Part shown: one piece after another, positions 1-64,000 of the stretch
Numbering within the stretch: the first letter of the stretch is position 1
Layout of the letters: the number at the start of each line of letters is the position of its first letter
Assembly: GCA_964016885.1 (NCBI GenBank)
Contig: OZ024743.1
Coordinates: 358,856,001-358,920,000, forward strand
From: Eledone cirrhosa
Taxonomy: Eukaryota
DNA length: 64,000 bases
Direction of reading: 5' to 3'
Program-made: the position numbers and the translations under genes
The notes under the pieces: model-generated
Database searches by the model: none
What the model saw: the letters and a program-made list of their open reading frames with translations, nothing else
What the model was told of the DNA's origin: nothing

Positions 1-1990
1 AAAGGGCAATTTTCACTCCGCCTACAATTACAATTTCGGTGTGTGCTGTTGTTCGTGCCTTGGGATGGCCGGTTGCTAAAACCCTCCTGTCATGGAATGT
101 GTTCTTCTGAGGTGTTGTTAGCAACCTCAGGTATCTCATTAGCCAATGTGCTAGGTTGTTGGTGGTTATTTACAGATTTGATATCCTTGAATCCTACTCT
201 AATTTTCCTATTATTAGTACGAGCTAGGTGGTAAGCCAGGTTAGGGGGTAGTGGAGTAAGATAATTTAATCGTATTTTCATTAAATATACTATGGTATCT
301 ACTTCCAGGCGGGAAATTCTTTTCTAGGATTAAGAAGGTTTTGGGAATGTTAGTTAAGACTTCAGAGTTGTATGGTGGGATAAAGAAAGTGTTCATTCTT
401 CTTCTATTTTTTCTATTTTTCCCCACTACAGTCCGGTTAATATTAGAGCTACAAAACCTCCCACCGCCTACAAAACCATTGCCACTATATACCTGCTGTG
501 AAACTCTCGCATTATTTTGGTCAACACGCCCTCTAAGATCACCACCATGCGAATAGTTCTAGATCTCAACACCCCGCTATTAGTGTAACCAGTAGGAGTA
601 TGTGGAGGATGTACAGCAGGGCCAGTCAGTCTGGGCCGGGCTGAATTAATCACCGTATGGGTCTTATCCAAAGTCCTATTACTATTACTATTATTATTCA
701 AAGACATATTGTGCATGAAAATACTATTATGTCCAGCATGGGTTGATTGGGAGCTAGTAGCTACGTAAAATAGTTTATTCCTATAGCCAGACTTAGCTAG
801 TGCCTCGTTATAATAATCCACATTAGAGTTGAAAATGCCCTCATTACAAAATAAACGGCTAATTCTATTAGATACTCCTTTAATAATAGCATTCAGTACT
901 GATTTAGGATGGTTGGAATTAGCATTCACATATGTTAGTCTCTCATTAGGTTTATGATAAGGTGTCAAAATCTTATTTTCTAGGTCAAGTGTTACATCTA
1001 AGAAATTCACTGTTCTATTATTCTTATCTATAGTTATACCAAGGTTAAAACCTTTAAAAAATTTACGCAGGTCCTTCTTTGTCCTATCAAGTTTATATTT
1101 TTTATGCTCAAGGGTAAGGAGGGCGTCGTCTCGGTATAACCCACCGCGAAGATATGGAAGTGCCTTATGCAGCTCATGGAGTAGGTAAAGTACGACTAAA
1201 TCAGTTACCTGGGCAGAGTCACCAGATCCCATTGTGATATCAAAGTTGTTAGTTGTGTTTTTCCGTGTCCATAATTGTTCCTCAAATAGGATTAAAGTTT
1301 TACATGCGGCTAAAACGATATCAACTTGGGATCTGGTTAGATCACTATTCTGCATGGCCATGATGAGGGCCTTATTCAAAAGAATGGGAGATATAGATGT
1401 GTAATATGAATCAATATCAAACTGGACAAACATAAGGGATTTATGGTTACTAATTCTGGAGAACCATTCAATCACTTCCTCCGTATTCCCCCACAGGTTA
1501 AGGTAAATTTTATTTCTAATTACCGGAATGACTGTCCAAAATCTTCTTACTTATGATCCCTATGTCCGACTTAGATGGGCTAATCAATCTAACAGAGGGG
1601 TTGCTAATAAAGTCTTCCTTGTGATCTTTTAGTGTAAACCTAGGTTGTTTAGGGGTGAAAGGTTGGGTATGTTTCTCTAGTTTTAATTTTCTAACAATAT
1701 CGAGCCCCTCTTTATTTCATCCAAGTTAGTGTAGGTTGTCTTTTTTATATAGTTCTTATTGAGTTCATTATAAATGAATCTGCGATACGTTATATAATCT
1801 AGGCTATAAATATTTTTAGTTTTATCTGATGGGACTAGGATAGAGTCATTATCGCCAAAATTCTTAACTATAGATTTGAGGTATCTACGGAATTTATTAG
1901 TATCGACATGATTTTTCCTGTATTTAACATTCCTTACCATAATTAAAAAATCGTTCTCAAAGTCATCTAACAAACTGATATGTGGTGGAT
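1..1990 (-). mobile_element. Penelope-like retroelement, frameshifted RT region running off the window start
   Basis: ORF 468-1475 has PLE RT motifs (QFDIDSYYTSI, FDITMGSGDSAQVTDL, GGLYRDDAL, NFLDVTLDL, YHKPN). ORFs 1683-1973 (SDKTKNIY) and 241-426 (IPPYNSEV..IKLSYSTTP) are collinear with the PLE at 54615-56199. Confidence 0.9.
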
Positions 1991-2238
1991 TCTTCCTTTT
2001 ACTTTTTTATTATGTTTTAACCATTGTTTGCATTTTTTGCTTTTGTGTGCCATCAATTGTATCTGTATCTCGTGAGATCTGCTTGTGCCCTAGCATTTAG
2101 CTGTGGTGCTTAACAACCCCAGCATGTACTCTCTCCTTATTCACCATCTCCGATCTCCCTATCTTTACCCTCTATTGTATTCCGATTGTTTGTGTGACTA
2201 AGCTTGGTAGAACTTATACACAGCATTGTGTTTATTAA

Positions 2239-2283
2239 GCTCTGATTATTCCTACCAAACGGTATGGATGAAACATTGTAAGC
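2239..2283 (+). ncRNA. Hammerhead-like motif (core CUGAUUA) followed by AATAAA; probable PLE pLTR
   Basis: gct-CTGATTA-t-tcctacc aaac ggtatgga-t-GAAAC att GTA-agc; stem I gct/agc; G8 is replaced by U. Confidence 0.55.
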
Positions 2284-2430
2284 AAATAAAAACTGTTTGA
2301 GTATGTAAGCGTTCTTTGGTTTCTTTTACATATAACGGCTCTGTTCTCGTACATTGAGCTAATACAATACGGTCAAAATATAACACGGTGCGTGTGTGTT
2401 TATGCACATGCACTCCGTGCTATACGTACG

Positions 2431-2742
<312 letters not shown>

Positions 2743-2792
2743 ATATATATATTCCAACTCACCCTATATATATATATATATGTTTGTGTATA

Positions 2793-2964
<172 letters not shown>

Positions 2965-2972
2965 TATACACA

Positions 2973-3046
<74 letters not shown>

Positions 3047-3574
3047 GAGTTGGAATAGACAGCTGTTGAGCCGTGACTTATTTTCAAGGAATTAAAATTG
3101 AAAATAACATTCCTTTTTATTGATCAGTGAAAGAATTTCAGATGAAGCAGCGAATGTCTATATTTATCCGTCGGCTTCTCACACCATCGCTCTCCTTGTT
3201 TCTCACTCTTTCTCTCTTTCTAACCCTCTCTCTTTGTCTATCTAACTCTCTAACCTTCTCTCAGACTCCCTGTCATTGATTTCACACTCATTTTCTTGTT
3301 CCCATATTCACACATTCTGTCATTTTCTCATTCTCCCTCAGTAATTCTTTTGCACTTTCCCATTTGTTTTTTCTTTCTCTCTTTAGTACCCTCCTTCATT
3401 ACTTTTGAAAAAATGATTTCAGTCATTAAACTGTGGCCCTACTGGAGCACCACATTATACGGATTTAGTCGTTCATATTAATCGATCCCATTTCTTTTTA
3501 TTTTTCAAGTCTGGTACTTATTTTATTGAGCTCTTTTTTGTCGAATAGCTAAGAAAACACACGCACATATATAT

Positions 3575-3740
3575 ATCCGTCGGACTTCTGCATAGTTTCT
3601 GCCTACCAAGTTCCACTCACTAGGTATTGGTCAATCCGATGATATAATAGAAAGTACCTGCCCAAGGTGTCACGTAGCGAAGCTGAATCCGAAACCACGT
3701 GATTGAAAAGTGTGCTCCTTAATTACAATCAAACCTGCGC
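3575..3740 (-). mobile_element. tRNA-derived SINE, diverged
   Basis: Similar to 10560-10900 (caaccacgtggtt..gattcag, gacggaaact). Confidence 0.5.
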
Positions 3741-4101
3741 CTTTGTCTGTCTGTCACTCTGTTTGTCTGTCCGTCTTTCTCTCTCTCATTAATATCCCTT
3801 TTTTCTTATTCCTTTCTCATTATTTCGTTCTTTTTCTCGTTCGTTCTTTCTATAATCTTTTATTGCTCCCTATTTTTCCATCTCATTCTCTCATTCATTC
3901 TATTAACCTCTCATCTCTCCCCCTCTCTCTCCCTCTCTCTCTCCCATACTCTCTATGTTGTCACAAATCCTCCCCTACCCTCCCGCCCCTCTTCCCTCTT
4001 GCCATCATCTCTCCTTTTCTTCCCTCCTTCCTTTCTTTCCCCATTCGCTTTTGCAGTTTCCCTAAACTCTCTTTTTTTCCTCGCACCCTCACACCTCATA
4101 T

Positions 4102-4159
4102 TTCTTCTTCTTCTTCTTCTTCTTCTTCTTCTTCTTCTTCTTCTTTCCTCTCCGGTGTC

Positions 4160-4206
<47 letters not shown>

Positions 4207-4230
4207 ACCACCACCACCACCACCACTACT
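4102..4230. repeat. Compound (TTC)n-(CCG)n-(CCA)n microsatellite
   Basis: Read directly from the sequence. Confidence 0.95.
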
Positions 4231-4774
4231 CTGGTAATGATCGCCAGTATTAGTCAGTCTAGCTGGCTAAAACTGATGCTTCTAATACACCACCGTATCA
4301 TTTATGTAATAATGCTTTTGTTTGTTCACACAAACAAGGGAAATCTGAAGCGCCTGCAAGGGAAATTAAAGGTTACAATAAATAAGTAAATAAATACCAG
4401 ACTGGCAGTGTGCGTAGTGAGTTCACTCTGCCATCACGTCGTCTGGGTTCAGTCCTGCTACGCGACACTCTGTTCAAATGTCTTCTACTATTTTCAGTAA
4501 TGATTTGTGGAACATTTTATTCTATGTAAAAATATATATGATGTAAATACAATTTAATAGAAAAAAAAAAAAGAATTTAGGTTGAGAAGAAAGAATGGAA
4601 TGTAAATTAAGAAAGTATAAAAAAGCCCGGAAAAATAAAGGAATGGCAAGTGCCCTAGTGTTACAGACGAATGAGGATGGGGTGAGGGTGATTGGGCTCT
4701 GGGTCTAGTATGGTAATGGCACTGTACTCCGCAAAAGCATTAAGCGACATAATTAAATAAGCAGAAAAAAAGTT

Positions 4775-5095
4775 AACCTCCATCAAGTTGAACCTTCCAG
4801 TTGATAGGATCAACGGAACAGCCTGATCATCAAATTAAACGTGGAAGTGGTTGAACATTTGACAGACACATATACTCTTAATGTAATTCCCTGGGGGACC
4901 CAGAGAGATTTAGCGTGATAGAGTATGTGACAAGTCTAGCCCTCTGAATTACAGGTACCTCATTTTTACCAGCCGAGCGGACTGGAGTAACGTGAAATAA
5001 AATGTCTTGATCAGGGACACAACGTACCGCTGGGAATCGAACGCACAACCTTACGACCATGAACAGAACACACTAACCACTTAGCCACATGCCGT
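4775..5095 (-). mobile_element. tRNA-derived SINE
   Basis: A box gtggctaagtggt and B box gttcgattcc on the minus strand; the 3' body recurs at ~11850-12000 (-), 32350-32510 (+) and 33150-33225 (+). Confidence 0.7.
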
Positions 5096-5349
5096 CACGG
5101 AACAAAGAGTATTATAAAAGCTGAAGGAAAAAAAACAAAACAAACAAACAAACCCACCCCATTCAGTCATGATTGACCAAGGGTTTGCCATCAGAAAAAG
5201 TTCCTCTCCATGACGCAATTCTGAGCAAGGTGACTTGTGGCAGACCACTAGTCGCCCATGTATGTCCGTCTCCCCTCTCTCCACGTTACAGCTAGGCACC
5301 AGTGACATCGGAACACTATATAGACATGACACACACTATATACACGCTA

Positions 5350-5426
<77 letters not shown>

Positions 5427-5441
5427 TTTTTTGTCGAATCG

Positions 5442-5531
5442 CCAGTCCGAAGAGCAGATTGATAATGGAGTCGGGTCCATAACTTCTATGGGTGACCCTG
5501 AGCCAATCCTCTGAGAAACGCGCGTAACAGG
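5442..5531 (+). ncRNA. Degenerate hammerhead-like motif with long stem II
   Basis: ccagt-CCGAAGA-gcaga...tctga-GAAAC gcgc GTA-acagg; U4 is C and stem I has one mismatch. Confidence 0.4.
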
Positions 5532-5793
5532 CTGATACACAATAAAAGAACTAAATACATGTAAACGAAACTTCATCATTTTTATTAATATTTACACTCT
5601 GCCTGATCATCGATCGAGTGCTTGTTTTGGTACCAGCACCTGTAATTCACTGAATCACATACACTATATATAGCTGTTGAAACGGCAGGAGCTCAGTCGT
5701 TGGGATCCCGGATTTGTTTATATTACCCAGTCTACTACCCCAAGTATCGAGTACTCTGGTGAGTAATGGTCTAACTGGTTTTTATGCCTCTAT

Positions 5794-5825
<32 letters not shown>

Positions 5826-5827
5826 CC

Positions 5828-5956
5828 AGGGGGTGTAACTAGGAGTTACTGCAGGTTCACCCGGGAGACTCCATTATCAATCTGATCAGTGGCGAAACGC
5901 GCGTCACATATCAATAAATGCAATGAAGGAATAATCAATCGTCCTTGTTATCCTTT

Positions 5957-5960
<4 letters not shown>
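5828..5960 (+). mobile_element. Family G short element with an inverted 5' segment
   Basis: 5882-5960 matches 37085-37165 directly; 5829-5865 matches 37227-37265 in reverse complement. Confidence 0.75.
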
Positions 5961-5998
<38 letters not shown>

Positions 5999-6002
<4 letters not shown>

Positions 6003-6155
6003 ATAATAATAAATTTGAAGACTGAAATCCAAAGAAGGCTCGATAAGGATAAATATATATCAAATATATAAGAACCGTAGAGCAAATATTTCAGAAGATC
6101 CCGTTAAGGGTGAAAGCAGCGATTCTTTGCTTAAACTTTAATCTGTTATTTTAAT
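5999..6155 (+). mobile_element. Family B pLTR fragment with an inverted 5' half
   Basis: 6090-6155 matches 57197-57262; 5999-6089 is the reverse complement of 57263-57355. Confidence 0.85.
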
Positions 6156-6567
6156 ATATACATATATATATATATATAGACCCACAACGCAGTATTGCAC
6201 ACTTACGGATGTGCCCTAAGCAAAGTAATACATATATAAGCACAGGCGTGCACACACACTACACGAGAAAAACCGAGAAGAGAACCAGAGCATAAACGTC
6301 CATGCACACACACACACACACATATATATCTATAAGCAGTCAAGGAAAATCAACACAGAACAATCATTTTTAATGATAGTATATTAGTTTAATCCTTGCA
6401 GACGTGTATTTGAGTATCTCTCTCTTTCTCTCTCTATCTCTCTCTCTATATATATATATCCGTATGTGGTTGACGGCTGAGAAAAAAGGAGTACTCAATA
6501 CCAATGTAATATTCATTTTATGAAGGCTAAATAGTAAGTCTTGTTACTCTGGAGTTTCGCCAGTTTA

Positions 6568-6657
<90 letters not shown>

Positions 6658-6808
6658 GCATTCACATACATACATGTGTGTATGTGTGTGTACTTATATA
6701 TGTATATTTATATATACATATATACATGGATGTATATGTATGTGTGTATATATATATATATATATGGGCATGAAGTATTAGGTACATTTTGTCTGTTCTT
6801 CACACTTA

Positions 6809-6846
<38 letters not shown>

Positions 6847-7179
6847 CACACATGTCCGCCCCACCCCCACTCTGAAAAGCGTGAACCTAATAAACTACCA
6901 TTTGTACTGCCTCTCTGTTTTTTTTTGTTCCTGTCTAATATTTAACTATATATACATACATATATATATATATATATATACATACATACTTACATACATA
7001 CATGCATGCATACATGCATGCATACATACACAGCCACGCATTAAAATATATTCGTAGCTACATGTATATACGCACATACATAAACACGCCCATACAAAAA
7101 TTACAACACTGAAAAAAGTACAATGCAAAGAACACAATAAATAAATAAAAGAGAGTTAAGCAATAAATGGGAATGACAC

Positions 7180-7340
7180 CTGACCTTTAGCGGGTTCAAT
7201 CGCAACCCGACTACGTCACAAGAACACCGGCATTTGATTGGTTAAACTATCACAGTAGTCTGACTCGAAAGACACAGCAGTGTGTCAGCTCGCGCGTGCG
7301 TCTGTATACGAAGAGAGCGAGCAGTTTTTCTCAGTCAGCA
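7180..7340. promoter_or_regulatory. Candidate promoter upstream of the GT92-like exon
   Basis: Locally CpG-rich unique sequence with a CRE-like ctacgtca (~7211) and a reverse CCAAT box gattggtt (~7236), about 1.5 kb upstream of the ATG. Confidence 0.3.
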
Positions 7341-8187
7341 TAACGTCTTCAGGGTTAGCAGGAATTCGCCTTCCCACCTTTCCAGTTTAGTGTACAGATG
7401 CGCCTAGCAGTCCAGCTTGGCATTGGAGTATTGATATATTATCAATGTCAACAAATGACCTCCCCAAACGCAAATAGAAGCGCAAACTCTCGCTCGTATA
7501 TTTATACATAAACAGACACCGACACTCATCTACATGCGGACAACGACATTCACACACACACTGTTACGTTTATATAAACACACAAAGTTTATATGCTTAC
7601 AACAGCATTCACACATTTTCTTACATTTATATATAAACAGTCTCAGTCTACATGCATTCAACGGCATTCACACACCCTCTAACATTTATATATAAACAGT
7701 CGCAGCCACATATACTCATCTACATGCAGTTAGCGGTATTAACACTAAGAAGCGGTCAAAACATATCAGTTTGAAGCCTTTTTTCAATTTCCTTCGAAGA
7801 CCAGCGCGCAATTTGATTTCTCCTGTCGTCCCCTACTATAACAGGAATGTTAGCATTGTTAACGAGCACACTGCTATCATCTGTCAATAGGAAGATCTTA
7901 ACAACAAGGATACTGTATACGCTTTACTCAGAGCATTTGATACTATTTGCTTTTGCACCTATAGTAGCTGTGTCGTGTTTGTGTGAAGTTGGATTTCGTG
8001 CCAGCCTAGCATTGTTAACAGCCCGAAAAACGAGAGATATCACAAGAAGGACCGAGATAAAGTGTCAGTGAGTGAGAGAGTGAGTGAGTGTGTGAGTGAG
8101 TGAGTGCGTGTGTGTGGGTGTGGGTGTGTGTGTGTGTGCGTGTATGTACGTGTGTGCGTGCGTGCGTGTGTGTGTGTGAGTGGCAGT

Positions 8188-8246
<59 letters not shown>

Positions 8247-8650
8247 CTGGACAGATGAAACATTACGACATAATAGAAGGGAAAGAAAGCGAAAGGGTGG
8301 GTGAGAATGAAAGAAGCGCGATAAAAATAGATTGAAAATAAGAGTTAGTGGGAGGTAATATGAAAGAAATATTGAGAGAAAGAGAGTGAGTTGAAAGTGT
8401 CAGAAAAAAAGTTATTTTCTAAAGCTACGCACAACAAAACATTTTGAAAATGCATAACACAAGTAAACAGACGATATTCTTATTTAAGACAGTTAATCCG
8501 ATCTCGGAACTTTTTTTTCTATTTTTATCAAATCGGAGTACAAATACGAAATGAAAGAGATTATCAACAGAACTTGGGACACATTTATACTGCTTTTGTG
8601 TTCTGGTTTACTGGCCAAAGTATTCTGTGTTCAATCTACCGCTTCCCTTT

Positions 8651-8725
<75 letters not shown>

Positions 8726-8785
8726 TGAGAGAGATTTATCTAAGGAAAACAAAATATAAATTTATAGAATCCTGTTCAAAGTATA

Positions 8786-9552
8786 ATGAGGATTTATCTT
8801 CGTCGTCTCATTTTTATCTCTTTACTAACACTTACAATTCCCTTGCTATGGATAAACATTCCAAAAGAATACAGTGAAAGCAATAACCGTAGCCAACATT
8901 TTCACAATTCGATTAGAAATAAGGAATTTCCTAAAAAAATAACAGTTAGAAAAATATATACACCTTCAAAAATTCGAACTTCTAATGTGATTAATAATGA
9001 TCACTGGATGAAAAGCGATCCATCTTCCCGCGTACACCAATCCAGTCTGTCCCGGAGGCGTTTAACAACGCGATATATCCGACGTAGCAACAGCAATATA
9101 TATTCGTCCATTCATGTGAATTATTCTTTAAGGGATATCCAAAATTCTATCGACATACTCTTACAAAAAAATACTCACAAACTAGGAGATGAGGAGGAGA
9201 ATATAAATAGTAATAAAAAGAAAGAAATGCAGCCTCGTGTTTTTCAAGCGATCTCCAATTCTTTACCAAAAAGCGAATGTGGTAATATGCAGGGAATTCC
9301 AGAGGGAAAATACCAAACGTGGCAGTTAATGACGAGAACTAGGGATGCTTGGGTTTTTTCGGCATTCTATGAAAATTTGACTGGACCCTTAATAAGAATA
9401 ATTGGTGCAAAAGCCCGGTGGATTTCATCGGACATACATTGTCAGTTATGGTTCAATGTAACCTCAAACAGCAACAATTCCTCCGACACAAAACTTCATC
9501 TAGTGGTTGTGTCTGCTTCTGTGAAGAATATACCAGAAGACCACAGCAGGAA
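8786..9552 (+). CDS. First coding exon of a type II membrane glycosyltransferase-like protein (GT92/DUF23-like)
   Basis: ATG, short basic N-terminus, TM helix (LIFISLLTLTIPLLWI), stem region, then WVFSAFY..IRIIG..HCQLWF typical of invertebrate GT92 N-domains. The exon ends at the splice donor AA|GTAAGT at 9552/9553. Confidence 0.75.
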
Positions 9553-9737
9553 GTAAGTGATCAATTTAATAATAATAATAATAATAATGATTTCATTTAT
9601 TAGCCACAAGGGCCGACATGTAGGGGACAATACAAAGACAGGGACAGTGGAGGTTTACAATAAGGTCGAGTAAAAGTGCACAATGGCAAGACTAATTTAA
9701 CAATGAAAATATAAAAATATAAAATAAACTATGCATA

Positions 9738-9779
<42 letters not shown>

Positions 9780-9929
9780 CATGATGACAATGTGGGCGAT
9801 AAAAACAGAAACAATCCATAAGTTCTAGGAATGGTAACACACACGCACACACACGCACGCACACGCACACACACACATATATATATACACGCACATACAC
9901 AAATAATTTAAGCACAAAGCTCAAAATTA

Positions 9930-10110
9930 TTGAAGGGAGAGGAAAGTTGATTATATTGACCTCAGCGCATAACTGGTATTTAATTTTATCGACCCTAGAA
10001 GGATGAAAGGCAAAGTTTACGTCGGCGGAGTTTGAACTCTACATGTAAAGAGCCAGAACAAATACAGCAAAACATTTGTCTGGCGCTCCAGCATTTCTGT
10101 CAATCCACAG
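9930..10110 (-). mobile_element. Nin-domain tRNA-SINE, diverged
   Basis: Contains ttttatcgaccc..ggatgaaaggcaaagtt..tttgaactc. Confidence 0.7.
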
Positions 10111-10559
10111 CCCTCAGACAGACAAATACACAATAAAAGCCCCAGGACGCCCAAATATATACAACGTAAATGAAATAGTAGTTTTAGCATATATACTGTT
10201 CTGCACACATATTACGTTGCTCCTTTCTATACAATAGAAACAACCCCCAAACAATACTGTACATTAAAATACAACTAATGTTGATAATAATAATGATTTC
10301 ATCTATTGGCCACAACAGGACACTAATATTAAATAATACTTTCTTAATTTATCACCAGGGAAACACAGATGAAAGTATTTATATACATTGATGAAAAGTA
10401 ATAATATTTTATGGGTTATAACATAAACATCACAGAGAGAAAGAAATAACGAACCATGCAATATATACGTAACATGTTTACACCGGGCTCTAGAGAGATT
10501 TATTTTCATTCATATATGTATTACTGCTTGTATGAACATTATTCACTTTGTTTTTAAAA

Positions 10560-10905
10560 TATGGTTGTGAGGTTAAGGAGTTCGCTTCGCAACCACGTGG
10601 TTCTAGATTCAGCCCGGCTGCGCAGCATTTTAGGCAACTCTATTATAGCAATGGGTTAACCAATTTATGAGAGGGATTTGGTCGACGGAAACTGCAAAAT
10701 CCCGTCATATAATTGTGTGGATGTGGGCTCGTGCAGATGTTTATGTTTGTGTTTATGTCCCGAAACATAGCGGTTTGACAAACGAGGGATGGATACAATC
10801 AGTATGAAGCATGGAAAAATAAGTACTGCGGTCGGTATGATCAACTAAATAAGGACAAGGCCTTAGCATGGCCATAGTCTAATGACTGAAACTAGTAACA
10901 GAAAA
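10560..10905 (+). mobile_element. tRNA-derived SINE
   Basis: tRNA-like head; related sequences at 3575-3740, ~31200-31340 and ~31990-32120. Confidence 0.55.
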
Positions 10906-11119
10906 AAAGAATATCTTTTCCTAATAAAGCGTACACATTTAGATAGATAGATGGGGGGAGGGGAGGAGGGGAGAAAGAAAGATAGATAGGTAGAGAGAGA
11001 GTGAGAGGGAGAGAAAGTCTGTGTGTGTGTGAGAGAGGGAGCGAGAGAGAGAATGAAATGAATATATGTGCACATAAATGTGTTGGCAGTTACAAATATA
11101 GCATGTTATGTAGAAATAT

Positions 11120-11236
11120 AATTGTTTCTATTTTTGGCACAAGGCCAGCAATTACCCCAGTGCATTACTGGTACTTTATTTTATCGACCCCGTAAGGATG
11201 AAAGGCAAAGTTAACCTCAGCGGGATTTGAACTCAT
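11120..11236 (-). mobile_element. Nin-domain tRNA-SINE, partial
   Basis: Matches 22158-22350 in reverse complement. Confidence 0.8.
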
Positions 11237-11367
11237 AGGAGTATAATGTTGAGATGACAGTAGCGTAGTAGTAAATACATCAACCGGTGTTTCGTCACCT
11301 GCTATTAGAAAAGTATGTATACATGTATTCATATAATATATTGTATGCTGTATAATATAATATATAT

Positions 11368-11556
11368 AATTGTTTCTACGTTAGGCACAAGGCCAGCAAT
11401 TACCCGAGTGCTTTACTGGTACTTTATTTTATCGACCCCGTAAGGATGAAAGGCAAAGTTAACCTTGGCGGGATTTAAAATCAGAATGGCAAGGGCCGTA
11501 ACTCTATACGTCAAAGCATGGCGTCCGACCCTCTACCGATACTGCCAATCCACCGC
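11368..11556 (-). mobile_element. Nin-domain tRNA-SINE, full length
   Basis: Matches 22158-22350 in reverse complement. Confidence 0.85.
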
Positions 11557-11774
11557 TATCTATCCCTCTATACGTCTGTCTGGCTGTCTACTTGCCTGTC
11601 TGACTACCTCTCTTTCTCATCTATCTATCTATATATCTATTCTAAATAACGTATGATAACACATACTTTAGAAAGTTACGCACACACACACGCACGCAAC
11701 ACACGCAACGCACACGCACACACACACACACGCACACACACACGCACACACACACGCACACACACACGCGCGCG

Positions 11775-11843
<69 letters not shown>

Positions 11844-12016
11844 TATGACGGCCTCTCCTGTCGAGAACGACGAATGAATGTCCAGTTAGTTGTTCAAACA
11901 ATTGTACAATCTACTCATTGAATTATCGTGCAGTGGTTGAGTAGTCTCCAGACACGTGTACCCATAAGCTAATTCTCAAGAGGAATTACTGTGACACTGT
12001 ATGACAACGCTGTATG

Positions 12017-12308
12017 CAGCGGTGTGCAGAGCTCTGGTGATGCCTGGGGAAAATCTTGATTGTATGCCCCAAAGACTTGAGTATTTGGGAGCATACAATC
12101 AAGATTTGCCCCGGCCTTATATACTGAGAAATATGAGAAAGGAAAACATTTTGAATATATAAACACAGATGAAACCTGAAATAAACGCTTTATTCGATTT
12201 TAATATAAATCAATCAAATTTATTAAGTCTTTTCCCCAAATGATGCCCACATCCAAAGGATGCCCGGGGCCAACGCACCATCGCCCCCTCCCCCTCTGCA
12301 CGATACTG
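12017..12308. mobile_element. Possible MITE
   Basis: Imperfect terminal inverted repeats cagcggtgtgcagag / ctctgcacgatactg; appears to interrupt a SINE. Confidence 0.35.
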
Positions 12309-12543
12309 GCTGTATGCACTTTTGAATTACAAGTACAGTCAATCCTATGAGTTTTCATCTATTATCTGTTTATCCAAGAGGCTATGGTAAAAGATGTAAT
12401 GAAATGGGACCTAACCTGGGATATAACCGCGTGTGAATCTCTTAACCACGTGGCCTCTATACATCATGTATACATATGAATATATATATATATATTTATA
12501 TGTTCATATATAAATATGAATATATAAATATATATATAAATAT

Positions 12544-12597
<54 letters not shown>

Positions 12598-12664
12598 TTC
12601 GTTTTTGTATTTGTTTTGCAAGTTTTCTTATCTGAAAATGTGTGCTGAAACAGATATTGTTATA

Positions 12665-13189
12665 TTTATAAGTCATTTGGAAGCCTCGACAATGCAAATG
12701 GGTAAATCTCCGGGTAACAAGGTCCGGTGGGGGAGAGAGAGATATGTAAGTGGGTGTACGTTGAGATGCGTGGTGTGTATAAGATGTGTGAGATGTGTAG
12801 AATGAAGGGAAGAGTAAAAGAATAAAAATAATAATAACAACACAAGAGAGAGAGTTACCTTGGGAGAGATTTAATAGTCCCTATATATTTCGGATTCACA
12901 TCCATCAACTGGGGTTTTTTCCGGGGTGGGGGAAAAGGTTGTCTGTCGGACAACTCGGAACGCGTCTTTCGCTGTCTGTTGATTTTATTCTTTTACTCTT
13001 CCCTTCATTCTACACATCTCACACATCTTATACACACCACGCATCTCAACGTACACCCACTTACATATCTCTCTCTCCACCACCGGACCTTGTTACCCGG
13101 AGATTTACCCATTTGCATTGTCGAGGCTTCCAAACGACTTATAAATATTTACTTATTGTTCCACAATGCTTCAAGCAAACTTCAATACT
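12665..13189. mobile_element. 525-bp fold-back insertion with a 14-bp target-site duplication, inside a family C pLTR
   Basis: Arms ~12665-12828 and ~12983-13146 are inverted; cagatattgttata is duplicated at 12651-12664 and 13190-13203; the empty site is seen at ~46400. Confidence 0.8.
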
Positions 13190-13449
13190 CAGATATTGTT
13201 ATACTTTGGAAGGGACAGGCTGCCAATAAAAACACACGCACCTTTTGGGGTTCACTTCAATTTATTATACATTTTTGTTTATATATTGTCAAAGCTCTTT
13301 CATTAAACATTCCACCACCTTAATGACCGGCTTTTTATTTTGTGTCTCTCCTTTGTTCTGTCCTACACCATCCTGTTTATTGTGTGTTGTGTATATGTAT
13401 GTATGTATATACATATATATATATATATATATACGCACACACACACACC

Positions 13450-13528
<79 letters not shown>

Positions 13529-13633
13529 GTATATGTGTGTGTGTGTATATGTGTGTGTGTATATATATATATGTGTGTGTGTATATATATATATGTGTGT
13601 GTGTGTGTATATGTGTGTGTGTATATATTTATA

Positions 13634-13694
<61 letters not shown>

Positions 13695-13765
13695 TTTCTG
13701 AATTTGTTTAGCAAGATTCTTTATCTGAAATCGTGTGTTGAAACCGATATTGTTATACAAAGTAT

Positions 13766-13830
<65 letters not shown>

Positions 13831-14167
13831 TATATAGTAACGGACTAGCCTGGTCGTCAGCTTGCCTGATGGCAAGTGGACACCTCTGAGGACCACGGTA
13901 ATATTTTAGATGTCAATGCAAAAATTTGCTTTCAAAGAAAATATCAGAAGTCCTAGAGGAAAAATAAAAATAAAAAATAAAAATAAACAAATAAAACAAT
14001 TTAACAAAGGAATTGGTTAAACAATTCCCCTGGGAGTTGATATAAATCAAAATAGGCGATACTTTTGAATACAAAATAGGCCAGAATCAATGCATACACA
14101 CATACATACATAAATACATACATATATACACTTCCAATTCCATCAATCTATTTTATTTCTCATTCTT

Positions 14168-14203
14168 TCTTCTGATGAAGGACTAGCGTCCGAAACGTTA
14201 AGA
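14168..14203 (+). ncRNA. Minimal type I hammerhead ribozyme (PLE pLTR type)
   Basis: tctt-CTGATGA-a-ggac tagc gtcc-GAAAC GT T-aaga; loopless palindromic stem III. Confidence 0.75.
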
Positions 14204-14282
14204 CCCTCTTCCTGCTATTTCAAGCGTTAACCTAATATACACTTTCCATATACTGTACCGATTGTGTTGTTATTTCTGTTTG

Positions 14283-14354
<72 letters not shown>

Positions 14355-14369
14355 GCACATACTCAAGAA

Positions 14370-14615
14370 GACTGTCTCCTGTTCATTTTCTCAGGGGTAC
14401 TGGCTGGCATTGGGTAGAGCCTATGACTTATTAGCTCTCACCAGCCTAGGCTCTGCTGCCTGCCAGGCCGAAGAGCTCAAACTGTCCAAGTATCAGCCGC
14501 TTTCGGATAGTTTTGTGGTAGAGCCTGTAGCAATAGAGACCTCCAGCGTTCTTGGCCCCCGGACCACATCCCTGCTAGTTGCTATTGGGGCGGAGTTGGC
14601 CGCCCGCGGGTGCAA
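14370..14615 (+). mobile_element. Fragment of the restriction-like endonuclease region of an RLE-type non-LTR retrotransposon
   Basis: SAACQAEELKLSKYQPLSDSFVVEPVAIETSSVLGP matches the AAxxAExxKxxKY...PxAxETxG pattern. Confidence 0.6.
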
Positions 14616-14629
14616 GCCCCGGCTGGTGG

Positions 14630-14940
14630 AATAGCTGTTCCAGCACGTTTCCCTTCCACCCAAATCGCATACATCAGCACTATCAATTGGTTCAACCCTT
14701 TCAGCATCAAAAAGGCCAAATTCACCCCGTTTGACATAGTTGACTTATACCAGTCGATCTCGGTGACCGTGTTGGATTTGGAGTTCATCAATACATATAC
14801 TGCCGCCCATGACTTAGGTAGACAGATCATTATAGACTGCAGAAAAACCCGCCTCTTCAGTAATGGTGTAGCCTGGACAAAAAAAACTCAACTACCTCAG
14901 AACAATTCGATGTCTCAATGGGATCATTTGATAAATAAAT
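14630..14940 (+). mobile_element. PLE RT fragment
   Basis: INWFN..FDIVDLYQSIS..RKTRLF..WTKK, followed by a frameshifted FDVSMGSFD. Confidence 0.75.
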
Positions 14941-14959
14941 AAAACATTATTTTTGTATA

Positions 14960-15090
14960 CGGCCCTTGCCATTGTGAGTTCAAATTCCGCCGAGGTTAAC
15001 TCCGCCTTTCATCCTCATGGGGTCGATAAAATAAAGTACCAGTAATACACTGGTTAATTGCTGGCCTTGTACCAAAAGTAGAAACAATTA
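14960..15090 (+). mobile_element. Nin-domain tRNA-SINE, partial
   Basis: gagttcaaattcc..gcctttcatcct..gggtcgataaaataaagtaccag. Confidence 0.8.
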
Positions 15091-15300
15091 TTTTTGTACA
15101 TTCTTTTCATGACAGAGCGTAGGTATATCTAAAGAAACTTCTGCATGGTTTGTTTTTATTTAAGTTAACATGTTTTTTGAAAGAAGTCAATAAAATTCAC
15201 AGTTGTTTGATTCTTCGCGCTATATTTTATGTATGTTAAAATTTTACGTTGTCGTGGTAATGACTGCAATATTAATAAAACAGGAAGCAGTGGTAGTATC

Positions 15301-15379
<79 letters not shown>

Positions 15380-15457
15380 TTAATAAATAAAACAACACAA
15401 ACACAATGCAAAAATACATAATTATATTAGGTGCACGCTTGGAGGAAGTGGAGGAGG

Positions 15458-15493
15458 GTTCGACGTTTCGGACAGAAGTCCTTCATCAGGAGT
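15458..15493 (-). ncRNA. Minimal type I hammerhead ribozyme
   Basis: Reverse complement reads tc-CTGATGA-a-ggac ttct gtcc-GAAAC GT C-ga. Confidence 0.75.
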
Positions 15494-15714
15494 TCGGATA
15501 AGGAGAGAACAGGTAGATATATGAGTAGTGTGTGAGCATTAGGAAAGGAAGTTAGGAAAAGGGGGGTTGGGAGGAGAAAGATAGGTAGGGGGAGGTGCGT
15601 GAACATTCTGGCGGAAGGGGGACAAAGTGAAGGGTACAAGGGTTTCATGGCTATGGTTGTGTGTGTGCCGAAGCTAAGAAATTGGTAGATGTGTGTGACT
15701 TCTGTCTCTGTGTG

Positions 15715-15860
15715 CATATGTGTGGACACGTGGGTGTATGTGTGGACACGTGGGTGTCTGTGTGGACACGTGGGTGTATGTGTGGACACGTGGGTGTATG
15801 TGTGGACACGTGGGTGTCTGTGTGGACACGTGGGTGTATGTGTGGACACGTGGGTGTCTG
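15715..15860. repeat. 20-bp minisatellite tgtggacacgtgggtgt(a/c)tg x7
   Basis: Read directly from the sequence. Confidence 0.95.
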
Positions 15861-16229
15861 ACCGTCTTATGTAGTTGGTGTGCGCACATCGGTATATGTG
15901 TGTGTGTGTGTGTGTTTATCAGTGAGTTTGTAGTTGCTTATGTGTGTGAGTATGTGTGCTCGTGTATGTGTGTGTGTGGGGGTGGGTTGGGGTGGGGTGG
16001 GGCGCTTACTGCTCTTGTTTCTATGTATGTGAGTGCGTACGATTGTGTGTGTGTGTGTGTGTGTGTATTACCACGTGTGTGTGAGTATGTCTACACGCGG
16101 TTCTGTGTAGGTGTGTATGTGAGTGTGTCCATTTGTGTGTAAGTGTATTTTCACATGTGTGTATGTGTGTCTGCACCTGTGTTGGTGGCTTATTATCTGT
16201 AAAGGAAAGCTTATTTATGTGTTTATGCT

Positions 16230-16233
16230 TGGG

Positions 16234-16295
<62 letters not shown>

Positions 16296-16477
16296 TAAGA
16301 CTTTTCCTATTGTTTCTATCTATGTGGGTGAGTATTTCCATGTGTGCATCGGATGCTTGTGTATATGTTTGTATCGACGTGAGCACTGTGGTTGTGTTTG
16401 GTCAGTAGCAGAAAGATTTTATGTACATGTGTGTAAGGGTGGATGTCTGTATGTTTTTGTATGTGTGTATGTGTGTA

Positions 16478-16550
<73 letters not shown>

Positions 16551-16733
16551 CTGCGACTTTTCCTATTGTTTCTATCTATGTGGGTGAGTATTTCCATGTG
16601 TGCATCGGATGCTTGTGTATATGTTTGTATCGACGTGAGCACTGTGGTTGTGTTTGATCAGGAGGAGAAAGATTTTATGTACATGTGTGTGAGGGTGGAT
16701 GTCTGTATGTTTTTGTATGTGTGTATGTGTGTA

Positions 16734-16772
<39 letters not shown>
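16230..16772. repeat. ~256-bp tandem duplication bounded by (TG)n
   Basis: cctattgtttctatctatgtgggtgag at ~16306 and ~16562. Confidence 0.85.
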
Positions 16773-16774
<2 letters not shown>

Positions 16775-16911
16775 TGGACAATTCGCGTGTAATCCTGTAC
16801 AGAGCAGAGGTCGCACATTTGTGTGCAAAGCTAGGAAAGGTTTGGTTGGAGCGGAAGTAGGAGAGGAGGGTGAGTGGGAGGTGGTGGCGTATGCAGAATG
16901 GAAGTGAGTGT

Positions 16912-16942
<31 letters not shown>

Positions 16943-18425
16943 AAGATATGAGGCGGGGTGATGGTGGAGGGGAGTGCATGGTGTGTTTGTATGATGATAA
17001 AGAGCGAAGGTAGATGGCAGGTGAGGTGGGTAGGTGCTATTGGTGTTAGTTGTTAGTGCTGTTGATGGGGTGAGCGGAAGGTGGGTCATATGGGTGTGAT
17101 AGGTAAACTGTTAGTGTGTGCATGTGAGTGTGTGTGAGTGTGATTTGTTTCTCATGTTTCTATGTATGTGAGTATGTAAGTTTGTGTATGTGCTGTGTGT
17201 GTATGGTCATGTCGGAGTTGTAGGTGGTGTTGGATACATGTGTATGGGTGATAGAGGGTGAAGTGGTGTGGTAGAAGGGCGGGTGGTGTTGGTCCCTTAG
17301 TGGATTAGGGGTTGCTAGGGTGGAGTAAAGGAGAGGGTTGTGGTAAGGTAGTAACTGGTGTAGGTGTGTGGGTGGGGGTGGGGGGGGAGTGGTGGGTTGT
17401 ACAGGGGGGGGGGATTTAGACCGTTACTGGTATAGGTCTGGAGAAAAAAAATTGTTCGTTACTCATATCTGGGCTCCGGAGCACGCAATAAGGCCGCAGC
17501 AGTGAGGTTGCGCGGGGGGAGGGGGGTCCGGTGGAGCGGAAGTGTCTGGCGACCCGTGACCATCTGTCGAGCCGGATGTCTCGGAGGTGCTCGGCAAACC
17601 GTTCCGCCAATCGCCGCCTTGTCTGTCCGATGTAGGCAGCTCCACATAGCGTGTAGTGGAGCCCGTAGACATGACTGGAAGAGGTTCGGCGGAAAGAATC
17701 CCGAACTCGAAGGGATTGGCGGTTGGGCCTACAGAAGGCGGTGGTGTTGGTGACGTAATGGCAAGTGTGGCAGCGGTGTCGGGAGCAGGGGAGGGATCGA
17801 GGGATCAGGAGGAGGAATTGGGGGAGGAAGGGAGCTATGGACGAAGAAGTTCTGGATGTTGTGAGTGCGCTTGAAAGACGGGAGGGGGTGACAGTGGGAA
17901 GATGGTGGAATTGTAAGGTCCGACCGGAGGCGGCGGAAGGGGCGGAGAATCATCCGCTGGAGGGACAATGTGGCGGAGTGGTAGGTAAGGGGGGAAAGGG
18001 AGTGGGTTGGGGGGGGGGGGGGGCGAAAGCGTGGGGTGAGGGCGGCGTGCTGTCGGCAGTGTGGACGTTGGTGAGAGTAGCGTGGACAAAGGAGCGGGGT
18101 AACCTCTCCGAGTGAAGTGCCCAACTTAATAAAGGGCCTGAGCCTCGACGTTCTAGATTCGACTGCTTAGGCGGCGGAGTCGGAGACATTGGGAATAGGG
18201 GATAGAAAGTTTGGCTTAGGTGGGTTTGGAGGAGATGAAATCGAATTAGGAATGGGAGTCAGTGGGTTTAAAGAAGGCGGAGATTATGTTTGAGCGATAT
18301 TTATTTTCGGTACAGATTAAAGTTCAAGCAAAGAATTTCTGCCGTAATAGGGAGAAAGCAGACTTTTTTTGCTTAAACTTCAATCTGTACTAATAAAAAA
18401 TATTTACTATACGGGTTTATATATA

Positions 18426-18489
<64 letters not shown>

Positions 18490-18747
18490 AAAGAATAGAG
18501 GTGTAACACACAAGTTATTATATATTGGTAAACGGAATAGAAATGCGCAACCGGTAAAAACTTAAAAACTTAAAACCACAACTGAATACTAACCCATACA
18601 ATCACTAATACTCTTTTATTCCTAATTAAACCATTTTTCAACTGTGAACAATTTGTCAGCATTTTCTATTCCGTTTACCAATATATATATATATATATAT
18701 ATATATACGATATTAATAAATGGAAACTATATTTATAAAACCATATT

Positions 18748-18812
18748 TATTTCATTATACATATTTCAAGGATACCAAGTTAAATTATGGTATGCCTTCA
18801 TCAGATAAAATA
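18748..18812 (-). ncRNA. Type I hammerhead ribozyme (family D, inverted copy)
   Basis: Reverse complement of the 18951-19013 motif. Confidence 0.7.
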
Positions 18813-18950
18813 CAATATATACCAGTTTTACAAATAAGCATTGACGTACCCTTTCAAAATGCGACCATTACTTTTGGAAGACATCAGGATAGTAACGGTC
18901 GCATTTTGAAAGGGTACGTCAATGTTTATTTATAAAACTGGTATATATTG

Positions 18951-19013
18951 TATTTTATCTGATGAAGGCATACCATAATTTAATGGTATCCTTGAAATAT
19001 GTATAATGAAATA
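18951..19013 (+). ncRNA. Type I hammerhead ribozyme (family D)
   Basis: tattttat-CTGATGA-aggcatacca..tggtatcctt-GAAAT atgt ATA-atgaaata; 8-bp stem I. Confidence 0.75.
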
Positions 19014-19164
19014 AATATTGTTTTATAAATATAGTTTCCATTTATTAATATTGTATATCTACTCCAAATACTTGTCGAGTGCTTTATATCAGTTATAAAA
19101 ATATTTGCTTGTTGTATCCCAACAATTTAAATAGAACTTTTGCATATATATATATATATTTATA

Positions 19165-19340
19165 CGTTATTCCGGGTTGAATCGGAGGTAACCACAGTAA
19201 GTAAGGTACTCAATACATAGCAGAGTATAAAAGTTTTAATATAGATGAGATTCTACAGGACTAGAACTGTTTCATTCTTTAGAAATCATCTCTAAAGAAT
19301 GAAACAGTTCTAGTCCTGTAGAATCTCATCTATATTAAAA

Positions 19341-19348
<8 letters not shown>
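19165..19348 (-). mobile_element. Family F short element, fold-back through a truncated HHR core
   Basis: Hairpin 19225-19348; the minus strand reads GATGA-tttct aa agaat-GAAACAG..CTGTA. Confidence 0.65.
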
Positions 19349-19387
<39 letters not shown>

Positions 19388-19390
<3 letters not shown>

Positions 19391-19577
19391 AACCAGTAAG
19401 ACCCCGACAGCTGAGCTCAAGCCGTTTCGACGGCTAATTCTGGACTGAATTAGCCGGCGAAACGGCTTGAGCTCAGCTGTCGGGTTCTTACTGGTTCCTA
19501 TTACCCACTCTACTGCCTCAAGTATTGAGTACTTTGGTGCGTTATGGTCCACCTGGTTCCTTACCACATTTCCTTCG

Positions 19578-19580
<3 letters not shown>
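19388..19580 (+). mobile_element. Family A element with a fold-back 5' end in (TA)n
   Basis: Hairpin 19388-19500; the body matches 49040-49171. Confidence 0.85.
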
Positions 19581-19620
<40 letters not shown>

Positions 19621-20531
19621 CCTTATCGAGCCCTCTTCGGATTTTGGTCTTCGTAATTATTATTACTATATATACATAATATAAATATGCATGACAGTAT
19701 ATATATATATATATATATTCTTCTATATGTTTGCTTAGAGCGGTCTTTCTAGTATACGGGCTTCTGATTTGCTGCCTATGGACAGTCATTCTTTGTCAGC
19801 GTGTTAGTCCCGTCTGTCAAACATAATGTTCATGGCAACTTCGGCGGGTTATGACAAATTAATTTTTCCGAGTTGCATGAGAAGTCATTTCTAATTTTGA
19901 AGATGAGAAATTCATGACCTTCCAATAGGTAGTTGCACATTCCACAATAGAGCCGGTTACATCTTTTCACATGAGGTTTGCAGCTCTGTCCTTGTCAGTA
20001 TTTCATGACTTTTGGCCACCCCTGTCCCTGTACCTCTGGTTCATCTTTAAAACAGTCATTACGTTAGGGTTCCTCTATATTATTCCTCCTGTTAGGATTT
20101 TGTATGTAATCATTTTTGCAATTGTTCTGTATTTCCTTATTGTATCCGTTATAATGTTCCTTAAACTTATGTGTTGTGAGTTGGTTTCGGTTCAGTCTGG
20201 GATTATATCTATAGTTCCCTGTGTTGGGTTTATTCTCTCTGAAGTTTGGATTTATGTTTATTGTTCTGTCTTTATATGTATTTTCCTTGGGACTATTCCT
20301 GTTTTGTCCAAGATTGTTAATGTACATCCGAGTACGGGGTGTGTTATTACTCCTTGCTGGTCGATTATGTGTTGAAATGGTGAAGGTTTTCTTATAAAGC
20401 TTTTTTCAAAATGTCTGTCTAAATCTTGTCTATATTGGGGTTTCCTTTGATAAGTTGAATATTGGGATTGTGTTGTTTGGGTGGTGTCAGTATGGGTTTT
20501 CGTGTTGATATCTATTAACGTATATATGTAA

Positions 20532-20593
<62 letters not shown>

Positions 20594-20626
20594 GCACACA
20601 CACACATATATATATACACACACACA

Positions 20627-20702
20627 CAGGGTGTTCCAAAAATGTATATATACTATTATTAGAATGTTGTTGAGGAGTGTATACATTTTTTGTGACACCC
20701 TA
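20627..20702. mobile_element. Tiny Tc1/mariner-type MITE
   Basis: TIRs cagggtgttccaaaaatgtata / tatacattttttgtgacacccta. Confidence 0.55.
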
Positions 20703-20740
20703 TATGTGTAAATATTTAGGTTTATAAATATATAAACATA

Positions 20741-20861
<121 letters not shown>

Positions 20862-21006
20862 CACATATATATACATACGTCAATATATATAAACACATAC
20901 ATAAACACACTCAAATTTATAGTTTATATACACTGAAATACGCACATATATATGCGTATGTAACACACACACACCCATGCACACACACACACACACACAC
21001 GCACAC

Positions 21007-21097
<91 letters not shown>

Positions 21098-21171
21098 AAA
21101 TGGTTCCAGTAAATATACTTGATTTGGTCTACGCAAACGAAATTTAAATTCAGAAAGTCAGAAAGTTCCTC

Positions 21172-21217
<46 letters not shown>

Positions 21218-21620
21218 AGGTGTGTTTTTATTATTATCCTTTCCCTTATATACATATAGAACGACAATAATTATACATATTTCAAGGACACCAAGTTAAA
21301 TTAACTTGGTGTCCTTGAAATATGTATAATGAAATAAATATGGTTTTATAAATATAGTTTCCATTTGTTAATATCGTATATATATATATATATATATATA
21401 TATAGCAAGATGTATGGTAGGTCGTATGTGAATCGCGATGATCACGCCTGACCTACCAAATATGCGACGGTAGCTAGTTAAGCTCTATGCGTATAAGCAG
21501 CCCCCTTAGAATATAGACCCCAAATATACAAGCGGAGCTGCTGATGTATACCACAATTTCAAACTGCTAATCTTGAGTGAAACGTTGATGTAAATAATGA
21601 ACTTGCAATCACATGTTATA

Positions 21621-21667
21621 TGCCTTGAAAAGTCCCACCATATGGTCGGACGAAACGGCTGTCGGCA
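21621..21667 (+). ncRNA. Type I hammerhead ribozyme, U3-A8 variant
   Basis: tgcc-TTGAAAA-gtcc caccatatggtc ggac-GAAAC ggct GTC-ggca, followed by AATAAA. Confidence 0.75.
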
Positions 21668-21711
21668 ATAAACTTGTTATAATGTCATAATAGTTCCTTT
21701 GTTCTTTTTCA

Positions 21712-21783
<72 letters not shown>

Positions 21784-21964
21784 TCGCTTTACGCGTTTCA
21801 CTTGTCCCAATAGCTTATTTTAGTTATTGCTCGCACCAACCTGAGGTATCTGATTTTTAATGCGATGAAATACCAATGATGGTTGGCAAATCACTGATGA
21901 GGGACTAATTTTATAATATGTAATCCATGTGCAACCATGCATTATTCTGCTCCCCTTGTTTTTC

Positions 21965-22050
<86 letters not shown>

Positions 22051-22157
22051 GAGAATTACATATATATAATGCGAAGAAATACCTATGATGGCTAGTAGAC
22101 CACTGATGATAGATAGTCCTGGCTTCTATTTCTAATTCTTCATTTTATTATATACAA

Positions 22158-22343
22158 GGGCGGTGAATTGGCAGTATCGGTAGAGGGTCGGACGCCATGC
22201 TTTGACGCATAGAGTTACGGTCCTTGCCATTCTGAGTTCAAATCCCGTCGAGGTTAACTTTGCTTTTCATCCTTACGGGTCGATAAAATAAAGTACCAGT
22301 AATGCACTGGGTATTTGCTGGCCTTGTGCCAAAAAGAAGAAAC

Positions 22344-22350
<7 letters not shown>
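22158..22350 (+). mobile_element. Nin-domain tRNA-SINE, full length
   Basis: A box tggcagtatcggt, B box gagttcaaatcc, Nin/Deu core ctttgc(t/c)tttcatcct..gggtcgataaaataaagtaccag. Confidence 0.85.
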
Positions 22351-22400
<50 letters not shown>

Positions 22401-22811
22401 CACACTCACACACATACACACAAGCACAGATATATAGATACATATGCGATGTTTTCAGCTTGTACAAGTATTCTGTCGCCAATAATTTTCCCAGGGACTT
22501 GTACACATGTGTGTATTTATTTATATAAAGTCTTTACATCTTTAAGTCTATATTTCTTCCTTCTTAGCTTTTATAATATTTTTTATTAACTTTTATCAAA
22601 TTTATATATATTTTTTATTCATAATATTGTAAAAAAGTTTAAAATTCTTTTTTCATTTGATTTTATAGACTAGTTTGACGCTCATTTTCTGTAGTTAACT
22701 TAGATTTTCTATGGTGTAACTTCGTATTTTTTTAAAAATGTAAACAATCCCTTTGGCCGTTAGCTGCAAGGTATTAAGATGAGATTATAATAAGGTTTCT
22801 ATATTAAATAT

Positions 22812-22857
22812 CTGGTCTTGAAAAGTCCCAGGAGGGGATGAAATGTTCGTTAATCAG
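22812..22857 (+). ncRNA. Degenerate U3-A8 hammerhead
   Basis: ctggtc-TTGAAAA-gtccc agga ggggat-GAAAT gttc GTT-aatcag. Confidence 0.45.
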
Positions 22858-23063
22858 CATTTAATGTATTAATGTATTTAGTGTCATTTTATATGAATAA
22901 TTTGCTTCTAGTTGTTATTTTTGCTAGTTGTTATTTTTGGCACAATAGAAGTTTGTATACATGCCATTTTGATTTTGAGCTGTGTTTAACCTCTCTAACT
23001 ATGGTTATAACTTTTTATATTGTTTTTGTGAAAAACGATATATAGTTAATATATATATATATA

Positions 23064-23324
23064 TGACACACACAAAAACAAGATGGCGTAGGACAGAACA
23101 AAGGAGAGGCACAAAAACAAAGAAAAGAATCCCCAGTCACTGAAGAGGTCACAGAATGTGTGACGAAAGAACTTTGACAATATATAAACAATCATCTGGT
23201 TTTGGAACCAACCAACCAACCGGATATTTATAAATTCCTAAATTTATAAATTTATTATAATAAATTGAAGTGAAAGCAACTGGTGCGTGTGTTTCTTATT
23301 GGCAACATGACCCTCCCAAAGTAT

Positions 23325-23332
<8 letters not shown>
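23064..23332 (+). mobile_element. Family C solo pLTR of a PLE, in (TA)n
   Basis: Reverse-complement similarity to 46400-46620 and 13190-13390. Confidence 0.75.
23136..23178 (+). ncRNA. Type I hammerhead ribozyme (family C)
   Basis: gtca-CTGAAGA-g-gtcac agaatgt gtgac-GAAAG aa CTT-tgac. Confidence 0.75.
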
Positions 23333-23371
<39 letters not shown>

Positions 23372-23372
23372 T

Positions 23373-23405
<33 letters not shown>

Positions 23406-23424
23406 CATATATATATACATTTAT

Positions 23425-23486
<62 letters not shown>

Positions 23487-23717
23487 ACAGTGAGGGCTTT
23501 TTGAAAATTTTATTTATTCGTTATAAAAGTTCAATGATAGTATTCTGGCATCCAATATTTTTAGACGCAATCCACCACGTGTGCGTGTGTATATGTGCGT
23601 ATGAATATGTATGTGTGTATACATGCATTTGTGAATGTTTGTGTGTATGTATATATGTGTATATATTCACATACACACACACATATATATGTATACATAC
23701 GTTTATATATATATGTG

Positions 23718-23783
<66 letters not shown>

Positions 23784-24112
23784 AATATTGTTATATTTGG
23801 GGAGGGTCATATTTGCGTAATATTGCCAGAATTAATAACAGAACACACTCACTGTTTGGTTGGTTTTCGCTTCTCGCTGTCTTTTATATCTGCGATCTAA
23901 CTTACTCGGTCCTCAATGTTGCCATTGACTGACCAGCGGTCAAAAATAATACAGATACAATATAGACACAAACACATATATATAGTTTACATAATTTACA
24001 TAAATCTTTCGTTGCACATCTGCAACATCGTCAGTGGTGTTATAGTCATTGTTCCTCCTGTTGTGTTGTATGTCTACGCCATTTTTTATTCAGTCTGTCT
24101 ATCTGACACACA

Positions 24113-24164
<52 letters not shown>

Positions 24165-24168
<4 letters not shown>

Positions 24169-24325
24169 AGTATATGTTGGTTGTATACCAACACCTAAGT
24201 ATGCAGATTGGAGCACTCGACGGAGTGCGCAGGTTGGTTTGGTTACTCCGGAGTAATGTAAAATAAAGTAAAATAAATAAGTCAAATGTTTAACATTTTA
24301 AACATTTGACTTATTTATTTTATTT

Positions 24326-24332
<7 letters not shown>
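24165..24332 (-). mobile_element. Family H pLTR tail with a fold-back hairpin
   Basis: Reverse complement of 59097-59213; hairpin ~24260-24332. Confidence 0.75.
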
Positions 24333-24356
<24 letters not shown>

Positions 24357-24411
24357 CACGTACACACGAGGTCAACTTTGCTTTTCAGCCTCCTTCCGGG
24401 GTCGATAAATA

Positions 24412-24597
24412 TAGTTGTTTCTATTTTTGGCACAAGGCCAGCAATAACCCAGTACATTACTGGTACTTTATTTTATCGACCCCATAAGGATGAGAGGCAA
24501 AGTTAACCTCGGCGGGATTTGAACTCAGACCGTAAAGGGACGTAACTATGCTGGAAACATGACATCCGACGCTCTACCGATACTGCCAATCCACCGC
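24412..24597 (-). mobile_element. Nin-domain tRNA-SINE nested in an older SINE; another older copy at ~24690-24885
   Basis: Matches 22158-22350. Confidence 0.8.
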
Positions 24598-25862
24598 AGT
24601 ACCAGTCAATTAATAAGCCAATGTAACCGATATCCCCCTTCCATCAAAATTGCTGGCTTTGTGCCTAAATTAGAAACTTGTATGTTAGATTAACAGAATC
24701 ATTAGAGTATTGTGCAAATGTTTGTGCTATTTGTTCCGACTCAGTATGTTCTGAGTTTAAATCCCGCTGAAATCAACTTTGTCTTTCATCATTCCCAGGT
24801 CAATAAAATAAAGTACCTGTAACGTAGTAGAGTTAATATAATTGACTTTCTCTTCCTATCAAATTGCTGGTTTTATGCCTAAAATAGCTATCATTATAAT
24901 TATTGTTATTGTTGTTGATGGTGGTGAAGAACGAGATAGAAAAATTATTTTGCCAACAAAAGGGATTGGGGTATATTTGAGCGTCCACCTCATTAATTTA
25001 GAATTAAAAATAACTGGTTTAGAATTGAAAATACCTTAGGTATTAGAATATATATTTGCAAGCATGAAATGTTAATTAGTATGGTTTCCTCTGAAGGAGT
25101 AGTCAAAGGCAGAGATAGAAATGGGTTTAGGAACTAAGGTACGCTTAGGTCTGTGGAAGCTGAAATTTAGAAAAAATGGTAGGAAGGTCCAACTAAAAGT
25201 AAAAGAACGCAATCCTCTTGCGTACCCTCATATTGTTTTGTCGCTGGTATGAGTATCTAACCGCAAAGGTAGAAGCAGCAGATACGTTACCAAGTATTTA
25301 AAAAAATCCATAAAAATATCCTTATATAAAAAGACAATCAAATGCAAAAAGAGAAGGTGTCTTTCACATGGGACTGTCCGAGACCTACGGTTGTAAGAAT
25401 TATAAACGTGGACCAGTTAGATATGTAAGACCTAGATGAAACAGGGAGGTGGAGGACTTAGGGTATGATTGTATAGAACACGCGAATGACAGACTACCGT
25501 TGAAACCCATACTACTTTGGCCGCAGTCAAGCTGAATTGTTAAGAATTTCACATCGCTCTCATAGGGTCCAAAGTTCGATTTTACTGAATGGCATCTTGG
25601 ACAAGAGTCATTTACCATAGCATCAAGTTGATCCATATCGCGTGAGTGAAATGGATCGACGGAATCTGTTTGGGAGACTGTCAGATGGCCTGTACATGTA
25701 ATTCACAGAACAAGCTTTGTTGCACAGTATCACACCGGATTTCCCTGAAAATTATATTTATTTATTTGTGTATTTCACCTAAAATTAGAATATAATATAA
25801 AGTATATGTTTTTGACACAACTCCAGTTTTTATGTATGTACGTCATCATCATCGTTCGACTG

Positions 25863-26560
25863 GTATAGGACAGTGATGTAATTGTTATGCGTTTTAGTGT
25901 AGGACGGTAATGTTATTGTTGTTATGTGTCTTAGTATAGGACAGTAATGTTATTGTTGTTATGTGTCTTAGTAGAGGACAATGATGTTATTGTTATGTGT
26001 CTTAGTAGAGGACGGTGATGTTATTGTTGTTATGTGTTTTAGTGTAGGACGGTGATGTTATTGTTGTTATGTGTCTTAGTATAGGACAGTGATGTTATTG
26101 TTGTTATGTGTCTTAGTGTAGGACAGTGATGTTATTGTTGTTATGTGTCTTAGTGTAGGACAGTGATGTAATTGTTGTTATGTGTCTTAGTGTAGGACGG
26201 TAATGTTATTGTTGTTATGTGTCTTAGTATAGGACAGTGATGTTATTGTTGTTATGTGTCTTAGTGTAGGACGGTAATGTTATTGTTGTTATGTGTCTTA
26301 GTGTCAGACGGTGATGTTATTGTTGTTATGTGTCTTAGTGTAGGACAGTGATGTTATTGTTGTTATGTGTCTTAGTGTAGGACAGTGATGTAATTGCTGT
26401 TATGTGTTTTAGTGTCAGACGGTGATGTTATTGTTGTTATGTGTCTTAGTGTCAGACGGTGATGTTATTGTTGTTATGTGTCTTAGTATAGGACAGTAAT
26501 GTTATTGTAGTTATGTGTTTTAGTGTAGGACGGTGATATAATTGTTGTTATGTGTTTTAT
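25863..26560. repeat. 37-bp minisatellite (ttagtgtaggacagtgatgttattgttgttatgtgtc), ~19 copies
   Basis: Period seen at 26111 and 26148. Confidence 0.95.
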
Positions 26561-27257
26561 CGTCAGGTGGCCATTGTGTTGCTTATCTACTGTGTGGGCT
26601 GTGTTATATTAATGGGTGGCAGCTGTGTAGAATATATGAATTGTGTTAAATGTTGATGTTATAGTGTTATATAAGATTATATGTTGTGATATTTTACTGG
26701 ATGTTAATTGAGTATGTGTTGCGTGTGGTATTGTTTGGTGATAACTCAGTTCAGTATGTGTTGAGTGATTTGTGTTATTATATTTGTTGGTTATTATACA
26801 AGGTATGTGTTGTGTGTAGAGAGTGCTATTTAATTGAAAGTCTCTTGTGTAGAGTATTTGTGCCTCAGGTGTGTAATGTAGCAAGCCCTGGTAAAGTTTG
26901 TATGTTTTTTTTTTATCATTCCTTGTATATCAATTATTATTGATGCTGTATCTACCCAACATCTTGCTTACTTCAATTTCAAGATCTTGGTATTTTGTCA
27001 CTTTCTTTATCTCCTTCCGGGAAATGTTTTGGTCACAAGGGATCAAGATGCTTCATTCCAGACCTTGATTATCTGGGTAGTTTGTCTCGATATCCTTGTT
27101 TGTCTAGATACGTATGTCTCAAATGATTGTGGCCAGTTTGTTATTCTGTACTGTTTGATACATGTTTATGTCTCCTTGTCCGCTTCCATGTCGAAGTGTC
27201 ATATTGCCTAGTACCGCCTCGGTCATGTTTGTGAGCATACTCAGGCTTCATTTGATA

Positions 27258-27442
27258 CAGGTAAAATTCCGTTATAACGAATACCATTTTAACGAAGTTT
27301 TCAGTATAACGAAACTTTTTTCAATTCTCGAGATAATAACAAACCAACGCTCAATTTGTCTCGGTCGATCTCGTTATAAAGAATTTTTCGTTACAACGAA
27401 TTTTTTATACCCCGTGAATTTCGTTATAACAGAATTTCCCTG
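27258..27442. mobile_element. Tigger/pogo-like MITE
   Basis: TA flanks; TIRs caggtaaaattccgttataacgaa / ttcgttataacagaatttccctg. Confidence 0.75.
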
Positions 27443-27584
27443 TAATTAACTTATTTTTCCATTATTATTCATTTTTTTTTTGCAGATAATTCTGTTTCAA
27501 CTTTTAGATCATATCCTTTGATTCTGGCTCACTTTCTTTCTATCGGAGTAGCGCGAGGGACTAGGAATGTATTTTTTAGATATC

Positions 27585-27750
27585 ATTAACAAATACTTCT
27601 TGTTATTTTGGCTCAAATTCTCCTTACCACATTATCCCAAATACAACTGCTCTTCCTATTGCTATCCGAACACCCCCAACCACGATCATATCCATCAAAG
27701 ACATTCATCTTACTTCACCCTTCTCCAAAGTTATCGTCCTCGATAACTTC
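27585..27750. repeat. Dispersed repeat with an inverted copy at ~30068-30245
   Basis: aacaaatacttcttgttattttggctcaaattc...ttatcgtcctcgataact matches in reverse complement. Confidence 0.8.
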
Positions 27751-28179
27751 AGCGTTCGCAATTCTTCGTGGCTTTTGCGGTCATTTCGTATTGATGCTGG
27801 CGGTGAACGAACCGAATCTGTCACAATGATTGACTCTTTACATCAACCAGTTTCATTCTTTCTCACCTATTTTTGACCGACGCACATATATTCCAAAAAC
27901 CTTTGATCTCCTTCCCACCTCCAAAACCAATTTCTACCAAACCATCACCATCTCGAAACCTATCGAGCTGTTGGAACACAAACTATCGCAAATAACAACC
28001 ACACATCCACACACTACACAAACCTTCCGGATCTCTGTGGCACTTCAAGTCAGCTGACTAGCCGGAGTTTCACCAGTTTTAGGAAATCTATCCTTGACAG
28101 AACGCGTGCTTCATTCCTTAACCATTTGAAATAGCTAGACGGATCACTTCCTATCAAATTAGTGCTGTGTGCTGGTAGA

Positions 28180-28235
<56 letters not shown>

Positions 28236-28757
28236 CAACGTTCTATCAATTGGCTATGTCCCCACACTCATCTTTTTACACACCCACGTCCTACGCATAC
28301 GAAAATAATGGTGTTTTTCATACCCACACCTAACCTTTCGCACCCGACCGTCTTTCAAGAGAAATCTAGGCACATCACACAAAATCTTCACCGAATCCTT
28401 GAAAATATCATCCTTTGAGATCATATAAATCTTGACATGAAAAAAACATAATCATTGCACATATCAAGAAAACATTATCACATACTTATACACACTCACT
28501 ATCACATAGTTATACACCGAAACATTATAAGCGCGTATCAAATACTAGTCCTATATCGCAGGAAGTGTTTGTTCTCCAGAGACAGCAAAATATTTCACTA
28601 ACTCGTCCCTCAAGCACATACTAACATACTACACTATTGCTAACCTTCGATAAAACTCAGGTGAGATATATAATAGTGTATTGGTCCTATATTTTGGACG
28701 CTACTACTATTTCCTATGTAGACATATTAAACCGCATCCAAAGAAAAGCCATTTGGT

Positions 28758-28851
<94 letters not shown>

Positions 28852-28854
28852 ATG

Positions 28855-28891
<37 letters not shown>

Positions 28892-29153
28892 ATGTATATA
28901 TATATATATATATGGATATATGTATTAATATATATATATATACATATATGCATACACACACACACACACATATATATATATGCATATATTTATATATATA
29001 TATGTATATAAGATATTAATTTAACAATGAAAATAACAAAGTCAAGTTATTTTACCTATTCATATCATTGTTTTACGATCGTTTCGGAGGGTTGATCATA
29101 TGACTGAACATTGAGTTCTATCTACGGTACGGACCCTACCACATTGAAAAAAA

Positions 29154-29186
<33 letters not shown>

Positions 29187-29193
29187 TGTATGT

Positions 29194-29850
29194 ATGACCC
29201 CTTAGCCTTTGTCAAGGCAGAATTCTAGGAGAAGGAAAACTCTGATATAACACCTGCAATCCTGATGGTATCCAATGATGTTGACAATGATGTCTCATGG
29301 TCGATCCGTTGGCGACTAAACTGGCAACCCCACCAAGGTTTCTTGGTGAGGAGGGTGACTTTGGACATCCTGCAGGACTAAAATCAAAACCTATCAAAGG
29401 GCAAAGGAGCTCTTAAGAGTCAATGGCCATCCAAAATCACCGGGAGAGATGACCCCTTAGCCTTTGTCAAGGCAGAATTCTAGGAGAAGGAAAACTCTGA
29501 TATAACACCTGCAACCCTGATGGTATCCAATGATGTTGACTTGTTCTTCTTTTTGGTAAATATCATCTTGGTTAAGAGAGTGGGACTGGCTTTGTGCAGT
29601 GCCTTTGCTCACTATAAAAGCTTCACGGCACAGGCATTGCTTTATATCTGGAGATCTCTCTGCACTTGTCGTCACATGGTACCATGGGCCCAGCACTATA
29701 TGTCAATAAATGTCACAAGTGTAGTGTTTGTACCAGAGTTTTCAAGTCGCTGGCTGGACTAAAAAGTCACACTCGTTCAGCGCATCGGTAGGGGTTCTCA
29801 TACATGGATATAAAGTAGTGGCCGTATCGAAAACGAGTTGGCAGCCACCA
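29194..29850 (+). mobile_element. Non-autonomous element resembling an RTE 5' UTR, with an internal 255-bp-spaced duplication, in (ATGT)n
   Basis: atgaccccttagcc...aggagaaggaaaactctg at 29194 and 29449; a related copy at ~31435-31740. Confidence 0.5.
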
Positions 29851-30613
29851 TGTATGTATGTATGTATGTATGTATGTATGTATGTATGTATGTATGTATG
29901 TATGTATGTATGTATGTATGTATGTATGTATGTATGTGTAGATGTAAGTATGTATGTATGTATGTGTATATGTAAGTATGTATATACGTATATATATATG
30001 TGTATGCGTATATATATATATATATATATATATGGATATATATATATGGATATATATATGTGTATATAAGTTATCGAGGACGATAACTTTGGAGAAGGGT
30101 GAAGTAAGATAGATGTCTTTGATGGATATGGTCGAAGAGTTGGTGGTTGGAGGCGTTCGGATAGCAATACGAGGAGCAGTTGTATTTGGGAGAATGTCGT
30201 AAGGTGAATTTGAGCCAAAGTAACAAGAAGTATTTGTTGGTGATATGCAGGTGAGAAAGTTGAGTTGCAGAGAGAGTGGAATCTACACGTGTGCAGACAC
30301 TATCTTTCGGAGTGAGTTTTGAATAAAGAATACTGTCTAAATAACAGAGATGAACTATATATCAGGCTTAAGGGATTTATTATCAGAGTGGAATAGGATG
30401 CCTGATTTGCGTATTAGTAAGAGGTGATATGCGAGGTCGAGGTTGGATCAGAGTATGTGGGTGTTAGAGAAATTTGAATTTTGACTGTTTGTTATCGGTG
30501 TTTATTTTTGTTTGGTATTTGTGTATGTTGTAAGCATATATAGTTTAGCATTGTGCTGTGCTATGAATACATCTTCTATCATAATACGTCTATTTTTCTG
30601 GGGAATTTTGTAG

Positions 30614-30650
<37 letters not shown>

Positions 30651-32167
30651 TGTTTTCTTACCTAGTTTTGTTTCGTGTTGTGATATAATGCACTGTAATT
30701 GCACATTGCAAGTGCATAGAGAACTCTCGAAGGAATATATTTGTATGGTCAATAAAATTGTTAAAGTCATCAAGTTTACAACCTTCACATTTAAAATCGA
30801 ATTTATAAATCTCATTGATCATTAGTATGCGGATATATATGCTTGCGTTTTGTTGCTGATAAACAAGTTTTTTCTTTAGTGTCTTTGTTTATATTAATGT
30901 TAATTTATCCTTTGATAAAATACATTTTGTCTTGATTTACGAGGTTTTCGATAGTTTGTTCATCTGGTCTGTTATGCATTTGATCCTCGGTTTGTGTATA
31001 TTTATTAGTTGTGTCTGATGCATTGTTGCACTGAATATATTTTCTATATTGTTTTATAGCTTCGTTTATTAGTTTGTTAGAAGAGCCTTTGTTTATTAGT
31101 GTTTCATTTATTCTGAGGTTAAAACAAAATTACACAAACGTTAATCAACAACGACTATTCTACTGAGAACTGTAAAAGTCGTTAGAGCGTCGAATTATGT
31201 GGCTCGGTAATTGTTTCGTTTCTCTTCACACTGAGTTCAAATCCAGTTATGGCGTCATGGGTGTTTTCTACTATAAAATCAGTTGACCAATGCCTTGTGG
31301 GTAGAGTTTAGTCGACGACAACTGTAGAAGTCCATCGTATGTATGTATGTATGTATGTATGTATGTATGTATGTATGTATGTATGTATGTATGTATGTAT
31401 GTATGTATGTATGTATGTATGTATGTATGTATGTTAAACCACTGGGAGTAAAGGACCCCTAGCCTTTGTCAGGGCATTCATCTAGGAGAAAGCAACTCAG
31501 GAAACTGGGATAACTTGGGATATAAAACCTGCGACTTAGTTACCGATGATGTTGATCTTGTTTTCTTTTCGGGTTATAGCTACTGTTGCTCAGAGAGTGG
31601 GATTGGCTCAGTGCACAGTCTTTACTCACTTTAAAGAAAATCCTCACGCACAGGCATTGCACGATAGCATTAATTGATAACTATCAATAATGTTATATCA
31701 CGCAATGGCCATACTCGATAACGAGGGGGCAGCCATCATCATATATGATTGTATGTATTATGTATGTATATATGTGTGTGTGTATATACATGCGTGTATG
31801 TGATATGCCCGTAACTTAGCAGTTTGACAAAATGTGATCGATAAAATTAAAAAATAAGTAATTACAAACTGAAATATTTAATGTTAAGACCCAATACACG
31901 TGTATAACAGCATGTTAGTTGTACATTTTTCTGTACATAGCAGAAACACAACTATGAATATAGGTGTATGTACATAAGGTGTCGGCGAAGGCATGGTTTA
32001 CTGGTTAAGAAGCTTGCTTGATACTCATGAAGTTCCTTGGTTGGTCTCATAGCGTGGCATCTTGTGTCAATCTAAGCCTTGTAAGTGAAATGAAGTATAT
32101 GGAAACTGTGTGGAAGCTCATCTGATAGATTACACTTACAATACAAAGGTCCAGCTTTGTCACATAT

Positions 32168-32353
32168 AACTGTTTCTACTTTAGGCACAAGGCCAGCAAT
32201 TACCCAGTGCATTACTGGTACTTTATTTTATCGACCCCGTAAGGATGAAAGGCAAAGTCGACCTCGGCGGGATTTGAACTCAGACCGTAAAGGGACGTAA
32301 CTATGCCGGAAAGCATGGCGTCAGACCCTCTACCAATACTGCCAATCCACCAC
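32168..32353 (-). mobile_element. Nin-domain tRNA-SINE with TSD-like ccagctttgtcacatataac, inserted in another SINE
   Basis: The duplication lies at ~32151-32170 and ~32353-32371. Confidence 0.8.
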
Positions 32354-33454
32354 CAGCTTTGTCACATATAACGTTAATTGATTCTATTTTAGAATTACAT
32401 TAAGAGTACACATATCTGTGGAATATCGAACCACTTACACGTTAATTCATGAGTTGGCCGTTCAGTAGATTGAACAACTGATACACATCGTCGAAACCAA
32501 CGGAAGGTACCCCATCATCATCATCACCATAACGAAAATATGCGCGCGTTTGTATTCGTATGGGATGGAGATGGAAGCATGTGCTTTCATGTCTCAGTGT
32601 TGCTAAGCCAAAGAAAATAATCTGTTGTAAGCTATTGATGGAGCATTTACATGGTCAGCTGAACTTGCTAGAAATAAGCCAAAGTGTGGCAGGCAAAAGT
32701 GTGGTTAACAGATTTTCATCCCAGCTAGCCTATATTATAGATCAGTGGCTTCCAATGTGTGGTCCGCATAGCAAACTCGTGTGTTTGTTCGAAATTTCAA
32801 GAGGTTGCAGTATAAGATTTACAATAGGGTTGTCAAAAATTAACTTCCAAATTTCAAAATCATTTCCATATCTGCAGAAATGGTCTATTTTCAAATAATG
32901 CATCCCAGGACTATACTATCCTCCCTTTATTTTTAATGGAAAGGGATATTTTTTAGAGTGGGTGGGGAAATCTAGCTGCTACTTTTAGCAGGTCGAACGA
33001 CCATGTGGTGACTTTTTTGTTGATTCATTCATTCTGTTTGTTTACTACTGGGACGTTGTACATAACCTTGGAAAATCCTTTTTTTTTTAATACAAAGTTG
33101 CTTGTTTTAAAGTGCTTATATTTAAATAACCCACTATCGTCATTTTATGTCTGAAACGTTAATTTCATGAGCACGTTGATCTGTTGATCGAACATCCGGA
33201 ACACTCATCGTCGAAACCAACAGAGTTCTAATTTAGATATTAAATGGGAAAAATGATCATGGCTTTTGAAATAAATGTTATAGAAAGAATCTCAGCATTC
33301 CCTACTCTGAACATTAAATTAAAGAGAGAGCTCGGAAAGAAAGGGTTGAAGAGACTGTCACCACGTAACTGTTCTTTTACAATTATCAAAAGGCGGAAAA
33401 TGAAGTAAATATAGGGGTAGACAAACCGTGGGCAGCGACACCGAGGAATTGACA

Positions 33455-33602
33455 GAGAAATATGGTGGGGACCATGAGATTTCGAACAAACACACGAGTT
33501 TGCTATGCGGACCATGAAATTTGGTATGCGGACCATGAAATTTGCTATGCGGACCATGAAATTTCGAACAAACACACGAGTTTGCTATGCGGACCACACC
33601 AT
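33455..33602. repeat. Short internal repeats (gctatgcggaccatgaaattt) of a probable hAT-type MITE; inverted match at 32742-32800
   Basis: Direct reading; the cagtggcttccaatgtgtggtccgc terminus resembles hAT ends. Confidence 0.45.
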
Positions 33603-33820
33603 ATTTTTTTGCCAATTCTACAATGTCGCTTTCCCAACTTTATGATCTTCCTATACCTCTTTTACCGACGGTTTGTCTATCCGTATATTTGCTAGAAGTA
33701 GGGTGTCATACTGTCATGTTAGAAAACCAAACCACTTCATTTATATATAGTGATAGAAAGAGAATGTATGTGTGTGTGTGTGTGTTAGAGAGAGAGGGAG
33801 AGAGAGAGAGAGAGAGAGAG

Positions 33821-33865
<45 letters not shown>

Positions 33866-34098
33866 GCTTGTGTCACTTGTTGATTACCTACAACGTCTCT
33901 AGGCTATGTATTTTGATTGAAATGTAAATTTCCCAAATATTAGCTGCATTTCTAAAAATCTCATCTTATTAAAGGAAAATCTGCAATTGTGAAAGTTATT
34001 AGTTTCACAACAATACTAATCTCATCCAAGCAAATGTCGCTATAAATCTTTGTTCAGTTAGTTTTAATTCGATTGAGAGATAAAAGAGAGAAAGAAAA

Positions 34099-34172
<74 letters not shown>

Positions 34173-35149
34173 TCTCGACATTACACATCCTCTTTATTAT
34201 AAGCCTTTCAGTCTTATTTTTCATTATCCTTTGAACTAAATTTCTTGGAAATGAAACAAATATAGTGTTGTACCTGTTGGAAGGACAATCATACCTGTGT
34301 TGACTGTTGTATCAGAATAGATTCAAATTTCTTTCCTCAGAAACAAAAGGAAAAAAAGTGGAAATCACTCCTGCAGTGTTTGAAGATGAAATCCACAAAA
34401 AGGCTTTTAAAAAGAGCGCTAAGTGATGTAATGCATTTTAAAACTGAATGACATATACGTAGCCCTGCATATTAACTTTGTTAAGACTCAGTAATACTAG
34501 GAATTCAACAGATGGAGAACGTTTCTCCTTTGTTTGCCATGTTTAAGCTGACCAGAGTTTTAGAGACAGTAGACTTAACAGCTATCCGCAATATAGGCTA
34601 AATAAAAATAGTCCGGAATACATGAGTTGTTGGAACACTACTGAATAATTTCATTTTTATGTAATATGTCAAAAGGAAACCTAATTGTTGGCTGCAGCTA
34701 ACAGCTAAAGTAACCTGTTACTAGCTAGCAGCAAAATTGACAAGAGACAGTAAAGTTAGTGCGATCATACTTAATGTAAAAGAAATTTTGTACAAATATT
34801 ATCAAGACCAATGCTTTTTTCTGTTTTAAGTCGGGAACAGATTCTTCTACCTCAGATAACGTTATTGATGGAATGTTAAGTTAACTTTTTGGTTGTTTTG
34901 TGAGGGGCATGTCAACGAAGATAGTTGCCCAATATTACAGGGTACCATGCTTATTTGTTAAGACAAATCCGTCTTTACCTTCAATCCCCCAACTTAGGGA
35001 ATATTTCATAGACTTAACTTCTTTCATTGCTAAGAAGAAATGTTTGTTTGGTGGATGTTTATTAAGCTCATCACGATACTTTTCAAGTTTGGAGAGCTTA
35101 TCTTTCTTAACGAGCTACTTCGTTCTCCGCGGAGTTCTCACCATATGAC

Positions 35150-36110
35150 TTACTAATCTTGTTTTCTATAGCAGTTTTAGTTTCATTTCACATCTATTCC
35201 GGACGACAAACTTTCTTATATGGAATGATTGATGGAAACTCAACCACAAAAATTATGCTCAAACATTTAACAACAACATGAAAACTGGTCATATACCATC
35301 CTCTCTCTCGAAGGAACAATCATGGTAATTTAAAAAAACGGATGATCGAACAAATGTAAAAACTATAGTCTAAGATGCCTTCTAAGTGACAGTTGCAAGT
35401 TACTCATGATCAGCATTGCTTTTCGTATTCAAATGCCCTCTAATTTTGCTTCCTTTCTTCTCAGGCTGCCTACAGAATAAATATTTTCTTTGCAGCAAAT
35501 TATAGAAAGATCACTTGAATTCAACAATCCAAATTACATTGTTTTATTCGATTTTATCTAGGCTTTTTACAGAGTACACCTCTCGTTGCATAGGAAGCAG
35601 CCCTATCAATCACCCTCCTTAAATCAACATGTGAAGGTTCACAATCTGCTATGAAGATGTTAAACAGGGGTCATTTTGTTAGCTATTCTTTTCTCTGTAG
35701 TACTTACTGTAATTATCTTGAAAATTGAGGAAGTAGCGACCATGAAGTTCTCTTCAGGACGTTAATAATTTCTTGCCTAAATTCTGCAAATGATGCTGTT
35801 GCTATTAACAAGGACATTGTAATCACCATGTTGTAAAACCAAACGCAATGCGGCATCAAATGTATTATAAGGCTGATTGAATGACTACTGATAAGACAAC
35901 CAAACGATATAACAATTAATAGTATACCTATAAACATTAGAATTGGTTTATATAGAACACTAACTATCAAACAAAAACAGGTTAACTGTCAACTACAGAT
36001 TTGCATTTGCACAGACAGCTTTCTTTAAAAAAAAAAAACGCTTTTTGAAATCCAACACCTAATCGGCAGTTAAAATGTTACATCTATGAGAGACATGATA
36101 CAGCAACAAT
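35150..36110 (+). pseudogene. Heavily decayed LINE (RTE-like) RT remnant
   Basis: Traces of NYRxI (~35360), FIDFxxAF (~35545), VKQG (~35660) and DLxFA (~35997). Confidence 0.4.
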
Positions 36111-36831
36111 TTTAATTAAATTAAAAGCAACTCACTGAAACTGTTTGGTCCTATCAAACACACCACTTGTGGTCTCTCTAAAATCTGTCAGATGAGAATG
36201 ATCCCTAGAAATAGAAATCGAGGATGCCTCAAAAGTAATGGAGAGACCATATTCTAAAACAGTCTGAATGTCAATCATTGCAATGACAATGGATAGGAAT
36301 AAATGGAGGAAATATATTCATATGTAAGTGAAAACAACTATTAGAATAAAAATTTAATGTGATCAATGGATTGATAATATTTATGTGCTGAGGAGAAGAA
36401 AACATTAGTTTATTCACTAAATAATATATTTAGTAAAGTTTCGGATTTAGATCTCTTCAACAAAACACACCCTCATGTGTACTTGTAAACGATTATCTTA
36501 TGAATAATTTGGAATTACAGATAAGGCTATGGTGCAGTCCCGATTACCCGCTCTGATTGTATACAGATATAACTTTATCGTACACTTCGGCTCTTCTTAA
36601 TATATATATTAATTAATTACCAACACCAGCGCTAATTATATGCAAATTAGCACGTCTATTTCAGAATATTACTAAGAGCGAATGGGTATATAAGCCCATC
36701 AAATACACGTTTCCTTGTGGTTGTTTGAATGCCTTCTCATGAGGGCCCAATTAGGTCTGAAAATCGATTAAAAGTGTTTATTATTTTTTTCAATTTAATG
36801 GGAAGTTCGTATTTTCTGCTATGTATAGAGG

Positions 36832-36875
<44 letters not shown>

Positions 36876-36878
<3 letters not shown>

Positions 36879-37261
36879 AAAAGATAACAAGCACGATTGG
36901 TTACTCCTTCATTACATTCATCGCATAGGTGACGCGCGTTTCGCCACTGATCAGCTCAAGGTTCGATCTGTATCGATCTTACCCGACTCTATAATCGGCA
37001 GCTCGACGGACCCTTTAAAATGTTAGGGTTCGTCGAGCTGCCGATTATAGAGTCGGGTAAGATCGATACATATCGAACCTTGAGCTGATCAGTCGCGAAA
37101 CGCGCGTCACCTATCCAATAAATGTAATGAAGGAGTAAACAATCGTCCTTGTTATCCTTTCAATATATTACACTCTGTATAGCTCTACACCTCAACACAG
37201 AAGTGAACCTAAACATCGAGTGCACACCCGAGGTGAACCTGCAGTAACTCCAAGTTACACT

Positions 37262-37266
<5 letters not shown>
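36876..37266 (+). mobile_element. Family G element with a ~140-bp-arm fold-back, in (TA)n
   Basis: Arms 36876-37013 and 37025-37165; the 3' half of an HHR (GAAAC gcgc GTC) is present on both strands. Confidence 0.85.
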
Positions 37267-37302
<36 letters not shown>

Positions 37303-37837
37303 AAAAAAAGGAAAAGAATGACTTCACTTGTAGTTTTAAAAAATTTTCATTATAATATTATGAGTTGGTAGATCTAGTAAGTTCTTTGTTAACTTCGGTG
37401 GGAAGAATTATAAAGATTCCTGGTTAACTTGGGTTGGAGAACTTTCTCGCATTCGTCTGTCTGTGGCGATTGTCAAACAGTTTGTGTGTGTACAAATATG
37501 CATATATATATGTAAATATAAGTATATATGTATATACTTATATATACATACACATATTTTTCACAATGCAGATGACCTGTTAATAATAATCGAATATGTC
37601 TGATACAATAACCACAGGTATAAATCTAATATTACAGTTTATGTGTAGTAGCAACATATTTTTCTTTAGTGTACGCTAAATATTTTCTTTCTTTTCTATC
37701 TTGCATTGTATCACAACATCATATGAACTGTGTCATACTATATTACATATTCCTTTTTGTGTTACGCCTAAGGTATTGCAAACATTTTGACAAAGACCAA
37801 CCGTATTTCATCATGTCTGTACTGACATATATGTACA

Positions 37838-37925
<88 letters not shown>

Positions 37926-38047
37926 CGCTACCACCTTCTTTTCTATACAGTCCGTCTCGACTGCTACTGTGAGTGTATGTATGTATGTATGTATGTATGT
38001 ATGTATGTATGTATGTATGTATGTATGTATGTATGAATGAATGCATG

Positions 38048-38098
<51 letters not shown>

Positions 38099-38438
38099 GT
38101 ATGTAGAAATTCATATACAATCTTGTACGGCCCCTACGTTGGTCAGTTCACGCGCGCACACTCTCTCACACATCCACACTCTCCAGCAGCCAGCCTGTCA
38201 CGGCCCAATGCGCATTCTTCAAGCACACGCACACACCTACACGCGCACGCACACACACACATACACGCACGCATACACACATATACAATGATTTCCCCCG
38301 TTCCTAAAAATCTCTAACGCCTACGATATCCAATGACCAGAATCTTTCCATAATGCACCTATATTTTTTCTCACTTTCCTCCGTTCCTTTCTTTTCTCAC
38401 TCTTTATCTTTCTATTTCATCTTTTATTTCTCATTCTA

Positions 38439-38474
38439 TTTTCTGATGAAGGACTGATGTCCGAAACGTTAAGA
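38439..38474 (+). ncRNA. Minimal type I hammerhead ribozyme, same family as 14168
   Basis: tttt-CTGATGA-a-ggac tgat gtcc-GAAAC GT T-aaga. Confidence 0.75.
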
Positions 38475-38780
38475 CTGTTTTCCTATTATTTCAATCGTTA
38501 CATTAATATATTTTTTCATTATACTGTGTCGTTAGCTTTATTATTTCTGTTTACTCTTTACTCCCTCCCCTATCTCTCTCTCTCGCACACACACACATAC
38601 ACACACATATATATATATATGTCTCTATATCACCCCCCACTCTCAAAAGCGTGAACCTAATAAACCTTTATTTGTCTGCCTCTCTGTTTTGTTCCCGTAT
38701 AAATTTGCACTATATGCATATATATGTGTTTATGTATGTATATATATATATGAATATAAATATATGTATAAATTCATCTG

Positions 38781-38819
<39 letters not shown>

Positions 38820-38859
38820 GATTTATATATATATACATATGTATATGTAAGTATGCACA

Positions 38860-38918
<59 letters not shown>

Positions 38919-38931
38919 GTGTATATATATG

Positions 38932-39035
<104 letters not shown>

Positions 39036-39079
39036 TGTGCTAGGGCAAGAAATAAAATTCTAATTTTCTTTGTAATATT

Positions 39080-39297
39080 TGGCAAGGCCAACCGTAACTC
39101 GCTCGGTATGCAAATGAGGCTACTCAGCCGATGTGTACTTAAGAAAATACCATATATTTTCAACCATTGAAGGGTAATGACCCAGAAACATGTTGATTGT
39201 TCCTCAATGCAAGTGTTGAACAAACATGGGACGATCGGTCACCGGCACGGTACAGCTTCAAATCGGGCCGTTTGTTTACAAACGAATCGAACATTAT
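39080..39297 (+). mobile_element. Diverged solo monomer related to the 433-bp retrozyme-like unit
   Basis: aactcgctcggtATGCAAATgaggctactcagccg, degenerate HHR (gggt aatg accc aGAAAC at GTT), then gtgttgaacaaa and gtttgtttacaaac. Confidence 0.65.
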
Positions 39298-39480
39298 GGG
39301 CAGTATCGGTAGAGGGTCGGACGCCATGCTTTGCAGCATAGAGTTGCGTCCCTTTATGATCTGAATTCAAATCCCACTGAGGTTATCTTTGCCTTTCATC
39401 CTTACACAGTCGATAAAATAAAGTACCAGTAATACACTGGGATAATTGCTGGCCTTCTACCAAAAGTAGAAACAATTATT
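39298..39480 (+). mobile_element. Nin-domain tRNA-SINE
   Basis: Matches 22158-22350. Confidence 0.85.
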
Positions 39481-39514
39481 AATGTTCGATATAATCCATA
39501 CGTACATACGTACA

Positions 39515-42300
39515 TACGTGGAGGGAGTATGTGGACGCTGGGTTTTTACTCCCAAAATGCATGGTGGTACACTTGTCCACATCTAGCTTGAGTTGCCAGT
39601 CTGTGATCCATTGTTGCATTGTGTCCAGGTCAGACTGCAAGCAAGATCTACAGTGTTCAGGATCTGTCCTTTTTATCTCAAGGTACAGCTTGATGTCATC
39701 TGCGTATTTCAGTACTGTGGCATTCTTTAAGTTGGCATCTATGTAATTAATATATGCCACAAACAAAAGGGGGCCAAGAACAGATCCCTGTGGTACACCA
39801 GATGACATCTAATATGGTGAGGAATGCTGTCCCAGAACCGTGACTACCTCTCTTCGACTGAGAATGAAGGACTTCAACCAGTTAAAAAGATCATCCTTCA
39901 CACCCATTGCAGAGAGTTTTGCCATAAGCATTTTGTGTGGCACATAATTGAAAGCTTTCGCAAAGTTAAGATAAACAACATCCACCCATGAGCCGCCATC
40001 AGTGATCCAGGTGATGTCTTCAAGAAACTCGATAAGTTGATCACAGCAGCTGGAGTTAGGGATAAATCCAAATTGCAAGGGCCGGATAAGACTGTGATAG
40101 TTCCAGAAGTTCCAAAGTGTTTCTCTGTCACAGGATTCTATCAGTTTGGCAATGCAACTAGTAAGACTGACTGGACGATAGTTGACAGGTGATGTGCGGT
40201 CACCCTTTTTGAACAGAGGAATGACACTGGCAGTTTTCCACTGATCTGGAGTAGCACCGTTGTTCAGACAGAATTGGATGAAGCGTGATAGCTGGTGCAG
40301 AAGGAGGTACCCACCTCGTTTAAGAAGCAGGTACGTAACACTATCAAGACCAGGAGAGGCATGGTTGCGTTTATTTTTAAGGTGACGTCGCAGCATTGCA
40401 GGTGTAAATTCGATGGTTGTAATAGAATCCGGTGTCATAGGTGGTGGAGACGGTACACTCTGGTCTTCAATAATGAAAATGCCTGCATAGCATTCAGCAA
40501 TGAGCTCTGCGCATTCCTTGGGGTCTTCAGTAACCTGGCTTGTGTGGGGATTGTGAAGAGGACCAACTGGAGAATGGGGCCTCTGCTTTGAGTGAACATA
40601 CTTCCAGAACACCTTACTGTCAGGGCTGGTTGCTATGCGCTGCTCAAATTGAAGCACTGCCTTTTTTGTCACCTGTTTGAGGTGGTTGGATGATTTATTT
40701 CGCCTCTTCCTATTGATGTCTGATTTATGCAGTTTGTACTCACGTTCAGGATTACGATGTTCTTTTCTGGCAAGACGGACTGCTGCAGTCTCCCAAATTG
40801 CACTTTTGGGATGTTTTTTCTGCTTACGTGGCATCGATGCTGCTCAGGATGTCCTGGAGTACAGTGTTGACATCTCCAGAGTCGTAGAACTCAAGCCAGT
40901 TTGGACCTTGCAACTTGGTGCAGTACAGTTCCAGTCTGCTTTATTCAGTCAAAGTGAGCAGTTTGGAGATGGTTGTGGTTTTTGTTACTGCCCATGAGGG
41001 ATAGATTGGCAATGATCATAGCATGATCAGAGTCACCTAAAGGTTCCTCAGTAACACTAATGACCGTTTCAGGAGTAGTGGTGAAGAGTAGGTCCAAAGT
41101 GTTGTCACCTTTTGTTGGGGAGATGACTACTTGGGACCAATTCGAGTCCAGCACAAGGAAGTCATTTGCACTTGGTGGCCAACAAAAGGTTTCCCAGTCA
41201 ACCTCAGGGTGATTGAAGTCCCCTGCAATAAAAGTGGCTGTTTTCCTGGCAGGAGCTCTGAGGATATCACACAGTTGAGTGTCCTGATGGTAATTTGGGG
41301 GACGGTAAACGACTCCAAGTAGCAGTGTTGACATGGTCATAGATCATCCAAAGACTTGCGCGAAGGGTGCTCTACGCCTTGGCCAACCAGGTCCGAAACC
41401 CAGGCTAATTAGGCTGTTTTTTCGAACTCAACTGAGGCACGTTCATACCTTGTAGCCTCTGATAAAGCTAGGCGTGAAAGTCGGATTGCTTTCCGAACAC
41501 GCCCTGATCTTCCACCTGATGTCCGCCCAAAGTTGCGTGCTGCAGCTTCCTTAAACCGCAGCTCAGCAGAACAAGAAAGCTTCAGCCTACGTGATGATGG
41601 GCAGATATGGAAGTTTATTAAGGCTGGTGAACCATGGAAAAGAGATACCAGCTGGTCTGAAAACACTGTACCCACAACAACTAACAATAAAAAAAACTGA
41701 AAAAACTCTGGGAAACTAAATCAGAACAACCTGCCATCCCCTGCACATAATCATATACTGGAATCAAGGTACAAATTGTTGTCCTTGAATGCACGCAGTC
41801 TATGCAATAAGATTCATATTGCAAATGCCTGAAGATCAACCATGTCTTCTGGTGCACCAATGGCAATCACCTCGTGGTTTGCAGATTCAGTGGCATTCTC
41901 AATGCGTCTAGATTCAACATGAGGTACGCGGAGATTTTTTAACAAGGTATTCCGGTAAGATCCCTCATTGTGAGGTTCTACACGAACGCTTGGTTTTATT
42001 CCCGCTATTTCTCGGCTTAAAGCGGAAATCATTTGCCGTATTTCCTCAAACTCCGTATTGACGGTCGATTTTTGTTGTTGTTCTCCTTCAACAGGCATGG
42101 TAGGGGAAGACACAGTCGTCGGTTGTTGTTGTTGAAAAGTAACGGGGGAGGAAGACATGGGTTGCTGTTGTTGATGATGTCCTTCAACGGGGGTAGTAGC
42201 AGAAGCTACGGTCGCTGGTTTTTGGTTTTTGGTTTTTGATGTTGTTCAGGAACAATGGTAGAGGAAGACACGATCTTCGATCCAAGTGTCTGCAAGTACA
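39515..42300 (-). mobile_element. Decayed CR1/L2-group LINE (ORF1, APE, RT) with an internal inversion
   Basis: APE motifs VYRPPN, GDFNHP, GDSDH; RT motifs NYRPVSLTS, YLNFAKAF, GVPQGSVLGP, KYADD; ORF1 RRM motifs. Confidence 0.9.
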
Positions 42301-42629
42301 ACCAAAAGCTCACCGTAATCTACATCAAATCCAAACAAAACATTTCAGACAACTGTCTAAATAAATCGAAAAATATGTGGAATTGAAAAGAAATAACCAA
42401 AGTTAGAAACTATGCCAAATTACCATCGAATACACCACGAAAAGTATATATAAAGGCGCACATGGCAGATTAATGTTTTCTCCGCTGGTGAGTTTTTCCA
42501 AGATTTTGATACATTTTTTGTGAGCATTCCTAAAAAAAATGTTTAATAGCAACACTTACACAGGAGAACGAGTTGCGCATTGGAGAATTTTCCTCTAACA
42601 AACCACCCTGGAACGTGTTGGCAGGTCAA

Positions 42630-43195
42630 TTAAATCGACCCCAGTGCATTACTGGTGGTTTTATTATATCGACCTCGTAAGAGTGAAAGGCAAAGCTAAC
42701 CTCGGCAGGATTTGTACTCTGAATGTAAATGGCCGTAACTCTATGCCGCAAAGCAGGGTGTCCGGTGCTCTCTCGATACTGCTGATCCAATAATAATAAT
42801 TGTTTCTACTTTTGGCACAAGGCCAGCAATTACCCAGTGTATTACTGGTACTTTATTTTATCGACCCCGTAAGGATGAAAGGCAAAGTTAACCGCGGCGG
42901 GATTTGAACTCAGATCATAAATCATAAAGGGCCGTAACTCTTTGCTGCACAGCATAGCGTCCGACCCTCTACCGATACTGCCAATCCACCAATAATAATA
43001 ATAATTGTTTCTACTTTTGGCACAAGGCCAGCAATTACTCAGTGTATTACTGGTACTTTATTTTTTCGACCCCGTAAGGATGAAAGGCAAAGTTAACCTC
43101 GGTGGGATTTGAACTCAGAATGGCTAGGGCCGTAACTCTCTGCGTCAAAGCATGGCGTCCGACCCTCTACCGATACTGCCAATCCACCGCCCTTA
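42630..43195 (-). mobile_element. Three head-to-tail Nin-domain SINEs separated by (AAT)n
   Basis: Copies at ~42630-42790, 42797-42990 and 43003-43192. Confidence 0.85.
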
Positions 43196-43680
43196 TATCC
43201 ACCAATAATAATAATAATAAGAAGAAGAAGAATATATCGAAGTTGTAGCCGCTGTATAGTAGATACCAATTGAATTGTTTGAGGTAGTCACAACGCCCCC
43301 TTTTGTCCCTCGAAATCACGAAACTCCCCCTACCCCCGCCACCCTATTTTTTCATTTTTCAATATACTACTGATTTTTATATCAGTAGATTACTAAAAAA
43401 TTGATTAACAATATTCCAAAGATGTGTGTATTATCTGATTATGTGTTGTATGTGGTCCTAGATGTGTGTTCTACTCGCTTCTGTTTTTTTCTTTTCTTTT
43501 TTTAATTTGTAATATTATTTATACAATAGGGAATAAAATAGATCTACATAGTGTTAACTCGTTACGGTTGAGTCAATCATTTCAGACATGAAATACATTG
43601 TTATCGGTGAAGGAAAGATAAGAATCTAACTGGCTGAGCTCAAAGTGTCTTTTACCCAGTTGACTGTAGGTTTTTACATT

Positions 43681-43800
43681 TTTAGGATCTCAATTACCGG
43701 ACATGCCTGCACACTTGCTCACAGTTGCAGACAGCATAACTATAGTCTGACCGCAGCTGTGAGCAGGTGTGCAGGCATGTCCGGTAATTGAGATCCTAAA
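43681..43800. repeat. Fold-back hairpin (~50-bp arms)
   Basis: tttaggatctcaattaccggacatgcctgcacac.. / ..gtgtgcaggcatgtccggtaattgagatcctaaa. Confidence 0.85.
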
Positions 43801-44879
43801 CTGGACGATCTCTCTCTCTCTCTATATATATATATATAACGATTTCTATCGATTCTCATCTATTCGAGATCTTCCAGTTTAGGTCATCGACACGCGCACA
43901 CACGCACACACACATATGTATATATATATATGTACACACAAAAAAATGTATGTATGGCTGATTTTTGTCAATAAACACATGGACAGGGGATCGTTAACCT
44001 GACTGTACAGTGACCTTGTATTTGATAATGAATTTTATTATCGATAATAACAACAATAATAGTATCCCCACTAGTATTTATTAAAAAAACACCTCAAAAA
44101 TAAAATTGAATAATGAACAGAGATAGCATAAAGAAGGGCAGATCTGGCTGTAAAGGAAAGTAGAGGGAATGACTATAAATGCCATAAATGAGAGGAAAAG
44201 GAGGAAAAATAAAGACTATTAGGCCGCAGAAGAAATGGAGGGGAAGGGGAGCGGGTGATGGTTCTATGACTAGGACGGGGCTGTATATGTAAAATGAAAT
44301 AGAATATATGAAAGTAGGTATTTATAATCGAAATATAGTGTAGTGAAATATACATGACCACACACAATAGACTTTCTCATTATTTAACTTATCAGTGTCC
44401 ACTCTAATTTCGTTGGGCTGGTGTCTTAATGATAATAACTTAATTAAATTATTGAGTGAGTGGGAAAATGACCGAAGGTGTATTCGAGAGCACGCGTCTG
44501 AAAGTGTTGAAGATGGGCATTTTCCTCTTCGGCGACGCTCTCATTAACTTTTTCAGCTTTCACATGAAAAGGAAAATCATGGTGGAGAGGGAAGTGCTGC
44601 TTTCCAGCCAGTTTGGTGAAAGGTGGGTGTGAGAGGCAAGAATGGCCCGTGAATGGACCTGCCCCGAGAGTGTGCCTGTAATATTGAAGAAGGACATCTA
44701 GGATACGGCGCTTGCCCTAGTGGTCAGGGTAACCGTGGCTTTTGTGGGCTTTCTCCACGAGTAACCCTTGGAGTCTCCTCACCTTTGGGGAATTTGTTAA
44801 TTTTTTAATTTTTATTTTATTTCACTGTATCGTCCTGTACCGTCTCCTTAGTGTTTTCTCATAGGAAATCCTAAGACTT

Positions 44880-46070
44880 CTACAGAGGCTGCATAGGTGG
44901 AATTATTTTAGCACTTTCTAGGAATCTTCAATGTCATTAGAAATCTGTCGAGGGATGAGTTAGGTTTTGCAGAAAGTTCCAGCCTCCTATCAGTGGATCT
45001 CAAAACACCTACATCAACCTTGACTGAAATAGGTAGCTTTTGAAGACGCTTTTTGTGGGGGAAATTTGAATGAAACCTTACTGCGCAGCAGTGCATGATT
45101 CGAAAGGTAACAAGAAAAGTGGAAAAAACCCTCCAAAAAACCCGAGTGATTTTGAAATCTTTTAGGTCACGCCTGTGTGTGATGACATAGTCAACCATGT
45201 ACCTATCTTTGGATCTAGGATGCATCCAGGTTGCCTTATAGTTTGCAGGTTGTTGAGAAAAGATCAAATTCCTTGCAGAGTGAAAGCAGTCTATGCCTAT
45301 TTGAGTTCATGGCTCTGACTCCATTAAACCCAAGAACGTCATGACATGGTTGATCGTCACTTCCAGCTCTAGCATTGAAATCTCCCATTATGATGAGCTT
45401 GTTCCTGTATGGAGACCATTGTATGAAGTTCGTCATAAAATGTTGCGATATCCTGCTCAGATGAATAAAGAGTTAGGGCTTAACAACTCACTATTGTAAC
45501 AGAGGTGTTGTTAGCTAGACCCAGAGAAAGAATTATGATATGATCGCTGACACATTTGACTAATGATGTTAAGAATCTAGCAATGTCAGATCTAATGACA
45601 AAACCAATACCAGTGACGGTGGTGCTCTTAATTTCTTCTGGACCAGAAGTCTGTGTGCTCTTCTCTCACATTTCCCATTTAGGACGTGCCAAGGAGTCGG
45701 GTTTTACATAGCAGATATCGATGTTATATCTGTTGAGTGCATTGCAATTGAGGGTTGATCTTTGGTCCAGACATGAATTGATGTTCCTGAATGTTCTCAC
45801 ATTTCAGGAACCAATATTTAAATTTAAATTCTTTGTTTTATTTCGACTGCATATTTGAATAACCAGTCAGCCGCGGTTTACTGTCGGATTAAAAGATTGA
45901 ACAAGGATTTGTTTAGGCTCCTTTTATCGTCACCTCCCTGTCTAGGGAAAGCAGTGCTATGTCTAAAAAAGGTCTGCTTTATCACGATCAGAGGACACGA
46001 ACAGTACACATTGCTCATATTTGTGCATGAACAGACATCACCTGATGGTCGCCACAGTGTAGAGCTATAG
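44880..46070 (-). mobile_element. RTE-clade LINE 5' fragment (5' UTR plus decayed APE domain)
   Basis: NIGS*NVRT start at ~45815, IIMGDFNARAG, TWMHPRSK..VDYVIT..RRD. Confidence 0.8.
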
Positions 46071-46216
46071 CTAAGGATTTTATGTAATACTCTTTACATG
46101 TCTCCGTTGCCTTTGTTTTCTCGACACTGGGCTTTGTGTTAATGGTGGGATATGAAATAGGACAGCTGTTGAGCTAACCACACAAATGGGTTGTGAACCA
46201 GCCACAGTTTTTGGAA

Positions 46217-46252
<36 letters not shown>

Positions 46253-46264
46253 ATGCGTGTGTGT

Positions 46265-46344
<80 letters not shown>

Positions 46345-46346
<2 letters not shown>

Positions 46347-47250
46347 TTTATTTTTGAATTTGTTTTGCAAGATTTCTTATATGAAAACGTATGTTGAAAC
46401 AGATATTGTTATACTTTGCTGCCAATAAAAACACACATCTGTTGGTTTTTCATTTCAGTTTATTATAAATTTCTGGTTGGTTGGTTGGTTCTATAACTGG
46501 ATGGTTGTTTATACATTGTCAAAGCTCTATCGTCACACATTCTGTGACTTCCTCAATGACTAGGTTTTTATTTTGTGTCTCTCCTTTGTTCTATCCTACA
46601 CCATCTTGTTTTTGTGTGTTGCGTGTTATGTGCTTAGTTTGCGCATCCGTTACATCCGTGTGTATTTATTTATTTATTTAAGTGTTTATTTACTTGTCAT
46701 TAGTTGGTTGTTTGTTCTATGTGTGTGTGTCTGATTTAGTTTGGTTTTTGTGTGTGTCTGTATGTCTTCATTTTGTCCTTAATTACTAGTTGTGATGATG
46801 CTATTTCACACTTTCCTGTTTAATTTTAGTTGGAGTTCGTTTATATTTGTCGCCTCTGTGATTTGTCTGAGCATTACATCTGTTCTGTGTGTGGATATAA
46901 TTTTTATCTCTATGTTCTCTAATGTGCCTCTATGTTCTATTTTTGCATGTTGGTGGAGTACTGATGAGTTTTTCCCATCCTGGAGTTCTTGCCAGTGTTC
47001 ACTTATTCTTTCCCTTATGTTACGGGCTGTTTCGCTTATGTATGTTATGTTCTTATTCCTACCCAGTCCCTCAGTACATTTTATGCTATATACTACGTTC
47101 CTAGTTGTGCAGTTAGTTTGCGGGCTTAGCTTGCAGACTATACATTTCCTATCAGCACAGCTATCATAAATTTGTAAATGGTCGTAGTTTCTGTATTTTA
47201 CACACCACACGCATAGAACTGTTGCCATCATTCTGTGAAAAATTCGTTGA
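46345..47250 (-). mobile_element. PLE 3' fragment: GIY-YIG ORF (46806-47231) plus family C pLTR
   Basis: CxxC..CTTRNVVYSIKC..YISETARNIRERISEH..H..EA..LN; mutated HHR at ~46518-46560. Confidence 0.85.
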
Positions 47251-47315
47251 ATTCTAACAAGTAGTTTTTAAATACAATAAAATAATATTACGTTGTTAAT
47301 AATTTGAAACGTAAA

Positions 47316-47377
<62 letters not shown>

Positions 47378-47857
47378 TTGAAGAAAACTATCCGCTGAGG
47401 ATCGCCAAGAATTTTCCCCTAGGTTTTTTCGTGTGTTTTTATCTAATCTGATCTCAGACACACTTGTAATCGCCTTCTTTTCCGAGAGCGGAATGGAGTA
47501 GGAGCAAGGGGAAAAACCCTCGGATTTTCCCAGCCTCTGAGATTTTTTCAGTGAGAAAAACAAAAGTGAGAAGGGAGAGGGACACTCGGAGTTACAGATA
47601 AACACCTCCCAGCCGTTAAGCCTTATAGAAAAGCAGTCCCTTGATATTGAAGGATGTTTTGATCCTTCATCATTTTCAACTGTTGTGGAAAGCGTTGTAA
47701 GCTTGATTATATATACTAATTTCCTCTATGGTTGATATTACATCTTACACCTTTATTGCTATGTAGTTGATGGTTACTATTTCACTGTGTGATGCAGAGG
47801 TATTATATATTCACACGCACGGACACACACACACACACACACACACAGACACAGACA

Positions 47858-47943
<86 letters not shown>

Positions 47944-48427
47944 TACATATATACATATATATATATATATAATAGTTGTAAATCGAAGTTTAGATGTTGT
48001 ACAGCAAGTACTATTCCATTTGTTTGAGGCAATCACAAAGCACTCAATACACCGAAAGATAAAAGCAAACATTAGGTACAGAGTTAAGACAACTGTTATA
48101 AAGTGCAACACCAAGAAACCAATTTAAGTCACCGGCTATTCATATAACATAACTACGATAGATACCGAAAGGTTTAACTAACCTGGACCATATCTGATTG
48201 ATTAAAATCGATATAATCGATAAAATCTCAAATACGTTTCTGGGACTCCTGGAAGTTATACAACTAGTTATATAATGCAAAAGTAATACAGATAATATAT
48301 GTGTGTACTTCCACAATCGAAAAGGAGTCCAGTCTTCTGCAGGTTTCATCCTTATTAATATTCCGCCATAGCGATAGATTCACCACTACTTGTAGTAGTA
48401 ATTTTGTTGTAGTAGTAATATATATAT

Positions 48428-48549
<122 letters not shown>

Positions 48550-48984
48550 GGTCCTTGCCTATTTCGTCCCACCTAGTTCTTTTACTTATTTCGTTATTTC
48601 TTTATTTCTTTCTTTACTTCTTTCTTTCTTTCTTTATTTATTTATTCTAGCCTAACAATAGCTAGAGACCTAGGTCGTAGAACTTGCTCTACTTTTTTCT
48701 TTACACTTATTCGCTTTTCTTCACTCTCAGTATTTTTTCTTTCATATATATTTTCACCCCCCCATTGTTCTACCTACCGTTCCGACTTCTTCCCCCTCCC
48801 CCTCCCCAGTATCTTCTTTGACCTCATGCCCAGCTGTAGCTGGCACTACCAACGCATGATTGGGTCTACTCCACCCCCTCCCCTCTTTCTCCTACTGGCA
48901 GGTTTAGCCACCATCTCCCCTACTAATTTGCAATCACAGAATTACTACTGATTTTTGACAATCACTTTGACCATATATGGAATT

Positions 48985-49078
48985 ACCCCTTGAGAAGATC
49001 GGCTATTTAAATACCAGGATAAATTTACATTTAGTCCAGAATTAGCCGTCGATACGGCTTGAGCTCAGCCGTCGGGGT
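48985..49078 (+). ncRNA. Type I hammerhead, U3-A8 variant with long stem II (family A, full copy; A14>U in this copy)
   Basis: acccc-TTGAGAA-gatcggcta...tagccgtc-GATAcggct tgagctc agccGTC-ggggt; the other family A copies have GAAAC. Confidence 0.7.
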
Positions 49079-49169
49079 CTTACTGGTTCCTATTACCCAC
49101 TCTACTACCCCAAGTATTGAGTACTTTGGTGCGTTATGGTCCACCTGGTTCCTTACCACATTTCCTTCG

Positions 49170-49171
<2 letters not shown>

Positions 49172-49234
<63 letters not shown>

Positions 49235-49240
49235 ATATTA

Positions 49241-49328
<88 letters not shown>

Positions 49329-49382
49329 ATATATATATATATTATATATATTATATATATATATATATTTATATATATTATA

Positions 49383-49458
<76 letters not shown>

Positions 49459-49560
49459 ATATATATATATATTATATATATGTATATATATATATATTAT
49501 ATATATGTATATATATATATTATATATATGTATATATATATATATATTATATATATTATA

Positions 49561-49633
<73 letters not shown>

Positions 49634-49724
49634 ATTATATATATATATATTATATATATATATTATATATATATATATTATATAGATGTATATATATATA
49701 TATATTATATATATTATATATATG

Positions 49725-49758
<34 letters not shown>

Positions 49759-50057
49759 ATTATATATATATTATATATATATATATTATATATATATATT
49801 ATATATATATATATTATATATATCTATATTATATATATATATATATTATATATATTATATATATGTATATATATATATATATATTATATATATTATATAT
49901 ATGTATATATATATATATATATTATATATATATATATATATTATATATATATATTATATATATATTATATATATATATATATTATATATATATATTATAT
50001 ATATATATATATTATATATATATATTATATATATATATTATATATATATATTATATA

Positions 50058-50120
<63 letters not shown>
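49172..50120. repeat. ~950-bp degenerate (TA)n tract
   Basis: Read directly from the sequence. Confidence 0.95.
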
Positions 50121-50125
<5 letters not shown>

Positions 50126-51875
50126 ACGTGGGAAAGTAAAAAATCGGAGAATAGACCGTTAAAACATGTTTATTTAAAATATCACCTACGTACGTTTCGC
50201 CCAGTTGGGCTTCTCAAGGGCATAAATAATCACAAGTGTTCCTTATATAGTTCGGAAAGAGTTTTGGGGGTTAAATCTACATCAAGATTCATTGCTCGCA
50301 AAAATATCTTGTTTTGATTTTGCAGCAGGTCAAGGGAGGTAACTCTGGCCGGTGTTAGGGCAGTCTTTCCTGGATAATTTTTTTTTTTTTTTTTTTTTTG
50401 CCGCATCCGTTTGTCTGAGGCTGGGTCTGGTATGCAAGGATTGTTTTCTGGGTGTTATTTTGCTGCGCCTGCCCGCCGGGGTGTTAAGACTTGTTGCAGG
50501 GAGATCCACTGTACTATTTCACTCTTCATTCTTAACCCATCTAAAGAAGGATATTTTTAAGCGATGTGTACAACTTATCGCTGTTTCAGCTCTGCTGTTG
50601 ATGAGCTCGTGGGGTGCAGTTATGATGTGGTAGAGCTCCATGAGGCAAAGATCGCATTTCCTCTTGAAGTTGTACGGTGCAGCCCTGCCGACAATCTCCC
50701 AGTGCGTGGAGAAGCTGATGTTTAAGTCCTTTAGTGATGTGATGTAGTCCGCGAGCGAAGTGGAGTGCCTTAGTTTTCTATTTGTGAAAGAGTGGAGATG
50801 TGTTCGAAACCTAATTTTGAACGGGCCGGAGGTGGCCCCTATATAATGTTTAACGCTATTGTGGCAAGTAATAGTGCATCTATATATAACCCTATCAGTC
50901 AAGCAGTATCCTCTAAGGAGGCAGCGTCCTCTGTCGCGGCAGTTGCAATTTCTGTCGCGGTTCCGTCTATTTCCCACGGTAAGGCTATCATTATTGCTGC
51001 CTACGTTGTTACCTACGCTACCGCAGCTGTCGTTAGCACAATTACAACCCACAGCACGCGGGATGGTGCGATTGTTATTCCGCACGTCATGTTCTGCATG
51101 TTCCCCAGTCACTTCGCGGTCATTCATCAGCTTCTCCACGCACTGGGAGATTGTCGGCAGGGCTGCACCGTACAACTTCAAGAGGAAATGCGATCTTTGC
51201 CTCATGGAGCTCTACCACATCATAACTGCACCCCACGAGCTCATCAACAGCAGAGCTGAAACAGCGATAAGTTGTACACATCGCTTAAAAATATCCTTCT
51301 TTAGATGGGTTAAGAATGAAGAGTGAAATAGTACAGTGGATCACCCTGCAACAAGTCTTAACACCCCGGCGGGCAGGCGCAGCAAAATAACACCCAGAAA
51401 ACAATCCTTGCATACCAGACCCAGCCTCAGACAAACGGATGCGGCAAAAAAAAAAAAAAAAAAAAAATTATCCAGGAAAGACTGCCCTAACACCGGCCAG
51501 AGTTACTTCCCTTGACCTGCTGCAAAATCAAAACAAGATATTTTTGCGAGCAATGAATCTTGATGTAGATTTAACCCCCAAAACTCTTTCCGAACTATAT
51601 AAGGAACACTTGTGATTATTTATGCCCTTGAGAAGCCCAACTGGGGGAAACGTACGTAGGTGATATTTTAAATAAACATGTTTTAACGGTCTATTCTCCG
51701 ATTTTTTACTTTCCAACGTGCTTACGCTCTGCTAACTCTCTAGCCCACTAAATATTAACACTTCGAATATTTAATACTGCCGGCACTAGTATCGAGCACA
51801 TTTGGCATACGCTACTGGGCAAATAACTATATGTATCACCTATCCCTCCTTTTTCTCTCTTTCTCGATACGTAAA

Positions 51876-51880
<5 letters not shown>
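50126..51880 (-). mobile_element. 5'-truncated PLE (GIY-YIG end) with an inverted ~595-bp duplication of its 3' end
   Basis: Arms 50126-50720 and 51125-51719; ORF CNC..CLLRGYC..VIYRC..YIGATSGPFKIRF..CDLCLME. Confidence 0.9.
50185..50220 (-). ncRNA. Minimal hammerhead, U3-A8 variant; mirror copy at 51625-51660 (+)
   Basis: ccc-TTGAGAA-gccc aact gggc-GAAAC gtac GTA-gg. Confidence 0.7.
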
Positions 51881-51945
<65 letters not shown>

Positions 51946-52142
51946 GAAAAGTATAGAAATTATTGTGCGCAAGAAGCCAACAGTATTCCATGACCCTCCG
52001 AAAGTATAACAATATATACATATAATATATATATATTATATATATATTAACTCACGCGATATGAAAATTAGGCTGCTCAGCCGTTAATATGCATAAGGAA
52101 AGTATATACTTTCAGACGTTCAACCATCTGGCAGGCAGGTAT

Positions 52143-52185
52143 ACGTTGCTGACGATAGCTAATAAGCTTGAAACTAGTACAGCGT
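52143..52185 (+). ncRNA. Type I hammerhead ribozyme, array unit 1
   Basis: Intact core, 6-bp stem I, palindromic ACUAGU stem III. Confidence 0.85.
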
Positions 52186-52575
52186 TCCTTTGTCAGTGTT
52201 GAACAAATGAGCAACGATGGTTGCTAGACACTGTACGGCTTAATTCGGGATGTTTGTTTACAAACACACCGAGCATTATAATAAATGTTCGGTGAATCCA
52301 TACGTACATATATATATGTGTGCATGTATGTATATATATATATATACATACTACTGTACGTATGTATACATATATGTATGTACGTACACATACTTATATT
52401 TAAGTAACAGCCGTACTAAGAGTGAGAAATGAAATTTCGTTTCATTTTTTCCGTTTATCGTTTTCAGTACCCCGGCCGATTAACTCACTCGATATGCAAA
52501 TTAGGCTGCTCAGCCGTTAATATGCGTAAGGAAAGTATATACTTTCAGACGTTCAACCATCTGGCAGGAAGGTAT

Positions 52576-52618
52576 ACGTTGCTGACGATAACTAATAAGC
52601 TTGAAACTAGTACAGCGT
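52576..52618 (+). ncRNA. Type I hammerhead ribozyme, array unit 2
   Basis: As unit 1, with a stem II mismatch (taact). Confidence 0.8.
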
Positions 52619-53006
52619 TCCTTTGTCAGTGTTGAACAAATGAGCAACGATGGTTGCTAGACACTGTACGTCTTAATTCGGGATGTTTGTTTACAAACAC
52701 ACCGAGCATTATAATAAATGTTCGGTGAATCCATACGTACATATATATATGTGTGCATGTATGTATATATATATATACATACTACTGTACGTCTGTATAC
52801 ATATATGTATGTACGTATACATACTTATATTTAAGTAACAGCCGTACTAAGAGTGAGAAATGAAATTTCGTTTCACTTTTTCCGTTTATTGTTTTCGGTA
52901 TCCCGGCCGATTAACTCACTCGATATGCAAATTAGGCTGCTCAGCCGTTAATATGCATAAGGAAAGTATATACTTTCAGACGTTCAACCATCTGGCAGGC
53001 AGGTAT

Positions 53007-53049
53007 ACGTTGCTGACGATAGCTAATAAGCTTGAAACTAGTACAGCGT
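53007..53049 (+). ncRNA. Type I hammerhead ribozyme, array unit 3
   Basis: As unit 1. Confidence 0.85.
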
Positions 53050-53441
53050 TCCTTTGTCAGTGTTGAACAAATGAGCAACGATGGTTGCTGGACACTGTAC
53101 GGCTTAATTCGCGACGTTTGTTTACAAACACACCGAGCATTATAAAAAATGTTCGGTGAATCCATACGTACATATATATATATGTCTGCATGTATGTATA
53201 TATATATATATACATACTACTGTACGTCTGTATACATATATGTATGTACGTATACATACTTATATTTAAGTAACAGCCGTACTAAGAATGAGAAATGAAA
53301 TTTCGTTTCATTTTTTCCGTTTATCGTTTTCGGTACCCCGGCCGATTAACTCACTCGATATGCAAATTAGGCTGCTCAGCCGTTAATATGCGTAAGGAAA
53401 GTATATACTTTCAGACGTTCAACCATCTGGCAGGAAGGTAT

Positions 53442-53484
53442 ACGTTGCTGACGATAACTAATAAGCTTGAAACTAGTACAGCGT
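53442..53484 (+). ncRNA. Type I hammerhead ribozyme, array unit 4
   Basis: As unit 2. Confidence 0.8.
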
Positions 53485-53872
53485 TCCTTTGTCAGTGTTG
53501 AACAAATGAGCAACGATGGTTGCTAGACACTGTACGTCTTAATTCGGGATGTTTGTTTACAAACACACCGAGCATTATAATAAATGTTCGGTGAATCCAT
53601 ACGTACATATATATATGTGTGCATGTATGTATATATATATATACATACTACTGTACGTCTGTATACATATATGTATGTACGTATACATACTTATATTTAA
53701 GTAACAGCCGTACTAAGAGTGAGAAATGAAATTTCGTTTCATTTTTTCCGTTTATTGTTTTCGGTATCCCGGCCGATTAACTCACTCGATATGCAAATTA
53801 GGCTGCTCAGCCGTTAATATGCATAAGGAAAGTATATACTTTCAGACGTTCAACCATCTGGCAGGCAGGTAT

Positions 53873-53915
53873 ACGTTGCTGACGATAGCTAATAAGCTTG
53901 AAACTAGTACAACGT
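53873..53915 (+). ncRNA. Type I hammerhead ribozyme, array unit 5
   Basis: Stem I is fully Watson-Crick (acgttg/caacgt). Confidence 0.85.
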
Positions 53916-54241
53916 TCCTTTGTCAGTGTTGAACAAATGAGCAACGATGGTTGCTGGACACTGTACGGCTTAATTCGCGACGTTTGTTTACAAACACACC
54001 GAGCATTATAAAAAATGTTCGGTGAATCCATACGTACATATATATATATGTGTGCATGTATGTATATATATATATATACATACTACTGTACGTCTGTATA
54101 CATATATGTATGTACGTATACATACTTATATTTAAGTAACAGCCGTACTAAGAGTGAGAAATGAAATTTCGTTTCATTTTTTTTCCGTTTTTTATATATA
54201 TATATATTATATATATATATTATATATATATATTATATATA

Positions 54242-54304
<63 letters not shown>

Positions 54305-54417
54305 TATATATATATATATTATATATATATATATATTATATATATATATATTATATATATAGTAATAATAATAAATTGAAGACTAAAATTTTAATAAATA
54401 TATATATTATATATATA

Positions 54418-54481
<64 letters not shown>

Positions 54482-54614
54482 TATATATATATATATTATA
54501 TATATATTATATATATAATATATTATATATATATATTATATATATATTATATATATATATTATATATTATATATATATTATATATGTATTATATATATAT
54601 ATATTATATATATC

Positions 54615-56199
54615 TGATCTCAACATCCTGGACCGGACCGAACCTCTGGACCCTATTTCTCCCCACTTTACCCTGAAGGATCACAAATCCAATTTTCCGA
54701 ACAACCCCTCCATTCGGCTTATTAACCCTACGAAGTCCGATTTAGGTAGACTTAGTAAAACGATTCTTGATAGAATTATACCTGAAATTAGAAGTTTGGC
54801 CCCTCTTGCACTGTCGAACAATTCTTTCGCGCTGATTGATTGGTTCAACGGCATATGTAACAAGGAACATTGCCGTTTTATCCAATTCGACATCAACAAT
54901 TACTACTCCTCCATCACTTTACTACTTCTCCTTAGAGCTATTAATTTCGATAAAACACTCACAGTGGTTAAGGATTTCGAAGTTGATGTCATCCTCAATG
55001 CCCGAAAGTCGGTGATTAATTTCGACGACTCTATTTGGATTAAAAAATCCAACAGTACCCTATTCGACGTGAGTATGGGCGCCAGTGATTCTGCGGAGGT
55101 TACTGATCTTATCGGCCTTTTCCTTCTTTTCTCTATCAAGGACGAATTCCCCAACGCGGGCGGTGGTTTGTACCGTGACGATGGTCTTTTGACCATGACT
55201 AAGTGCGGACCTCGTGCTTGCGACAGGTTCAGAAAAGAACTCACAGCCTTCTTTAAAGGCTTCAACCTTTCTATACAGGTTGAGGCCAATCTCTCGGTCG
55301 TTAATTACCTCGACGTTACCCTCAATTTATTGAATGGGTTGTATTACCCGTATGGAAAGCCGAATGATACGCTTAATTACATAAGTAAGCATTCCATCCA
55401 TCCTGCCAGCATAACCAAGAACCTGGTAAGAAACGTTTCGTTGAGGCTTTCCCGTCTTTCCACCAACGAGCGTATTTTCAACGACAATTCCACTTATTAC
55501 AATGAAGCTCTTGCTCGAAGTGGATTTGTCGATAAGGTAGCATATACAGAGTACGAAAATAGACCTAGAAGAAATAGATCCCGTCGCATTTGTTGGTATA
55601 ACCCACCATATAATATGGAGGTGGCCACACCATTAGCTAAGATCTTTCTTTCCCTTATTACGAAGCATTTTCCCCCTACACATAAGTATAGTAAAATTTT
55701 TAATAGAAATACTATTAAAATTTCTTACTCTACGACTCCTAACCTTGCACATAACATCACAGCTTCAAATTTAGCTAAACTACCTGGCCGTAGGAACACG
55801 TGCAACCCTGTAGTTAGTACTAAGTGTAATTGTAGCAATCGGGTTGATTGCCTCCTATCCGGGAAATGCCTCTCTAGTAACATTGTCTACAAATGTAAGG
55901 TTGTAACACCCACGTCCCGTAGGGCCTACATAGGGTTAACCGCCAATAGATTCAAGCAGCGTCTTTACATGCATACCCATTCTTTTCGTTACCCTCTAAG
56001 AAGGAATATGACGTCACTTTCAGCTTATATCTGGAGTCTAAAAGACAACCACACCCAATATAAGTTACACTGGGAGATCCTAGCTAGGGTTAGATCGTAT
56101 AACGGAAATAAAAGATCATGTGACCTCTGCGCCGTTGAGGCCCTGAAAATACTCTACGCCACAGACCACATCTTAAACAAAAAATCTGAGGCAATTTAG
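54615..56199 (+). CDS. PLE reverse transcriptase + Cys-rich linker + GIY-YIG endonuclease (N-terminally truncated)
   Basis: TLKDHK..RLINPTKSDLG, QFDINNYYSSI, GGLYRDDGL, NYLDVTL, WYNPPY, KCNC..CLLSGKC..IVYKC..YIGLT..RF..H, CDLCAVE. The true frame starts after the TA tract. Confidence 0.9.
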
Positions 56200-57192
56200 G
56201 CTTGTAAACATAAATTGCACAAAACTTTCCTGTATTACAGCCCCACGTTATACCCTAACGGATAGTACGATTTATACGTGGATATTTTACGTCTTGATGT
56301 GGGAGCTAAGTATATGTTTTGTTTATACCATTACTTATTTGCATAGGCAAGTATATATTACCCGTATGTTTTGTGAAGGTACGTATACCTTCTCGTACGT
56401 ATATTTGATTGTTTATATTATGGCGTATAATTTTATATATTTTGGTACATATGGTTTGGCTATGTGTATACGGGAGTTTTGCGTCTGTGTGAGTATGCAG
56501 GTTCGTACGTATGTAGGGTGTGTGTATATGTGTACTTCATGTTTTAGTTGACTTACGTCTCCGAACATTCGTGTATTTACATGTAGGTATGTGTGTGCGT
56601 TTGTTATATACGTATTTATTTATTTATATACGTTTATATAATTATTTATTTATTTGTAAACACGCATACACACACACATATTTATATTGCGTGGTTTTGT
56701 ATACCGATGGTAAGTGTCCTGCGTATGCTTGTGTATGTACGTATTTGTTTGCGTGTATGCATTTATTTATTTCTATTACTTCTGTATTGTATTTATTTAC
56801 TTTGTTCTTAACTCTGTAGCAGAGATTCATTTGGTCTCCTGGTTAGAATTTTAGTCTACGACTTCTGCTATACCATTTACGTCGTTTTGTCTTTGCGTGC
56901 TATTGTTCTCTACATATGACGTATTATCTTCGTTTTTTTCGTTCATTGCCAGAGAACGTCTCTATGAACCACCTAAGAGAACATTAGTCTACGACCTCTT
57001 TTATACCATAAACGTGGTTCTGTCTTTGCGCGTAATTGTTTTTCACTGCTCCTATTAATTACGTATTATATTCGTTTTTTTCCGTTCTTTGCCAGCGAAC
57101 ATTTCCACGAACCAAAGTATCGTCTTCCTGTCTTCCTCCGGTTGCAACGTTTTTTGAAATATCCACTTCTGCGTTTACAGATTGACTTTGTT

Positions 57193-57243
57193 AGTTTCAG
57201 AAGATCCCGTTAAGGGTGAAAGCAGCGATTCTTTGCTTAAACT
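57193..57243 (+). ncRNA. Hammerhead-like motif with a variant core CAGAAGA (family B)
   Basis: agttt-CAGAAGA-t ccc gttaa ggg t-GAAAGCAG cgattct TTGCTT-aaact; the same core is at ~6091. Confidence 0.55.
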
Positions 57244-57428
57244 TTAATCTGTTATTTTAATAAATATTTGCTCTACGGTTCTTATATATTTGATATATAT
57301 TTATCCTTATCGAGCCCTCTTTGGATTTTAGTCTTCAAATTTATTATTATTACTATATATAAATATATATATATAAATATATATATAAATATATATATAA
57401 TTATATATATATATAAATATATATTATT

Positions 57429-57461
<33 letters not shown>

Positions 57462-57559
57462 AATATATATATATAATTATATATATATATAAATATATAT
57501 TATTATATATATAAATATATATATATATATAAATATATATATAATTATATATATATATT

Positions 57560-57592
<33 letters not shown>

Positions 57593-57768
57593 AATAATAT
57601 ATGAATACACACACGTATACATATGTATATGTAACAAGTCTTTCACTGGTTGCTTTACTGTGAGCACCCAGCTATTCTGTATGTAAACACACAGACAAAC
57701 CGGTTTTTAGAGTCATACTGGTTTTTGAGGGAACACCTTCCCTCTATTCTCCAGAAAGCCAGACAAGG

Positions 57769-57813
57769 AATATTGAACTAGTTTCGTTGTTGTTACAACT
57801 CATCAGCAATATT
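57769..57813 (-). ncRNA. Type I hammerhead ribozyme (inverted copy)
   Basis: Exact reverse complement of 57962-58006. Confidence 0.85.
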
Positions 57814-57961
57814 TACCTATCTACCGGCCCTTCTGGAGAATTGTAAAAGCACATATCGTTATATGCTTTTTCTATGAAAATTAGTAGTGGGCAGACTAAT
57901 TTGCATAGAGTGTGAGTACGCACCGGTTCAGCGGAGACGATAAAAACAAATGACGAAACGA

Positions 57962-58006
57962 AATATTGCTGATGAGTTGTAACAACAACGAAACTAGTTC
58001 AATATT
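57962..58006 (+). ncRNA. Type I hammerhead ribozyme
   Basis: aatattg-CTGATGA-gttgt aaca acaac-GAAAC ta GTT-caatatt; perfect 7-bp stem I. Confidence 0.9.
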
Positions 58007-58430
58007 CCTTGTCTGGCTTTCTGGAGAATAGAGGGAAGGTGTTCCCTCAAAAACCAGTATGACTCTAAAAACCGATTTGTCTGTGTGTTTACATACAGAA
58101 TAGCTGGGTGCTCACAGTAAAGCAACCAGTGAAAGACTTGTTACATATACATATGTATACGTGTGTGTATTCATATACACACTAGTATTTCAGTATGCAT
58201 ATGTAGATGTAATTTTTTTAAACTTAATTGTTTAAGCGTCAGTCATACAAAAGTGAGTTACAAACGAAACGAAATTTAATTTCGTTTCGTCATTTGTTTT
58301 TATCGTCTCCGCTGAACCGGTGCGTACTCACACTCTATGCAAATTAGTCTGCCCACTACTAATTTTCATAGAAAAAAGCATATAACGATATGTCCTTTTA
58401 CAATTCTCCAGAAGGGCCGGTAGATAGGTA

Positions 58431-58475
58431 AATATTGCTGATGAGTTGTAACAACAACGAAACTAGTTCAATATT
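58431..58475 (+). ncRNA. Type I hammerhead ribozyme
   Basis: Identical to 57962-58006. Confidence 0.9.
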
Positions 58476-58800
58476 CCTTGTCTGGCTTTCTGGAGAATAG
58501 AGGGAAGGTGTTCCCTCAAAAACCAGTATGACTCTAAAAACCGGTTTGTCTGTGTGTTTACATACAGAATAGCTGGGTGCTCACAGTAAAGCAACCAGTG
58601 AAAGACTTGTTACATATACATATGTATACGTGTGTGTATTCATATACACACTAGTATTTCAGTATGCATATGTAGATGTAATTTTTTTTAACTTAATTGT
58701 ATAAATATATATATATATATATAAATATATATATAAATATATATATATATAAAAATATATATATAATTATATATATATATATATAAATAAATATATATAT

Positions 58801-58837
<37 letters not shown>

Positions 58838-59026
58838 AATATATATATAAATATATATATATAAATATATATATAAATATATAAATATATATATATATAA
58901 ATAAAAATATATATATAAATATTTCCTCAGGGAAATAACAACCCAACCAGGAACTGGGCATATCAGAGTATTGACAAAGCTAAACACCTCAACAACACGT
59001 GTACTCGTCTTACCACACTAATTCGG

Positions 59027-59081
59027 ACTGCCTGAAGAGATCACAGCCAAAGATGGATTTCACCGAAATATATATAGCAGT
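59027..59081 (+). ncRNA. Type I hammerhead ribozyme (family H)
   Basis: actgc-CTGAAGA-irregular stem II-GAAAtatata TA-gcagt. Confidence 0.6.
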
Positions 59082-59210
59082 AATTAACGAAGCCAAATTT
59101 TAAACATTTGACTTATTTATTTCATACTCCGGAGTAACCAAACCAACCTTCCCACAACGTCGAGTGCTCCAATCTGCATACTAGGTGTTGGTTTACAACC
59201 AACATATACT

Positions 59211-59301
<91 letters not shown>

Positions 59302-59522
59302 AATAAATATATATATAAATATATAGTTAAAAGAATAGAGGTGTAACACACAAGTTATTATATATTGGTAAACGGAATAAAAAATGCTGACAAATTGTTC
59401 ACAGTTGAAAAATGGTTTAATTAGGAATAAAAGAGTATTAGTGATTGTATGGGTCAGTATTCAGTAATGGTTTCATTCTTTAAGGGTATGTCAATAGTAA
59501 TTTATAAAACTGCTCTATATTA

Positions 59523-59587
59523 TATTTTATCTGATGAAAGCACACCATAATTTAACTTGGTGTCCTTGAAATATGTATAATGAAATA
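59523..59587 (+). ncRNA. Type I hammerhead ribozyme (family D)
   Basis: Homologous to 18951-19013; stem II varies as cacca/tggtg versus tacca/tggta. Confidence 0.75.
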
Positions 59588-59729
59588 AATATGGGTTTAT
59601 AAATATAGTTTCCATTTGTTAATATCGTATATTTACTCCAATTATTTGTTGAGTGCTTTATATCAGTTATAAAAATATTTGCTTGTTGTATCCCAACAAT
59701 TTAAATATAATTTTTACATATAAATATAT

Positions 59730-62700
59730 ACAATGGACAAACACAACAAAAACAACAACAACAACAGCCACAACAACAGCCACGACAACAACAACAGCAA
59801 GAAAGCCAGGAGCAACCACTACTGAATTCAAGCATAATCGCTGAATTACTAAATGACAGTATCACTCAGCCACTCACTCAGCCATCATTATCGCCATCAC
59901 CATCACCACCGTCACCATCTCCTGCAACACCTACACCTTCTGCCACACCAACTGCTAGTAATGGACCACTGCTCTCTCTCCCACCACAGTTGTCATCATC
60001 ATCATCACCACCAATGCTTTCTTCCCCCACATCACCACCATAGCCATGCCATAGTCAAAAGAACTATAAAAAAAAAGTTCTATGGAGCTGTATGCACCTC
60101 CCACTACACATACTAGAAACCCCAAATATGCCGCTACTCACTACGCCAGAGGCTATGCACACGTAGCGACTGTATACACCCATTTACCCATTTACCAGGT
60201 ACTAGGCGCCCTAACACTGCCAGCCATCACCAAAGCCCGCTGCCTGCACGTATAGGTCGCAGTCCCAAAATCTGCCATCATTCCCAACGTGAGAGGCTAT
60301 GTCTGCTGACTGACTGTCCCTTCACTCATCTTCCTGGGACACAACGCACGAACAGAAAAGGGGCTTCATGCCAACCCACAAACCACAATAAAGCCACCCC
60401 CTGCTGCGGTAATGTTGCTCCAGTCTCCTCACAAAGACATGATTACAACGACAAAAGTAATGCTGCTCCAGTCTTGTCACAAAGACACGATCACAACAAC
60501 AACAAATACAACAACAAAAATAACGCTGCTCCAGTCTTTTCACAAAGACACAATTACAACAAATACAACAACAACAACAAAAGAGGGAACTGCAACCCTA
60601 TCCAATGTTGTAACCACAAATCCAATCAAAAACTGCTCCCTGAACAAAAAGAAAATCTTCCTTTTTTAGCCATGAACCTGGCAAAAGAGATAGAGAAAAA
60701 CATTTTAGCCATCACCCAACACCAACCTTGCTGTCAATAACACACAATCACAAAACAAGCCCCCTGCAACAGTCAAAACCAGCCACCAGCCTAGCCTCCA
60801 CATTCTTACTCAATACACAATGTATCAGCCCATCCATCAATGCACAGAAATGGAAGATCCAATTCATTGAGGATTGGGTTGGTAACCATCCATTTCACAT
60901 CCCCTTCTTCATTCTTACTGAGACCCACCTTGACAACTCCCACTTGGAGGCCGAAGTAAGAGTGAGAAATTTCACAACCATCCGTGCGGATCGTGTTGGC
61001 AGAAGGAAGGGTGGAACTGCCATTTTCCTGCATGATTCCTTTACGGCAGATGGCAACACAACATTCTCTAATGGATACTGTGAATCAGTCACTGTGCACA
61101 ATAAAGCCAATGACCTGACATTAGTTGGGCTCTATAGGCCGCCACAAACACCCATTATCTGTTTCAAAGAATGCCTCAACAGTATTAAATGCTTTATTAA
61201 ACAGTGCCATTCTAGCAACATACTTTTGATGGGAGACTTTAATCTACCCTGTGTCGATTGGTCTACATGTAGTTTGAAACCAGGCTCCACAGCCTCAACC
61301 ACTGACAAAGAGGCTGTCGAGTCACTTCTTGACTCCATGAATGAGTTTTTCTTGTCTCAACTTGTCCTTGCACCAACGAGGCATCAGAAGAACATTCTGG
61401 ATTTAGTGTTTAGTAACCACACTAACACTATACATAATATTACAGTGGAAAAAACCCTTCTCTCAGGCCATGACATGGTTATTTGTAACCTGAGATTCCA
61501 CCAGCCGAAAGCTAATCCCAGGGTCCTCTCTCCAGCCCACCCATTTGATAACATGGATCTCTACAATGCCAACTGGGATGCAATTATGAACGAACTATCA
61601 CATGTCGACTGGTCTTTTACACACGTACACACTTCCACCAACATCAAAACATCTTGGCAGATCTTTGTAGACACTGTCACAAATATATGTACAAAACACA
61701 CCCCTACCAAAACCTGTGAAAAAAACCAAGTGCAGTATCCCCCAAAACAGAAAAACAATTATCAGAAAAATAAAAAGAACAAACAAAAAAATTAACACAC
61801 TAAAATACTGCCAACAGCAACACACACATTCAATGACTATCACCCTGCTTGAGTCAAACAAATATAACCTCCAGCAATGCATGATGACCATCATCAATAA
61901 CCAAAGAATAGCTGAAGAGAGGTGGGCCATTGAGAAAATCAAACTCAACCCCAAAGTGTCATTCGCTAAAAACACAAGGTCACCGTCTCCACTGTTGCCC
62001 CCCCTCCCTATTTGATGAACATGGCACACTCCAGGACAATGCCAAAACCATGGGCGAGATACTGCAGAAACAATACTGCTCTGTTTTCAGCAACCCTGAT
62101 ATGGCCGATCTGGGCCGTATCAGTGATATTAACCCCCAACACACTATATCAGACATAACGTTTGGCGCGCGCCCCTGATGTCTTAGCGGCAATAAACGAA
62201 ATTAAACACAATTCAGCAGTAGGCCCCGACAGGTTCCCTGCTTGTGTCCTGAAGGTGTGTCGACACCAACTTGCAACTCCTCTTGCTAATCTGTGGAGGA
62301 ACTCACTGGCTATATTCCTGAAAACTTTCTGTCCCAGTCCGTTGTCCCAGTCTTCAAAAAGAGAAATAAGTCCCTTGCAGTGAACTACCGTCCGATCTCA
62401 CTCACATCTCATATTATCAAGGTATTTGAGAGGGTGGTGAGATCACGAATAACCCACTTTCTTGAAAGCAACGGCCTGCTGAACTCCAACCAACATGGGT
62501 TCCGTAATGGCAGGGACTGCCTAACGCAGCTCCTGCATCACTTTGACGATGTTTTGAGATCCTTGGGAGAGGGCTCCAACACTGATGTCATCTACGTTGA
62601 TTTCAGCAAGGCCTTCGACAGGGTTGATCATAAGATTCTACTGAAAAGACTATCCAATGTTGGTGTCTCTGGAAGGTTACTACAGTGGATCAAATGTTTC

Positions 62701-63810
62701 CTGACAGGCAGAACCTAGCATGTTGTAGTCGAAGGAGTAAAATCAAGCCCCGTAGTGGCGTCTCACAAGGCACTGTGTTGGGCCCACTTCTTTTCATCAT
62801 CTACATTAATGACATTACTGACATCATCAAACACAGTAACATCAGAATCTTCGCAGATGATTCCAAGCTCCAAAGGGTCATCAATGAGGTGGGTGACCGG
62901 ACTTGCCTTCAGTCAGACCTACTGGCTGTTATCCAATGAGCAGAGATGAATAATATGCTGTTGAATGAGGATAAATTTGAACTAATCCACTTTGGAAAAA
63001 AGGATGCTCTGAAACTACCATACTCTCTTCCTTCGGGTGAAACTCTAGTAGCTTCCAATAACATCAGAGACCTGAGAGTAATTGTGGACAACAATATAAG
63101 CTGGGCCACTCATATAAACAGCAAAGTTGATATGGCCCGCAGAATGTGTTCCTGGATTCTCAGAACTTTCCAATCTAGAGATATCCACACTGTTGTCCTA
63201 CTCTTCTCCACATTTGCCCGACCCCACCTTGAATACTGTTGTCCACTGTGGTCACTCCACACGAAACAAAGTATCATGAAAGTTGAAGCACCCCAAAGGT
63301 CAATTACAAAAAAGATAGTTGGCATGACAGGCCTTGACTATTGGGGTCGATTAGAAAAGCTCAAACTTTATTCTCTTCAACGTCGCTGTGAGCGCTACAT
63401 TATCTGTATGATGTGGAAAATATTCCATCAGCTTAGCCCAAATGATGTTGGCATCACCTTTAGTGTAAACCCAAGGCTTGGGCCCCGTGCTATCCGCCCA
63501 CGACAAAAATCCCACTCGCATCACATAACAACAATACGGCACAATTATTTCACCTCAATTGGCCCTGCAATCTTTAACATTACACCAAAACACATCAAAG
63601 CAGAAACAGACCCCATTAAGTTCAAGAAGTCTTTGGATAAATTCAAGAAATCCCGGATAAGCCTCCTACACCCGGATATGCCTCCGTAAACAATAACTCT
63701 CTGCTCGAGTGGACCAAACACTGATTTGTAAGACTTCGACAGGTGGTGCTATTAAGTTAGACATGGCCTGGGCCAATACTGGCTGAAACCTATCAAAGTT
63801 ATCAAAGTTA
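59730..63810 (+). mobile_element. Near full-length decayed CR1/L2-group LINE: ORF1 remnant with CCCH fingers, APE-RT ORF2, short-repeat tail
   Basis: LTETHL, RADR..KGGT, YRPP, MGDFN, GHD; NYRPISLTS, DFSKAFD, QGTVLGP, FADD, RPHLEY; tail tatcaaagt x2 runs into (TA)n. Confidence 0.9.
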
Positions 63811-64000
63811 TATATAAATATATATATATAAATATATATATATAAATATATATATAAATATAAATATAAATATATATATAAATATATATAAATATATATA
63901 TATATAAATATATATATAAATATATCTAAATATATCTAAATATATATATAAATATATATATATATAAATATATGTATATATATATATATATATATAAATA

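What the first reader, a model, noticed from the sequence alone, without database searches (positions are those of the whole stretch)
50126..59720. Cluster of an autonomous-type PLE flanked by retrozyme-like arrays and other HHR elements in one (TA)n field
Seen: in under 10 kb there are a PLE 3' end with inverted pLTR, the 433-bp array, a PLE with an uninterrupted RT-GIY-YIG frame, the 469-bp repeat, and families H and D. All are separated only by TA tracts and carry about 13 HHR motifs. Inference: a (TA)n-targeting GIY-YIG/RT machine repeatedly deposits itself and its non-coding HHR parasites in the same microsatellite. The TA/TATG-rich segment inside each retrozyme unit could assist priming.
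Basis: partly seen in the sequence, partly recalled or inferred. Interest (0 to 1): 0.7.

Follow-up and report, generated by a model that had tools for sequence, protein, structure and literature searches.

The report
Penelope retroelement pile-up in TA repeats
Ten broken or non-coding mobile elements from nine families sit chained through TA repeats, which the known TA preference of Penelope-type jumping genes likely explains, and two ribozyme-only repeats among them end the same way those genes do, so such an enzyme likely copied them.

Summary
The cluster is real: 13 hammerhead motifs (11 pass my scan, 2 damaged) in 9.6 kb, against 1.2 per 10 kb and at most 6 in 100 background stretches. 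The anatomy needs correcting. The 'autonomous-type' PLE lacks its first 159 residues and has a private stop. Families H and D are 3' stumps of two other Hydra-clade PLEs, not non-coding parasites. More families are present, and two joints have no TA. All six families tested end at two fixed sites followed by (TA)n (212 of 243 ends; background 6%), one of each site in head-to-head pairs (56 of 58). The 433- and 469-bp retrozymes share this PLE 'tail' footprint, which points to PLE mobilisation in trans. Co-clustering is no higher than a TA-centred control (2.3 versus 2.2 motifs per 10 kb), so a shared target explains the cluster, not a local machine. The retrozymes lack the hairpin found at Hydra ends, so their partner is unassigned. 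The internal TA/TATG segment is a conserved RNA stem, not the main priming site. Hydra TA targeting is published. This scan has noted the two-armed footprint and the hairpin before, on other DNA of this genome.

The parts
49000..49172 (+). Family G 3' end (long end at 49172), just outside the finding; very abundant TA-inserted element with a Hydra-type hairpin; start is approximate, the element runs further left
49171..50121 (.). Imperfect (TA)n tract, 950 bp
50126..51124 (-). PLE1 (Hydra clade) 5'-truncated arm with the GIY-YIG C-terminus; short 3' end at 50126; hammerhead with U3-A8 core, predicted cut at 50187
51125..51879 (+). PLE1 second arm, long 3' end (160-nt tail beyond the short site at 51719); hammerhead at about 51627-51658 with a stem II mismatch
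51943..52012 (.). Mixed head-to-head joint: family F2 end (minus, 51943-51990) joined without TA to the short end of CCHH-type PLE family N1 (plus, 51989-52012)
52046..54190 (+). 433-bp retrozyme array, 4.95 units, five type I hammerheads (predicted cuts 52179, 52612, 53043, 53478, 53909; the 2nd and 4th have a stem II mismatch); 3' end at the family's long site (unit position 277); units 2-3 and 4-5 form an 866-bp higher-order duplication
54193..54611 (.). (TA)n tract holding a miniature second PLE2 insertion at 54362-54399 (28-nt long-end arm on minus, a few bases of the short end on plus)
54612..57353 (+). PLE2 (Hydra clade), 5'-truncated: frame 54613-56199 lacks the first 159 residues and stops 21 codons early; long 3' UTR; hammerhead-like motif with A at core position 4, predicted cut 57238; short site 57267, long end 57353
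57598..57964 (-). 469-bp retrozyme, inverted arm with one hammerhead (57776); its 3' end lies at unit position 178, inside the TA/TATG segment and not at a family site
57961..58704 (+). 469-bp retrozyme, direct arm, 1.6 units, hammerheads 57999 and 58468; 3' end at the short site (236)
58921..59213 (+). Family H: 3' stump (long end) of a third Hydra PLE; hammerhead 59027-59081 with damaged stem II
59326..59465 (-). Family E, 5'-truncated arm with long 3' end at 59326, joined head-to-head to D through a 4-nt shared word
59462..59730 (+). Family D: pLTR stump (long end 59730, short site about 59630) of a fourth Hydra PLE; hammerhead, predicted cut 59579

Best explanation
This is a pile-up of ten insertions from nine families, each ending in a (TA)n tract, likely made one after another by Penelope-like (PLE) reverse transcriptase/GIY-YIG proteins encoded elsewhere in the genome. 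Shown: four of the families are Hydra-clade PLEs, all dead or reduced to 3' stumps here; one is a CCHH-type PLE end; two (433 and 469 bp) are related non-coding hammerhead repeats. All six families tested end at two fixed sites followed by TA, start at scattered 5' positions, and often form head-to-head pairs with one short and one long end. Inferred: the endonuclease cuts both strands of AT-rich DNA with a stagger of about 10-16 bp, and reverse transcription starts inside the RNA at two sites, one per side of the break (as shown in vitro for a lizard PLE, PMC11167929). The target is left on both sides, so the tract stays open to the next insertion. The retrozymes offer their own two start sites to some PLE protein in trans. 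Which PLE family copies them is not settled; the neighbouring Hydra families are not favoured, because the retrozymes lack their end hairpin.
For: TA follows 212 of 243 fixed 3' ends, 25 of 173 5' ends and 8812 of 142468 background positions. 56 of 58 classifiable head-to-head pairs are long+short, 22 of 23 for the retrozymes. Raw contigs show loose AT runs at the same sites: 53755, 57267, 59632. Target duplications of 10-15 bp at four 433 insertions in non-pure-TA sites (L005, L013, L025, L026). Hydra motifs RWR, DKT, CxCx5C, CxxC and CxH in PLE2, PLE1 and the parents of D and H. D flanks a full ORF on both sides in L272. Foreign hammerheads near family copies: 82 in 351 kb (2.33 per 10 kb), against 2.20 around any long TA tract and 1.24 at fixed positions. 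Ages differ: H 90%, 469 99%.
Against: Family loci are the best-scoring hits, not a random sample, and the PLE1, PLE2, H and D queries ran close to the long end. 28 of 271 classified 3' ends fall at neither site; some are alignment breaks in expanded TA, but the window's own 469 inverted arm and two 433 copies (L018, L027) end inside the TA/TATG segment. No empty orthologous site was seen, so a pre-existing TA target is inferred. No Pfam, PDB or Rfam match backs the protein or RNA calls; they rest on motifs. The cluster exceeds all 100 background stretches (11 versus at most 6 motifs; 6 versus at most 5 types), which may mean extra local feedback.
Confidence: 0.85

Rival explanations
1. One reading: the local Hydra PLE family (PLE2) is the machine that deposits itself and its hammerhead parasites, which cluster with it.
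For: PLE2 has intact relatives (16 of the 150 best hits have the 713-residue frame) and the same end anatomy and target. One locus joins a Hydra H arm directly to a 433 arm (L148).
Against: The local copy is dead. Hydra ORF homology lies within 1.5 kb of 6 of 57 retrozyme loci, against 18 of 60 background 10-kb stretches, about the same per base. The RCTC...GAGY hairpin 5-10 nt past the ends of PLE1, PLE2, D, H and G is absent after all four retrozyme ends. H and D are PLE ends.
Confidence: 0.15
2. The retrozyme arrays are satellites spread by DNA-level events (unequal crossover, recombination between TA tracts), not by reverse transcription.
For: The window's 433 array shows a DNA-type 866-bp higher-order duplication (units 2 and 4 differ at one site), and units 1, 3 and 5 share a base seen in none of 45 other copies.
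Against: Fixed double 3' ends, scattered 5' ends, head-to-head arms and target duplications across more than 1100 candidate loci per family are not expected from recombination. The duplication accounts only for later growth of one array.
Confidence: 0.04
3. The TA tracts are mostly written by the elements themselves (terminal addition or slippage by the reverse transcriptase), so TA at the ends is a product and not a target.
For: TA content and hammerhead count correlate across background stretches (rho 0.48). 164 of 554 complex TA boundaries are recurrent element ends. Tracts here are long.
Against: No strand polarity in tract interruptions (18 AA-biased versus 18 TT-biased). Copies in AT-rich non-TA sites have plain target duplications and no added TA (L013, L026). 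5'-truncated single arms in the window also abut TA.
Confidence: 0.12

Closest known systems
Hydra clade of C-terminal EN+ Penelope-like elements, including Hydra-1_Obim (Craig et al. 2021, PMC8557442; passages, section 11 and supplement rows read)
   Same: RT then GIY-YIG in one frame; RWK-like, DKT, CxCx5C, CxxC and CxH motifs; hammerhead in the pLTR; (TA)n insertion; 5' truncation, inverted arms and a tail at one end.
   Different: Tails here are 85-160 nt, not 30-40. PLE2 has a hammerhead core with A at position 4 and a 5-bp stem III. A small hairpin follows both end sites (not in the passages read). No tree was built.
Metazoan non-LTR retrozymes (Cervera and de la Pena 2020, PMC7229834, passages read; Li, Clavereau and Pollet 2026, bioRxiv 10.64898/2026.07.22.740005, parts 1-3 of 5 read)
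   Same: Non-coding tandem units of a few hundred bases, low GC, one type I hammerhead with palindromic stem III per unit, strongly self-paired monomer (z -8.6 and -9.6), PLE proposed as the mobiliser.
   Different: The parts read describe neither TA targeting nor two fixed ends nor head-to-head arms. No PLE pLTR homologous to these units turned up in about 2 Mb of loci. Cleavage, circles and expression were not tested.
Poseidon PLE of Anolis, internal initiation of reverse transcription (Frangieh et al. 2024, PMC11167929; parts 1-2 of 4 read)
   Same: Two RT start sites define the genomic tail; both strands of AT-rich DNA are cut; ribozyme cleavage does not set the end.
   Different: Other clade; start sites there lie in an AC-rich stem-loop inside the ORF, here upstream of the ORF or in non-coding units.

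Membership tests
Hydra-clade PLE | Single ORF with RT and C-terminal GIY-YIG | tested here: met
   713-residue frame in family copies with YRDD and a C-terminal YIG domain; by motifs only, Pfam and PDB gave no match
Hydra-clade PLE | N-terminal RWK motif and DKT in place of DKG | tested here: met
   RWR and DKT in PLE2 family and D parent; DKT in PLE1; lost by truncation in the window copy; not seen for H, whose N-terminus was not recovered
Hydra-clade PLE | CxCx5C linker, CxxC and CxH around the catalytic E/N, no CCHH | tested here: met
   PLE1, PLE2, D and H parents; the window PLE2 copy loses CxH to its early stop
Hydra-clade PLE | Hammerhead in the pLTR and insertion into (TA)n | tested here: met
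   PLE2 core is non-canonical at position 4 in 41 of 41 copies
Hydra-clade PLE | Phylogenetic placement with published Hydra proteins | not tested
   reference proteins were not available as tool sequences
Autonomous (active) PLE copy | Full-length ORF with upstream pLTR | tested here: not met
   window copy lacks 159 N-terminal residues and the 5' pLTR and has an early stop
Non-LTR retrozyme (433 and 469) | Non-coding tandem unit of 150-1000 bp with a type I hammerhead in each unit | tested here: met
Non-LTR retrozyme (433 and 469) | Highly self-paired monomer | tested here: met
   0 of 100 shuffles fold as well; 16 of 83 predicted pairs changed on both sides between the two units (two sequences only)
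Non-LTR retrozyme (433 and 469) | Self-cleavage and circular RNA | not testable with these tools
   needs RNA data or a bench assay
Non-LTR retrozyme (H and D) | Non-coding tandem unit independent of an ORF | tested here: not met
   D flanks a Hydra ORF (L271, L272); H lies 3' of one in 4 of 8 extended loci

The most novel reading that the evidence does not exclude
PLE proteins act as a two-sided copier that loads one RNA at two start sites, and they accept foreign RNAs. The 433/469 retrozymes carry their own, non-Hydra pair of start signals, and the mixed head-to-head joints (E/D and F2/N1 here, Hydra H/433 in L148) are single events in which two different RNAs were copied into the two sides of one break. 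This would be genomic evidence of a shared TA-targeting machinery serving many unrelated RNAs.
Probability: 0.25. Interest if true: 0.7.

Novelty: new member of a known kind. Interest (0 to 1): 0.42.

Why it matters
The cluster itself follows from published Hydra biology. The useful part is that two protein-free ribozyme repeats carry the PLE insertion footprint at base resolution. PLE mobilisation of animal retrozymes is proposed in the papers read but not shown there. The fixed sites give exact predictions for an in vitro reverse-transcription assay and a way to find the partner enzyme. The controls also show that such hammerhead hotspots need no special local machine, and that in this genome about 30% of scorable TA tract boundaries are recurrent element ends.

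Tried and rejected
Rfam, Pfam (for the PLE1 and PLE2 frames) and PDB sequence searches gave nothing. RNA runs: no RNA holder listed; laid contigs are of unknown type and could not show empty alleles. AA/TT polarity of TA tracts, suggested by the window, is absent genome-wide (18:18). Search for the retrozyme partner: 30 loci of the CCHH-type family N1 show a 60-nt tail but no shared motif, and no retrozyme-like tail next to a PLE ORF was seen in the part of the output shown (outputs cut). Rolling-circle copying of a monomer circle as the origin of the window's 433 array could not be supported, because the units are not star-like. The conserved ATGCAAAT word lies in a predicted stem in both units; the snRNA-type promoter of newt satellite 2 is recalled, and a search did not retrieve that paper. 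Whether the A4 hammerhead core is published stays open: the supplement search hit only FASTA text and PMC5785218 is not held. Literature searches for the footprint in retrozymes listed no paper describing it; subscription papers and bioRxiv supplements were not seen.
Full report
Setting. The window lies on contig C4 of a 3.0-Gb animal genome rich in microsatellites. Earlier notes call it octopus-like; I did not test that.

Observation. A type I hammerhead scan that allows the U3-A8 core described in PMC4209133 (part 1 of 4 read) and position-4 variants finds 11 motifs in 50126-59720. Two more, in the plus arm of PLE1 and in H, have damaged stem II and were read from the sequence. Background is 1.19 motifs per 10 kb in 100 evenly spaced stretches, maximum 6; shuffled DNA gives 4 in 20 stretches. 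Eight of the 13 motifs belong to two insertions; counted as types, the finding has 6 against a background maximum of 5. So the place is unusual but at the end of a continuum. Rfam reports nothing.

The PLE is not autonomous. Its family has a 713-residue stop-to-stop frame in 16 of the 150 best hits. The window copy begins at residue 164, directly after TA, and stops 21 codons early; none of 41 other copies does. The family has the motifs that Craig et al. 2021 give for the Hydra clade: RWR, DKT, CxCx5C, CxxC, CxH. That paper reports (TA)n insertion for almost all Hydra families and lists Hydra-1_Obim with a (TA)n preference. PLE1 is a second Hydra family. D is the pLTR of a third: it flanks an ORF on both sides in L272 and precedes one in L271. 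H is the 3' end of a fourth: ORF homology lies upstream on the same strand in 4 of 8 extended loci. Only the 433- and 469-bp families are non-coding tandem units. They are homologous, with aligned end sites and a shared fold.

Ends. I mapped copies in 164 loci (best hits of six searches; window copies and overlapping loci dropped). Each family has two fixed 3' ends: 433 at unit positions 279 and 220, 469 at 304 and 230-236 (counted from the predicted cut), PLE1 51879/51719, PLE2 57353/57267, H 59213/about 59125, D 59730/about 59630. Of 271 classified 3' ends, 243 fall at these sites; 212 of the 243 have (TA)4 or more within 25 nt, against 10 of 28 other ends, 25 of 173 5' ends and 6.2% of background positions. 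Of 76 head-to-head pairs, 58 had both ends at a fixed site, and 56 of these were long+short. In the unbiased background, 8 of 21 pieces of 433 ended at 273-279 and 3 at 214-220, all with TA; most of those checked near 200 and 263 were alignment breaks that run on to a fixed site. Raw contigs show loose AT runs at the same sites. Where the target is not pure TA, duplications of 10-15 bp flank four 433 insertions; 21 pairs were examined and most have pure TA flanks that cannot be scored. This is the PLE tail signature, which PMC11167929 ties to two internal RT start sites. The ends do not coincide with the ribozyme cut.

Clustering. Hammerheads of other families occur at 2.33 per 10 kb in the flanks of family copies (82 in 351 kb, 163 loci), 2.20 around any TA tract of 8 or more units (82 in 124 windows of 3 kb) and 1.24 at fixed positions. 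Hydra ORF homology lies near 6 of 57 retrozyme loci and in 18 of 60 background stretches three times as long. Co-location is therefore what a shared target predicts. Recurrent element ends make up 164 of 554 scorable TA boundaries in 600 kb, against 19 of 197 for CA, TG, GA and TC tracts. Window copies are 90% (H) to 99% (469) like their best relatives, so they arrived at different times.

Partner of the retrozymes. A lead from earlier notes, a small RCTC...GAGY hairpin just past each end, held in my test for both ends of PLE1, PLE2 and D and for the short ends of H and G (8 of 9 contexts; it failed at the long end of G in L158). It is absent after all four retrozyme ends and both N1 ends. The neighbouring Hydra families are thus not the favoured partners, though one locus joins an H arm straight to a 433 arm (L148). 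Mixed joints are rare: 4 against 157 same-family joints, 0 against 32 in background, and 2 in this cluster. The library came from this cluster, so the excess is biased. E/D and H/433 are long+long, which fits two RNAs at one break but also a deletion between two adjacent two-armed insertions; such an E-TA-D neighbour pair exists near 18500-19160 in the window.

TA/TATG segment. It forms a long stem in both units, with five pairs changed on both sides. The short end lies at its 3' foot in 433 and about 20 nt beyond in 469; the long end is 59-70 nt further. Three ends do fall inside it (the window's 469 minus arm, L018, L027), so occasional priming or later deletion there is not excluded. All fixed ends finish on a few A/T bases that could pair with a TA primer (inference).

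The 433 array. Units 2-3 and 4-5 form an 866-bp duplication, and units 1, 3 and 5 share a base absent from 45 other copies. This points to later DNA-level turnover or a multimeric template and gives no evidence for a monomer circle.

Verdict. Real, largely explained by known TA targeting of Hydra PLEs. The retrozymes' PLE footprint is good genomic support for a proposed but unshown route; it was not in the papers read. The scan has reported it, and the hairpin, on other DNA of this genome. Nothing here shows cleavage, transcription or nicking.

Noticed in passing
window 57191-57243: PLE2 hammerhead-like motif has A at core position 4 in 41 of 41 copies, U-U closing stem II and a 5-bp stem III that should allow monomer folding; activity unknown.
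   Followed up: partly
window 52493-52504 and 58338-58349: TATGCAAATTAG (octamer word) is identical in the 433 and 469 units about 110-130 nt before the cut, but lies in a predicted stem; promoter role untested.
   Followed up: partly
L072:1050-1250: A subfamily of the 433 retrozyme has at least 37 copies about 100% identical over 201 bp, so it was mobilised very recently.
   Followed up: no
window 18500-19160: Two-armed E insertion next to a two-armed D-subfamily insertion, separated by TA.
   Followed up: partly
window 46345-47267 (minus): Decayed CCHH-type (Neptune-like; label recalled) PLE 3' part, family N1, with a predicted hammerhead and a 60-nt tail; very abundant at TA tracts.
   Followed up: partly
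window 244-1991 (minus): Another decayed Hydra-type RT, 38% identical to PLE2 protein.
   Followed up: no
window 14172-14199, 38443-38470, 21625-21663, 37425-37476: Four further hammerhead motifs of other families.
   Followed up: no
window 60644-63689 and 39809-40843: LINE-type fragments (APE endonuclease and RT Pfam hits); the first starts just right of the cluster after an AAC-rich stretch.
   Followed up: no
window 8768-9556: 262-residue frame with no Pfam hit, possibly a host exon.
   Followed up: no
window 25882-26559 and 42640-43188: 37-bp minisatellite (18 copies) and a 205-bp SINE-like tandem.
   Followed up: no
L038-L050 (C5:73.32 Mb) and C1:193.40 Mb: Long tandem arrays of the 469 family, more than 10 units.
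   Followed up: partly

Follow-up and report, generated by a model that had tools for sequence, protein, structure and literature searches.

The window, a 64,000-nt stretch of Eledone cirrhosa contig OZ024743.1, contains an array of 4.9 retrozyme units of about 433 bp (family A, 52046..54182, plus strand) that is flanked by (TA)n tracts and whose hammerhead cores are intact in all five units by a type I scan. The displayed unit carries, from 5' to 3' on the plus strand, a 12-nt octamer block (52493..52504) identical to the type-3 element of host RNA genes; a TCAGC resembling a PSE core at +16 (52510..52514), 26 nt 5' of the TATA and with a PWM score near zero; a TATA-like TATATA (52536..52541) 42 nt from the octamer start; a predicted transcription start (52566..52570), placed from host spacing at TATA+30 or octamer+76; and a minimal type I hammerhead (52576..52618) with a predicted cut after 52612, whose stem III consists of one pair and a palindromic CUAG loop. 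A hairpin around TGTTTACA (52685..52698, plus strand) follows, and then a hairpin with the first T-run (T5) past the predicted start (52861..52881, plus strand), flanked on both sides by insertion 3' ends. Further family A blocks lie at 52924-52935, 53359-53370 and 53790-53801, and unit 1 has a one-base variant at 52060-52071 (octamer at 52061). A genome search with the A3 body gave no match.

The octamer ATGCAAAT was located at 52494, 52925, 53360, 53791, 58337, 57906 (minus strand), 39108 and 36640. It forms the core of the 12-nt block TATGCAAAT(T/G)AG, which lies 80-105 nt 5' of a minimal type I hammerhead in four diverged families, A to D, the distance from octamer to hammerhead core being 88 nt in family A and 100-101 nt in family B. 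Exact octamers in the window number 12 against 6.2 expected, a count reached in 3 of 100 shuffles, and 8 of the 12 fall inside hammerhead repeats. The family B (469 bp) insertion has an inverted arm (57600..58700) and contains hammerheads at 57806 (minus), 57969 (plus) and 58438 (plus), with Rfam HH9 matches under the gathering score. Its block lies at 58336..58347 (plus) with TATAA at 58381, 44 nt on, and its inverted block at 57896-57907 (minus); an inversion joint just upstream deprives the hammerhead at 57969 of an octamer. Family C is represented by a solo copy (39040..39300, plus; block 39107-39118) and family D by an old copy (36530..36835, plus; block 36639-36650, TATA 36687) with a degenerate core at 36736-36769 and a T8 at 36784-36791, both on the plus strand. 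Other family D copies are about 80% identical to the copy at 36640.

The initial annotation had reported the octamer ahead of the hammerheads of the 433-bp and 469-bp units, mutated in unit 1, and we found it at exactly those positions. It had also placed the octamer before a hammerhead in the solo copy at 39108, where the octamer is present and the hammerhead downstream is broken by a deletion of about 31 nt that includes the 5' part of the ribozyme; its relatives are intact, with 173 exact cores genome-wide. The octamer at 36640 does precede a degenerate hammerhead, whose core starts at 36736 and not at 36733 as first given. Rfam miRNA matches in the window were discarded as microsatellite noise.

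These repeats share the tested features of retrozymes, namely a type I core with stems I-III and short non-coding units, tandem and dispersed, in high copy number; they also co-occur with Penelope-like elements and have a Penelope-like insertion structure. The metazoan non-LTR retrozymes of Cervera and de la Pena 2020 are described as the same kind of short non-coding repeat, with type I hammerheads and Penelope-like company, and the axolotl ribozyme HHR_Amex1 is given there with the same weak stem III and palindromic tetraloop (PMC7229834); by that account, a one-pair stem III with a palindromic loop belongs to amphibian ribozymes that act as dimers. By all features compared, the repeats appear to be non-LTR retrozymes, with self-cleavage and circular RNA predicted.

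A Penelope-like element adjoins the array (54616..57330, plus strand) and is not part of the repeat. Its RT and GIY-YIG motifs were recognised by eye, a Pfam search of its ORF giving no match, and it belongs to a young, abundant family (150 scored matches at 96-98% protein identity) with 713-aa frames in several copies and a long 3' repeat. Its hammerhead-like motif at 57198 differs from the repeat hammerheads and is not preceded by the block; the only octamer-like word in the family is antisense (56334-56345), about 860 nt from that motif. Inheritance of the promoter from this neighbouring family is therefore not supported. Further Penelope-like or LINE-like RT/endonuclease fragments lie at 468-1550 (minus), 39809-41343 (minus) and 60644-63689, and a 262-aa open frame at 8768-9556 resembles the first exon of a membrane-anchored host protein.

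Insertions of the repeats have inverted arms and a tail on one arm only, matching Penelope-like insertions. Penelope-like pseudo-LTRs are described with inverted 5' arms, a tail at one end, (TA)n targets and hammerheads (bioRxiv 10.1101/2021.04.23.441226); the repeats have the same arms, tail, (TA)n targets and hammerheads, but no ORF. Family 54616..57330 is a candidate for the mobilising partner. The 3' ends fall at two sites in 45/48 family B insertions and in 66/105 of family A, where 21 more run into the next unit and 18 end elsewhere; the two sites lie 35-110 nt upstream of the next block, and the ends mostly abut (TA)n. We rejected the idea that these ends mark Pol III terminators, as one of the two family A sites has no T-run and the arms of inverted insertions end at two different sites, like Penelope tails.

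The repeats are numerous in this AT-rich 3.0-Gb genome. There are 36,658 matches to the A/B core pattern (control 1), and 26,288 of these cores have the exact octamer 80-101 nt upstream (control 0). Between families A to D, identity is 44-64% (one natural copy each), and the longest run invariant in all four is the 9-nt TATGCAAAT; with one copy per family and 28% of columns identical, column shuffling gives this run P=0.0014. The D copy counted here was itself retrieved by a motif-dependent search; in the same alignment, a D copy selected by similarity also carries TATGCAAAT. The only 8-mers common to all four families are the octamer and TGTTTACA, the latter within a hairpin of changing stems in each (52685-52698 in A, 58555-58562 in B, and in C and D). 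TGTTTACA may be an RNA signal or a forkhead-type DNA site.

Within families the octamer is not specially conserved: windows equally or better conserved make up 36/116, 54/129, 15/115 and 72/133, using the 66, 52, 48 and 7 sequences that reach far enough upstream. Its description as one of the best-conserved blocks thus holds between families and fails among copies of one family. Neutral decay across copies, named at the outset as grounds for refutation, does occur, alongside a positive between-family comparison; we regard the decay as uninformative because inserted, mostly dead copies are expected to decay neutrally. A tandem array whose units bear a mutated octamer was found (locus L176), and hammerhead family E (59462-59720 in the window, at least 40 copies at 97% identity) spreads without the block, which the hammerhead-bearing repeats at 18680-19150 and 38444 also lack. 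The mutated array and family E indicate that some hammerhead repeats and some insertions can do without the block. None of the upstream regions listed for 12 family E loci contained the block, and a second promoter type there is unsupported.

The counterpart of the block lies in host RNA genes. Host type-3 genes carry the motif TATG(C/G)(A/T)AAT(T/G)AG; the ATG of the motif falls at -76 to -79, and a TATA lies 46-48 nt downstream. We examined 12 U6 loci in three classes, the best U6atac gene, RNase MRP and two tRNA-Sec genes, and the block with a TATA near -30 was found in 7/7 distinct type-3 promoters (U6 x3, U6atac, MRP, tRNA-Sec x2). Even the T/G alternation at block position 10 has a parallel, with G in host U6a and MRP and G in family C. 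At the -77 position the block was absent from 14 further U6, 5 U6atac and 3 tRNA-Sec matches, and these 22 are likely retrocopy-like pseudogenes. It was likewise absent there from 14 U1, 14 U2, 8 U5 and 2 U11 loci, from the single RNase P gene and from 8 7SL loci. Host U1, U2, U5 and RNase P genes have YCAGT near -56 in place of the block (U11 has no YCAGT), with AATTA 32-34 nt before the YCAGT core in 15/17 host promoters and a TATA-like word, near -30, 23-27 nt after it in 15/17, by a loose TATA definition in AT-rich DNA. Since the block is present in 7/7 type-3 genes and absent from U1, U2 and U5, we read it in the repeats as a signature of host type-3 Pol III promoters; a match to U1/U2/U5 promoters was rejected for the same absence. 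The internal snRNA-type promoter first suspected here has good sequence support, in that block and TATA match host snRNA-class promoters, with the class being Pol III type-3; of the U1/U2/U6 promoters proposed for comparison, the U6 type matches, as a proximal element at -77, and U1 and U2 lack the block.

Genome-wide, the block followed after 34-36 nt by GTATAT gave 230 matches against 2 for a reversed control, and among the 100 matches listed most are family D and its subfamilies, with the MRP gene included. Loci L308 and L309, an inverted pair, have block and TATA at host spacing with no downstream ribozyme or recognised RNA gene. A distal element lies near -265 in 5/7 host type-3 promoters, and one near -260 is common to many host Pol II snRNA and type-3 promoters. 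The single RNase P RNA gene has upstream elements of U1/U2 type, not the U6-type block, yet a terminal T-run, and is possibly transcribed by Pol II or by both polymerases. Of 10 genes retrieved from a tandem U6 cluster, 5 are separated from their TATA by a SINE-like insert of about 190 nt, which displaces the promoter. Like the retrozymes, several of the U6 and U6atac pseudogenes are found at (TA)n tracts, which suggests that Pol III RNAs are copied by the same machinery.

A TATA-like word follows the block in all four families; the distance is 47 nt in D, 42 nt in A, 43 nt in C and 43-44 nt in B. The family D spacing falls within the host range of 46-48, and families A-C, at 42-45, lie 3-5 nt short of it. 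The best Pol II-core match of host type-3 promoters is at +14 to +17 in 5/7 (p=0.002), about 31 nt before TATA, and a C-rich core at +15/16 is common to the repeats and the host type-3 genes. Families A and C have TCAGC at that position, 26-27 nt before TATA, which is the Pol II distance; it is a weak match to YCAGT, with Pol II-core PWM scores of -0.8 to +0.8 in A and C versus 1.7-16.2 in host genes, and in family B the best Pol II-core match is not at +16. AATTA 32-34 nt before the core was absent from the repeats, with a one-mismatch word at 32 in A only, and the host distal element near -265 was absent from the A and B units scanned. In insects, small differences in the proximal element are described as deciding the choice of polymerase, and the promoters as evolving fast (PMC1761439).

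As the best explanation of this arrangement, we consider it probable that block and TATA form a built-in snRNA-type promoter starting just before the ribozyme, with multimers made by Pol II and re-insertion of Penelope type. The repeats would likely transcribe themselves rather than rely on neighbouring genes. With the A of the octamer numbered u1, the predicted start (TATA+30) falls at u73-78 and coincides, in a fold prediction, with the 5' base of the extended stem I of the ribozyme. We gathered 323 hammerhead copies regardless of upstream sequence, counting separately any tandem neighbours that differed anywhere. Of these copies, 164 run past u-100; the others stop at an inversion joint (78), an internal rearrangement (6) or a genomic 5' junction (75, one of which was dropped for its low score). 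In u66-80, a window chosen after the A/B data had been seen, genomic 5' ends exceed inversion joints in A+B (5/19 vs 4/57, p=0.038) and in A-C (11/63 vs 5/75, Fisher p=0.044), with p=0.075 for all four families (11/74 vs 5/78) and p=0.34 for C alone, a weak hint of a start site. Separately, 10/63 non-inverted 5' ends in A, B and C lie exactly at the block start (u-2 to +1), which microhomology to the (TA)n target probably explains, and these leave the promoter intact at the edge of the insert.

The T-runs of the units bear on which polymerase is used. Family A has T5-6 and T4, family B T7, T5 and two T4, and family D T6-10 immediately past the ribozyme, precisely where its stem I ends. In A-C a T4-free stretch of 270-325 nt past the predicted start ends at a T-run (p 0.05-0.18 per family, none significant by itself). 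Both features, along with the specificity of the block for Pol III type-3 genes in the host and the exact host spacing of D, would suit a purely Pol III promoter, under which every unit would act as a small type-3 gene with its first T-run as terminator, and multimers would come from rare Pol III read-through or from read-through by host Pol II; the short RNAs might assist by pairing in trans with dimer-dependent minimal ribozymes. We consider this unlikely. The termination efficiencies given for human Pol III are 75/95/99% at T4/T5/T6 (PMC6023835), and at such rates only about 1% of family A transcripts, and a far smaller share in B and D, would reach the next ribozyme; moreover, an RNA without the promoter would give weak selection to keep it, and A-C depart from Pol III spacing.

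Since Pol III would be halted at the T-runs, the multimers are probably Pol II products. Human type-3 promoters are described as also recruiting Pol II, the compact H1 most strongly (PMC6023835); Pol II is on that account more likely to supply the propagating RNA, and may be favoured by the shorter spacing of the younger families. Within the explanation of a built-in promoter, we therefore regard Pol II as the probable source of this RNA, rare Pol III read-through as a lesser possibility and any other source as less likely again.

In RNA folds the block is predicted to form the 5' arm of a hairpin as well (z=-5.05 in B, z=-2.14 in A), and strong hairpins that include it are predicted for A, B and C; in host promoters, pairing at the block is weak. 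The block could be an RNA-level element of the circular RNA, such as a hairpin arm or a protein or RT site, or else a relic of insertion behind a U6-type promoter, with transcription by read-through only. The second invariant 8-mer also lies in a hairpin, the distal element is missing, and metazoan retrozymes are described as seeming to lack promoters (PMC7761336), all in line with such an origin, which we nevertheless think quite improbable. The partner arm differs among A, A2, B and C and lies upstream of the block in D, while the block itself is unchanged; a fixed block with a changing partner arm points to constraint on the DNA with compensation in the RNA. Over 12 nt the invariant arm is identical to the host DNA motif, a TATA-like word stands 42-47 nt on in four families, and a relic would not survive 45-55% divergence. 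Immunoglobulin heavy-chain promoters have a POU factor site about 40 nt before TATA, and an mRNA-type Oct-plus-TATA Pol II promoter, resembling U6 only through a shared POU protein, would agree with the spacing of 42-44 in A-C, the weak PSE-like core and the likeness of the block to what we take to be extended POU consensus sites, but it is very hard to reconcile with the exact type-3 spacing of D and the C-rich core at +15/16 shared with host type-3 genes.

Under the built-in promoter, transcription would start directly 5' of the ribozyme from block and TATA, and Pol II would read through the T-runs to give multimers, which would undergo cleavage and circularisation before Penelope-type machinery re-inserts them. 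A monomer spanning from cleavage site to cleavage site would contain the promoter of the following unit. Reverse transcription from the fixed sites just upstream of the block, for at least one turn round the circle, would then restore promoter, ribozyme and body in order with one full turn. Circular permutation would in this way solve the loss of a gene-external promoter on retroposition. The promoter should be used by Pol III as well, chiefly in family D, giving short RNAs of about 80 nt in D and 270-320 nt in A-C that could not propagate it. Contigs of sequencing runs contain the repeats and are uninformative on starts. Two 49-nt contigs spanning almost precisely the fragment from predicted start to cut were dismissed as assembly artefacts, their ends being due to variant positions 30 nt away.

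A less likely reading is that the lineage captured a gene-external U6-type promoter of the host and kept it by circular permutation, and that the younger and most successful families shortened the distance from core to TATA (31 to 26 nt, half a helical turn) and took a Pol II-type core. If true, this would be a natural switch from Pol III to Pol II, with transcription through T-tracts and more than 26,000 snRNA-type promoters scattered genome-wide. The promoter of the repeats has the host's own geometry, and for that reason convergence or long co-evolution with the host seems likelier than sharing with amphibians.

Built-in promoters have precedents among hammerhead repeats. The promoter of the schistosome satellite is gene-internal and tRNA-like, and the octamer and PSE of newt satellite 2 were reportedly detailed by Coats et al. 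in 1994. Both satellites are described as hammerhead repeats with internal promoters, of Pol II snRNA type in the tandem newt satellite 2 and of Pol III type in the schistosome satellite (PMC2220036). The newt satellite thus resembles our repeats in its tandem hammerheads and internal snRNA-type promoter, and is set apart, by that description, in that the block here is of Pol III type-3 with a proximal element at -77; its precedent keeps a built-in promoter from being categorically new. Plant LTR retrozymes are described with an LTR promoter (PMC9695139, PMC12029980). Like them and the schistosome satellite, the repeats have a probable promoter of their own, but one of gene-external type carried through circular permutation. 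With type-3 Pol III promoters, especially human H1, as characterised in PMC6023835, they share a gene-external layout, an element at the PSE position with a TATA, a downstream T-run and, probably, Pol II recruitment; they differ from H1-like promoters in that theirs lies within a mobile repeat, is 3-5 nt shorter than the host's in A-C and is without the host distal element in A and B. The published literature searched contained no gene-external type-3 promoter captured in host geometry, though the supplement of PMC7229834 and subscription papers, outside that search, may list the repeats; nor did it contain a description of such snRNA promoter elements for this kind of genome.

Metazoan retrozymes are characterised as seemingly promoter-less, and read-through transcription was assumed for lack of promoters, in a 2020 review (PMC7761336), whereas the repeats described here carry a recognisable host snRNA-class promoter sequence. 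The newt and schistosome satellites have been isolated exceptions to that assumption, and the present repeats add a named host promoter class and a predicted start. The comparison also defines the Pol III type-3 and Pol II snRNA promoter elements of the host, useful for the expression of small RNAs and guide RNAs. The spacing series (47 vs 42-44) and the predicted start make retrozyme transcription directly testable, and the proposed mechanism, if correct, would illustrate a way for a retroelement to retain an upstream promoter.

Follow-up and report, generated by a model that had tools for sequence, protein, structure and literature searches.

The window, as we call the whole stretch of 64,000 nucleotides of Eledone cirrhosa DNA analyzed here (GenBank assembly GCA_964016885.1, contig OZ024743.1, positions 358,856,001 to 358,920,000 of the forward strand), contains at 57598-58704 a repeat element that sits between two TA-rich microsatellite blocks, as seen both in the sequence and with TRF (Table 1). 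The left and right microsatellite flanks have a TATATAAA-type variant in common. When the repeat unit is numbered from the first base after the predicted ribozyme cut (q1 = 58000; unit q1-469), the locus as a whole consists of 1.6 head-to-tail units and a mirror-image partial unit. The inverted arm matches the reverse complement of 58279-58646 with one mismatch and one gap in 368 positions, and the direct repeat 57961-58235/58430-58704 (275 nt) contains 3 differences. An identical hammerhead core, CTGATGAGTTGTAACAACAACGAAAC, is found at 57781-57806 on the minus strand and at 57969-57994 and 58438-58463 on the plus strand, the latter two being spaced by 469 nt. With a GC content of 35.8% and a longest stop-free stretch of 60 codons (checked on a trimer), the 469-nt unit is non-coding and low in GC.

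At the head-to-head junction, the inverted arm, broken at the apex of the 27-nt palindromic hairpin of the unit, meets the first stem I bases of the direct arm. The direct arm starts at 57961/57962, where stem I (AATATTG, 57962-57968) has its first base. The hairpin-apex position of the inverted-side break was absent from the preliminary description of the locus. A 32-mer across the junction at 57964 is unique in the genome. At its outer end (q236), the direct arm terminates at the canonical upstream site (AACTTAATTGT) and abuts (TA)n; the outer end of the inverted arm, q178 (CATATA), is neither of the canonical ends, and the locus departs from the two-site rule described below. Contigs from the independent sequencing runs X1 and X2 leave the repeat at 58303 and continue as (AT)n, and the contigs of runs X1, X2, X4, and X5 are short, high-depth pieces, none of those listed crossing the 57964 junction. 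In addition, a sequencing run labelled as another organism contains a 223-nt piece of the repeat with 6 differences. Matches to Rfam 'microRNA' models across the window score far below the gathering scores and were rejected as microsatellite matches.

Table 1. Features in and beside the 469-nt hammerhead repeat locus (window positions; q, position in the 469-nt unit).
Feature	Position	Strand	Basis or remark
Related 433-nt hammerhead repeat, 4.9 units, single arm	52046..54182	+	TRF period 431
5'-truncated copy of an abundant ORF-bearing element; ORF to 56199, then 3' UTR	54640..57353	+	between (TA)n blocks
Left TA-rich microsatellite flank (target)	57354..57602		TRF periods 12/14/26
Inverted arm, 367 nt, unit q280-469 then q1-178	57598..57964	-	self-comparison
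Hammerhead of the inverted arm	57753..57824	-	Rfam HH9 38.6 bits, E 4e-8 (861-nt search)
Head-to-head junction, AAAT common to both arms	57961..57964		sequence
Direct arm, 744 nt: q431-469, full unit 58000-58468, q1-236	57961..58704	+	self-comparison
Hammerhead 1 (type I), predicted cut U57999/C58000	57962..58006	+	Rfam HH9 29.9 bits
'Tail' segment between canonical arm ends q~235 and q304, contains the hairpin	58237..58303	+	BLAST-parsed loci
Palindromic hairpin ACGAAACGAAAT-TTA-ATTTCGTTTCGT	58265..58291	+	self-match in both orientations; 12-bp stem in folds; kept in the 433 family
ATGCAAAT octamer, within the unit's least variable block	58337..58344	+	shared with the 433 family
Hammerhead 2 (type I), predicted cut U58468/C58469	58431..58475	+	Rfam HH9 38.6 bits
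Right TA-rich microsatellite flank	58700..58922		TRF

The hammerhead motif and the related 433-nt family

The pattern CTGATGAN{6,30}CGAAAC has 6 matches in the window against an expectation of 0.02. In the 469-nt repeat, the motif, a type I hammerhead (Rfam clan CL00010), consists of a 7-bp stem I (AAUAUUG/CAAUAUU), a 5-bp stem II (GUUGU/ACAAC, loop AACA), and a 2-bp stem III with a UA loop inside the palindrome ACUAGU. CUGAUGA, GAAA, the A15.1-U16.1 pair, and the U at the predicted cut site are present in all three copies, the core being surrounded by three helices of which helix I is open. The Rfam model HH9 aligns to each of them over its full length, always under the gathering score of 52 bits, and a scan of the whole window with Rfam at the gathering score gave no hammerhead match.

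Covariation was assessed with 40 distinct hammerheads from the window and from retrieved loci, which belong to the 469-like and 433-like families and represent few independent lineages. The core columns of this alignment are invariant except for position 7, which is U or C; 92.7% of the alignment cells are paired, compared with 27-51% when the partners are slid, and both-side changes occur in 7 of the 14 pairs, a count to be read against the small number of lineages. Stem II provides examples of covarying pairs (GUUGU/ACAAC, GAUGU/ACAUC, and CAGCU/AGCUG), the second of which replaces the first in a 466-nt array variant. Over 197 units of the 469 family, mismatches to the window unit amount to 0.6-0.7% in the ribozyme and 0.5% in the block that includes the octamer (q334-352), compared with 2.9% for the whole unit; the ribozyme motif is thus 4-5 times less variable than the unit as a whole. 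The hammerhead of the 469-nt repeat is predicted from its sequence to be self-cutting.

According to the part of Cervera & de la Pena 2014 (PMC4209133) drawn on here, animal type I hammerheads have a short palindromic helix III and are thought to need a second copy for activity. The window motif resembles these canonical metazoan hammerheads in its 2-bp helix III with a 2-nt loop in ACUAGU and would likewise be expected to work as a dimer in transcripts of tandem units; it differs from them, as described in that part of the paper, in a helix I of 7 bp, a helix II of 5 bp, and a score under the Rfam HH9 gathering threshold. Cofolding predicts a homodimer with a 6-bp intermolecular ACUAGU helix that is 3.4 kcal/mol better than two monomers, and the monomer RNA fold has a predicted energy of -151.7 kcal/mol (z -9.6).

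The 433-nt array upstream in the window ends just past its hairpin, on (TA)n. Its unit is identical to the 469-nt unit in 256 of 477 alignment columns (62-64% over ~335 nt by BLAST), and the two families have the same order of blocks, namely TTCCTT after stem I, the 3' half of the hairpin, GTTTATCGT, ACTCAC, ATGCAAATTAG, and GAAACTAGT. Between the two units, both sides have changed in 3 of the 7 pairs of stem I and in 4 of the 5 pairs of stem II. In the 433 family, the first pair of stem II is a U.U mismatch, and core position 7 is a C.

The preliminary description had reported three identical hammerheads (two on the plus strand 469 bp apart and one on the minus strand), a direct portion that begins at stem I (57962) and is joined to an inverted partial unit, and a block order in common with the 433-bp family, all of which agree with the positions, the arm comparison, and the block order given above. 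It had also stated that stems I and II of the two families "differ entirely while still pairing". The pairing does covary, as would be expected from this statement, whereas "entirely" is an overstatement given the unchanged pairs in both stems and the U.U mismatch of the 433 family. The structural alignment of both families that it had named as a check gave the paired and slid fractions reported above, with covariation by count among few lineages.

Genome-wide copies and the two-armed architecture

Members of the 469-nt family are scattered over the 3.0-Gb genome. BLAST with the unit gave at least 217 matches of 90-100% identity, which lie on many contigs and mostly in tandem arrays, and the pattern CTGAYGAN{10,16}GAAACTAGT has 40,282 matches in the genome compared with 6 in the reversed control. 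Exact junctions of the q304 end with (TA)n number 2,016, and internal continuations past q304 number 6,486, both with a control of 0. The corresponding genome-wide count of q235-type ends (AACTTAATTN{0,6}TATATATATA) is not interpretable, since the control reaches the level of the signal and individual sites enter the count repeatedly. Copies of the family are dispersed, 5'-truncated, and tandem, with the longest arms reaching ~30 units (L106/L107); their 3' ends almost always abut (TA)n, and the 5' ends of single arms often have no adjoining (TA)n.

Approximately 50 independent loci were parsed by BLAST, and in 30 of them, including the window locus, a minus arm precedes a plus arm in a head-to-head arrangement. 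Two canonical ends are present in 23 of these 30 loci, and in 22 of the 23 an end at q299-305 is paired with an end at q225-238, the remaining one being 304/304. By our own arithmetic, at least 22 heterotypic loci out of 23 would arise under a 50:50 expectation with a chance of ~3e-6. The other seven loci, the window locus (q178/q236) among them, have one odd end, and three further heterotypic loci (L053, L092, and L095), with arms too short for BLAST, were recognized by eye. The q304 end is precise and lies just after the conserved hairpin; the q235 end is fuzzy (q229-238) and lies ~69 nt upstream. A similar pattern is seen in a less selected stretch of the genome (contig C1 to 67.9 Mb), where pairing by eye gave 31 of the 45 q304 ends listed a diverging partner of the q235 type at no more than 15 kb. 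One more is partnered at 16.9 kb, and no clear 304/304 pair was seen.

Divergence is 2.04% between the two arms of a locus, 1.57% among the units of an arm, and 3.96% among units from different loci; the arms of the window locus differ by 0.55% over 546 nt. The two arms of a locus are about as alike as the units inside one of them, and both were therefore made by one event. At the junctions of the 30 loci, the arms overlap by 1-4 nt in 16 cases and by 9-13 nt in 4, have no overlap in 1, and are separated by a filler of 1-18 nt in 9. The 60 junction ends of these loci are spread across the whole unit. Five of the 60 fall at q426-440 (1.9 expected; P 0.04, for an interval chosen post hoc), none at q441-469, and three each at q278-280 (the hairpin apex), q1-6 (the predicted cut site), and q314-318. 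Three potential hot spots are not significant (hairpin, 6/60 versus 3.7 expected; cut site, 3 versus 1.4; q312-320, 3 versus 1.15). The preliminary description had placed the switch between the arms at the ribozyme boundary; this survey gives no support for such a position as a general rule. The exact window junction occurs once in the genome, and its coincidence with the ribozyme boundary reflects at most a mild preference.

The neighboring ORF-bearing element

The element next to the 469-nt locus belongs to a family with 89,006 first-look candidates in the genome. The 83 copies scored have 94-100% identity, many of them with open frames of 713 aa and more, and one copy (L065) carries an intact 709-aa ATG ORF. 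Searches of Pfam with the ORF protein of the window and with that of L065 gave no match, as did a phmmer search of the PDB with the ORF protein, and a profile search of the PDB returned only two weak, unrelated matches to prion proteins (E 0.06 and 0.12); a cluster look-up for the protein returned no names. A relative with 41% identity passes the Pfam cut-off for GIY-YIG, a domain seen in 2 of 20 aligned relatives, and Atlas neighbors carry RVT_1, HTH_animal, DUF8422, and GIY-YIG. An AlphaFold model of the ORF protein (20 sequences; pLDDT 88.7, pTM 0.84) has telomerase TERT as its best match in a fold search (3du5_A, E 7e-9), followed by DRT, retron, group II intron, and LINE-1 reverse transcriptases (RTs). 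The ORF protein is thereby predicted to be a telomerase-like RT, an identity that comes from the modeled fold and not from a Pfam or PDB sequence match. A TERT-like RT combined with a C-terminal GIY-YIG domain is the definition of Penelope-like elements (PMC11167929 and the relevant part of PMC8557442).

Copies of the ORF element end at either of two sites 93 nt apart (57267 or 57356-57360 in the window), and in all five readable cases an inverted upstream arm carries the other end, with (TA)n outside. The ORF element and the 469-nt repeat are alike in target, inversion, and the two-end rule. A hammerhead regular expression gave only scattered, non-conserved matches in 11 copies of the ORF element, Rfam at E 0.1 found no hammerhead in 3 copies, and when the element's 3' end was compared by MAFFT with the 3' regions of the retrozyme, no alignment was convincing and the two had no 3' sequence in common. 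As the ORF element has neither a shared 3' sequence nor a detectable hammerhead, it is regarded here as no more than a candidate for the partner role, i.e., as a candidate source of the copying enzyme. Another potential partner, the RVT_1 ORF at 39809-40843, was set aside, since in our reading its motifs resemble those of a LINE fragment; hhalign gives a probability of 0.2% for a match between the ORF protein and the LINE RT fragment of the window.

Origin of the insertion

We consider it highly probable that 57598-58704 represents a single insertion of a 469-nt non-coding type I hammerhead tandem repeat that was likely made in trans by a Penelope-like RT/endonuclease, and the locus is likely a young copy of a 'retrozyme'. 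Penelope-type retro-copying is supported by the dispersal, truncation, and (TA)n ends of the family, by the 29 other head-to-head loci with two fixed ends, and by the adjoining RT/GIY-YIG element, in support of the initial suggestion of a retro-copied multimer with a Penelope-style 5' inversion.

Tandem repeats with hammerheads in animals are described as non-LTR retrozymes, which are AT-rich, contain type I hammerheads, give rise to RNA circles when expressed, and probably owe their mobility to Penelope-like elements (in the parts used here of Cervera & de la Pena 2020, PMC7229834, and Li, Clavereau & Pollet 2026, bioRxiv 10.64898/2026.07.22.740005). As far as those parts describe them, the 469-nt family resembles animal non-LTR retrozymes in several respects: it is non-coding and rich in AT, its tandem units are a few hundred bases long and each include a type I hammerhead, it has many dispersed copies, and it coexists with Penelope-like elements (here, the abundant ORF family with a predicted TERT-like fold and GIY-YIG in relatives). 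Its unit length of 469 nt lies above the 170-400 nt given in the former source and inside the 51-972 bp given in the latter. Word searches of the main texts of both papers found no description of head-to-head arms, a (TA)n target, or two fixed ends; 'inverted' and 'microsatellite' are not used in the main text of PMC7229834 and are used once each in that of 10.64898/2026.07.22.740005, neither time with regard to retrozyme insertion.

Insertions of Penelope-like elements themselves are truncated on the 5' side, arranged in partial tandems, and often accompanied by an inverted copy that is itself 5'-truncated; they carry a tail at one end and, in some clades, are biased towards (TA)n (Craig et al. 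2021, PMC8557442, in the part concerned). In purified form, a Penelope-like enzyme cleaves AT-rich DNA and extends both of its strands, initiating at two internal positions of the RNA within a stem-loop region that are separated by the length of the tail (Frangieh et al. 2024, PMC11167929); in vitro, the strands do not differ in start sites and ribozyme cleavage is not needed for insertion (PMC11167929). The 469 family is similar in its truncation, partial tandems, inverted copy, one-end tail, AT-rich or (TA)n target, proposed extension of both strands, and, in the family at large, two putative start sites flanking a stem-loop. It differs in that the 469-nt repeat has no ORF, in that the tail is 69 nt compared with 30-40 bp, and in that the start sites are used in vivo one per arm (22/23), whereas no strand difference was seen in vitro.

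In the mechanism that we propose, the enzyme would cleave a (TA)n microsatellite on its two strands, and the 3' ends released in this way would each prime cDNA synthesis on retrozyme RNA, one DNA end usually just past the hairpin (q304) and the other ~69 nt upstream (q~235). In the window copy, the second start would have been at the CAUAUA site (q178), by microhomology with the TA primer. Both cDNAs would extend toward the 5' side of the RNA across more than one unit, on a multimeric or circular template, and would stop at variable points (in the window copy, at the apex of the hairpin and at the hammerhead's 5' edge), after which they would be joined via a few bases of microhomology (AAAT) to give a direct arm and an inverted arm. 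The hammerhead may cut multimeric transcripts into 469-nt monomers, probably as a dimer, and a host ligase could circularize these monomers. Twin priming of L1 elements reportedly also gives a 5' inverted and 3' direct structure with a microhomology join, both target strands being said to prime on the RNA. The likeness to the present locus lies in this structure and in its joining through microhomology; the differences would be that the second priming site is here fixed and not arbitrary, that the template would be a multimer or circle, and that the enzyme would be a GIY-YIG/TERT-like RT.

It is very improbable that two independent insertions of the same family, in opposite orientations and in the same microsatellite, mimic one composite at this locus. 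(TA)n is a strong target, and the 433-nt array, the ORF element, and the 469-nt element do stand side by side in the window; however, the arms abut via four shared bases with no (TA)n between them, their difference of 0.55% compares with 3.96% between loci, and the pairing of q304 with q235 in 22 of 23 loci is unexpected from independent events. A rearrangement of a satellite array at the DNA level without an RNA step, by fold-back replication at the hairpin or by microhomology-mediated template switching, would account for a break of the inverted arm exactly at the apex of a 27-nt palindrome and for 4 nt of microhomology, and the locus L080, the flanks of which are themselves inverted, suggests that fold-back does occur. 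Nevertheless, fold-back predicts a true palindrome with identical outer ends and inverted flanks, whereas the hairpin apex here has q431 as its partner and the outer ends are q178 and q236; together with the thousands of dispersed copies, in which the 3' end is fixed and lies on (TA)n and the 5' end varies, this makes such an origin most unlikely. Hardly any weight is given to an assembly artefact at the repeat as the source of the inversion. Penelope-type tandem and inverted structures are known to trouble assemblies (PMC8557442, in the part concerned), and no listed contig piece spans the 57964 junction, but a like architecture with different junctions is present at 29 other parsed loci and in the ORF element, the arms carry small differences of their own, and the junction microhomology is ordinary.

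Given Penelope-type retro-copying, there are two potential templates, and a long linear read-through transcript of a genomic array, as opposed to a ribozyme-processed circular monomer, is a serious contender, if somewhat short of an even chance. Units within an arm differ by 1.57%, and unprocessed RNA is the main substrate in vitro, where ribozyme cleavage is unneeded (PMC11167929). The 5' ends of arms also recur at q314-319 (L034, L040, and L052, as well as the single arms L039, L011/L059, and L017/L060), possibly marking a transcript start. Against a linear template are the arms of up to ~30 units (L106/L107) and stops that are spread over the whole unit, the presence of 3 of the 60 junction ends and of the single arm L045 at q1-6, where the cut is predicted, and the ribozyme itself, which is among the parts of the unit that vary least.

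Animal genomes commonly contain tandem repeats with ribozymes, and how these are copied is still a matter argued from indirect evidence. The 469 family consists of thousands of young insertions with directly readable ends, junctions, and targets, and because these insertions match the in vitro behavior of a Penelope-like enzyme (extension of both strands, two internal starts, and cleavage of AT-rich DNA), they strengthen the proposed link between retrozymes and Penelope-like elements. To this the family adds a testable rule that goes beyond the in vitro report, namely one start site per arm; the window copy itself is an ordinary, slightly irregular product of that process. It is conceivable, although rather doubtful, that the nearly obligatory pairing of two different start sites, with a separate one for each arm, in the retrozyme as well as in the ORF element is the in vivo footprint of a dimeric Penelope-like enzyme that grips one RNA by the hairpin and primes both cut DNA ends at once at sites flanking it. 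If this were true, the protein-free retrozyme would be a natural minimal substrate defining what Penelope-like elements, as retrotransposons that are still poorly understood, recognize.

The ORF element beside the insertion

The ORF element neighbouring the 469-family insertion (a non-coding tandem repeat with a hammerhead motif) belongs to a family of very high copy number in the genome, and many of its genomic copies retain intact frames of 709-713 aa. Its protein is predicted to adopt a TERT-like RT fold, and GIY-YIG is found in relatives. Copies of the family end at either of two 3' sites separated by 93 nt, and their inverted upstream arms use whichever of the two sites the direct copy does not. 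At a second locus (L035; G000:C11:2118300-2123200), the left flank of a 469-family insertion carries the 3' end of the same ORF element (…tcttcaaatttattattattac) and then (TA)n, which leads into the insertion in the same order as in the window. This adjacency at both sites reflects either a recurrent arrangement or a duplicated segment.

Features of the window outside the two-armed copy
Feature	Position	Strand	Remarks
Third hammerhead-like core	14172-14196	+	
Third hammerhead-like core	15465-15489	-	
Third hammerhead-like core	38443-38467	+	
LINE-type element fragment	39809-40843	-	RVT_1 ORF
433-nt hammerhead repeat, related to 469 family	52046-54182		4.9 units, single arm
ORF element, 5'-truncated copy	54640-57353		between (TA)n blocks
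LINE-type element fragment	60644-61795	+	endonuclease/exonuclease/phosphatase ORF

Other hammerhead motifs

The 433-nt array starts near the equivalent of q326 (position in the 469-nt unit) and ends directly past its own hairpin, on (TA)n. Position 7 of its hammerhead core is C and the first stem II pair is a U.U mismatch, with an additional stem II mismatch in some units. The third core (CTGATGA-A-GGAC..GTCC-GAAACGT) has one extra unpaired base ahead of stem II and is without loop 3, an architecture matching the 'minimal' hammerhead design reported for Penelope-like elements; a microsatellite lies within ~100 nt after each copy. Across the window, hundreds of Rfam 'microRNA' matches (mir-3149, mir-297, and others), all sub-threshold, fall on TA/CA microsatellites and were rejected as composition artefacts.

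Arm ends at other loci

The 5' ends of 469-family arms recur at q314-319 (loci L039, L011/L059, L017/L060, L034, L040, and L052), 10-15 nt beyond the canonical q304 end and immediately ahead of the ACTCAC/octamer block, and may mark a transcript start. At L080 (G000:C1:57514-60543), a two-armed copy within a GAT microsatellite has mutually inverted flanks and atypical arm ends (q159/q230), and may have formed by fold-back instead of following the usual two-armed pattern.
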